Below are positions 1 through 64,000 of a stretch of 64,000 nucleotides of DNA, one piece after another; position 1 is the first letter of the stretch, and each line of letters starts with the position of its first letter. A program made the position numbers and the translations under genes. The notes under the pieces are model-generated. The model saw nothing but the letters and a program-made list of their open reading frames with translations, ran no database searches and was not told the origin of the DNA. The DNA lies in assembly GCF_006345805.1 (NCBI RefSeq), contig NC_043023.1, forward strand, positions 12,090,001 through 12,154,000. Reading direction: 5' to 3'. The DNA is from Octopus sinensis (Eukaryota).

Positions 1-395
1 TCCATGCTAGCATGGGTTGCACAGTTTGACCGGGGTCTGGGAAGTCAGGAGGCTGCACCAGGCTCCAGTCTGATCTGGCAGTGTTTCTACAGCTGGATGC
101 CCTTCCTAATGCCAACCACTCAGTAAGTGTAGTGGGTGCTTTTACGTGCCACCCGCACAGGTGCCAGACGGGGCTGGCAAACGGCCACGATCGGTTGGTG
201 CTTTTTACGTGCCACTGGCACGGGGGCCAGGCAAGGCTGGCAAACGGCCATGATCGGATGGTGTTTTTTTACGTGCCACTGGCACGAGGCCAGTCAGGGC
301 GGCGCTGGCAACGGCCACGTTCGGATGGTTCTCTTACGTGCCACCGGCACTGGTATCACAGCTGCAATTTCCATTGATGTTGATCGATTTCAAGT
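1..395 (-). mobile_element. RTE-type retroposon 3' portion (RTE LINE tail or RTE-dependent SINE), continuing off the left edge
   Basis: Contains the motif CCATGCTAGCATGGGTTG...CTGGATGCCCTTCCTAATGCCAACCAC with internal ~65-bp repeats. The same sequence recurs about 12 times in the window, usually next to a (GAT)n/(CAT)n tail. The RTE assignment is inferred from the tail type. Confidence 0.75.
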
Positions 396-469
396 AGTTA
401 TTTTGTCTGCTTGCTAATCCACCTTAAGGTTCTTTTTGTCTTCTTCAAGGAACCGATACAGGTTGGCAC

Positions 470-620
470 CTGTGGCGTCACAACTCCTTTCAGCAGCTGA
501 GTGAACAGGAGCAGCATGAAATAAAGTGTCTTGCTCAAGAACACAACACGCAGCCCAGTCCAGGATTCGAGCTCACAACCTGAATCGTATGGTCAAAGCT
601 CTAGCGAGTGAGCCATGCGC
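470..620 (-). mobile_element. tRNA-derived SINE fragment (third family; TCTTGAGCAAGACAC core)
   Basis: The minus strand reads box-B-like GTGAGCTCGAATCC followed by GTGTTCTTGAGCAAGACACTTTATTTC. Related pieces lie at about 9955-10230, 35470-35730, 45500-45760 and 51330-51470. Confidence 0.55.
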
Positions 621-738
621 GTCTCACACGGACACACATATCTTATTGACATCTTTATCATTTCAGAAACAAAGTAGATTGTATTTACAAACCTTAGTTT
701 CATCCTATTGCCATTTATAAGACATAACTATGTCATAC

Positions 739-1495
739 CTTCCCCTATTTATTCCTTCATTTTCTCTCTCACCTTGTCTCGTCTTCTACCCACCCACGCA
801 TCCTAGCAGCCGTATTAAGGAGAGCAGGAACTACTCACTCATCTGGTAAAATCAGGTCAACTGAGTCATCTGTTTTCTGAGAAGTTCTAATTGCTAATTC
901 TTACCTTTATTCACCTAGCTGTGTGGTAAGTAGCTTGCTTACCAACCACATGGTTCCGGGTTCAGTCCCACTGCGTGGCATCTTGGGCAAGTGTCTTCTG
1001 CTATAGCTTCGGCCCGACCAATGCCTTGTGAGTGAATTTGGTAGACGGAAACTGAAAGAAGCCTGTCGTATATATGCATATATGTATGTGTGTGTATATG
1101 TTTGTGTTTGTCTCCCTAGCATTGCTTGACAACCAATGCTGGTGTGTTTATGTCCCCGTCACTTAGTGGTTCGGCAAAAGAGACCGATAGAATAAGTACT
1201 GGGCTTTCAAAGAATAAGTCCCGGGTCGATTTGCTCGACTAAAGGCGGTGCTCCAGCATGGCCGCAGTCAAATGACTGAAACAAGTAAGAGAGAGAAAGC
1301 GATGCCTTCCCCTATATACTCCCTTCATTTTCTCTCTCACCTTGTCTCGTCTTCTACCCAACCACACATTCTAGCAGCCGTATTAACGAGATCAGAAGCT
1401 ACTCATTTACCTGGCAAATCAGGTTAATTGAGTCACCTGGCATTATGTTCTGTTTTCTGAGAAGTTCTAATTGCTAATTCTACCTTTATTCACCT
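739..1495 (+). repeat. ~180-bp diverged direct repeat (739-916 and 1306-1495) flanking a SINE
   Basis: TTCATTTTCTCTCTCACCTTGTCTCGTCTTCTACCC...GAGAAGTTCTAATTGCTAATTC occurs on both sides of the 918-1297 SINE. Confidence 0.85.
918..1297 (+). mobile_element. tRNA-headed CORE-like SINE, full length
   Basis: Box A-like TGTGGTAAGTAGCTTG, box B GGTTCAGTCCC, CORE-like TCTTGGGCAAGTGTCTT, internal (TA/TG)n and an AAGAG-type tail. Further copies at about 5885-6395, 22430-23195, 32385-33165, 42416-43195 and 50795-50955. It resembles described octopus SINEs, but the family name is not verified. Confidence 0.85.
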
Positions 1496-1904
1496 GATTG
1501 AAACGGTTGTCTTGCAGGATGTAGCACTTTTGTTCATCAGTAAAGAACGTGTTTGAAACAGCTGTAGTGAACCACAGCCCATCTTTGTTATTAATCACTC
1601 TTCACCTTACTCAGAACTTTCTTTCGGTTCATTTGCATCTGGAGTCTACAGTCAACAGTGGAATATGTGCAGTGAGTGTAGTCCTTTATGAATGCGATGA
1701 CAGTTACTTGTGGATGTATGCATAATTTGAAGGACAAATCCGTATATAATTTATTAAGTATATATATGTCAGTGTATGCTATGGGTAAATAGGTGGGTTA
1801 TCCACAGCTCTACATTGATGTTTAAATATTTAAACGAGGTAGGAGCATGAAGGTCAAAGGATGATGATGATGATGAAAACACAACAAAGACCAAATCAAT
1901 GTCA

Positions 1905-2144
1905 CTTAAATCTTTTATTCATTATTCTCTCCTAACAAATTCCTCAAAAACTCCAGCACAATCCTCTTCAAAGATCAAAGTTCTCACTGTGTTGATATAT
2001 TTAGATATATCCATGATACTGAAGTTGATATTCATGAAATTGAAGTTGAATACATCAAGCTTGAAGAGGGAGACACCTTGTCTGGTAGAAGACAAAAAAC
2101 TCATAATTGTTGATATGTTGTAATAAATTTTTATATTGATATTT
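1905..2144 (-). other. Conserved ZNF 3' module (3' UTR with AATAAA), gene 1 copy
   Basis: Homologous to the module after every ZNF stop. It lacks exactly one 21-nt subrepeat and is followed by AATAAA and (CAT)n. Confidence 0.8.
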
Positions 2145-3525
<1,381 letters not shown>

Positions 3526-3963
3526 GAGAGGATAATTTGTCATAAATATCACATTGATAGTGTTTATTTCATTTCTATGAGAACGTTTGTGTTCAGTTGT
3601 GTCACTATTTTTAGGGAATAATTTAATGCCGTTTCTTTCAGCTGAGATCTTGCTTAATATCTAAGTCAAGAGGTGACAATTGTCTACACCTTTGTAAAGT
3701 TATCCAAGCTTAATTAACCTGTAAAGCAATCATCTCCTCTATATTCCAGACGGCAAAGACTTCAAATTGTTGCTGTTAATTTCATCGTCCAGAAGAAACA
3801 TTTCCCAATATTTTGTCATAGACTTTCTTTATATAAAAACGTAGATGTATTGATGAATGCTCCTTATAAATATATCGTCCTCCTTTAGTCAATAAAAGTT
3901 GATAAAAACATCAAAGGCACGTCTGGATGAAGTAATTTCTTTTATGTCAACATGATGTGATAT

Positions 3964-4000
3964 TCTGAAACAGAAAAAAAGAGTCAGTGAGATAAAGAGG
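3964..4000 (-). other. Splice acceptor of gene 1 exon 2 (exon starts at 3964)
   Basis: The minus strand reads CTCTTTTTTTCTGTTTCAG|AATATCACATC. The same acceptor context is found at 10448, 17149, 35960, 45991, 53736 (-) and 63281 (-). Confidence 0.75.
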
Positions 4001-4059
4001 ATAGTCAAAAGATACAGTGATTCAACATTTGGAAATATTCATTTCTACTCTAGGCACAA

Positions 4060-4215
4060 GGTCCAGAATTTGTGGGGAGGGGCCAGGCAATTAGATCAAC
4101 CCCAGTATATAAATGGTACTCAATTTATTGACCCTGAAAGGATGAAACACAAAGTCGACCTTGGCAGAATCTGAACTCAGAACATAACGATGGACGAAAT
4201 ACTGCTAAGCATTTT
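4060..4215 (-). mobile_element. Meta-domain-like tRNA SINE fragment
   Basis: Reverse complement contains GTCGACTTTGTGTTTCATCCTTTCAGGGTCAATAAATTGAGTACC. Confidence 0.65.
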
Positions 4216-4329
4216 GCACAACATTGCAAATATTACAACATCGGCTTTGTCATTCATTTAATGTCCATGTTTCTAGTGGTCAGAATCAATTGAGGCATGG
4301 AAAGGTTTACTGCCTGACTGGCCCCAAGC

Positions 4330-4575
4330 CAGTGTCACATAAAACACACAGTACACTCTTGGAGTGGTTGCTAATTCTTGAAACGGTTGTCTTGCAGGAT
4401 GTAGCACTTTTGTTCATCAGTAAAGAACGTGTTTGAAACATCCAGATGTAGAAACATTACCAGATCATTTTGGAACCTGGTGCAGCCTCCTGATCTGCCA
4501 GCCTTCACTCAAACCGTCCGACCCATCCCAGCATTGAAAGCAGACGTTAAACAACGAGGATGATGATGATGATGT
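4330..4575 (+). mobile_element. RTE-type retroposon 3' end with (GAT)n tail, interrupted by a templated insertion
   Basis: GGAGTGGTTG...AACCGTCCGACCCATCCCAGCATTGAAAGCAGACGTTAAAC followed by (GAT)n. Confidence 0.75.
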
Positions 4576-5043
4576 ATATAGCGGAATCATTTCTACCTTT
4601 CTCTCTTTTTTCCTTCTTTTCTTTGTTTTCCTTGCTTCACATGTGAAGTGGGGTGGCTTAGTTGGTAGGGCACTTACCTCACAATTGCTGAATCTTTACA
4701 ATTAATTTATGCATATATATCATTCCAACATGTGAACCAATAATCTGGCCCCTTTATTTCTCACTCTCTCTCTCCCTGTGGTTTCCTCTCACCCCTTTCT
4801 CTCGACAAGTGTATGCTTGAAACATGAAACACTTTCCCATTCTTCCTGAGGATATCTTGACCCCCTACTGTGAAAGTTGAGTGACATACCAAGAGAACCA
4901 GGTTTAGAGGAGTTTATTTTGGCTTGCACAGATGATATCACTATCAGCGTTACCACAGCAGCATGCCTACATGAAGTGGGTAAGGCTATCGAGGTTTACA
5001 AGACGGTGGCAGGATACCCTTCCCCCTAACCCTTATAAATGTG

Positions 5044-5459
5044 GGATCTTTTCGGTTTGACCGGCAGTTTTTAAAATAATTTCCACGCAACTAAACACTT
5101 TTAAACTTCGTATACTGGTAGAATGTGTTTATAAAACATCTTTTTCTCTTGGCTTTATTGAAAAAAATTCTATACTTTGTAAGATATTTGTTGTTTTTTT
5201 CTTCAGTTTCTGCAATTTCAACCAATCAATGACGTCTATTGAGATAAAAAACATTCTGTATCGTATGAATATGTCCCTCGTTTAAGAAACAGATTGGGTT
5301 TATTTACATTTCTGAAGAAACAAAGATACCCTTCCCCCACCCCTAACCCTCACCCTAAAACAGATTGAAATGCAATACATCGATACTAGGGTCATAATTA
5401 TGGGTGACAATTTCATATGACACCGCTAGAAAAAACTGCCGTTCAAACCGAAAAGATCC
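5044..5459. mobile_element. MITE, 416 bp, with ~28-bp TIRs GGATCTTTTCGGTTTGA(A/C)CGGCAG
   Basis: Left end GGATCTTTTCGGTTTGACCGGCAGTTTTT; right end AAAAACTGCCGTTCAAACCGAAAAGATCC; internal CCCTAA motif; no ORF. Partial copies at about 13255-13612, 21030-21540, 31000-31500, 41030-41530, 56041-56500, 57121-57470 and 63610-64000. Superfamily not assignable because the TSD is unclear. Confidence 0.9.
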
Positions 5460-5545
5460 GTTGAATTCGTTCCGGTCTTCTTCTTCGTCGCATTCAGTCA
5501 ACAACTTCACTTCCAAATTTCCACCAGATTATTATAACAAAGTCT

Positions 5546-5670
5546 ACTCACATATTCTATTCTACGACCGATTCCAGCTCATGACTTCACCGCAAATACC
5601 TTAAGAAATAATCCGTCTTGAGGGTGTGGCATCCTGACCTGACGTCATGCCGTCGCTCTTCCGGTTCCCT
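5546..5670 (-). promoter_or_regulatory. Candidate promoter and non-coding exon 1 of gene 1 (ETS + CRE + GC/GT box; donor AT|GTGAGT at 5551)
   Basis: On the minus strand: ACCGGAAG (5658-5665), TGACGTCA (5640-5647), GCCACACCC (5622-5630), then a donor at 5551 pointing to the 3965 acceptor. CpG-enriched relative to the flanks. Confidence 0.6.
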
Positions 5671-5823
5671 CCCCCACAGCATTTCCTCTCTTTTCCAATT
5701 ATTGTCCCTCCTCTCCTCTTGATCCCGATCTAAATAAAACTGCTTCTCTATTCCGCTCATAATCGGCCATTCTGTTGGGTGTGATGTTCATTCACATTCC
5801 TAGTTGGTCTACTGTAGTGGATG

Positions 5824-6446
5824 GATGTTTTCGGTTTGAACGGCAGTTTTTTAAAATAATTTCCACGTAATTTCCGGCGCAGGAGTTGTTGTGTGGTAAG
5901 TAGCTTTTATATTGTAAATATTATATATATTTCATTGTAAATACCAAAACGTTTTAAGCTACTACACCCTATATGTTTGTCTGAATTTGTATGTCCCCTC
6001 TATGTAACGCCTTAATGACGAATCTTTCATGAAATAAAGTAGCTTGCTAACCAACCACATGGTTCCGGGTTCAGTCCCACTGCGTGACACCTTAAGAAAG
6101 TGTCGTCTACTATAGCCTCGGGCCGACCAAAGCCTTCTGAGTGGATTTTGTAGACGGAAACTGAAAGAAGCCCGTCGTATATATACGTGTGTGTGTGTGT
6201 TTGACCCCGTAGCATTGCTTAACAACTGATGCTGGTGTGTTTATGTCCCCGTAACTTGGCGGTTCGGCAAAATGGACCGATAGAATAAGTACTAGGCTTA
6301 CAAAAAATAAGTCCTGGGGTCGATTTGCTCGACTAAAGGCGGTGCTCCAGCATGGCCCCAGTCAAATGACTGAAACAAGTAAAAGAGTAAAGAGTAACTA
6401 AACACTTAATTAAAAAAACTGCCGTTCGAACCGAAAAGATCCGTAC
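5824..6446. mobile_element. Internally deleted MITE shell carrying a nested CORE-like SINE
   Basis: Left TIR at 5824, then MITE sequence ATAATTTCCACG, then the SINE, then resumption of TAACTAAACACTT and the right TIR ending at 6446. Same arrangement at 22405-23245, 32352-33215 and 42383-43245. Confidence 0.75.
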
Positions 6447-6514
6447 CTAGTAGAGTTTTATAGCAGAATATATGAGTACATTTTATTAAAATAATCTGAT
6501 GAAAATTGGGATTA

Positions 6515-6691
6515 AGAAAAAACCGGAACGAAACCAACCAGTCAGTAGAGCCATCTATTGGAGAATTGAAGGAATACAACTTTACAAATGGAAGTAACTT
6601 CAACTCCACTTTGCCGCCACCAATTAAATTATTAATTAAGGTGCTTAATTACTGATCGTTGATTCGCTGTTTATGTCTGAATACGGTAAGT
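6515..6691 (+). promoter_or_regulatory. Conserved upstream module: CCGGAA + ATTGG (inverted CCAAT) and candidate exon 1 ending ACG|GTAAGT (intron starts 6686)
   Basis: A homologous module with the same donor lies upstream of same-strand ZNF copies. Intron starts are at 13855, about 23480, 33470, 43499 and 56848 (-). Confidence 0.6.
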
Positions 6692-7164
6692 TGATAAAGA
6701 TTTACTTTAAGGCTGTAACGGTGATAATAATGCTAATAATGATAATGTAAAGAATAGAATTATGTAACTCTCTCGATATTACAGTAATTATTTTTCGAAG
6801 CGGGAACCTGACAACAATTAGGAAAATATAATTTGCTCGTCTTAATTAATAACTTCCAAACTGATCTGTTGTTTAGGAAAACCTACAATCGACTTTTATA
6901 TGTGATATAAAGGAAATTAATTGGTAAAATGAAAGTAATGTGTCATTATTGATTAGTAAAAGGTGAGGGGAACGGTTGAAGACTACCACATTAATTAATT
7001 CTGTTGTGTCTGGGGAGAGTCATCCTCTTTTAGTGCCTTATTATTTAACACACTCACCGATAAAATTTCGACTTTTTTTTTTCTGCAATTTTCGTTTCGT
7101 CTTGCAACCTTTTCAATAGTTTTGACTCTGTCCGTTATTTACACTTTTGTTTGTTTGTGCGGTC

Positions 7165-8010
7165 GATAAATTAAGTACCTATTTCTTTATTACCCACAAG
7201 GTGCTAAACATAGAGGGGACAGGCATAGGTATTAAATCGATTACATCGACCGCAGTGCGTAACTGGTACTTAATTTATCGACCCCGAAAGGATGAAACAT
7301 AAAGTCGACCTCGGCGGAATTTGAACTCACAACGTAACGACAGACGAAACACGGCTACGGATTTCGCCCGGCGTGCTAACGTTTCTGCCAGGTCGACTCT
7401 GCCTTTCATCCTTTCGCGGTCGATAAATTAAGTACCAGTTACGCACTGGGGTCGATGTAATCGACTTAATCCCTTTGTCTGTCCTATGTTTAGCCCCTTG
7501 TGGGTAATAAGGAAACAGATAAAAATTTCAAATTTTGGCCCAGGGCCAGCAACCTTTCATGTGAGCGAGAAGTAGATATATAGACCCCAAGGCGGCGAGC
7601 TGGCAGAAACGTTAGTGTTCCGGGCGAAATGCTTAGCGGTATTTCGTCTGCGTTACGTTGTGAGTTCAAATTCCGCCGAGGTCGACTTTGCCTTTCATCC
7701 TTTCGGGGTCGATAAATTAAGTACCAGTTACGCACTGGGGTCGATGTAATCGACTTAATACCTATGTCTGTCCTTGTTTGTCCCCTCTGTGTTTAGCCCC
7801 TTGTGGGTAATAAAGAGATAGGTATTTCGTCTGCGTTACGTTGTGAGTTCAAATTCCGCCGAGGTCGAATTTGCCTTTCATCCATTCGAGGTCGATGAAT
7901 TAAGTACCAGTAACGCACTGGGGTCGATGTAATCGACTTAATACCTATGTCTGTCCTTGTTTGTCCCCTCTGTGTTTAGCCCCTTGTGGGCAATAAAGAA
8001 ATAAGAATAT
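7165..8010. mobile_element. Cluster of Meta-domain-like tRNA SINEs (one minus copy, then tandem plus copies)
   Basis: Head GGCGGCGAGCTGGCAGAAACGTTAG..GAGTTCAAATTCC and core GGTCGACTTTGCCTTTCATCCTTTCGGGGTCGATAAATTAAGTACC, repeated. Also at about 33970-34290, 44000-44320 and 57665-57890. Confidence 0.8.
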
Positions 8011-8391
8011 ATGGACCCCAGTATTTCCAGAAAGGAATGAAAGGCAAGATCGACCTCGGCCTTATTTGAACTCAGAACCTTCCGCCGAAGTCGAGATTCG
8101 ACTTAAATTCGATTCAGAGTGTATAAATAATAACGACGATGATGATGATGATAAGCATTTTTACTTAAGCATAAGGCCTGTAATTTGGTTGGGAGGTGTA
8201 ATTCTATTGTATTAAGACCCCTGCTTCTTATTTTATTGAACTCGAAAGTCTGAAAGGCAAAATGAACCACGGTGGAATTTGAACTTTCAGAGTAAATCTG
8301 ATGAGAGTTACATGTGATAGAAAGTAAATAGATAAAAGATTTCGTAGATTAACGGTAATTCAGAATCGTTACATGTTCTTTACACTTAATG

Positions 8392-8788
8392 AATCTTTTC
8401 CTTTTGAACGGCAGTTTTCAACACAATTTCTAGTTAACTAAACCCTTTAAAACTTCGTATACTGGTAGAATGTGTCAAAATAAAACATTTTTTTCTCTTG
8501 GCTTTCTTGAGAAAATTGTAATTTGTTTGTTTAACGTAGTTTCATTTTTTGAATTTTAACCAATCCTATGCCCTCTATTGAGCTAAAATAATTTGCTGCG
8601 TCTAAAACTGAGACAACATCCAGTAACTAACCCTAACCCTAATTTTTTTTTTGTTAATTGTTAAATTAATTTAATTGTTTATAGAATTATTTTGATTGTT
8701 AATTGTTTAAATCACTTTCCATTGCTTTCAGGTTTTTTACACGCGTGACAATTGAATTAATTTAGGCCTTCAAAAGGAAAAGATCCCA
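8392..8788. mobile_element. MITE/foldback subfamily (TIR GGATCTTTTCCTTTTGAA) with most of the right arm deleted
   Basis: Left GAATCTTTTCCTTTTGAACGGCAG; right TTCAAAAGGAAAAGATCC. The full two-armed form is at 34634-35235. Confidence 0.75.
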
Positions 8789-9063
8789 TTTAATTACTGC
8801 ACAATAAGAGGAAACTTGCCTAATTAATTCTGATAGAATAGCTACAAATCCGTCTGGGGTAAGTACTTAAATGTACTCCACCGACTTCGTTTTCTCGTCA
8901 CTTTCTGAAAAATTGGTGTTTTTAAATGAAATCTCTAAAAGAAGTACTCCAGCATGGCTACAGTCCCTGGGTAAAACAGTAACTGACACTCTGTGTTTTA
9001 GTTTAGCCAATCAACTGAAAAGCCTGCTCATGGAATTGACATTCAAATGGCTGAGCATTTTTA

Positions 9064-9470
9064 AATCATCATCATCATCGTTTAACATCCGTTTTCCGTG
9101 CGAGCATGGGTTGGACGGTTCGACCAGGGTCTGGGAAGCCTGGAGGCTGCACCAGGCTCCAGTTTGATCTGGCAGTGTTTCTACGGCTGGATGCCCTTCC
9201 TAACGCCAACCACTCCGTGAGTGTAGTGGGTGCTTTTTACATGCCACCTGCACAGGTGCCAGACGAGGCTGGCAAACGCCCACGATCGGTTGGTGCTTTT
9301 TACGTGCCACCAGTACAGGGGCCAGACGAGGCTGGCAAACACCAACGATTGGTTGGTGCATTTTACGTGCCGCCGGCATGGGGGCCAGACGAGGCTGGCA
9401 AACGGCCACCAACGGATGGTGCTTTTTACGTGCCACCAGTACAGGGGCCAGACGGGGCTGGCAATGGCCA
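9064..9470 (-). mobile_element. RTE-type retroposon 3' end with 4-5 internal ~62-bp tandem repeats
   Basis: Begins (CAT)n CGTTTAACATCCG and carries a repeated GGTGCTTTTTACGTGCCACC unit. Confidence 0.8.
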
Positions 9471-10884
9471 CGAAATCTCCTATTACTTTATTTCAGATGA
9501 TTACAGTTTTAATACTTTTCAGATGGTGCAGTTTGTGATTATATCCGAATTTGTTATGAAAACCTGCTTTCGGGGCCTGTGCAGTGTAGAAGAATTTCAT
9601 TTGATTCACACGCATCAGTCTCATTTCATTATAATTTACTCAAAAATTTGTGTTCTAATGAAATTTTGTAAAAGGTACCATTCGAGTGGTATAGATTACG
9701 ATTGCATCGGAATTTGTTGTGAAAACCTTTCTCTCTCTCTTTTCAACAAATTCAAAAGTATCTCATCCTCTGCAGGTCGTTTAGTATGCTAGAAACAGCA
9801 GTCATTACATGGCTTTATCCTAAGACCTGTAGCATGACAAACCTTTCCTTTTAGGTACATTTATTTGTGGGATTAATAAAAAGTACTCCAGCATGGGCAC
9901 AGTCCCTGGGTGACACAGTAAGTGACACTCTGTTTTAGTTTAGCCAATCAACTGAAAAGCCGGCTCATGGAATTAACATGCAAATGGCTGAGTATTCCAC
10001 AGACATAGGGACCCTTGATATAGTCTTCAGTGAGGCACAGCATGACACGGATGGTGAGAAGACTGGCCCTTTGAATTACAGGTGAAACTCATTTTTGACA
10101 CCTGAGTGGACTGATGCAAAGTGAAATAAAATGGCTTGGAGACTCATTGCACCACTGTGTATCGAACTCACAACTTTACAATTGTGAGTGAAATACCCTA
10201 ACCACTAAGCCATGCCACTTCACAGGTGAAACAAGTGAAAGGAGAGAAGAGAAAGAAAACAGATAAATAATTAGAGAAATGTGGAAGCGATTCATCTATA
10301 TACAGAATGTTGTAAAAGTTTCAATGCCTCAATGGATTCTGACCCATGCAAACGTAGATATTAAATGGATGACAATTGATGTCGTAAAATTGAATTACTC
10401 TGTTGTTTAACTATCCATTTTATCTTACTGTCTCTTTTCTTATTTCAGATTATCACATCGTGTCAACATAAAAGAAATTTCTTCATTCAGATGTGCCTCT
10501 GATGTTTTTATTGACTTTCCTTGACTGAAGGACGTCCACGTATTAACAAGAAACATTCATCAATACATCAAACTCTTAATATAAATTTGATCTTTGACAA
10601 ATGATGGGAAAAAACTTCTGAACATTGTATTTCACAACATTTTTTTCTTCACTGTCTGGAATGTGGAGGAGATTATCAATTAACAGGTTAATTAACATTG
10701 GATAACTTTACAAAAGATTTGACAGTTTTCATTTTCTATTTTAGACATTGAGTAAAATCAAAAACGAAAGAAACATAACGTTAAATTCTTCTCTGGAAAT
10801 AGTGACACAACTAAACACTAACATCCACAGAATTTTGAAAAACACACTATTATTGTGATATTTATGAGAAATTATTCTCTCATA

Positions 10885-12381
10885 ATGAATAATTTGACTA
10901 AACCTAAACCTCTTGATACAAGAGAGAAGCCATATCATTGTGATATCTGTGGTAAGTCATTCGGTGAAGAAAGGGTCTTAACCAAACACAAATGCATTGA
11001 TACAGGAGAGAAATCACATCACTGTGATGTATGTGGAAGATCATTCTCTAAAAGGGTTTCTTTGACTTGTCACGAATGTATTCATACTGGGGAAAAACCA
11101 CATCATTGTGATATCTGTGGTAAATCATTCTCTCAAAGTGCTTCTTTGACTAAACACAAACGTATTCATACTGGGGAAAAACCATATCACTGTGATATCT
11201 GTGGCAAATTATTTTCTTGGTCTTGTTCCTTGAAATCACACAAATATACTCATACAGGAGAGAAGCCATATCACTGTGATATCTGTGGTAAATCATTCTC
11301 TCAAAGGGGTAACTTGACTTATCACAAACGTATTCATACTGGGGAAAAACCATATCAGTGTGATATTTGTGGTAAATTATTTTCTAGGTTTGGTCCCTTG
11401 AAATCACACAAACGTGTTCATACAGGAGAGAAGCCATATCACTGTGATATTTGTGGTAAATCATTCTCTCAAAGGGGTAACTTGACTTATCACACATACA
11501 CACATACAGGAGAGAAGCCATTTCATGGTGATATTTGTGATAAATCTTTCACTAGCAGTAGTCAATTAATTCGTCACAAACGCATTCATATTGGGGAAAA
11601 ACCACATCACTGTGACATCTGTGGTAAGTCATTCTCTCAAAATAGTAATTTAACTAGTCACAAACGTATTCATACTGAGGAAAAACCATATCAGTGTGAT
11701 ATCTGTGGTAAGTCATTTTCTGAGTCTGGTTCCTTGATAAGACACAAACGTGTTCATACAGGAGAGAAACCATATCACTGTGATATTTGTGGTTGGTCAT
11801 TCTCTGATGGGAGTGCATTGACTAGACACACAATCACACATACAGGAGAGAAGCCATTTCGTTGTGATATTTGTGATAAATCGTTTTCCAGAAACAGTGA
11901 ATTGATTTGTCACAAACGCATTCATACTGGGGAAAATCCATACCAATGTGATATCTGCGGTAAATCGTTTACCAGAAATAACACTCTCACTCGTCACAAA
12001 CGTATTCATACTGGGGAAAAACCATATCAGTGTGATATCTGTGGTAAATCATTCTTTCAAGGTGGCGACATATCTAGACATAAACGTACTCATACAGGTG
12101 AAAAGCCATACCATTGTAATATCTGTGGTAGATCATTTTCTGGAAGTAGTGACTTGATTAAACACAAACGTATTCATACAGGAGAGAAACCATATCATTG
12201 TAATGTCTGTGGTAAATTATTCTCTGAAAATTCTAGTTTGACTAGACACAAACGTGTTCATACAGGAGAGAGGCCATATCATTGTAATATCTGTGGTAAA
12301 TCATTCTCCCGAAATGCGGGCTTGTCTAATCACATACGTACCCATACGGGGAAGAAGCCACATAATTGTGATATCTGGTGA
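10885..12381 (+). CDS. C2H2 ZNF gene 2, 17 tandem fingers (2 degenerate), no effector domain
   Basis: Intact ORF with the conserved start MNNLTKPK (an in-frame ATG also lies at 10864) and TGEKPY linkers. Finger 1 ends in HKCID and finger 8 has C->G (HGDIC). Acceptor at 10448. Confidence 0.92.
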
Positions 12382-12512
12382 ATCATTCCCTAGCAATAGT
12401 AACAAACCTATTCATACTGGGGGGAAAAACCATATCATTGTGATATTTGTGGTGAGTCATTCTCTGTAAATGGCCTCTTAAGTACACGTGTGAGTATTCA
12501 TACACAAGTGTA

Positions 12513-12800
12513 ACTGTATATACATCAAAATTTATTACAACAGGACAACGATTATGAATATTTTGTCTGCTAAAAGACAGGGTTTATTCCTCTCCAAGTT
12601 TGACATTATCAACTTCAGTTTCTTGGATGTCAACGTGAAATTCATGAATCACAACTTCAATATCATTTATATATCTAAATATATCAACACAGAAATGACT
12701 TTGGTTTCTGAAGATGATTGTGCTGGATTTTTGAGGAATTTGTTATGAGGGAATAAGAAATAAAAGTTTTAAGTGACATTGATTTTGTCTTTGTTGTGTT
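12513..12800 (+). other. Conserved ZNF 3' module with AATAAA at 12759-12764
   Basis: Follows the vestigial SIHTQV* stop. Copies at about 19652, 27495, 29585, 37516, 39616, 48723 and 49172 (+); 1905, 51605 and 52005 (-); and an internally deleted copy at about 61130-61245 (-). Confidence 0.85.
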
Positions 12801-14808
12801 TTCATCATCATCCTCATCCTTCTTCTTCTTCAGTGTCCATTTTCTTTGCAGGCTTGGGTGGGAAAGTGTGACATGCTGGTAAGCCAGAGTGCTTCTCCAG
12901 TTTCCTCTCAGATTTGGCTGTATGCCCTTAAGATACGAGGCATATTCTATTAATATGCCTGTTCAAGTACCGTAATAGCATGAAACTAGCAGTAGCCCTT
13001 TCAATTGTGTATTTAATTTGATATATGTATGTATGTGTGTGAACATGATGTCAGTCTGATAACTAAAATAAATGTATACAAATCTTGTATTTCAAGCATA
13101 TTTCTGAATGGGGCAGTAGCATGGACTCCCTTTTGCAGACAAAAAAAACTTGAAACTTTTCACTTGTGTGCAACATATGCAGCAAGATAAGATCTTGTCA
13201 ACAAGTTCAACAAGACCTTCCGGTGGTGTAGCTGTGACTTGTAAACCCGTATGGCTTTATTTACGTTTCTGAAGAAAAAAGAAACCCTTCCCCCCACACC
13301 AAATCCTGATCCCACAATATTTTATTCATACGAATGTGACTGATATGAAATGACAAACTAAATGGAGACTGCAGGAAGTTGTTGTTGGTAAACAACAGCA
13401 GAAATTGTATTCACCTCAATAGACGTCCTTGATTGGTTGAAATTGCTGAAATGCAAGAAATTTAACAAATAGCTTACAAACTACAGAATTTTCTCAAGAA
13501 AGCCAAGAGAAAAAGATGTTTTATGTAACACATTCTACCAGTATATGAAGTTTAAAAGTGTTTATTTACAAAGAAATTGTTTTAAATCTGGCGGTCATAG
13601 TGAAAAGATTCCAGGCTTGTTTTTGAGGCTACAGCTCCCTATAAAAACTCAACTTTTGTGGTGAAAATTTGAAAACTCTTCAAGATGAAGATGTTCACAG
13701 AATGGGACAGTAGAGTCATCTGTTGGAGAATAAAAGAAATACAACCAGCTAAAGGGAAATAACTTCTACAACATTCAAACCACGTGGTCCTTGTAAATTA
13801 TTAAAGAAGGTACTTTATTACTGATCACTGACTCGTTGTTTGTATCTGAATACGGTAAATTGACAAAGATTTATTTTAAGATTGTAAAGTTGATACTACT
13901 ACTACTACTACTACTAATAATAATAATGTAATAATAGGATTATGTGAACCTCTTGATCGTAAAGTAATTATTTCGAAGCTGAAACTTAAAATTAGGAAAA
14001 TATATTTGCTCGTCTTAATTAATAACTTCCAAACTGAAATGTTGATCCGTTGTTTATGGAAACCTATGATCGACTGTTACATGTGATATAAAGGAAATTA
14101 ACGGGTAAAATGGAAGTAATATGGCATATTTAATTAGTAAAATTAGAAGAAGAATACCACGTTAATTAATGCTGTCCTGTTGTTTATGAGGCATTGATTA
14201 TAAGATTTACTTTAATGTTATATTAATAATAGTGATGATGATGATGGTTTCAAATTTTGGCCCAAGGCCAGCAATCTTTCGTGCGAGTGAGGGGAGTAGA
14301 ATATATGGGACTTAGTATTTCCCGAAAGGGATGAAGGCGAAGTCGATCTCGGCCGTATTTGAACTCAGGACTTTCTGCCGAAGTCGACATTTCACTTAAA
14401 TTCGTTTCTGAGTCCATAAATAATAATGAAGATAATGATAAGGGCCTGTAATTTGGAGGGGAGACGTAATTCTATTGCTTGGACCCTAGTTCTTTTTATT
14501 GCTTTTATTTCATTGACCTCGAAAGGATGACAGGCAAAGTGAACCTCGGTGGAATTTGAACTTTCAGAGTAAAGACGGACGAGTGTTACATATGATATGA
14601 AGTAAATAGATAAAAGATTTGGTAGATTAACGGTAATTCAGGATTGGTAGATGTTCCTTACATTTAATTACTGCATAATGAGAGAAAAGCTGTCTAATTA
14701 ATTTTGATAGAATAACTAAAAGTCTGTGGCGTATAAGTACATAAACGTGCCCCGCTGACTTTGTTTTCTTCTCACTTTCTGAGAAATCGTTTTTTTTTTT
14801 TGTTTTTT

Positions 14809-15948
14809 CGGTTAATATCTAGATCCGCACCCGGTGGAAAAAATGGAAACGCAAATGTGTAACAGTTGTAAGGCATCGTATATTGACGTAATAAGACGGA
14901 AAAAAAGGGCGCTGACGAACGGGGGTGGGGGGGGGGCGGAATTTGAAATAGAAGCGTGGTAGATTTGTTGAAAATAATCAGCAAATCTACCACGCATGTG
15001 GTAAGTACAGATTATATTTTCCCAATATTATTGATTGTCACAGAATAATTATCAATCGCAACTTCAAAAATTCAAATTCCATTACTTCAGTTTTCACTTT
15101 TTGTTTGTAAAATAAAAAAAAATATTATATAGACTAGCAGTACGCCCGGCGTTGCTCGGGTTTGTAAGGGAAATAACTATAAAGCATTTTTAGCGAAAAT
15201 ATTGAAAAATATTGAAAATAGCAAAAAAATTGAAATTCTCGACCCCATGTCGAATTTATCGATTTTTTTCAGAACTGGGGGAACTTTTCAAAATTTTCGC
15301 TGCGTTAGTTTTGAATTATGACATTGGGCTATGTGTGTGTCAAGTTTCATCAGAATCGGTTGAAAGCCGTGGTCAGGGTGAGGGTACAACCTGACAGACA
15401 CAGAAAAACTGCCGTTTATATATAGAGATTTTTAGAGAGTTACTTCCCTTATGCCAACAATGCGTTTAAATGGTGAAAATTGATGGTAAATTTTTCTTTA
15501 AATCGTAGGCAATTTTCCGAGCCCCCCCCCCCCCCCGTTTGTCAGCGCGCTTATTTTTCGTCATATTCCTTCAATATACGATGCCTTACACCTCTTACAC
15601 ATACTTTTTTCCATTTTTGCCACCTGGGCGTGGATCCTCTACGGTTGATCCTGGGAATTTTCCGACCCCCCACCCCACCCCCGTTCGTCAGCGCCCTTTT
15701 TTTACGTCTTATTCCGTCAATATACGATGCCTTACAACTGTTACACATTTTAGATTCCAGGTTGATCCTGGGAATTTTCCGACCCCCCCCCCCCCCCCCC
15801 CCCACTCCCCCCCTTCCGACCCCCTCCCCCACCCCCGTTCTTCAGCGCCCTTTTTTTCCGTCTTATTACGTCAATATACGATGCCTTACAACTGTTACAC
15901 ATTTGCGTTTCCATTTTTTCCACCGGGTGCGGATCTAGATATTAACCG
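14809..15948. mobile_element. 1.14-kb non-autonomous TIR element (CGGTTAATATCTAGATCCGCACCCGGTGG) inserted in a T-run
   Basis: ~130-bp inverted termini with T-runs on both flanks; the empty site is visible in the paralogous intron at about 8905. G/C-run subterminal repeats. Second copy at 24440-26274. Confidence 0.85.
15133..15430 (+). mobile_element. Helentron/HINE (DINE-1-like) non-autonomous element nested in the TIR element
   Basis: 5' end ACTAGCAGTACGCCCGGCGTTGCTCGGG; 3' end GACAGACACAGA...TTTATATATAGAGAT. The class is inferred from this end architecture. Confidence 0.55.
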
Positions 15949-16169
15949 TTTTTTCTAATGGAATCTCCTATGACTATATTTTAGAGGATGACAGTTATAA
16001 TACTTTTCAGACGGTGTAGTTTGTGATTATATCAGAATTTGTTGTGGAAACCATTGTTCTGAGCCAGTTTAATGAAGGAGAGTTTCACAATATTCAAAAG
16101 CCTCAGTTTTGTTTCCTCAATCACCAACATCGGATTTCAAGCAGTGAGTGAGGGTTGGGCGGAAAAACA

Positions 16170-16745
16170 CACACATTGATATATATGTGTATATGTATAC
16201 AGGATCGGCTTTTTTCAAATTCCATTTACCAAATCCACTCACAAGACTTTGGTCAGCCCAAGCGTGTAGCAGAAACGTTGTGCTCAATTTGTCACGTACT
16301 GGGACTGTACCTAGAACTATGTAGTGAGAAACGAGCTTCATACAACAAACCTGCTAATGGTTTTAAACTACACTCAATGTCATTTGTTACACTGTCTCTT
16401 GTTATTATTGAGCATCCTAAATTTTTGAGAGTGTAAAATTATAGATGTGTGCATGTGTATCTCTCTTTCTCTCTCTCCCTTTCTGAAATGTATTATGTAT
16501 ATGATACATGCTCCAGCATGGTCGCAGTCAAATGACAGAAAACAGTAAAAAAGAATATCGTCATCATCCCTTGTTGTCATTGTTTAATGTCTGCAGAGAA
16601 GCAGAAATGTGCAGGGCTGGGTCAGGCTGCAATGTCATCTTTACAATGGTTTCTACTGCTAGATGCCCTTCCTAATGCCAACACAGAATGTATGGGTGCT
16701 TTTTATGTGCCGCCAGCATCAGTCAAGATGCTGGGAGCAGGTGTG
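16170..16745. mobile_element. Degenerate CORE-like SINE pieces and an RTE-type fragment
   Basis: CTCCAGCATGGTCGCAGTCAAATGAC (SINE tail) and GATGCCCTTCCTAATGCCAAC (RTE-type). Confidence 0.55.
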
Positions 16746-17624
16746 CTTATGAGGTAAAAAGTTTGCTACCCAACCCATTCTTGCAGTTTGGGTAAGTAAG
16801 TGTCTCCCATGAGGCCTTGGGTCAACTAAAACCTTGTGAGTGGTATGTGTTGATGGAAATGGAGGAAGCATATTCATATGTAGATATTATATCATCATCA
16901 TCATTGTTTAATGCCCCTTCCATGCTGGTGTGACTGGATAGTTTGTAGAAAGGCCATGGCCAGATGGAAGCCTGCACCAGACTGCAGTGAGTGTTTTACC
17001 AGGATTTTTACTGCCTCAATGGATTCTGACCCATGGTAAACGTAGATATTAAATGGATGACAGTGTTGATGTTGTAAGATTTGCAATGTTGAATTACTAT
17101 GTCGTTTAATGATTCTCTTTATCTCACTGCTTCTTTTTTTCTGTTTCAGAATATAACAAGTTGACGTGAAAGAAATTTCTTCATTTAGACATGCCTCTGA
17201 TATTTTGATTGACTTTCATCAATTAAAGGAAGACCATATATTCATAAGGCACATTCATCAACGCATCAACTTCTTTGTATAAATCTTCAACCAGTGATGG
17301 GAAAATACTTCTTCTGGACATTGTATTTAACAGCAACGTTCTTTTGTCTTCACTGTCTGGAATGTGGAGATTAATAATTTCCAGGTTAATTAATCTTGGA
17401 TACCTTTACAAAAGAGTTAACAGTTTACATCTTGTGTTTTAGATATTAAGTAAGATCACTGATTGGAGAAACATAACATTAAATTATTCTCTGACACATC
17501 TGAACACAAACACTCTTAGAAATGCAAAAAGAACTACCATTGTGTTATGTATGAAAAATTATTATCTCACGATGAATGATTTAACTAAACCAAAAAGGCC
17601 ACATCATTTTCTGGAAACAGTCTC

Positions 17625-19130
17625 TTGATTAGGCACAAACATATTCATACTGGTGAAAAACTATGTCATTGTAATATCTGTGGTAAATCATTCTCTGAAA
17701 GTAGTGACTTGCCTAAACACAAATGTACACATACAGGAGAGAAGCCATATCATTGTGATATTTGTGATAAATCATTCGCTGCAAACAGTGACTTGACTAG
17801 ACACAAGCACGTTCATGCTGGTGAAAAACCATATCATTGTGATATCTGTGGTAAATCATTCTCTCAAAGTGATGACTTGACTAAGCACAAACCTACACAT
17901 AAAAGAGAGAAAGCATGTCTTTGTAATATCTGTGGTAAATCATTCACTTGTAACAGTGAATTATGTAGCCATAAACGTATTCATACTGGGGAAAAGCCAT
18001 ATCACTGTAATATCTGTGGTAAATCATTCTCTCAGAGTGGTTCTTTGACTTATCACAAACGTATTCATACTGGGGAAAAACCATATCACTGTAATGTCTG
18101 TGGTAAATCATTTGCTAACAATAGTCTCTTGATTATTCACAAACGTATTCATACCAGGGAAAAACCATATCAGTGTGATATCTGTGGTAAATTATTTTCT
18201 CAGTCTGGTAACTTGAAACCACACAAACGTGTTCATACAGGAGAGAAACCATATCACTGTGATATTTGTGGTAGGCCATTCTCTCACAGTAATGCCTTGA
18301 TTAAACACACATTCACACATACAGGAGAGAAGCCTTTTCATTGTAATATCTGTGATAAATCGTTCACTAGAAATAGTCAATTGACTTGTCACAAACGCAT
18401 TCATACTGGGGAAAATCCATACCAGTGTGATACCTGTGGTAAATCATTTTCCAGTTATAACGCTGTCACTCGTCACAAACATATTCATACTGGGGAAAAA
18501 CCATATCATTGTGATATCTGTGGTAAATCATTTTCTCAAAGTGGTGCTTTGACTTATCACAAACGCATTCATACTGGGGAAAATCCATACCAATGTGATA
18601 TCTGCGGTAAATCGTTTACCAGAAATAACACTCTCACTCGTCACAAACGTATTCATAATGGGGAAAAACCATATCATTGTGATATCTGTGGTAAATCATT
18701 CTCTCAAAGTGGCGACATAATTAAACATAAACGTACTCATACAGGAGAGAAGCCATATCAATGTAATATCTGTGGTAGATCATTTTCTGGAAGTAGCGAC
18801 TTGATTAAACACAAACGTATTCATACAGGAGAGAAGCCGTATCATTGTAATATCTGTGGTAAATCATTTGCTGACAGTAGCAATTTAAATTATCACAAAC
18901 GTGTTCATACTGGAGAGAGGCCATATCATTGCAATATCTGTGATAAAGCATTCTCATCAAGTAGTTATTTGACTGATCACAAATGTATTCATACTGGGGA
19001 AAAGTTATATCAGTGTGATATTTGTGGTAAATCATTCGCTAGAAATAGTCAATTGACTTGTCACAAACGCATTCATACTGGGAAAATCCATACCAGTGTG
19101 ATATCTGCGTTAAATCATTTTCCAGAATAA
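17625..19130 (+). CDS. C2H2 ZNF gene 3: 17-finger ORF lacking any in-frame ATG; probably continues to about 19445 through frameshifted or erroneous sequence
   Basis: The 501-codon ORF contains no Met. The cognate leader ATG (17572, [10 protein letters not shown]) is out of frame and stops after 18 codons. Acceptor at 17149. Frameshift in a G-run at about 19082. Confidence 0.6.
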
Positions 19131-19648
<518 letters not shown>

Positions 19649-21584
19649 TAACTGTATCAATATCAAAATTTATTGAAACATGACAACAATTATGAATATT
19701 TTGTCTGCTAAAAGACAGGTTTATTCCTCTTCAAGCTTGACATTATCGACTTCATTTTCTTGGATGTCAACATGAAATTCATGAATCACAACTTCAATAT
19801 CACTTATATATCTAAATATATCAACACAGAGATGACTTTGGTTTTCTGGAGAGGATTGTGCTGGATTTTTGAGGATTTTTATTATGAGAGAATAAAGGAA
19901 TGGGAATAAGGAATAAAAGTTTTGAGTGACATTGATTTTGTCTTTGTTGTGTTTTCGTCATCATCATATCATCATCATCATCAAATCATCATCCTTTAAC
20001 GTTTTCTATCCAGGATCAGGTGGGAAAGTGTTACAGAGCTGTCAAGCCAGAGTACTGCTCCAGATTTGGCTGTATGCCCTTAAGATACATGGTGTGTTTT
20101 ATAAATGTCCCTCTGCAAGTATCATGCTAACATGAAACCAGTAGTAGCTCTTTTGGTGGTTTTGGATTTAATTTCATGTGTGTGTGTGTGAACATGATGT
20201 CAGTCTAATTACAAAAATAGGTGTACACAAATCTTGTTTACAAATCTTCTAGAGGGAAAGAAAAAAAAAAAATTGAAACTTTTCACATTGCCGTTTTACA
20301 CCCATATGCTAAAAAAATTGCAAGATAAGATATCCGATGTGAAAATCTTAGAAAAGTGTAATATGTCCAGCATCCAAAGCATCATCATCATCATCATCGT
20401 TTTAGTGTCCACTTTCCATGCTAGCATGGGTTGTACGGTTCAATTTGGTCTGGGAAGCCTGAAGGCTGCACCAGGCCCAGTCTGATCTGGCAATGTTTCT
20501 ACAGCTGGATACTTTTCCTAACGCCAACCACTCCGTGTGTGTAGTGGGTGCTTTTTACGTGCCACCGGCACGAGACCGAGTAGGGCCGGCGCTGGCAACA
20601 GCCACGTTCGGATGGTTCTCTTACGTGCCACCGGCACTGGTATCACAGCTGCAATTTCCATTGATGTTGGTCGATTTCGATTCTCATATTGCCTCAACAG
20701 GTCTTCACAAGTAGAGTTTTGCGTCCCAAGAAGGAAAGGTATGCATAAGTGGGCTGGCTACATCCCATGTAGAGGCCACGAGTTATGGTGTCACTTGTAT
20801 ACTGATGAGAATTCAGTGCAGATGGTTAGGACATGTTTTCGAAATGGAAATGACTGCAGTACAAAATTCTTCAGTGGCTTAGGTCTATAAGGATAAGCTG
20901 AAGCAATAATAAGGCTCTAGAGCATAAATGCTTTAGCTTTTTGATTGACATGTTGGGAAAGTCATTGCCTAGATCCATTTGCATGGCATAAAAATCTTGG
21001 TCCTAATCACCTGATTTAAAGTGTATTTACACCACTTCTGCATTTTCAACCGATCACTGACGTCCATTGAGGTAAAAAAACATTCTGTGCCGTATGAATA
21101 TGTCCTCGTTTAAGAAACAGATTGGGTTTATTTACACTTGCGAAGAAAAAAGATACCCTTCCCCACCACTAACCCTAACTAAGGATCTTTTGGTTTGTTT
21201 GAAAGGCAGTTTTTTAAAATAATTTCCACGTAACTAAACACTTTTAAACTTCGTATACTGGTAGAATCTGTTTATAAACATCTTTTTCTCTTGGATTTAT
21301 TGAGAAAATGCTATAGTTTTGTAACATATTTCAAGCTTTTGGCAATTTTAACCAATTGCTGACCTCCATTGACGTAAACAACATTCTGTGCCGTATGAAT
21401 ATGTCCCTCGTTTAAGAAACAGATTGGGTTTATTTACATTTGCGAAGAAAAAAAGATACCCTTCCCCCACCCCTAACCCTAAAACAGATTGAAATGCAAT
21501 AGATCGATACTAGGGTTATAATTATGGGTGACAATTTCATGGAAGCTATACTAGGTGCACAACACAGTGGAAATGGAGTGACAG

Positions 21585-22030
21585 CGATCAACTCCGACGT
21601 CTGGCAGCTGACTTTGGCAGACACCCATAAAATTATTAACATCTTACAAACAATAACTCTGAGCACCTTTTCAAACTCCATCTGTCTAACACCCATGGAC
21701 ATGTTTACAAAGTCAGAAAACAGCACAGCTCCCATGACTTTAGGAAACATTTTTTCACGCTAAGAGTTGCTGAAGCATGGAACAAACTTCAAGCATCATT
21801 GTTAGTTGTCGGAGCACTGCATCCTTCAAAACTTCCATGCTTCCTGAGATTGCAACACTCACTGACTTTCTGCTCTCCCCTCCATCCACCAGCACAGCAC
21901 GCAAGCTGTATCTGACTCATACACTGTTCGCTTTCCAGACATTTGTACATTACTGTATATGCTTTATATGCACTCTTGACAAGTTGTGGTGCGACTGAAC
22001 ACTGGATACAACAATTTCATTATTATTATT
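21585..22030 (+). mobile_element. CR1/L2-like LINE 3' fragment inserted in a MITE (also 31545-31972 and 41576-42003)
   Basis: Hand translation gives RRLAADLADTHKII...KVRKQHSSHDFRKHFFTLRVAEAWNKL, typical of the CR1-type RT C-terminus. It has an (ATT)n tail, and ACAATTTCAT is repeated at both ends. Confidence 0.8.
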
Positions 22031-24649
22031 ACAAACCGAAAAGATCCGTTGAATTCGTTCGGGTCTTTTCTTCGTCGCATTCAGTCAACAACTTCACTTC
22101 CAAATTTCCACCAGATATTATAACAAACTACTCACATATTCTATCCTACGACCGTTTCCAGCTCATGACTTCACCGCAAATACCTTAAGAAATAATCCGT
22201 CTTGTGGGCGTGGCATCGGGACGTGACGTCATGCCGTCGCTCTTCCGGTTCCCTCCCCACAGCATTTCCTCTCTTTTCCAATTATTGTCCCTCCTCTCCA
22301 CTTGATCCCAATCTAATTAATACTGCTCTCTAATCCGCTCATAATCGCCCATTCTGTTGGGTGTGATGTTCATTCACATTGCTAGCTGGTCTACTATACT
22401 GGATGGATCTTTTCTGTTTGAAATAATTTCCACGCAGGAGTGGCTGTGTGGTAAGTAGTTCAGTACCACTGCGTGGCACCTTGCGCAAGTGTCTTCAAAT
22501 AAGCCTGGTGAATGGATTTGGCAGACGGAAAAATGAAAGAAGCCCATTGTATGTATATATTTATATATATAGTGAATCCAAAGAAGAAAAAAAAAGCACG
22601 TCAACGTGAGGACGTGGAACAAATATAGTATGTTGGACGCTCAGGAAGGAAGGAAGAAGGAGGGTTTTAACATTTCGAGCAGAGCTCTTTGTCGGAAACA
22701 TAGAAGGAAAGATCCAGAGAAGGGAAACAGAAGAGAAGAAAAAAAATCGCCAACGGTACACACGCGGTCACATTTTGAAAGCATTATGGTATGTATGTAT
22801 GTAGGAGTAGGTGTGTGGTAAGTAGCTTGCTAACCAACCACACGGTTCCGGGTTCAGTCCCACTGCGTGGCACCTCGGAAAGTGCCTGCTACTATAGCCT
22901 CGGGCCGATCAAAGCCTTGTGGGTGGATTTGGTAGACGGAAACTGAAAGAAGCCCTTCGTATATATATTTATATAGTGTGTTGTGTGTGTTTGTCCCCAT
23001 AGCATTGCTTGACAACCGATGCTGGTGTATTTATGTCCCCGTTACTTAGCGGTTCGGCAAAATGGACCGATAGAATAAGTACTGGCTTACAAAAAAATAA
23101 GCCCTGGTGTCGATTTGCTTCACTAAAAGCGGCGGTGCTCCAGCATGGCCGCAGTCAAATGACTGAAACAAGTAAAAGAAATAAAGAAAGAGAGAGTAAC
23201 TAAACACTTAATTAAAAAAACTGCCGTTCAAACCGAAAAGATCCGTAGCTTGTTTTGAGGCTACAGCTCCCTATAAAAAATTTCACTTTTCTGGTGAAAA
23301 TTTGCAAACTCTTCAGATGAGTGTTCCCAGAATGGGACAGTAGAGTCATCTGTTGGAGAATAAATAAATACAACCACTAAAGGGAAATAACTTCTACAAC
23401 ATTCAAAACCACGTGGCCTTTAAATTATAAAGAAGGTACTTTATTAGCTCACTGACTCGTTGTTTGTATCTGAATACGGTAAATTGAAAAGATTTATTTT
23501 AAGATTGTAAGTTGATACTTACTACTACTACTACTACTAATAATAATAATGTAATAATAGATTATGTGAACTCTTGATCGTAAAGTATATTTCGAAGCTG
23601 AAACTTAAAATTAGGAAAATATTTGCTCGTCTATTAATAACTTCCAAACTGAAATGTTGATCCGTTGTTTATGGAACCTATGATCGACTGTTTACGAGTG
23701 TGATAGAAGGAAATTAACGGGTAAATGGAAGTAATATGGCATATTTAATTAGTAATAATCGAGGAAGAAACGACGTTAATTAATGCTGTCCTGTTGTTTA
23801 TGAGGCATTGATAATAGATTACTTCAAATGTTATTTAATAATAGTGATGATGATGATTGTTTCAAATTTTGCCCAAGGCCAAGCAATCTTTCGTGCGAGT
23901 GAGGGGTAGTAGACCTATATGGGACTTAGTATTTCCCGAAAGGGATTGTAGGCGAAGTCGATCTCGGCCGTATTTGAACGCAGGACTTTCTGCCGAAGTC
24001 GACATATTCACTTCATTTTCGTTTAGAGTCCATAATAATATGAAGATAATGATAGGGCCTGGAATTTGGAGGGGAGGGACGTTAATATCTATTGCTGGAC
24101 CCTAGTTCTCGTTTTATTGCTTTGATTTCATTGTCATTGACCTCGAAAGGATGACAGGCAAAGGAACCTCGTTTAATTGAACTTTCAGAGTAAAGACGGA
24201 CGAGTTTTACATATGATATGACAGTAAATAGATAAAAGATTTGTTAGATATACGGTAATTCAGGATTGGTAGATTTCCTTACATTTAATTACTGCATAAT
24301 GAGAGAAAAGCTGTCTAATTAATTTTGATAAATAACTAACAGTCTGTGGCGTATAAGTACATAACGTGCCCCGCTGACTTTGTTTCTCTCACTTTCAAAA
24401 ATCCCGTTTTTTTTTTTGTTTTTTTTTTTTTTTTTTATTCGGTAATATCTAGATCTGCGATCCCGTGAAAAAATGGAAAACGATTAATGTTAAGAGTTGT
24501 AAAGGCATCGTATATACGTAAAAAACGGAAAAAAAAAGGCGCTGACGAACTGTGTGGGGGGGGGGCGGAATTTGAAATAGAATCGTGGTAGATTTGTTGA
24601 AAATATCAGCAAATCTACCACGCATGTTTTAAGTCAGATTATATTTTCC

Positions 24650-25410
24650 CAATATTATTGATTGCACAGATAATTATCAATCGCAACTTTCAAAAATTCA
24701 AATTCCATACTATTACTTCATTTTTCAAATATTATTGATTGTCACAGATAATTATCAATCGCAACTTCAAAAATTCAAATGTCCATTACTTCCATTTTCC
24801 CAATATTATTGATTGTCCACAGAATAATTACAATCGCACTTCAAAAATTCAAATTCCATTACTTCTGTTTTCAAATATTATATTGATTGTCACGAATAAT
24901 TATCAAATCGCAACTTCAAAAATTCAAATTCCATTACTTCAGTTTTCAAATATTATTTGATTGACCCGAATAATTATCAATCGCAACTTTTCAAAAATTC
25001 AAATTCCATTACTTCAGTTTTCAAATATTATTGATTGTCACAGATAATTATCATCGCAACTCCAAAATTCCATTCCATTTGCTTCAGTTTTCAATATTAT
25101 TGATTGTCACAGAAGAAAATTATCAATCGCTAACTTCAAAACATGCAAATTCCAGTTCACTACTTACTTCGTTTTTCAAATATTATTGATTGTCACAGAA
25201 TAATTATCAAGTCGCAACTTCAAAAATTCAAATTCCCATTACTCCTCAGTTTTCAAATATTCTTATTGGGTCACAGAATAATTATCAACGTCGCCATAAC
25301 TTCAAAATCAAATTCCATTCCATTACTTCAGTTTCAAATATTATTGATTGTCACAGAATAATTATCAATCGCAAACTTCAAAAATTCAAATTCCATTACT
25401 TCAGTTTCAC
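24650..25410 (+). repeat. ~73-bp minisatellite, about 10 noisy copies
   Basis: Unit AATATTATTGATTGTCACAGAATAATTATCAATCGCAACTTCAAAAATTCAAATTCCATTACTTCAGTTTTCA. Only one copy is present at the equivalent site (about 15025-15097). Confidence 0.9.
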
Positions 25411-27204
25411 TTTTTGTTTGTAAAATAAAAAAAATATATATATAGACTAGCAGTATCGCCCGGCGTTGCTCGGGTTTGTAAGGGAAATACTATAAAGCAT
25501 TTTTAGCGAAAATATTGAAAAATATTGAAAATAGCAAAAAAATTGAATTCTCGACCCCATGTCGAATTTATCGATTTTTTTCAGAACTGGGGGGAACTTT
25601 TCAAAATTTTCGCTGCGTTAGTTTTGAATTATGACATTGGGCTATGTGTGTGTCAAGTTTCATCATCAGAATCGGTTGAAAGCCGTGGTCAGGGTGAGGG
25701 TACAACCTGACAGACACAGAAAAACTGCCGTTTATATATAGAGATTTTAGAGAGTTACTTCCCTTATGCCAACAATGCGTTTAAATGGTGAAAATTGATG
25801 GTAAATTTTTCTTTAAATCGTAGGCAATTTTCCGAGCCCCCTCCATCCCCCCCCCCCCCCCGTTTGTCAGCCTGCTTATTTTTCGTCATATTCCTTCAAT
25901 ATACATGCCTTACAAACCTCTTACACATACTTTTTTCCATTTTTGCCACCTGGGCGTGGAATCTCTCTACGGTTGATCCTGGGAATTTTCCGACCCCCCA
26001 CCCCACCCCCGTTTCGTCAGCGCCTTTTTTTACGTCTTATTCCGTCAATATACGATGCCTTACAACTGTTAACCACATTTTAGATTCCAGGTTGATCCTG
26101 GGATTTTCCGACCCCCACCCCACTCCCCCCCCCCCCTTTCGACCCCCCTCCCCCACCCCGTGTCTCTTCAGCGCCCTTTTTTCCGTCTTATTACGTCAAT
26201 ATACGATGCCTTACAACTGTTACACATTTGCGTTTCCATTTTTTCCACCACCTGGTGGATCTAGATATTAACCGTTTTTTTCTAATGGAATCTCCTATGA
26301 CTATATTTTAGAGGATGACAGTTATAATACCTTTTCAACGGTGTAGTTTGTGATTATATCAGAATTGTTGTGGAAACCATTGTTCTGAGCCAGTTTAATG
26401 AAGGAGAGTTTTCACACATATTCAAAGCCTCAGTTTTGTTTCCTCAATCACCAACATCGGATTTCAAGCAGTGAGTGAGGGTTGGGCGGAAAAACACACA
26501 CATTGATATATATGTGTATATGTAGACAGGATCGGCTTTTTTTCAAATTCCCTTTACCAAATCCACTCACAAGACTTTGGTCAGCCCAAGCGTGTAGCAG
26601 AAACGTGTGCTCAATTGTCACGTACTGGGACTGTACCTAGAACTATGTTTGAGAAACGAGCTTCATACAACAAAACCTGCTAATGGTTTTAAACTACACT
26701 CAATGTCATTGTTACACTGTCTCTTGTTAATTATTGAGCATCCTAAATTTTTGAGGTTATTGTGCTTGCTGTGTAAAATTATAGATGTGTGCATGTGTAT
26801 CTCTCTTTCTCTCTCTCCCTTTCTGAATATGTATTATGTATATGTATACATGCTCCAGCATGGTCGCAGTCAAATGACAGAAACAAGTAAAAGAACATAT
26901 CGTCATCATCTTCCTTGTTGTCATTGTTTAATGTCTGCAGAGAAGCAGAAATGTGCAGGGCTGGGTCAGGCTGCAATGTCATCTTTACAATGGTTTCTAC
27001 TGCTAGATGCCCTTCCTAATGCCAACCACAGAATGTACTGGGTGCTTTTTATGTGCCGCCAGCATCAGTCAAGATGCTGGGAGCAGGTGTGCTTATGAGG
27101 TAAAAAGTTTGCTACCCAACCCATTCTTGCAGTTTGGGTAAGTAAGTGTCTCCCATGATGGCCTTGGGTCAACTAAAACCTTGTGAGTGGATGTGGTGAT
27201 GGAA

Positions 27205-27493
<289 letters not shown>

Positions 27494-28434
27494 CCGGTAT
27501 CAGTATTAAAATTTATTTACACCATGACAACAATTATGAATATTTTGTCTGCTAAAGTCAGGGTCCTTCCTCTCAAGCTTGACATTATCAACTTCAGTTT
27601 CTTGGATGTCAACATGAAATTCATGAATCACAACTTCAATATCATTTATATATCTAAATATATCAACACAGAGATGACTTTGGTTCTGAAGAGGATTGTG
27701 CTGGATTTTGAGGAATTTGTTATGAGGGAATAAGAAATAAAGTTTTAAAGTGACATTGATTTGTTCTTTTTTGTGTGTTTCATCATCATTCTTCATCATA
27801 CTTTACCATCAATTTTTTTGCAGGCTTGGGTGGGAACGTGTGACAGGTGATGAGAGTTGTTAAATCCATATATACTTCCTTGGTTATTCTTCTGCCAATA
27901 ATCCATGTATTCATAAGTAAAATCCATTGTATATCTGTATTCCAAATATAATCTATATTGAGTTAGAAATGTGAAATTTGGTGCCTTATAATTTAATATT
28001 GGTGTAAGGCTTAGCACTGAAATAGTCAAAAACTATGGAAAGGTTGCAAGACGCAACAAAATTTTAGAAAAGAAAAAAAAGTAAATAAGTGGAAATTTTA
28101 CTGGTGAGTGTGTTACATTATCAGGCACCAAAAGAGAATGACTCCCCTGACAACAGAATATGGTTCAACACACAAACTCGCATAAAGAATTTGGCAAACC
28201 AAAACCCAATATATATATATTATATATTTTTATACATATACTGGAGTAAACACATAAATGTGAAACAAGGTGGAAAAGGAGTACTCAAATATGAGAGGTA
28301 GAGTAATATGCTTTATTTAAAAGCAGCAGAATTTAACAAAAGCTGTTACTCAGAGTAATATATATATATATTGGTAACAACGGTAAGATAAAAAAGAAAG
28401 AAAGAGACCTCAATATTATGTAAATAGAGGAATT

Positions 28435-28679
28435 TATCTGTAAAATAATATGTGACAATTATTCAATAGCCAAGATAAAACTCTGAGTTTCAGATGCCGA
28501 AGTGGAAATCCACACCACCATCTCTTCGGTTATCTGGCCATCTGAAAAACGCTAAACATAGCGTTTCTCAAACGGCCACATAACCGAAGAGATGGTGTTG
28601 TGGATTTCCACTTCGGCATCTGAAACTCAGAGTTTTATCTTTGCTACCGAATAATTGTCACATATTACATTTACAGATA
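28435..28679. repeat. 245-bp hairpin (about 119-bp arms, 6-nt loop); also 38467-38711 and 50142-50386
   Basis: TATCTGTAAA...AAACGCT-AAACAT-AGCGTTT...TTTACAGATA. The arms are about 92% complementary by hand alignment. Confidence 0.95.
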
Positions 28680-28962
28680 TATATATATATGTATATTACC
28701 TCAACATCCAAGCATCCTCATTCTACATTGAGAGATGGACGCTTCATTTTTGTGCTGGTGCCACATTATGTCGTACGCGAATGAGAGGATTTGCATCCCC
28801 AACGTAGAATTTTGATGTAATACATGTCCTTGAGGTAGTAATTGTGCGCGGCTGAAGAAGGCCATAGACACACATTATGCATTGTTATAAATCCGTCTAA
28901 TAAAGGCCCGAAACATATGTACCACCGCTGAATCCTTCGCATCATGTTTTTATTTTGATTAA

Positions 28963-29584
<622 letters not shown>

Positions 29585-29890
29585 CTGTATCAATATCAAA
29601 ATTTATTGAAACATGACAACAATTATGAATATTTTGTCTGCTAAAAGACAGGGTTTATTCCTCTTCAAGCTTGACATTATCGACTTCAGTTTCTTGGATG
29701 TCAACATGAAATTCATGAATCACAACTTCAATATCACTTATATATCTAAATATATCAACACAGAGATGACTTTGGTTTCTGGAGAGGATTGTGCTGGATT
29801 TTTGAGGAATTTTATTATGAGAGAATAAAGGAATGGGAATAAGGAATAAAAGTTTTGAGTGACATTGATTTTGTCTTTGTTGTGTTTTCG

Positions 29891-29927
<37 letters not shown>

Positions 29928-32059
29928 TTAACGTTTTCTATCCAGGATCAGGTGGGAAAGTGTTACAAGAGCTGTCAAGCCAGAGTACTGCTCCAGATTT
30001 GGCTGTATGCCCTTAAGATACATGGTGTGTTTTATAAATGTCCCTCTGCAAGTATCATGCTAACATGAAACCAGTAGTAGCTCTTTTGGTTTTGGATTTA
30101 ATTTCATGTGTGTGTGTGTGAACATGATGTCAGTCTAATTACAAAAATAGGTGTACACAAATCTTGTTTACAAATCTTCTAGAGGGAAAGAAAAAAAAAA
30201 AATTGAAACTTTTCACAATTGCCGTTTACACTCCATATGCTAAAAAAATTGCAAGATAAGATATCCGATGTGAAAATCTTAGAAAAGTGTAATATGTCCA
30301 GCATCCAAAGCATCATCATCATCATCGTTTAGTGTCCACTTTCCATGCTAGCATGGGTTGTACGGTTCAATTTGGGTCTGGGAAGCCTGAAGGCTGCACC
30401 AGGCCCAGTCTGATCTGGCAATGTTTCTACAGCTGGATACTTTTCCTAACGCCAACCACTCCGTGTGTGTAGTGGGTGCTTTTTACGTGCCACCGGCACG
30501 AGACCAGTAGGGCCGGCGCTGGCAACAGCCACGTTCGGATGGTTCTCTTACGTGCCACCGGCACTGGTATCACAGCTGCAATTTCCATTGATGTTGGTCG
30601 ATTTCGATTCTCATATTGCCTCAACAGGTCTTCACAAGTAGAGTTTTGCGTCCCAAGAAGGAAAGGTATGCATAAGTGGGCTGGCTACATCCCATGTAGA
30701 GGCCACGAGTTATGGTGTCACTTGTATACTGATGAGAATTCAGTGCAGATGGTTAGGACATGTTTTCGAAATGGAAAATGACTGCATTACAAAAATTCTT
30801 CAGTGTGTCCAACAAATAGAGGGATATCATGACAGCCTGGCCTTAGGTATAAGGATAAGCTGAAGCAATAAATAAGCTCTCTAGAGCTTGATTTGACATG
30901 TTGGGAAAGTCATTGCCTAGATCCATTTGCATGGCATAAAAATCTTGGTCCTAATCACCTGATTTAAGTGTATTTACACCACTTCTGCATTTTCAACCGA
31001 TCACTGACGTCCATTGAGGTAAAAAAACATTCTGTGCCGTATGAATATGTCCTCGTTTAAGAAACAGATTGGGTTTATTTACACTTGCGAAGAAAAAAAG
31101 ATACCCTTCCCCCACCACTAACCCTAACTAAGGATCTTTTCGGTTTGAAAGGCAGTTTTTTAAAATAATTTCCACGTAACTAAACACTTTTAAACTTCGT
31201 ATACTGGTAGAATCTGTTTATAAAACATCTTTTTCTCTTGGATTTATTGAGAAAATGCTATAGTTTGTAACATATTTCAAGCATTTTGGCAATTTTAACC
31301 AATTGCTGACCTCCATTGACGTAAACAACATTCTGTGCCGTATGAATATGTCCCTCGTTTAAGAAACAGATTGGGTTTATTTACATTTGCGAAGAAAAAA
31401 AAGATACCCTTCCCCCACCCCTAACCCTAAAACAGATTGAAATGCAATAGATCGATACTAGGGTTATAATTATGGGTGACAATTTCATGGAAGCTATACT
31501 AGGTGCACAACACAGTGGGAAATGGAGTGACAGCGATCAACTCCGACGTCTGGCAGCTGACTTTGGCAGACACCCATAAAATTATTAACATCTTACAAAC
31601 AATAACTCTGAGCACCTTTTCAAACTCCATCTGTCTAACACCCATGGACATGTTTACAAAGTCAGAAAACAGCACAGCTCCCATGACTTTAGGAAACATT
31701 TTTTCACGCTAAGAGTTGCTGAAGCATGGAACAAACTTCAAGCATCAGTTGTTAGTTGTCGGAGCACTGCATCCTTCAAAACTTCCATGCTTCCTGAGAT
31801 TGCCAACACTACACCTGATCTTTCTCCCCTCCATACACACGCAAGCATGTATCTGACTCATACACTGTTCGCTTTCCAGACATTTGTACATTACTGTATA
31901 TGCTTTATATGCACTCTTGACAAGTTGTGGTGCGACTGAACACTGGATACAACAATTTCATTATTATTATTACAAACCGAAAAGATCCGTTGAATTCGTT
32001 CGGGTCTTTTTCTTCGTCGCATTCAGTCAACAACTTCACTTCCAAATTTCCACCAGATT

Positions 32060-32200
32060 ATTATAACAAAGTCTACTCACATATTCTATCCTACGACCGT
32101 TTCCAGCTCATGACTTCACCGCAAATACCTTAAGAAATAATCCGTCTTGTGGGCGTGGCATCGGGACGTGACGTCATGCCGTCGCTCTTCCGGTTCCCTC
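32060..32200 (-). promoter_or_regulatory. Duplicated ETS/CRE/GC-box promoter and exon-1 donor, with no same-strand ZNF downstream (also about 22120-22250 and 42090-42230)
   Basis: TGACGTCA at 32169-32176, GGGCGTGGC at 32151, CTTCCGG, and ACTCAC (donor GTGAGT on the minus strand) are all retained. Confidence 0.55.
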
Positions 32201-34633
32201 CCCCACAGCATTTCCTCTCTTTTCCAATTATTGTCCCTCCTCTCCACTTGATCCCAATCTAATTAATACTGCTTCTCTAATCCGCTCATAATCGCCCATT
32301 CTGTTGGGTGTGATGTTCATTCACATTGCTAGCTGGTCTACTATACTGGATGGATCTTTTCTGTTTGAAAATAATTTCCACGCAGGAGTGGCTGTGTGGT
32401 AAGTAGCTTGCTAACCAACCACATGGTTCCGGGTTCAGTCCCACTGCGTGGCACCTTGCGCAAGTGTCTTCTACTATAGCCTGGTGAATGGATTTGGCAG
32501 ACGGAAACTGAAAGAAGCCCATTGTATGTATATATATATATATATATAGTGAATCCAAAGAAGAAAAAAAAGCACGTCAACGTGAGGACGTGGAACAAAT
32601 ATAGTATTGTTGGACGCTCAGGAAGGAAGGAAGAAGGAGGGTTTAACATTTCGAGCAGAGCTCTTTGTCGGAAACATAGAAGGAAAGATCCAGAGAAGGG
32701 AAGACAGAAGAAAAAAAATCGCCAACGGTACACACGCGGTCACATTTTGAAAGCATGTATGTATGTATGTATGTAGGAGTAGGTGTGTGGTAAGTAGCTT
32801 GCTAACCAACCACACGGTTCCGGGTTCAGTCCCACTGCGTGGCACCTCGGGAAAGTGCCTGCTACTATAGCCTCGGGCCGATCAAAGCCTTGTGGGTGGA
32901 TTTGGTAGACGGAAACTGAAAGAAGCCCTTCGTATATATATTTATATATGTGTGTGTGTGTGTTTGTCCCCATAGCATTGCTTGACAACCGATGCTGGTG
33001 TATTTATGTCCCCGTTACTTAGCGGTTCGGCAAAATGGACCGATAGAATAAGTACTGGGCTTACAAAAAATAAGCCCTGGTGTCGATTTGCTTCACTAAA
33101 AGGCGGTGCTCCAGCATGGCCGCAGTCAAATGACTGAAACAAGTAAAAGAAATAAAGAAAGAGAGAGTAACTAAACACTTAATTAAAAAAAACTGCCGTT
33201 CAAACCGAAAAGATCCGTACCTAGTAGAGTTTTATAGCAGAATATATGAGTACATTTTATTAAAATAATCTAATGAAATTTGAAGAAATTGGGATTAAGA
33301 AAAAAACTGGAACGAAACCAAGCAGTCAGTAGAGCCATCTATTGGAGAATTGAAGGAATACAACTTTACAAAGGGAAATAACTTCGACTCCACTTTGCCG
33401 CCACCAATTATATTATTAATTAAGGTGCTTAATTACTGATCGTTGACTCGCTGTTTATGTCTGAATACGGTAAGTTGACAAAAATATACTTTAAGGCTGT
33501 AACGGTGATAATAATGCTAATAATGATAATGTAAAGAATAGAATTATGTAACTCTCTCGATATTACAGTAATTATTTTTCGAAGCGGGAACCTGACAACA
33601 ATTAGGAAAATATAATTTGCTCGTCTTAATTAATAACTTCCAAACTGAAATGTTGATCTGTTGTTTAGGAAAACCTATGATCGACTTTTATATGTGATAT
33701 AAAGTAAATTAATTGGTAAAATGAAAGTAATGTGTCATTATTGATTAGTAAAAGGTGAGGAGAACGGTTTAAGACTACAACATTAATTAATTCTGTTGTG
33801 TCTGGGGAGAGTCATTCTCTTTTAGTGCCTTATTATTTAACACACTCACCGATAGAATTTCTACTTATTTCTTATTTGTGTTTCCCTAAAATTTTCGTTT
33901 CGTCTTGCAACTTTTTCAATAGTTTTGACTCTGTCCGTGATTTACACTGTGTTCCCTTTTGTTTCTTTGTGCGGTCGATAAATTAAGTACCAGTTACGAA
34001 CTGGGTCGATGTAATCAACTTAATCCGTTTGTCTGTCCTTGTTTGCCCCCTCTGTGTTTAAGCCTCTTGTGGGTAATAAAGAAACAGGTATTTCGTCTGC
34101 CGCTACGCTCTGAGTTCAACTTCCGCCAAGGTCGACTTTGCCTTTCATCCTTTCGGGGTCGATAAATTAAGGACCAGTTACGCACTGGGGTCGATGTAAT
34201 CGACTTAATCCGTTTGTCTGTCCTTGTTTGTCCCCTTGTGGGCAATAAAGAAATAAGAATATATGGACCCCAGTATTTCCAGAAAGGAATGAAAGGCAAG
34301 ATCGACCCCTGCCGTATTTGAACTCAGAACCTTAAATTTGACTTAAATTCTTTTCAGAGTGTATAAATAATAACGACGACGATGATGATGATGATAAGCA
34401 TTTTTACTTAATGCATATGGCCTGTAATTTGGTTGGGAGGTGTAATTCTATTATATGGACCCCTGCTTCTTATTTTATTGAACTCGGAAGTCTGAAAGGC
34501 AAAATGAACCTCGGTGGAATTTGAACTTTTAGAGTAAAATCCGATGAGAGTTACATGTGATAGAAAGTAAATAGATAAAAGATTTCGTAGATTAACAGTA
34601 ATTCAGAATCGTTACATGTTCTTTACACTTAAT

Positions 34634-35235
34634 GGATCTTTTCCTTTTGAACGGCAGTTTTCAACACAATTTCTAGTTAACTAAACACTTTTAAACTTTG
34701 TATACTGGTAGAATGTGTCAAAATAAAACATTTTTTTCTCTTGGCTTTCTTGAGAAAATTGTAATTTGTTTGTCTAACGTAGTTTGATTCTTTGAATTTT
34801 AACCAATCATTTGCTGCGTCTAAAACTGAGACAACATCCTGTAACTAACCCTAACTTTTTTTTCTTAATTGTTTATAGAATTATTTTGATTGTTAATTGT
34901 TTAAATCACTTTCCATTGCTTTAGTTTTTTTACATGCGTAACAATTAAATCAATTTAACAATTAAGAAAAAAAAAATTTAGGGTTAGGGGGGAGGTTTAG
35001 GGTTAGTTACAGGATGTTGTTTCAGTTTTAGATGCAGCAAATGATTTTAGCTCAAAAGAGAGCATAGGATTGGTTAAAATTCGAAAAATTAAACTACGTT
35101 AAACAAACAAATTACAAGTTTCTCAAGAAAGCCAAGAGAAAAAAAATGTTTTCTTTTGACACATTCTACCAGTATACGAAGTTTTAAAATGTTTAGTTGA
35201 CTGGAAATTGTCTGCCATTCAAAAGGAAAAGATCC
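34634..35235. mobile_element. ~600-bp foldback element with ~230-260-bp inverted arms (also 44663-45266)
   Basis: GGATCTTTTCCTTTTGAA...CCCTAAC at the left is mirrored by GTTAGGG...TTCAAAAGGAAAAGATCC at the right. It lies in the predicted intron of the downstream ZNF. Confidence 0.85.
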
Positions 35236-36390
35236 CATTTAATTACTGCACAATAAGAGGAAACTCGCCTAATTAATTCTGATGGAATAATTACAAATCC
35301 GTCTGGGGTAAGTACTTAAATGTACCCCACCGACTTCGTTTCCTCGTCACTTTCTGAAAAATTGGTATTTTTAAATGAAATCTCTAAAAGCAGTACTCCA
35401 GCATGGCCACAGTCCCTGAGTGAAACAGTAGCTGGCATTCTGTGTTTTAGTTCATCCAATTAACTGAAAAGCCTGCTCATGGAATTAACATGCAAATGGC
35501 TGAGTATTCCACAGACATGGGGACCCTTGATATAGTCTTCAGTGAGGCACAGCATGACACGGATGGTGAGAAGACTGGCCCTTTGAATTACAGGTGAAAC
35601 TCATTTTTGACACCTGAGTGGACTGATGCAAAGTGAAATAAAATGGCTTGGAGACTCATTGCACCACTGTGTATCGAACTCACAACTTTACAATTGTGAG
35701 TGAAATACCCTAACCACTAAGCCATGCCACTTCACAGGTGAAACAAGTGAAAGGAGAGAAGAGAAAGAAAACAGATAAATAATTAGAGAAATGTGGAAGC
35801 GATTCATCTATATACAGAATGTTGTAAAAGTTTCAATGCCTCAATGGATTCTGACCCATGCAAACGTAGATATTAAATGGATGACAATTGATGTCGTAAA
35901 ATTGAATTACTCTGTTGTTTAACTATCCATTTTATCTTACTGCCTCTTTTCCTATTTCAGAATAACACATCGTGTCGACATAAAAGAAATTTCTTCATTC
36001 TGATGTGCCTCTGTTTTTATTGACTTCCCTTGACTGAAGGACGTCCACGTATTAACAAGAAACATTCATCAATACATCAGACTCTTAATATAAATTTGAT
36101 CTTCGACAAATGATGGGAAAAAATTTCTGGACATTGTATTTGACAACAACATTGTTTTTCTTCACTGTCTGGAATGTAGAGGAGATTATCAATTAACAGT
36201 TTGATTAACGTTGGATAACTTTACAAAAGATTTGACAGTTTACATTTTAGACATGAAGTAAAATCACAAACGAAACAAACATAAGATTAAATTATTCTCT
36301 GGAAATACAGACACAACTAAACACTAACATCCACAGAATTTGGAAAAACACACTATTATTGTGATATTCATGACAGATTATTCTCTCCTA

Positions 36391-37383
36391 ATGAATAATT
36401 TGACTGAACCAAAAACCCCTGATACAAGAGAGAAGCCATATCATTGTGATATCTGTGGTAAATCATTCTCTCAAAGGGGTTCTTTCACCTGTCACACACG
36501 TATTCATACTGGGGAAAAGCCATATCACTGTGATATCTGTGGTAAATCATTCTCTCAGAGTGGTTCTTTGACTTATCACAAACGTATTCATACTGGGGAG
36601 AAACCACATCACTGTGACATCTGTGGTAAATCATTCTCTCAAAATAGTACTTTAACTACTCACAAATGTATTCACACTGGGGAAAAACCATATCAGTGTG
36701 ATATCTGTGGTAAGTCATTTTCTGAGTCTGGTCTTTTGAAATTACACAAACGTATTCATACAGGAGAGAAGCCATATCACTGTAATATTTGTGGTAGGTC
36801 ATTCTCTCAAAGGAGTGCCTTGACAAATCACACATACACACATACAGTAGATAAGCCATTTCATTGTAATATCTGTGATAAATTTTTCACTACCAATAGT
36901 CACTTAATTCGTCACAAACGCATTCATACTGGGGAAAAACCACATCACTGTCATATCTGTGGTAAATCATTTTCCACAAAAGAAACTTTAGCTCGTCACA
37001 AACGTATTCATACTGGGGAAAAGCCATATCAATGTGATATTTGTGGTAACTCATTTTCTCAAAGTGGTGACTTGCTTAAACACAAACGTACTCATACAGG
37101 AGAGAAGCCATATTATTGTAATATCTGTGGAAGATCATTTTCTGGAAGTAGTGACGTGATTAAACACAAACGTACTCATACAGGCGAGAAGCCATATCAT
37201 TGTAGTATCTGTGGTAAATCATTTTTTGAAAGTAGTAGTTTAAGTAGTCACAAACGTATTCATACAGGAGAGAAGCCATATCGTTGTAATATCTGTGGTA
37301 AATCATTCTCCCGAAATGAGGGCTTGTCTAATCACATACGTACCCATACGGGGAAGAAGCCACATGATTGTGATATCTGGTGA
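36391..37383 (+). CDS. C2H2 ZNF gene 4a, 11 fingers
   Basis: Intact ORF with MNNLTEPK start (in-frame ATG also at 36370). Acceptor at 35960. Confidence 0.9.
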
Positions 37384-39026
37384 ATCATTCTCTAGCAATA
37401 GTAACAAGCCTATTCATACTGGGGGAAAAAACCATATCAGTGTGATATCTGTGGTAAACCATTCTCGGCAAATGGCCTCTTAAGTACACGTGTGAGTATT
37501 CATACACAAGTGTAACCGTATCAGTATTAAAATTTATTACACCATGACAACAATTATGAATATTTTGTCTGCTAAAAGTCAGGGTTCATTCCTCTTCAAG
37601 CTTGACATTATCAACTTCAGTTTCTTGGATGTCAACATGAAATTCATGAATCACAACTTCAATATCATTTATATATCTAAATATATCAACACAGAGATGA
37701 CTTTGGTTTCTGAAGAGGATTGTGCTGGATTTTTGAGGAATTTGTTATGAGGGAATAAGAAATAAAAGTTTTAAGTGACATTGATTTTGTCTTTTTTGTG
37801 TTTTCATCATCATCTTCATCATACTTTACCATCCATTTTTTTTGCAGGCTTGGGTGGGAAAGTGTGACAGGTGATGAGAGTTGTTAAATCCATATATACT
37901 TCCTTGGTTATTCTTCTGCAATAATCCATGATATTCATAAGTAAAATCCATTGTATTATCTTGTATTCCAAATATAATTCATATATTGAGTTTAGAAATG
38001 TGAAATTTGGTGCCTTATAATTTAATATTGGTGTAAAGGCTTAGCACTGAAATAGTCAAAACTATTGGAAAGGTTGCAAGACGCAACAAAAATTTTAGAA
38101 AAAGAAAAAGTAAATAAGTGGAAATTTTACTGGTGAGTGTGTTACATTATCAGGCACCAAAAGAGAATGACTCCCCTGACAACAGAATATGGTTCAACAC
38201 ACAAACTCGCATAAAGAATTTTGCAAACCAAACCCAATATATATATATATATATATTTTTATACATATACTGGAGTAAACACATAAATGTGAAACAAGGT
38301 GGAAAAAGGAGTACTCAAATATGAGAGGTAGAGTAATATGCTTTATTTAAAAGCAGCAGAAATTTAACAAAAGCTGTTACTCAGAGTAATATATATATAT
38401 ATTGGTAAAAACGGTAAGATAACAAAAGAAAGAAAGAGACCTCAATATTATGTAAATAGAGGAATTTATCTGTAAAATAATATGTGACAATTATTCAATA
38501 GCCAAGATAAAACTCTGAGTTTCAGATGCCGAAGTGGAAATCCACACCACCATCTCTTCGGTTATCTGGCCATCTGAAAAACGCTAAACATAGCGTTTCT
38601 CAAACGGCCACATAACCGAAGAGATGGTGTTGTGGATTTCCACTTCGGCATCTGAAACTCAGAGTTTTATCTTTGCTACCGAATAATTGTCACATATTAC
38701 ATTTACAGATATATATATATATGTATATTACCTCAACATCCAAGCATCCTCATTCTACATTGAGAGATGGACGCTTCATTTTTGTGCTGGTGCCACATTA
38801 TGTCGTACGCGAATGAGAGGATTTGCATCCCCAACGTAGAATTTTTGATGTAATACATGTCCTTGAGGTAGTAATTGTGCGCGGCTGAAGAAGGCCATAG
38901 ACACACATTATGCATTGTTATAAATCCGTCTAATAAAGGCCCGAAACATATGTACCGCTGAATCCTTCGCATCATGTTTTTATTTTGATTAATTTACTCC
39001 ACCAAACGGTATATACAGGTGCTTAG

Positions 39027-39612
<586 letters not shown>

Positions 39613-39921
39613 TAACTGTATCAATATCAAAATTTATTGAAACATGACAACAATTATGAATATTTTGTCTGCTAAAAGACAGGGTTTATTCCTCTTCAAG
39701 CTTGACATTATCGACTTCAGTTTCTTGGATGTCAACATGAAATTCATGAATCACAACTTCAATATCACTTATATATCTAAATATATCAACACAGAGATGA
39801 CTTTGGTTTCTGGAGAGGATTGTGCTGGATTTTTGAGGAATTTTATTATGAGAGAATAAAGGAATGGGAATAAGGAATAAAAGTTTTGAGTGACATTGAT
39901 TTTGTCTTTGTTGTGTTTTCG

Positions 39922-39958
<37 letters not shown>

Positions 39959-42900
39959 TTAACGTTTTCTATCCAGGATCAGGTGGGAAAGTGTTACAAG
40001 AGCTGTCAAGCCAGAGTACTGCTCCAGATTTGGCTGTATGCCCTTAAGATACATGGTGTGTTTTATAAATGTCCCTCTGCAAGTATCATGCTAACATGAA
40101 ACCAGTAGTAGCTCTTTTGGTTTTGGATTTAATTTCATGTGTGTGTGTGTGAACATGATGTCAGTCTAATTACAAAAATAGGTGTACACAAATCTTGTTT
40201 ACAAATCTTCTAGAGGGAAAGAAAAAAAAAAAATTGAAACTTTTCACAATTGCCGTTTACACTCCATATGCTAAAAAAATTGCAAGATAAGATATCCGAT
40301 GTGAAAATCTTAGAAAAGTGTAATATGTCCAGCATCCAAAGCATCATCATCATCATCGTTTAGTGTCCACTTTCCATGCTAGCATGGGTTGTACGGTTCA
40401 ATTTGGGTCTGGGAAGCCTGAAGGCTGCACCAGGCCCAGTCTGATCTGGCAATGTTTCTACAGCTGGATACTTTTCCTAACGCCAACCACTCCGTGTGTG
40501 TAGTGGGTGCTTTTTACGTGCCACCGGCACGAGACCAGTAGGGCCGGCGCTGGCAACAGCCACGTTCGGATGGTTCTCTTACGTGCCACCGGCACTGGTA
40601 TCACAGCTGCAATTTCCATTGATGTTGGTCGATTTCGATTCTCATATTGCCTCAACAGGTCTTCACAAGTAGAGTTTTGCGTCCCAAGAAGGAAAGGTAT
40701 GCATAAGTGGGCTGGCTACATCCCATGTAGAGGCCACGAGTTATGGTGTCACTTGTATACTGATGAGAATTCAGTGCAGATGGTTAGGACATGTTTTCGA
40801 AATGGAAAATGACTGCATTACAAAAATTCTTCAGTGTGTCCAACAAATAGAGGGATATCATGACAGCCTGGCCTTAGGTATAAGGATAAGCTGAAGCAAT
40901 AAATAAGCTCTCTAGAGCTTGATTTGACATGTTGGGAAAGTCATTGCCTAGATCCATTTGCATGGCATAAAAATCTTGGTCCTAATCACCTGATTTAAGT
41001 GTATTTACACCACTTCTGCATTTTCAACCGATCACTGACGTCCATTGAGGTAAAAAAACATTCTGTGCCGTATGAATATGTCCTCGTTTAAGAAACAGAT
41101 TGGGTTTATTTACACTTGCGAAGAAAAAAAGATACCCTTCCCCCACCACTAACCCTAACTAAGGATCTTTTCGGTTTGAAAGGCAGTTTTTTAAAATAAT
41201 TTCCACGTAACTAAACACTTTTAAACTTCGTATACTGGTAGAATCTGTTTATAAAACATCTTTTTCTCTTGGATTTATTGAGAAAATGCTATAGTTTGTA
41301 ACATATTTCAAGCATTTTGGCAATTTTAACCAATTGCTGACCTCCATTGACGTAAACAACATTCTGTGCCGTATGAATATGTCCCTCGTTTAAGAAACAG
41401 ATTGGGTTTATTTACATTTGCGAAGAAAAAAAAGATACCCTTCCCCCACCCCTAACCCTAAAACAGATTGAAATGCAATAGATCGATACTAGGGTTATAA
41501 TTATGGGTGACAATTTCATGGAAGCTATACTAGGTGCACAACACAGTGGGAAATGGAGTGACAGCGATCAACTCCGACGTCTGGCAGCTGACTTTGGCAG
41601 ACACCCATAAAATTATTAACATCTTACAAACAATAACTCTGAGCACCTTTTCAAACTCCATCTGTCTAACACCCATGGACATGTTTACAAAGTCAGAAAA
41701 CAGCACAGCTCCCATGACTTTAGGAAACATTTTTTCACGCTAAGAGTTGCTGAAGCATGGAACAAACTTCAAGCATCAGTTGTTAGTTGTCGGAGCACTG
41801 CATCCTTCAAAACTTCCATGCTTCCTGAGATTGCCAACACTACACCTGATCTTTCTCCCCTCCATACACACGCAAGCATGTATCTGACTCATACACTGTT
41901 CGCTTTCCAGACATTTGTACATTACTGTATATGCTTTATATGCACTCTTGACAAGTTGTGGTGCGACTGAACACTGGATACAACAATTTCATTATTATTA
42001 TTACAAACCGAAAAGATCCGTTGAATTCGTTCGGGTCTTTTTCTTCGTCGCATTCAGTCAACAACTTCACTTCCAAATTTCCACCAGATTATTATAACAA
42101 AGTCTACTCACATATTCTATCCTACGACCGTTTCCAGCTCATGACTTCACCGCAAATACCTTAAGAAATAATCCGTCTTGTGGGCGTGGCATCGGGACGT
42201 GACGTCATGCCGTCGCTCTTCCGGTTCCCTCCCCCACAGCATTTCCTCTCTTTTCCAATTATTGTCCCTCCTCTCCACTTGATCCCAATCTAATTAATAC
42301 TGCTTCTCTAATCCGCTCATAATCGCCCATTCTGTTGGGTGTGATGTTCATTCACATTGCTAGCTGGTCTACTATACTGGATGGATCTTTTCTGTTTGAA
42401 AATAATTTCCACGCAGGAGTGGCTGTGTGGTAAGTAGCTTGCTAACCAACCACATGGTTCCGGGTTCAGTCCCACTGCGTGGCACCTTGCGCAAGTGTCT
42501 TCTACTATAGCCTGGTGAATGGATTTGGCAGACGGAAACTGAAAGAAGCCCATTGTATGTATATATATATATATATATAGTGAATCCAAAGAAGAAAAAA
42601 AAGCACGTCAACGTGAGGACGTGGAACAAATATAGTATTGTTGGACGCTCAGGAAGGAAGGAAGAAGGAGGGTTTAACATTTCGAGCAGAGCTCTTTGTC
42701 GGAAACATAGAAGGAAAGATCCAGAGAAGGGAAGACAGAAGAAAAAAAATCGCCAACGGTACACACGCGGTCACATTTTGAAAGCATGTATGTATGTATG
42801 TATGTAGGAGTAGGTGTGTGGTAAGTAGCTTGCTAACCAACCACACGGTTCCGGGTTCAGTCCCACTGCGTGGCACCTCGGGAAAGTGCCTGCTACTATA

Positions 42901-45900
42901 GCCTCGGGCCGATCAAAGCCTTGTGGGTGGATTTGGTAGACGGAAACTGAAAGAAGCCCTTCGTATATATATTATATATGTGTGTGTGTGTGTTTGTCCC
43001 CATAGCATTGCTTGACAACCGATGCTGGTGTATTTATGTCCCCGTTACTTAGCGGTTCGGCAAAATGGACCGATAGAATAAGTACTGGGCTTACAAAAAA
43101 TAAGCCCTGGTGTCGATTTGCTTCACTAAAAGGCGGTGCTCCAGCATGGCCGCAGTCAAATGACTGAAACAAGTAAAAGAAATAAAGAAAGAGAGAGTAA
43201 CTAAACACTTAATTAAAAAAACTGCCGTTCAAACCGAAAAGATCCGTACCTAGTAGAGTTTTATAGCAGAATATATGAGTACATTTTATTAAAATAATCT
43301 AATGAAATTTGAAGAAATTGGGATTAAGAAAAAAACTGGAACGAAACCAAGCAGTCAGTAGAGCCATCTATTGGAGAATTGAAGGAATACAACTTTACAA
43401 AGGGAAATAACTTCGACTCCACTTTGCCGCCACCAATTATATTATTAATTAAGGTGCTTAATTACTGATCGTTGACTCGCTGTTTATGTCTGAATACGGT
43501 AAGTTGACAAAAATATACTTTAAGGCTGTAACGGTGATAATAATGCTAATAATGATAATGTAAAGAATAGAATTATGTAACTCTCTCGATATTACAGTAA
43601 TTATTTTTCGAAGCGGGAACCTGACAACAATTAGGAAAATATAATTTGCTCGTCTTAATTAATAACTTCCAAACTGAAATGTTGATCTGTTGTTTAGGAA
43701 AACCTATGATCGACTTTTATATGTGATATAAAGTAAATTAATTGGTAAAATGAAAGTAATGTGTCATTATTGATTAGTAAAAGGTGAGGAGAACGGTTTA
43801 AGACTACAACATTAATTAATTCTGTTGTGTCTGGGGAGAGTCATTCTCTTTTAGTGCCTTATTATTTAACACACTCACCGATAGAATTTCTACTTATTTC
43901 TTATTTGTGTTTCCCTAAAATTTTCGTTTCGTCTTGCAACTTTTTCAATAGTTTTGACTCTGTCCGTGATTTACACTGTGTTCCCTTTTGTTTCTTTGTG
44001 CGGTCGATAAATTAAGTACCAGTTACGAACTGGGTCGATGTAATCAACTTAATCCGTTTGTCTGTCCTTGTTTGCCCCCTCTGTGTTTAAGCCTCTTGTG
44101 GGTAATAAAGAAACAGGTATTTCGTCTGCCGCTACGCTCTGAGTTCAACTTCCGCCAAGGTCGACTTTGCCTTTCATCCTTTCGGGGTCGATAAATTAAG
44201 GACCAGTTACGCACTGGGGTCGATGTAATCGACTTAATCCGTTTGTCTGTCCTTGTTTGTCCCCTTGTGGGCAATAAAGAAATAAGAATATATGGACCCC
44301 AGTATTTCCAGAAAGGAATGAAAGGCAAGATCGACCCCTGCCGTATTTGAACTCAGAACCTTAAATTTGACTTAAATTCTTTTCAGAGTGTATAAATAAT
44401 AACGACGACGATGATGATGATGATAAGCATTTTTACTTAATGCATATGGCCTGTAATTTGGTTGGGAGGTGTAATTCTATTATATGGACCCCTGCTTCTT
44501 ATTTTATTGAACTCGGAAGTCTGAAAGGCAAAATGAACCTCGGTGGAATTTGAACTTTTAGAGTAAAATCCGATGAGAGTTACATGTGATAGAAAGTAAA
44601 TAGATAAAAGATTTCGTAGATTAACAGTAATTCAGAATCGTTACATGTTCTTTACACTTAATGGATCTTTTCCTTTTGAACGGCAGTTTTCAACACAATT
44701 TCTAGTTAACTAAACACTTTTAAACTTTGTATACTGGTAGAATGTGTCAAAATAAAACATTTTTTTCTCTTGGCTTTCTTGAGAAAATTGTAATTTGTTT
44801 GTCTAACGTAGTTTGATTCTTTGAATTTTAACCAATCATTTGCTGCGTCTAAAACTGAGACAACATCCTGTAACTAACCCTAACTTTTTTTTTCTTAATT
44901 GTTTATAGAATTATTTTGATTGTTAATTGTTTAAATCACTTTCCATTGCTTTAGTTTTTTTACATGCGTAACAATTAAATCAATTTAACAATTAAGAAAA
45001 AAAAAAATTTAGGGTTAGGGGGGAGGTTTAGGGTTAGTTACAGGATGTTGTTTCAGTTTTAGATGCAGCAAATGATTTTAGCTCAAAAGAGAGCATAGGA
45101 TTGGTTAAAATTCGAAAAATTAAACTACGTTAAACAAACAAATTACAAGTTTCTCAAGAAAGCCAAGAGAAAAAAAATGTTTTCTTTTGACACATTCTAC
45201 CAGTATACGAAGTTTTAAAATGTTTAGTTGACTGGAAATTGTCTGCCATTCAAAAGGAAAAGATCCCATTTAATTACTGCACAATAAGAGGAAACTCGCC
45301 TAATTAATTCTGATGGAATAATTACAAATCCGTCTGGGGTAAGTACTTAAATGTACCCCACCGACTTCGTTTCCTCGTCACTTTCTGAAAAATTGGTATT
45401 TTTAAATGAAATCTCTAAAAGCAGTACTCCAGCATGGCCACAGTCCCTGAGTGAAACAGTAGCTGGCATTCTGTGTTTTAGTTCATCCAATTAACTGAAA
45501 AGCCTGCTCATGGAATTAACATGCAAATGGCTGAGTATTCCACAGACATGGGGACCCTTGATATAGTCTTCAGTGAGGCACAGCATGACACGGATGGTGA
45601 GAAGACTGGCCCTTTGAATTACAGGTGAAACTCATTTTTGACACCTGAGTGGACTGATGCAAAGTGAAATAAAATGGCTTGGAGACTCATTGCACCACTG
45701 TGTATCGAACTCACAACTTTACAATTGTGAGTGAAATACCCTAACCACTAAGCCATGCCACTTCACAGGTGAAACAAGTGAAAGGAGAGAAGAGAAAGAA
45801 AACAGATAAATAATTAGAGAAATGTGGAAGCGATTCATCTATATACAGAATGTTGTAAAAGTTTCAATGCCTCAATGGATTCTGACCCATGCAAACGTAG

Positions 45901-46421
45901 ATATTAAATGGATGACAATTGATGTCGTAAAATTGAATTACTCTGTTGTTTAACTATCCATTTTATCTTACTGCCTCTTTTCCTATTTCAGAATAACACA
46001 TCGTGTCGACATAAAAGAAATTTCTTCATTCTGATGTGCCTCTGTTTTTATTGACTTCCCTTGACTGAAGGACGTCCACGTATTAACAAGAAACATTCAT
46101 CAATACATCAGACTCTTAATATAAATTTGATCTTCGACAAATGATGGGAAAAAATTTCTGGACATTGTATTTGACAACAACATTGTTTTTCTTCACTGTC
46201 TGGAATGTAGAGGAGATTATCAATTAACAGTTTGATTAACGTTGGATAACTTTACAAAAGATTTGACAGTTTACATTTTAGACATGAAGTAAAATCACAA
46301 ACGAAACAAACATAAGATTAAATTATTCTCTGGAAATACAGACACAACTAAACACTAACATCCACAGAATTTGGAAAAACACACTATTATTGTGATATTC
46401 ATGACAGATTATTCTCTCCTA

Positions 46422-48590
46422 ATGAATAATTTGACTGAACCAAAAACCCCTGATACAAGAGAGAAGCCATATCATTGTGATATCTGTGGTAAATCATTCT
46501 CTCAAAGGGGTTCTTTCACCTGTCACACACGTATTCATACTGGGGAAAAGCCATATCACTGTGATATCTGTGGTAAATCATTCTCTCAGAGTGGTTCTTT
46601 GACTTATCACAAACGTATTCATACTGGGGAGAAACCACATCACTGTGACATCTGTGGTAAATCATTCTCTCAAAATAGTACTTTAACTAGTCACAAATGT
46701 ATTCATACTGGGGAAAAACCATATCAGTGTGATATCTGTGGTAAGTCATTTTCTGAGTCTGGTCTTTTGAAATTACACAAACGTATTCATACAGGAGAGA
46801 AGCCATATCACTGTAATATTTGTGGTAGGTCATTCTCTCAAAGGAGTGCCTTGACAAATCACACATACACACATACAGTAGATAAGCCATTTCATTGTAA
46901 TATCTGTGATAAATTTTTCACTACCAATAGTCACTTAATTCGTCACAAACGCATTCATACTGGGGAAAAACCACATCACTGTCATATCTGTGGTAAATCA
47001 TTTTCCACAAAAGAAACTTTAGCTCGTCACAAACGTATTCATACTGGGGAAAAGCCATATCAATGTGATATTTGTGGTAAATCATTTTCTCAAAGTGGTG
47101 ACTTGCTTAAACACAAACGTACTCATACAGGAGAGAAGCCATATCATTGTAATATCTGTGGAAGATCATTTTCTGGAAGTAGTGACGTGATTAAACACAA
47201 ACGTACTCATACAGGCGAGAAGCCATATCATTGTAGTATCTGTGGTAAATCATTTTTTGACAGTAGTAGTTTAAGTAGTCACAAACGTATTCATACGGGA
47301 GAGAGGCCATATCATTGTGATATCTGTGGTAAATCATTCTCTACAAGTAGTCGTTTGACTAGTCACAAGTCTATTCATACAGGAGAGAAGCCATATCGTT
47401 GTAATATCTGTGGTAAATCATTCTCTCAAAGGGGTTCTTTCACCTGTCACACACGTATTCATACTGGGGAAAAGCCATATCACTGTGATAGCTGTGGTAA
47501 ATCATTCTCTCAGAGTGGTTCTTTGACTTATCACAAACGTATTCATACTGGGGAAAAACCATATCACTGTGATATCTGTGGTAAATTATTTTCTGGGTCT
47601 GGTCCCTTGAAATCACACAAACGTGTTCATACAGGAGAGAAGCCATATTACTGTGATATTTGTGGTAAATCATTCACTCAAAGGAGTAACTTGACTAAAC
47701 ACACATACACACATACAGGAGAGAGGCCATTTCATGGTGATATTTGTGATAAATCTTTCACTAGCAGTAGTCAATTAATTCGTCACAAACGCATTCATAC
47801 TGGGGAGAAACCACATCACTGTGACATCTGTGGTAAATCATTCTCTCAAAATAGTACTTTAACTAGTCACAAATGTATTCACACTGGGGAAAAACCATAT
47901 CAGTGTGATATCTGTGGTAAGTCATTTTCTGAGTCTGGTCTTTTGAAATTACACAAACGTATTCATACAGGAGAGAAGCCATATCACTGTAATATTTGTG
48001 GTAGGTCATTCTCTCAAAGGAGTGCCTTGACAAATCACACATACACACATACAGTAGATAAGCCATTTCATTGTAATATCTGTGATAAATTTTTCACTAC
48101 CAATAGTCACTTAATTCGTCACAAACGCATTCATACTGGGGAAAAACCACATCACTGTCATATCTGTCGTAAATCATTTTCCACAAAAGAAACTTTAGCT
48201 CGTCACAAACGTATTCATACTGGGGAAAAGCCATATCAATGTGATATTTGTGGTAAATCATTTTCTCAAAGTGGTGACTTGCTTAAACACAAACGTACTC
48301 ATACAGGAGAGAAGCCATATCATTGTAATATCTGTGGAAGATCATTTTCTGGAAGTAGTGACGTGATTAAACACAAACGTACTCATACAGGCGAGAAGCC
48401 ATATCATTGTAGTATCTGTGGTAAATCATTTTTTGAAAGTAGTAGTTTAAGTAGTCACAAACGTATTCATACAGGAGAGAAGCCATATCGTTGTAATATC
48501 TGTGGTAAATCATTCTCCCGAAATGAGGGCTTGTCTAAACACAAACGTACCCATACGGGGAAGAAGCCACATGATTGTGATATCTGGTGA
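46422..48590 (+). CDS. C2H2 ZNF gene 4b, 25 fingers (one C->G degenerate)
   Basis: Intact 722-aa ORF from MNNLT. Internal blocks F1-2 ~ F12-13 and F3-10 ~ F17-24. Acceptor at 45991. Confidence 0.9.
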
Positions 48591-48990
48591 ATCATTCTCT
48601 AGCAATAGTAACAAACCTATTCATACTGGGGGAAAAAACCATATCAGTGTGATATCTGTGGTAAACCATTCTCGGCAAATGGCCTCTTAAGTACACGTGT
48701 GAGTATTCATACACAAGTGTAACCGTATCAGTATTAAAATTTATTACAACAGGACAACAATTATGAATATTTTGTCTGCCATAAGACAGGGCTTATTCCT
48801 TGATGTTATCGACTTCAATTCCATCACTGTCAATATGAAATTCATGAATATGAACCTCAGTATCATGTATGTGTCTAAATATATTAAAACAGTGATGATT
48901 TGTGAAGAACATGGTGCTGGATTTTTGAGGAATTTCTTACGAGAGAATGCAGGAAAGGGAATAAGGAATACAAGCTTTAAGAGACATTAA

Positions 48991-49200
<210 letters not shown>

Positions 49201-50644
49201 TGACAACAATTATGAATATTTTGTCTGCTAAAAGACAGGGTTCATTCCTCTTCAAGCTTGACATTATCAACTTCAGTTTCTTGGATGTCAACATGAAATT
49301 CATGAATCACAACTTCAATATCATTTATATATCTGAGTATATCAACACAGAGATGACTTTGGTTTCTGAAGAGGATTGTGCTGGACTTTTGAGGAATTTG
49401 TTATGAGAGAATAAAGGAATGGGAATAAGGAATAAAAGTTTTAAGTGACATTGATTTTGTCTTTGTTGTGTTTTCATCATCATCTTCATCATACTTTACC
49501 ATCCATTTTTTTTGCAGGCTTGGGTGGGAAAGTGTGACAGGTGATGAGAGTTGTTAAATCCATATATACTTTCTTGGTTATTCTTCTGCAATAATCCATG
49601 ATATTCATATGTAAAATCCATTGTATTATCTTGTATTCCAAATATAATTCATATATTGAGTTTAGAAATGTGAAATTTGGTGCCTTATAATTTAATATTG
49701 GTGTAAAGGCTTAGCACTGAAATAGTCAAAACTATTGGAAAGGTTGCAAGACGCAACAAAAATTTTAGAAAAAGAAAAAGTAAATAAGTGGAAATTTTAC
49801 TGGTGAGTGTGTTACATTATCAGGCACCAAAAGAGAATGACTCTCCCCTGACAACAGAATATGGTTCAACACACAAACTCACATAAAGAATTTTGCAAAC
49901 CAAACCCAATATATATATATATATATATATTTTTTATACATATACTGGAGTAAACACATAAATGTGAAACAAGGTGGAAAAAGGAGTACTCAAATATGAG
50001 AGGTAGAGTAATATGCTTTATTTAAAAGCAGCAGAAATTTAACAAAAGCTGTTACTCAGAGTAATATATATATATATTGGTAAAAACGGTAAGATAACAA
50101 AAGAAAGAAAGAGACCTCAATATTATGTAAATAGAGGAATTTATCTGTAAAATAATATGTGACAATTATTCAATAGCCAAGATAAAACTCTGAGTTTCAG
50201 ATGCCGAAGTGGAAATCCACACCACCATCTCTTCGGTTATCTGGCCATCTGAAAAACGCTAAACATAGCGTTTCTCAAACGGCCACATAACCGAAGAGAT
50301 GGTGTTGTGGATTTCCACTTCGGCATCTGAAACTCAGAGTTTTATCTTGGCTACCGAATAATTGTCACATATTACATTTACAGATATATATATATATGTA
50401 TATTACCTCAACATCCAAGCATCCTCATTCTACATTGAGAGATGGACGCTTCATTTTTGTGCTGGTGCCACATTATGTCGTACGCGAATGAGAGGATTTG
50501 CATCCCCAACGTAGAATTTTTGATGTAATACATGTCCTTGAGGTAGTAATTGTGCGCAGCTGAAGAAGGCCATAGACACACATTATGCATTGTTATAAAT
50601 CCGTCTAATAAAGGCCCGAAACATGTACCGCTGAATCCTTCGCA

Positions 50645-50666
50645 TCATATATATATGTATATGTAA

Positions 50667-50704
<38 letters not shown>

Positions 50705-50739
50705 GTAAATATGTATATATATATGTATATGTAAATATG

Positions 50740-50770
<31 letters not shown>

Positions 50771-50780
50771 GTATATATAT
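50645..50780. repeat. Compound (TA)n microsatellite
   Basis: Seen directly; equivalent tracts at about 29025-29090 and 39055-39121. Confidence 0.9.
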
Positions 50781-52060
50781 ACACACAGGTGCTGGAGTGG
50801 GTGTGTGGTAAGAAGTTTGCTTCCCAACCACATGGTTCCAGGTTCAGTCCCACTGCGTGACACCTTGGACAAGTGTCTTTTACTATAGCCACGAGCTGAC
50901 CAAAGCTGTGTGAGTGGATTTGTTAGACGGAAACTGAAAGTAGTCCATCGTTTATATATATAGATATGTAAATATATAGGATGTCAAATATCTTTAGAAA
51001 TTTCACCACCAGTGGCCTAGCATGTATAAAAGTCAATAGACAACAATGCTAGAAGAAGCAGTTAAAATGACCAAAACCACATTGCTCTTAAATGTGGTCT
51101 TGGTCGTTTTGACTGCTTCTTCTAGCGTGTAAAACTTACCTGCTAAAGATAGTTTTCTCTTGTGTTTAAATGTACACTATTTTATATATATATATATATA
51201 TATAATACACACACACATATATCACCATGACCGACCAAGCTATAAGATGTTGCTACACATCGCTGGTCACAATGTGCTTCACATTGTTTTAGCCTTCAAA
51301 TGATGCCACCCCACTGGCTAAGCGAGCAGGCCAACAGCAGAAAGTTGTGGTGAAAGGGAGCTTTTAGGTGTTTTCGCTCAATAACACACACAATGCCCGG
51401 TCTGGGAAACGAAACTGCGATCCTATGAGCACAAGTCCACTGCCCTAACCACTGGGCCATTGCGCATCCACACACACACACACATATATAAATATATTCA
51501 TCTCTCTCGCTCTTTATTTTCCCAGGATGGAAAATATTACTACAGGATGGAAAATATTACTACAGGATGATAATGACAATGATGATGATGATGATGGTGA
51601 TTAAAAAACAAGATGGACAAAGTCAACAGTTTAACCTTTTATTCATTATTTCCATTTCTTTATTCTCTCAAAACAAATTCTTCAAAAATCCAGCACGATC
51701 ATCTTCAGAAATCAAAAGCATTGTTGTGTTCATATATTTCAGGTATATTGTATATACACGACATTCGGGTTGATATCCATGAATTTGATGTTGATACTGC
51801 TAAAACTGGTGTTGATAACGTGAAATTTGAAGAGGAAAAATCTCTGTCCTTTAGCAGACAAAACAGTCACAATTGTTTTCATGTAATAAATTTTGATATT
51901 GAACATCAAAATAAAAAATCAAATGGAAATAGTAGTTAAGACACTCGTGCTGGTGACACGTGAAAAGCACCGCCCGAATGCGGCAGATACTAGCGTCGCC
52001 TGATTGGCGTCTCTCATAACAAATTCCTCAAAAATTCAGCACAATCCTCTTCATTTATAT

Positions 52061-52262
52061 ATGCCAGTAGTGCCTGACGGTGGCATGTAAAAGCACCCTC
52101 TACACTCTCGGAGTGGTTGGCGTTAGGAAGTGTATCCAGCTGTAGAAACTCAGCCAGATCAAGATTGGAGTCTCGTGCAGCCTTCTGGTTCGCCAGACCT
52201 CAGTCAAATCGTCCCACTCATACTAGCATGGAAAGCAGACGTTAAACGATGATGATGATGAT
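52061..52262 (+). mobile_element. RTE-type retroposon inserted in the 3' module of gene 6
   Basis: ...CATGGAAAGCAGACGTTAAAC(GAT)n. Module sequence lies on both sides. Confidence 0.75.
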
Positions 52263-52412
52263 ATGATGTTGAAGTTGTTATTCATAAATTTCATATTAAC
52301 ATTGATGAAATTGAAGTTGATAACATGAAGCTTGAAGAGGAATAAACCCTGTTTTCATCTGACATAATATTCATAATTTTGTCCAGTTGTAATAAATTTT
52401 GACACTGACATA

Positions 52413-53332
<920 letters not shown>

Positions 53333-54332
53333 TCATACATGTCACAATGATATCGTGTGTTTTTCATTTCTATGAAAGTTTGTGTCCAGTTTTATCACTA
53401 TTTTCAGAGAATATGTTTTTTTCATTAGTGATTTTACTAAAATAGATGTATATTGTGAACTCTTTGTAAAGTTAACGAAGCAAATTTAATCTGTAAATTG
53501 ATTATCTCCTCTACATTCCAGATAATGAAGACAACAAAAATATTGTTGTTAATTACATAGTCCAGAAGAAATATTTTCCATCGTTTGTTGAAGATTTTGT
53601 TCATACAAAGAAGTTGATGCGTTGATGAATGTGCCTTATGAATATATGGTCTTCCTTTATTGATGAAAGCCAATAGAAATATCAGAGGCACATCTGAATG
53701 AAGAAGTTTCTTTTACGTCAACAGGATGTGATATTCTGAAATAGAAAAAGAAGCATTGAGATAAAGAGGGAAGTCAAACAACAGTATAATTCACAATTGC
53801 AAATATTCAACATCAACACTGAAGCCGCCAGAATTTGGAAAAGTTCTTTTATTTATTCATTATTATTGGTGATTTTGTTCATTCTTTGGACTAGTCAAAT
53901 TTTGCGAAAGTGCAAACAGGGTTGTTCATTTATATAAAACAAATTTTTTTTTTTGTTTATAAGAGGACATCATTGTTTTTGGTTTTTTAGGGGGGTGAGG
54001 TTCCAGAACAAATGAAGATCCAATTCCTTCCCTTATATGAAGTAATCTACCCAGTATTCATTCTTTATCGAGTGAAGAAAAGGTATGGACGATTTGTTTT
54101 GGAGTCTAATAATACCATGTATGCCTATGAGGATTTACTTTCCAATGAAACTCAGTTTTTTCTCAAACCTGTTATAGTGATACATGTCTTTGGTGTGGTA
54201 ATTGTACGCAGCTGAAGAAGGCTTTTGATCTATATGTTATATCAATTATGCATTGATATAAGATAAGTTGTTCAATAAAGCCCGAAAATATGACCGCAAA
54301 ATCTTTGCGTCCTGTTTTTCTTTTAATACATA

Positions 54333-54600
54333 TCATCATCAATAACGTCCGCTTTCCATGCTAGCATGGGTTGGATGGTTTCGAGGGATCTGGGAAGCCA
54401 GAAGGCTGCACCAGGCCCGTCTGATCTGGCAGTGTTTCTACAGCTGGATGCCCTGCCTAACGCCAACCACTCCGTGAGTGTAGTGGGTGCTTTTTCGTGC
54501 CAGACGAGGTGGCAAATGGCCACGATCAATGGTGCTTTTTACGTACCACTGGTACGAAAGCCAGGCTGGCATCGGTCACGTTCGGATGGTACTTTTATGT
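54333..54600 (-). mobile_element. RTE-type retroposon 3' end (others at about 16890-17020, 20380-20820, 30310-30750, 40341-40780, 58676-58995, 59334-59522)
   Basis: (CAT)n AATAACGTCCGCTTTCCATGCTAGCATGGGTTGG. Confidence 0.8.
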
Positions 54601-55147
54601 GCTATCGGACGTAAGCCAGTCGAGGCGGCCCCATGTTCGGATACTATAATAATAGACTGTTCGGATACATAAATAAATAGAAAGATAGATTGACCGACAG
54701 GTAGGCAGACAGACAGATAGGTAGGTAGGGAGAGAGAGACCTCTCCTTCAATTTGACATGTATTCACCATATATTTATTTGTTTAGTCACTTTACCATTG
54801 TACTTACAAGAGTTCAAGGATGGAGACCTCTCCAGATGTCGGTTCTAGGATGGGGTGCAGCCATCACTGAAATCAATTTTGCTTTCTTTTTTTTTTTTTT
54901 TTAAGGTCCCAGAAGGAAGATGAGAGGTTCTATGAAAATTTTAATATTGGGTTGTCCGAAAGTTCATTTTTAAAGGAAAGAAATAGGTCAATAAATACTT
55001 GCCATTACATTTTAATCAACCAAATATGAACCATTTCTTGCACAATGCGTATCCATATTTCCTATTTTATGGACTCAACCATGTTCTAAAATAAGTCGAA
55101 AGGTAAGCTACTATAACTCGGCACAAACTTTCCAGACAACCCAGTAC

Positions 55148-55750
55148 ATATATATATATAAAGCTGAAGTTGTCTGTGTGTCAGGTTTGGTAGCCTTCAA
55201 CTAGCACCATCTCCTCCGAGACCCTGTGGCGCAAGTTGACCAAATTAAGAGTATGATAGAAGAAAGCTTGCTCTTCCTTTTGTAGAAGGAAAAATTCAAA
55301 TCAGAACATGTTAAGATCAAAAATTATTTACATCAAAGAGGTGCTTTTTTTCTATGAAAAGCCCTATTTTTTACGATTTTTTGACTGCTGTGTCATCATT
55401 TTTCGGTGTATTTCAACCAGAAAAATGTTCACTTAAAGAGAATAACAAGCTACATAATGCTGAAAGCTTGCTCTTCCTTTGTAGAAGGAAAAATTCAAAT
55501 CAGAACATGTTAAGATCAAAAATTATTTACATCAAAGAGGTGCTTTTTTTCTATGAAAAGCCCTATTTTTTACGATTTTTTGACTGCTGGTCATCATTTT
55601 TCGGTGTATTTCAACCAGAAAAATGTTCACTTAAGAGAATAACAAGCTACATAATGCAAAATTTTTACTTTTCGAAAATTCCAATTCTAAAGGGTCGTTT
55701 TAAGCACAACTATAAAACAAACCCGAGCAATGCCGGGCTATACTGCTAGT
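55148..55750 (-). mobile_element. Helentron/HINE-like element with an internal 200-bp tandem duplication; relatives at 58298-58656 (+) and 60523-60912 (-)
   Basis: The minus strand starts ACTAGCAGTATAGCCCGGCATTGCTCGGG and ends GACACACAGACAACTTCAGCTTTATATAT. GAAAGCTTGCTC is repeated at 55262 and 55462. Confidence 0.6.
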
Positions 55751-56844
55751 ATATATATATACCATGTGATCGACCAGACCATCAGATGTGTCGCTACAAA
55801 TCGCTGGTCTGCTTGCACATTCGTCGTCACTGCCTGATTTGTCTCTTTCGGGTTATTTTTTATGTTTAGCCCTGAGACAGTCCAAGGGGACACGACCAGA
55901 CTGCTACAGTGTGGGGTAATCCTTGACAACAGGGGTCCCGGTGCGCGCATCCGCGTGCTGAGCCGTGACGAGTCGAGCCTTACTTTATGTTTTGTGTTTT
56001 ATTTACTTTGTTTAAAATTATTTTGTGTAAAAAAATTATTGGATCTTTTCGGTTTGAACGGCAGTTTTTAAAAATAATTTTTATCTAACTTAAACACTTC
56101 TAAACTTCGTATACTGGTAGAATGAGTTTATAAAACATCTTTTTCTTGGCTTTATTGAGAAATTTCTGTAGTTTTGTAACATATTTGTTGTTTAATTTCG
56201 GCAATTTCAACCAATCAAAGACGTCTATTGAGGTGAAAACGATTTCTGCCGTAACATCTACAGGCGGCGTCATATGAAAATGTCCCTTTTATGAGAAAAA
56301 ACGATACCCTGTGACCATAAACTGAGGGGTCTCTCGTAAACAGAGCTGGATAACAAAACAGTTCCCTTTTTAGTGTCCACCCATAATTATGTCCCTAATA
56401 TCGATCTATTGCATTTCAATCTCTTTTAGGGTTAGGGTTGGGGGGAAGGGTATCGTTTTTTTCTTCAGAAATCGTTTTCACCGCAACAGACGTCATTGAT
56501 TGGTTGAAATTCCCGAAATGCAAGAAATATATTAATGTAGTTTCTTCAATCGGTTTCCTCTCATTTTACTAATTAATTATGCCACATTACATTCATTTTT
56601 ACCAAACTAATTTACTTTATATCACATGTAACAGTCGGTCACAGTATTTTATAAACAACAAATCAACATTTCAGTTTGGAATTTGTTACTTAAGACGAAC
56701 AAATATATTTTCCTAATTATTGTCAGGTGCCCGCTTGGAAAAATAATTACTGTAACATCGAGAGGTTCACAGAATTCTATTATTTACCTTATTATTAGTA
56801 GTATTATCAACACTATTACAGCCTTAAAGCAAATCTTTGTCAAC

Positions 56845-57035
56845 TTACCGTATTCACAAATAAACAGTGACTCAGTGATCGGTAATTAACCTCCCTAATT
56901 AACTTCCCTAATTAGCTATTTTGGTCTCGTGGTTGATGTGGTGTAGAAGTTGTTTCCCCTTGATATGATTGTATTTCCTTAATTCTCCAATAGAGAGCGC
57001 TACTGACTTGTTGGATTCGTTCCGGTGTTTTTTTA
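56845..57035 (-). promoter_or_regulatory. Upstream module and candidate exon 1 of gene 6
   Basis: The minus strand reads CACCGGAACG...CTATTGGAGAATT...GTGAATACG|GTAAGTTGAC, homologous to 6515-6691. Confidence 0.6.
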
Positions 57036-60000
57036 CTTGTCCCTTTCTGTGAATAAATCCATCTTCAAGTTTTTTAAAAATACTTAGATTATTTTAACGA
57101 AGTTTACTTGTATATTCTAGGATCTTTTCGGTTTGACCGGCAGTTTTTTAAAATAATTTCCACGTAACTAAACACTTTTAAACTTCGTATACTTGGCTTT
57201 ATTGAGAAAATTCTATAGTTTGTAAGATATTTGTTGTTTTTTTCTTCAATTTCTGCAATTTCAACCAATCAATGACGTCTATTGATGTGAAAACATTCTG
57301 TGCTGTGTGAATATGCCCTCGTTTAAGAAAACAGATTGTTTTTATTTACATTTCTGAAGAAAAAAGATACCCTTCCTCCCCCAACCCTAACCCTAAACAT
57401 TGAAATGCAATAGATCGATACTAGGGTCATAAGTATGGGTGACAATTTCATATGACACCGCTAGAAGAAAACACTCACTGCTGTTAGGTTCCTGTCTATA
57501 GTCCGTCTGTTATAAATTTATGGCCAGTGCCTTACACAAGCATTCAGGGTCTTCACCCACACCTCGTCTTCGAACTGTACAGACACCATGCTGAGATACC
57601 TCCCATTTCACTAGAATATGGCTCTTTTCGAGGCAGAAGCTTCGGTTTGCCCTAACCTGGACGGTAGGCAGGACCGTTAGCACGCTGGGCGAAATACGTA
57701 GCGTTATTTCGTCTGTCGTTACGTTCTGAGTTCAAATTCCGCCGAGGTCGACTTTGCCTTTCATCCTTTCGGGATCGATAAATTAAGTACCGGTTACGCA
57801 CTGGGGTCGATGTAATCGACTTAATACCTATGTCTGTCGTTGTTTGTCTTCTCTATGTTTAGCCCCTTGTGGGTTATAAAGAAATAGGTATGTTGTACCA
57901 GAAGACTACCTCCATTGTCCTCTGGCAATTTCGGCAGCACTCTCCGCTCTGACCTCTCTCCATATAGCCATATGCTCTGGACCACAGTCGACCATTGAGG
58001 GGTATACATTTTCCCAATAGTTCATGATGTCAATGGCTACCCCATTCCGGCCCCTTCCACCCAAATCATTCCTGTTTTGTGTGCAGGGTTGACGGATTAG
58101 CATCTGTTGCAATTCCACACTACCTATGAACGCTCTCTCTCTAGTGACATTGGAGCTGAAAACCACGTCTTGTTGAGCCCTCATATTGTGCATGATATAC
58201 GGCCTCGATCCTCAGCCTTCCAGCCGACAAGCTGCATCTACGTGCTGGTGATACGTAAAAAGAACCACCCGAACGTGGAAGATGTCAGCACCGCCCGACT
58301 AGCGTCCGTGTTGCTCGGGCTTATTTTCTTTTCGACCCTTTAGAATTGAAATTTTTGAAAAGTAAAAATTTTGCACAATGCAGTTTGTTATTCTCTTAAG
58401 TGAACATTTTTCTGGTAAATACACCGCAAAATGATGACACAGGAGTCAAAAAATCGTAAAAAACAGGGATTTTCAGAGAAAAAGCACATTTTTAATGTAA
58501 ATAATTTTGGTCTTAACATGGTCTGATTAGAATTTTTTTATTCTTCTATCATATCTCAATTTTGGTCAACTTGCACCGCAGGGTCTCGGGGGAGATAGTG
58601 TTAGTTGAAGGCTACCAACCTGCCATACACAAACAACTTCAGCTTTATATATATAATGAGAATTATATGTATATATATCATCATCATCATCATCATCGTT
58701 TAACGTCCGCTTTCCATGCTAGCATGGGTTGGACGGTTCAACTGGGGTCTGGCAAGCCCGAAGGCTGCACCAGGCCAGTCAGATCTGGCAGTGTTTCTAC
58801 AGCTGGATGCCCTTCCTAACGCCAACCACTCCGAGAGTGTAGTGGGTGATTTTATGTGCCACCGACACAGGTGCCAGACAGGTGGCAGACGGCCACGCTC
58901 GGATGGTGTTTTTTATGTGCCACCGACACAGGTGCCAGACGAGGCTGGCAGGCGGCCACGCTCGGATGGTGTGTTTTCTTATGTGCCACCGACATATATA
59001 TATATTTCTCTTTTTTTTTTTGCATCTCTCTTCCTTGCCTAAACACTCTAAGGCCACGAAGTTCGTTTGCTTGGTGGGAGGCGATTTAGTCTACTCTACT
59101 GCAGATCACACAACGTCGCCACCACAAACATAAATATCTTCATTGTTTAATTCCTGAGCAAATGTCAAGTTATCTATTTAATAGCTTCTCCCATTTTCCG
59201 TCGCCAATGTTCAAATAACTTTCCACCCATCACACGAATTCAGTACCAGAGGAACTGTTTTTACTGCCCAGCCACGATGTGTTAAAACAATTTCTTTGTC
59301 TTCTTATCATTTATACATATATATATATGTATATTGACTGAGGTCTGGCAAACCTGACTCCAATCTGATCTGGCAGAGTTTCTACAGCTGGTTGGCGTTA
59401 GGAAGGGCATCCAGCTGTAGAAACTCTGCCAGATATCAGATTGGAGTCTGGTTTGCCAGACCTCAGTCAAATCGTCCAACCCATGCTAGCATGGAAAGTG
59501 GGCGTTAAATGATGATGATGATTTGGTAGATTAACGGTAATTAAAAGTTTCCATGACTACATTTCTGATGAGGTAGATTACGATAATAATACTTTTTAGA
59601 TGGTATAGATTACGATTACATACGAATTTGTTGTCACAATTTTTTTCGGAGAAGTTGGAGTCCTGAAGAATTTCGGGTAAATTCTGATATTTTCATAAAG
59701 AAAAACAAAAAAACTCAGATTTTTTTACATGGAATCAAGTACCCTGACCGCGCAATGTGCTGCAAACTCCTTATTTTTGCTTGGAAAAAGTGGGGCGCCC
59801 CACCCCCTCGGTATCATTGGAATTCTATATTTTTTTTCATTGGATGATGATGATGATGATGATATGTCTATTTTATATAAAACTCAACTTGTGTGTCTGT
59901 GTGGTTAACTTCCCGGCACAGCTCCTCCTAGCCAACAAATCGTAGAACCACCAATAATGGGTCACTTAAAGTTTAGGCGAATGAAAATTGAACTGCACTA

Positions 60001-61400
60001 TTTCTGTTCCGAAATTCATCTCGCAAGTGCAATAATCGATAATGTGTTCATTTAGGCCTTATCCCATGCATTGAATAGTGAACTTTACTCAGTCAGCAGT
60101 TTGGCGTGAACTGATTTCACTACGCTTGCAAGCATGAAAAATAAAAAATCAAGATATAAACACGAATCGCCGTAAACATTGTAGAAATTCAGCAAAGAAA
60201 TGAATTTTCCGGATGCAGCCTGGAGGGTTTTTTTCGTATTAATCGTTTGGACTTAGTGAACACATACCAATTGTTTTCATAACATTTTAACGCTTTGAAT
60301 TAAATGCGACCATTTTGCGTTGAGTCTGCAGTTTGAATCACTTTGACCAATTTTAGCAGGCCGGATTTTTGATCATCACGATACATCACCAGTGACTCCC
60401 TGAAACTCCCCTGTAATCCCTGTTGAGAAATCTCTATATAAAACACAACTTGTGTGTCTGTGTGTTTAACTTTTAGATCTACCAAGTTTCATTATTAAGG
60501 ATGGAAAGTAGTGTGTTGCAAATCTATATATACGAAGCTGAAGTTGTCTGTGTGTGGAAGTTTTGGTAGCCTTCAACAAACACTATCTCCTTCAAGACCC
60601 TGCAGCGCAAGTTGACCAAAATTGAGAGTATGATAGGAGAAGGCTTGCTCTTCATTCTATAGGAGATAAAATTCAAATCAGACCAGGTTAACACCAAAAA
60701 TTATTTACATTAATAAGGTGGTTTTTTTCTATGAAAATCCCTATTTTTTACAATTTTTGACTGCTGTGTCACCATTTTTTCGGTGTATTTCAACTGGAAA
60801 AATGTTCACTTAAAGAGAATAACAAGTTGCATAATGCAAAATTTTACTTTTCAAAAATTCCAATTCTGAAGGGTCGATACACACCCAAGCAACACCGGGT
60901 GATACTGCATGTAATATATATATATATACATACATACACACATATATATATGTGTGTGTGTGTGCATATATGCACACAAATATTTGAAGCACACAGCATA
61001 AACTGTATTAGGAGAATACACCCAAAGAAACCCAAACAAATTAGACTGGAACCTAGTGCAGCATTACGGTTTGCCAGCTCATGTCACACTGTGCCACCCA
61101 TGCCAGCAAAAAAGGAAATTTCATTAAAGATTGATGATGATAACAGCGACAATGATGAAAACACATAGACAAAATCAATAAAAATAGCCCTGTCTTTCAA
61201 GCAGGAAAAAATAGCCATAAAAGTTGTAATAAAGATAATAGAATGGTTGCACTTTTGTTGTGAATACTCAACGTGTACTTAAATGGCGTTTTTGAGAGAA
61301 TGATTTACCATAGATATCACAATGATATTGTTTTTCCCCAGTATGAATATGCTTATAATTAGTGAAGTCACCATTGTATGAGAATGATTTACCACAGATA

Positions 61401-62879
61401 TCACAATGATATGGTTTCTAACCTGCACTGGTGTTTAGTTAGGACACCTCTTTGAGAGAATGATTTACCACAGATATTACAACGATATGGCTTCTCTCCT
61501 GTATGAACACGCTTGTGGTTAGTCAAGTGACTATTACAAGAAAATGATTTGCCACAGATATCACAACGATATGGCTTCTCTCCTGCATGAATACGTTTAT
61601 GGACAGTCAAGTGACTTCTCCAAGAGAATGATTTACCACAAATATCACAATGATATGGTTTCTCCCCAGTATGAATACGTTTATGTTGAGTTAAATTGCT
61701 ATTAGCAGAAAATGATACACCGCAGATATTACAACGATATGGCTTCTCTCCTGTATGTGTACGCTTGTGAATGGTCAAGCAACTTCTTTCAGAGAATGAT
61801 TTACCACAGATATCACAATGATACGGTTTCTCCCCATTATGCATGCGTTTATGTCTACACAATTGACCAGTGTAAGAGAATGATTTACCACAAGTATTAC
61901 AATGATAGGGTTTTTCCCCAGTATGAACACGCTTGTGTTTACTCAAGCTACCACTTTCAATGAATGATTTACCACAGATATCACAATGAAATGGCTTCTC
62001 TCCTGTATGAATACGTTTGTGAATAGAGAAGTAACTTTTGTTAGAGAATGCTTCACCACAGATATTACAATGAAATGGCTTCTCACCCGTATGAATACGT
62101 TTATGTTGAATTAAAGTGCCACTACGAGAGAAGGATTTACCACAGATATCACAATGATGAGGTTTCTCTCCTGTATGTGTGAATGTGTGTTTAGTCAAGG
62201 CAATCCTTTGAGAGAATGATCTACCACAGATATCACAATGAAATGGCTTTTCCCCAGTATGAATACGTTTATGTTTAGTCAAGTCACTATTACAAGAAAA
62301 TGATTTACCACAGATATCACAATGAAATGGCTTCTCTCCTGTATGAATACGTTTGTGAATAGAGAAGTGACTTATTTGAGAGAATGATTCACCACATATA
62401 TCACAATGATATGGTTTTTCCCCTGTATGAATACGTTTATGATCAGTCAATTGACTATTACAAGAAAATGATTTACCGCAGATATTACAATGAAATGGCT
62501 TCTCTCCTGTATGAATACGTTTATGTTGATTTAAAGTGCTATTCCAAGAAAATGATTTGCCACAGATATCACAATGATATGGTTTCTCTCCTGTGTGAAC
62601 ACGCTGGTGTTTATTTAAGCCATTACTTTGAGAGAATGTTTTACCACAGATATTACAATGATACGGTTTTTCCCCTGTATGAATATGTTTATGATCAGAC
62701 AAGTGACCTCTTCGAGAGAATGTTTTACTACAGATATCACAATGATATGGTCTTTCCCCAGTATGAAGATGTTTATGACTAGTCAATTCACTATTACAAG
62801 AACATGATTTTCCACAGACATCACAGAAATATGGTTTCTCTCTTGTATCAGAGTTTTTAGGTTCAGTTAAATTATTCAT
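61401..62879 (-). CDS. C2H2 ZNF gene 7, 17 fingers (last one atypical)
   Basis: Intact 492-aa ORF starting [17 protein letters not shown]. Acceptor at 63281. Frameshifted vestigial fingers continue to about 61250. Confidence 0.92.
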   Translation of the reverse strand: MNNLTEPKNSDTREKPYFCDVCGKSCSCNSELTSHKHLHTGERPYHCDICSKTFSRRGHLSDHKHIHTGEKPYHCNICGKTFSQSNGLNKHQRVHTGEKPYHCDICGKSFSWNSTLNQHKRIHTGEKPFHCNICGKSFSCNSQLTDHKRIHTGEKPYHCDICGESFSQISHFSIHKRIHTGEKPFHCDICGKSFSCNSDLTKHKRIHTGEKPFHCDICGRSFSQRIALTKHTFTHTGEKPHHCDICGKSFSRSGTLIQHKRIHTGEKPFHCNICGEAFSNKSYFSIHKRIHTGEKPFHCDICGKSFIESGSLSKHKRVHTGEKPYHCNTCGKSFSYTGQLCRHKRMHNGEKPYHCDICGKSFSERSCLTIHKRTHTGEKPYRCNICGVSFSANSNLTQHKRIHTGEKPYHCDICGKSFSWRSHLTVHKRIHAGEKPYRCDICGKSFSCNSHLTNHKRVHTGEKPYRCNICGKSFSQRGVLTKHQCRLETISL

Positions 62880-64000
62880 ATGACAGGATAATTTGTCATA
62901 TATATCACAATAATATGTTTTTTTCTTTCTATGAATATGTTTGTGTCCATTTGCATAACTTTTTTCAGAGAATAATTTAATGTTAATCTTTCTTTCATGT
63001 GTGATCTTACTTAATACCTAAATCAACAGGTGAAAACTGTCAACTCATTGGTAAAGTTATCCAAACTTGTAAAGCAATCACCTCCTCTACATTCCAGACA
63101 GTGAAGACAAGAAAATATTTCGCCGTTATAGGTCATAGATTATATTATATAGAAGCGTTGATGTATAGATGAATGCTCCTTATAAATATATTGTCTTCCT
63201 TTAGTTGATGAAAGTTGATAAAAATATCAGAGGCACATCTGAACAAAGTAATTTGTTTTATGTCAACATGATGTGATATTCTGAAATAGAAAAAGAAACA
63301 GTAAGATAAAGAGGATAGTTAAGTGACATAGTAATTCAACATTGTAAATATTACAACATGACCACTGTCAGCCATTTAATGTCAATGTTTACAGGGGTCA
63401 GAGTTCATTGAGGCATTGAAACATTGGTATACCCACACAAGTTTACTACACACTTCACTTCTACCTTTCAGAAAAATGTTTGATTTAAGACTTCATGTTG
63501 CTGACCGGAATTCCCTTCTCTGGACCAGCTCGCTAGCTATCCAGCAGTGAAGGTCCCGGTCTTCATGTTGTCTGCGATGCGCCCATGGGCAGTGCCCTAC
63601 ACATCATTAGGATTTTTTTGCTTTGACCGGCAGCTTTTGAAAATAATTTCTATGTAAGCAAAAAATTTTAAACTTCGTATACTGGTAGAATGTGTTTATA
63701 AAACATCTTTTCTCTTTGGCTCTTTTGAGAAAATTTTGTAGTTTGTAACATATTTGTTGTTTAATTTGTTGCATTTCGGCAATTTCAACCAATCAAAGAC
63801 GTCTGTTGAGGTGAAAACGATTTCTGCCGTAAAATTTACTGGTGGCGTCATATGAAAATGTCCCTGTTTTTTATGAGAAAAAAGATACCCTATGGTTATA
63901 AACTGAGGGTTCACTCGTAAACAGAGCTGGATAACAAAACCGTTCCCTTTTTAGCGTCCACCCATAATTCTGACCCTAATGTCGATCTATTGCATTTCAA

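Follow-up and report, generated by a model that had tools for sequence, protein, structure and literature searches.

A probable family-specific 3' UTR and polyadenylation unit behind clustered zinc-finger genes, with reading frames open on both strands

Behind the zinc-finger genes in the stretch of DNA analysed here (64,000 nt, hereafter the window) lies a module of about 300 nt, repeated from gene to gene, that can be read on both strands in one register, and the question raised by this locus is whether such an element hides a coding sequence or has another explanation. The first-pass annotation had put forward a bicistronic micropeptide, an antisense exon, a relic of an inverted gene and a cluster-wide RNA element. 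The reading that we favor, with a probability of about 0.7, is that the module constitutes the family-specific 3' UTR and cleavage/polyadenylation unit of young, tandemly duplicated 'bare' poly-zinc-finger genes.

Module copies and the genes in front of them

The window has a G+C content of ~37%, and in a regex scan clustered C2H2 zinc-finger (ZNF) arrays were found on both of its strands, together with relics of such arrays:

3384-2219, minus strand: C2H2 array
11023-12283, plus strand: C2H2 array
17670-19577, plus strand: C2H2 array
36445-37285, plus strand: C2H2 array
46476-48492, plus strand: C2H2 array
53266-52487, minus strand: C2H2 array
62825-61565, minus strand: C2H2 array
27263; 29280-29510; 39311-39541: ZNF relics

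A protein search with the ZNF returned generic ZNF matches alone, at identities of at most 62%, no candidate was retrieved by a protein search with its N-terminal region, and look-ups of the exact products of three ZNF ORFs retrieved no record; neither KRAB nor any other effector domain was found in the ZNF exon. From the SINE-like repeat that interrupts one of the module copies, a cephalopod origin of the DNA might be suspected. The copies of the module were located by blastn, with positions 12513-12830 as the query and the window as the target. Twelve were recovered, with E-values of 1e-52 to 1e-136 and 74-95% identity to the focal copy. Ten are full, one is interrupted by an inserted repeat, and one, which has lost internal sequence, shows up as a weak match at 61179-61152. 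They are named below by their approximate position in kb:

12514..12802, plus strand: focal copy, family-specific 3' UTR and cleavage/polyadenylation unit in the favored reading
1857..2134, minus strand: copy 79% identical to the focal one, from which exactly 21 nt are deleted; its ORF has 60 codons and a C-terminus shifted in frame
19651..19965, plus strand: copy with the sense ORF frame-shifted, 27 codons
27505..27803, plus strand: copy 3' of a ZNF relic, with several 1-2-nt deletions and the ORF open via a shifted frame
29584..29904, plus strand: copy 3' of a 3-finger relic, with a 67-codon ORF
37526..37826, plus strand: copy with 95% identity to the focal one, 3' of an intact gene with 11 fingers
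39615..39935, plus strand: copy in a unit that stems from a 10-kb tandem duplication and matches the 29.6-kb unit at 99.85% identity
48733..49023, plus strand: divergent copy (76%) 3' of a 24-finger gene, with mutated hexamers (AATAAG/AATACA)
49182..49496, plus strand: second tandem module, mosaic, preceded by just ~150 nt of ZNF tail
51587..51897, minus strand: solo copy, the most divergent (74%), with GTG for ATG and an 8-nt insertion
52010..52402, minus strand: copy interrupted by a SINE-like insertion, with its module sequence at 52402-52263 and 52053-52010
61140..61260, minus strand: remnant 3' of an intact 492-aa ZNF ORF, with an internal deletion of ~190 nt

Every array detected by the regex scan has a module copy downstream, and each copy, in the orientation of its array, directly follows either a ZNF tail or a preceding module; within the window, neither blastn nor the regex scan placed a copy anywhere else. 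The earlier description of about a dozen copies, in both orientations and tied to ZNF 3' ends, was therefore accurate. When metagenome, prokaryotic-genome and viral contigs were scanned for DNA patterns, nothing beyond chance matches of 21-22 nt with unrelated flanks turned up. The alignment of the module opens at a common ZNF tail, ...ATACACAAGTGTAA, and closes with AATAAA-type hexamers, a GU-rich tract and (CAT)n.

In the focal gene the ZNF ORF currently stops at 12381 (...CDIW*), and the ancestral ZNF stop is found at 12511-12513, within GTGTAA (12508-12513). The module opens immediately past this ancestral, shared stop, and in front of it lies a further piece of former coding sequence:

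12382..12513, plus strand: terminal zinc fingers, decayed and frame-shifted, that separate the present stop from the ancestral one

This stretch is now 3' UTR; the terminal fingers of a ZNF gene decay into its UTR. In the old paralogues, homology begins ~60-100 nt upstream of a pyrimidine tract followed by AG (TTTCAG/AATATCAC...), and downstream of this acceptor-like site ~450 nt without a continuous frame precede an ATG (MNNLTEPK...), after which a finger array leads into frame-shifted terminal fingers and then into the module, the homology fading at (CAT)n or shortly beyond. Such a span of homology, from the acceptor-like site to the module, suggests that the unit which has been kept is one large terminal exon holding the entire coding sequence. 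Judging from this arrangement, both the acceptor-like site and the ATG are probably in use, and the gene would amount to a large terminal exon made up, in order, of a splice-acceptor-like site, a 5' UTR of ~450 nt, the ATG, fingers, decayed fingers, the module and a poly(A) site.

Predicted polyadenylation signals, conserved blocks and possible regulation

A canonical metazoan site comprises an AAUAAA, cleavage at a CA located 10-30 nt downstream and a GU/U-rich downstream element. The module lies on the ZNF strand, downstream of the stop, with hexamer, CA and GU/U-rich element within this spacing, and its layout is that of a textbook metazoan cleavage/polyadenylation site:

12527..12536, plus strand: AAAATTTATT, a 10-mer invariant in 11/11 aligned copies, of borderline significance
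12720..12737, plus strand: GTGCTGGATTTTTGAGGA, a near-invariant 18-mer, located 15-30 nt before the hexamers and better conserved than any other block of the module
12752-12757 and 12759-12764, plus strand: poly(A) hexamers AATAAG and AATAAA, respectively, from the sequence
12777..12802, plus strand: CA (12777-12778, candidate cleavage site) and the GU/U-rich downstream element TGATTTTGTCTTTGTTGTGTTTT (12780-12802)
12803..12832, plus strand: (CAT)n-type microsatellite at the module end, which shares its motif class with the periodic core described below

In the focal copy the CA stands 13 nt past AATAAA, and the transcript is probably cleaved there. The order of hexamer, CA and GU-rich element is kept in nine of the ten full copies, the exception being the 48.8-kb copy, in which the hexamers read AATAAG/AATACA. 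Evolution is slowest in the blocks close to the poly(A) signals, not in the ORF core: on a parsimony tree the tail shows 0.51 changes per site, compared with 0.69 for the ORF and 0.80 for the leader. With the poly(A) hexamers 15-30 nt further downstream, GTGCTGGATTTTTGAGGA is a candidate upstream (U-rich) processing element. On the sense RNA the 10-mer AAAATTTATT can be taken as an element containing AUUUA, or, on the antisense strand, as AATAAA.

Poly-zinc-finger proteins read 3 bp per finger, and a regulatory role of the module would not have to be confined to RNA. One alternative to a plain 3' UTR is that 21-nt-spaced WTCAAC-type units, along with the conserved blocks, bind a microRNA or an RNA-binding protein, or form a DNA-level target of the poly-ZNF proteins, and in this manner co-regulate all genes of the cluster. 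The module is indeed retained in old paralogues whose flanks beyond the exon can no longer be aligned, it holds an invariant 10-mer and a near-invariant 18-mer, and its periodicity at lag 21 is real for that lag; however, conservation lies outside the periodic core, which has been deleted behind one intact gene, the module evolves at flank speed in young duplicates, neither a stable fold nor covariation nor an Rfam match was obtained, and the seeds that were checked are unconserved. We consequently regard cluster-wide regulation by such an element as unlikely.

The structural results are as follows. A search of Rfam with the module gave 0 matches, its folds are no more stable than those of shuffles (z=+0.31 for the sense and +0.89 for the antisense strand), and the fold of an alignment of seven sequences, a sample of low power, had a covariation term of +2.29, with compensatory changes in 2 of 65 pairs. 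MicroRNA seeds picked out by eye (miR-10-like ACAGGGT and miR-200-like CAGTATT) occur in some copies only and were discarded as not conserved. The proposal of a cluster-wide RNA element therefore survives in part: an RNA-level role, as a 3' UTR, is a candidate, but a structured RNA is not supported.

Frames open on both strands

In most copies both strands are open in one register, exactly as the first-pass annotation had described, and we trace this property to the middle of the module:

12590..12697, plus strand: triplet-periodic core of 108 nt, made up of degenerate (ATC)n/(CAT)n in which higher-order units of 21 nt are weakly visible

Triplet periodicity in this core reaches z=9.2, compared with 1.2-1.7 in true ZNF coding sequence and -1.8 to +0.7 in UTR, flank and intergenic controls. 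By sense codon position the core holds 56% A at the first, 50% T at the second and 44% C at the third, and it is 50% identical to an in-frame (ATC)n, ATC being the best of 64 motifs and the value being reached by 0 of 5000 shuffles. A pyrimidine occupies 26 of the 36 third positions; since sense stops end in a purine and antisense stops need an A at that position, both frames avoid stops. When bases were shuffled within codon positions the probability of both frames being open was 0.11, against 0.0009 for plain shuffling, a difference of ~120-fold. The same (ATC)n periodicity gives rise to a sense peptide rich in I, N and F (ATC, AAC, TTC) and to an antisense 'heptad' rich in D, V and E (GAT, GTT, GAA). 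In the favored reading it is thus this core that keeps both strands free of stops, without a coding function.

Periodicity, a dominant ATC motif and indels of unit length (21, 9 and 6 nt), the last explicable by slippage in a decayed triplet repeat, were all found. The middle 108 nt may accordingly be viewed as a decayed (ATC)n, or (CAT)n, tract in which third-position pyrimidines would make stops rare on either strand. As for the 21-nt repeats from which the module had been said to be built, lag 21 does show the highest autocorrelation (0.46; P<0.0002 for that single lag), but its significance falls to P=0.086 for any lag between 4 and 63, and Tandem Repeats Finder reports no 21-nt array in the module. 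Autocorrelation is raised at all multiples of 3.

On the sense strand the module contains the following frame:

12554..12748, plus strand: downstream ORF of 64 codons (MNILSAKRQG...RNLL*), without detected codon-level constraint

An ATG-started ORF of 60-75 codons is found in eight of the 11 copies, among them the divergent ones at 1.9 and 48.8 kb, and the ATG itself is kept in ten; the frame is broken in the 19.7-, 51.8- and 52.3-kb copies and deleted in the 61-kb one, where a deletion of ~190 nt has removed the AATAAA hexamers as well as the ORF and its periodic core. In two of the 'open' copies, at 1.9 and 27.5 kb, the C-termini are frame-shifted. In dinucleotide shuffles, the longest open frame has a chance probability of ~0.03-0.05 and the two longest jointly of ~0.001-0.014, and the full 64-codon sense ORF somewhat exceeds what periodic composition predicts (P ~0.04). 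For the two divergent 'intact' copies, a neutral simulation placed the observed 22-25 substitutions on the consensus, and the sense frame stayed open in 52-56% of trials.

Codon-level evidence points the same way. Substitutions counted by parsimony are spread over the sense codon positions as 49:40:43 (chi-square p=0.62), private changes are even over the codon positions in each divergent lineage, and Nei-Gojobori dN/dS is mostly 0.55-0.9 on both strands, with 1.2-1.8 in several pairs; with ~7 semi-independent copies these tests have modest power, and weak selection would be compatible with them. The indels had been described as mostly multiples of 3, which is correct for the 1.9-kb and 48.8-kb copies that were named, but over all copies only 3 of ~12 events in the ORF are of this kind (21, 9 and 6 nt), at least 9 having lengths of 1, 2 or 8 nt. 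The exact 21-nt unit is real, being a deletion in the 1.9-kb copy. Among similar-length proteins in a word-indexed search of 5.8 billion sequences the sense peptide has no word-sharing candidate, Pfam gives no match and the best PDB match has an E-value of 0.22. With even codon positions, such values of dN/dS, non-triplet indels and no homologue in these searches, the bicistronic micropeptide finds no support. Within the window, indel lengths are random, dN/dS is mostly 0.55-0.9 on both strands with even use of codon positions, and young duplicates diverge in the module as they do in the flanks; by the signs that the first-pass annotation had itself named, the coding readings fail here.

In vertebrates, the enhancing effect of translated downstream ORFs (dORFs) is reportedly independent of the peptide sequence. 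In a rival reading, ribosomes translate the 60-75-codon ORF in the 3' UTR, whether for a micropeptide or for a cis enhancement of ZNF translation that does not depend on the sequence. PMC7459409 offers a precedent, reporting that translation of a downstream ORF enhances that of the main ORF. In favor of this reading are the ORFs of at least 60 codons in eight of 11 copies, the divergent ones included, the ATG present in ten of them and a length beyond the periodic-composition model (P ~0.04). Against these stand unbiased codon positions and dN/dS near 1, frameshifts that alter the C-terminus of two 'open' copies, the loss of the ORF behind the intact 492-aa ZNF gene, a neutral expectation of an open frame in about half of the cases and the lack of a homologue in the similar-length portion of 5.8 billion sequences, in Pfam or in PDB. 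We consider translation of the dORF quite unlikely, and the ORFs of the module are probably not translated. Peptide readings on either strand are not supported, and 3' UTR regulation beyond polyadenylation, or a translated dORF acting independently of its sequence, is no more than a small possibility. There is only a small chance that the ATG-started ORF is translated as a cis-acting dORF or that the triplet-periodic, 21-nt-phased core and the invariant blocks form a shared RNA/DNA platform, for instance one bound by the poly-ZNF proteins of the cluster itself; if true, such a dORF or binding platform would co-regulate the whole lineage-specific ZNF cluster.

The antisense frame was assessed in the same manner:

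12584..12742, minus strand: in-register antisense ORF (QIPQKSST...VKLGEE*), without constraint or homologue

In the copies this frame reads ...DIEVVIHEFHVDIQETEVDNVKLEEE*, and its codons often begin with G (GAT, GAA, GTT). It could be, or could have been, the D/E/V-rich C-terminal exon of another gene, lying on the opposite strand as a functional antisense exon or as the relic of an inverted coding sequence, with a stop of its own and, ~45-50 nt downstream, an AATAAA that is AAAATTTATT reversed. Many G-first codons and the perfect conservation of this antisense AATAAA past the antisense stop would fit such an exon, although the G-first pattern is the complement of the C-third (ATC)n periodicity and no conserved upstream antisense exon exists, the downstream flanks being unconserved among old paralogues. 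The excess of antisense synonymous changes noted against the 51.8-kb copy is seen in pairwise comparison, where pairs including that copy have a low antisense dN/dS (0.16-0.5) and other pairs 0.5-1.7, but it is lost when only the changes private to the 51.8-kb copy are counted, these being even over the codon positions (12:9:8, p=0.64). This excess was consequently rejected as a sign of constraint, as it is not robust. Because the antisense frame is in register with the sense one, the even counts of 49:40:43 also argue against antisense coding, and with the private 12:9:8 they leave the antisense exon without codon constraint.

A HMMER profile of eight antisense peptides, run against 1.84 billion representatives, gave one match (E=1.7e-5). 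This is a coiled-coil protein of tilapia with a tandem repeat of its own, DLEAEIHKFHVEKDK, which is similar to DIEVVIHEFHVD. As a homologue this protein was set aside, the match being repeat-driven and read as chance. Pfam has no match to the antisense peptide and PDB nothing credible, and the relic of an inverted gene is hence left without a homologue in Pfam, PDB or HMMER. The SUMO-like motif that had been pointed out in this frame carries no weight, VKLE being four residues long. Taken as a coding exon or as an inverted relic, the antisense frame is very unlikely to explain the module.

An element that recurs in many copies and lacks stops on either strand in the same register may therefore mimic hidden coding capacity, and caution is called for. 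Cases of this kind can be sorted by counting changes per codon position on a tree and tabulating indel lengths across all copies, by simulating the neutral survival of the ORF and by shuffling within codon positions, which gauges the share contributed by periodicity.

Duplication, probable exchange and known systems

In the favored reading, that of a 3' UTR and polyadenylation unit, the module would have been inherited from one ancestor and copied together with its exon by segmental duplication at the DNA level, and ectopic recombination or gene conversion would then have maintained the similarity of the copies. Young duplicates have diverged in the module about as much as in the flank, with no significant difference in any of four comparisons: 3.5% and 2.4%, respectively, between 27.5 and 37.5 kb, 3.4% and 2.6% between 37.5 and 49.2 kb, 6.3% and 6.1% between 27.5 and 49.2 kb, and 0.7% and 1.7% between 19.7 and 29.6 kb. 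A tandem duplication of ~10 kb has left the 29.6-kb and 39.6-kb units 99.85% identical. The 37.5-kb and 49.2-kb units are mosaic, their ZNF tails being 24%, their modules 3.4% and their downstream sequences 0.4% divergent (p=1e-4 for module against downstream), and when the two gene types are compared, identity is 86-98% in an island from about -100 to +300 and 64-80% in the flanks. We take this mosaic identity to reflect ectopic recombination or gene conversion at ZNF 3' ends; the 3' end of a ZNF gene, comprising the last fingers and the UTR, would then be a zone of ectopic exchange. In the old paralogues the module is 72-84% and the 5' UTR part 74-82% identical, and beyond the exon the sequences no longer align. 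Such retention of the module could reflect a constraint on the UTR beyond its poly(A) function or, alternatively, gene conversion.

Spread of the ZNF exons through RNA, with the module serving as a retroelement 3' tail (made of simple repeats, as in LINEs and SINEs of the stringent type), would account for constant 3' ends and variable 5' ends, and the copies do share a 3' end while differing in 5' extent (-519, -285, -110 and +6), many paralogue alignments ending at (CAT)n. Nevertheless, truncated copies have co-duplicated downstream flanks of up to 1.4 kb, which marks them as DNA-level duplicates, and the 12.5-, 19.7-, 29.6- and 61-kb units share 75-250 nt past (CAT)n; homology includes the ~60-100 nt upstream of the acceptor-like site, neither poly(A) tails nor target-site duplications were seen at the junctions that were read, and all copies of the module adjoin a ZNF tail or another module. 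Retroposition was rejected on the co-duplicated flanks and on homology starting upstream of the acceptor-like site, and we hold a mobile unit to be highly improbable.

The module can be compared with several known systems. The concept of cryptically simple sequence is said to go back to Tautz, Trick and Dover in 1986, and the core resembles such sequence in its strong triplet periodicity, in an ATC class shared with the adjacent (CAT)n and in indels of unit length; it differs in being just 50% identical to the pure repeat, in its weak 21-nt higher-order period and in lying inside a UTR that is copied along with a gene. Long antisense ORFs have reportedly been explained as a by-product of periodic (RNY-like) sequence, in work ascribed to Merino et al. 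in 1994 and Silke in 1997. The module likewise has third-position pyrimidines that bar stops in both in-register frames, but here the periodic sequence is itself non-coding; antisense ORFs of 111-132 codons also occur in the ZNF arrays of the window, and these lie in a different register. With the translated dORFs of PMC7459409 the module shares an ATG-started small ORF a few tens of nt past the main stop. In contrast to those, the ORF of the module has no codon constraint, has been lost behind one intact gene and is a predicted ORF only.

The closest structural parallel to the signal region is the canonical metazoan 3' UTR and poly(A) unit, which the module resembles in following directly after the stop of an ORF, in the order and spacing of its elements and in having the signal region as its most conserved portion, and from which it departs in its 2-3 tandem hexamers and in a (CAT)n that follows directly, its site being a predicted one. 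In the KRAB-ZNF clusters of vertebrates, 3' ends are homogenised by ectopic recombination and are marked by ZNF274/KAP1. The cluster described here is likewise tandem and mosaic, with 3' ends more alike than their flanks; unlike in the KRAB-ZNF clusters, no KRAB or other effector domain was found in the exon, and the similarity reaches into the non-coding UTR.

Decay at the ends of the zinc-finger arrays

At the end of every C2H2 zinc-finger (ZNF) array of the window the terminal fingers are frame-shifted and decayed, and the present stop is found 130-500 nt upstream of the ancestral ...IHTQV* stop, the old shared stop located directly before the repeated 3' module. An identical 1-nt deletion, common to three ZNF genes, gave rise to the ending ...CDIW*. 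ZNF coding sequence is becoming 3' UTR at the array ends.

Decayed terminal fingers
12340-12513
37340-37520
48550-48722
2371-2140, minus strand
19130-19650
61401-61250, minus strand

The gene at 17.6-19.6 kb is likely a pseudogene: its start region is broken (17490-17650), ATGAATGATTTAACTAAACC... meeting a stop after ~17 codons, and its last fingers are frame-shifted. The module ORF behind it, the ATG-started sense frame, is likewise frame-shifted.

Tandem duplication and altered modules

Between 27200 and 49500 a segmental duplication is arranged in tandem with a period of ~10.02-10.03 kb (27505 to 37526 and 29584 to 39615). Across 2 kb, identity between the units at 29.6 kb and 39.6 kb is 99.85%. 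The third repeat is changed, with a larger ZNF array and an additional module. The ORF of 739 aa and 24 fingers (46371-48590) is built from a block of ~12 fingers duplicated internally, one residue run being present twice; its positional counterpart (36340-37383) has 11 fingers.

In the 48.8-kb module (48940-49000) AATAAG and AATACA are present and AATAAA is absent; since the nearest intact hexamers on its 3' side are those of the tandem module ~450 nt downstream (49400-49440), read-through to this second poly(A) site is suggested. At 61401-62879 (minus strand) an intact ZNF ORF of 492 aa is followed, in the stretch 61000-61420 of that strand, by a module remnant missing ~190 nt, all AATAAA hexamers included, and either the poly(A) site of this gene must be located elsewhere or the gene is decaying. 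Immediately 3' of the (CAT)n microsatellite closing the module, several units, the distant 61-kb unit among them, share a short block, TTTTGCAGGCTTGGGTGGGAAAGTGTGACA...

Block following (CAT)n
12836-12916
27810-27845
37832-37869
49502-49539
61113-61037, minus strand

Other open frames and dispersed repeats

Two antisense ORFs run through ZNF arrays.

2607-2942, plus strand, 111 codons
62384-62782, plus strand, 132 codons

Both consist of peptide repeats in a register differing from the ZNF frame, and are a further instance in the window of long antisense frames from periodic sequence. Internally repeated proline-rich ORFs (...PPPPPPPTPP...) are found within a block bearing inverted repeats, present in duplicate 10 kb apart and probably a repeat element and no gene.

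Proline-rich ORF block
14809-14941 / 15814-15948 (inverted)
15480-15958
25795-26271

Microsatellites of the (TATATACA)n type yield YIYIYMYIY... frames, and one adjoins the position where the 3-finger relics are cut short on their 5' side.

(TATATACA)n-type microsatellites
29056-29130
39057-39130
32500-32600

Many copies of a dispersed, SINE-like repeat (...CTGGATACACTTCCTAACGCCAACCACTCCGAGAGTGTAG...GGTGCTTTTACATGCCACC...) are present in the window.

SINE-like repeat
1-353
9065-9319
20384-20640
30312-30567
40343-40598
52262-52079, minus strand
54321-54555
58683-58995

The module that follows the ZNF array at 52.5-53.3 kb is interrupted by one copy. The repeat may resemble cephalopod SINEs.
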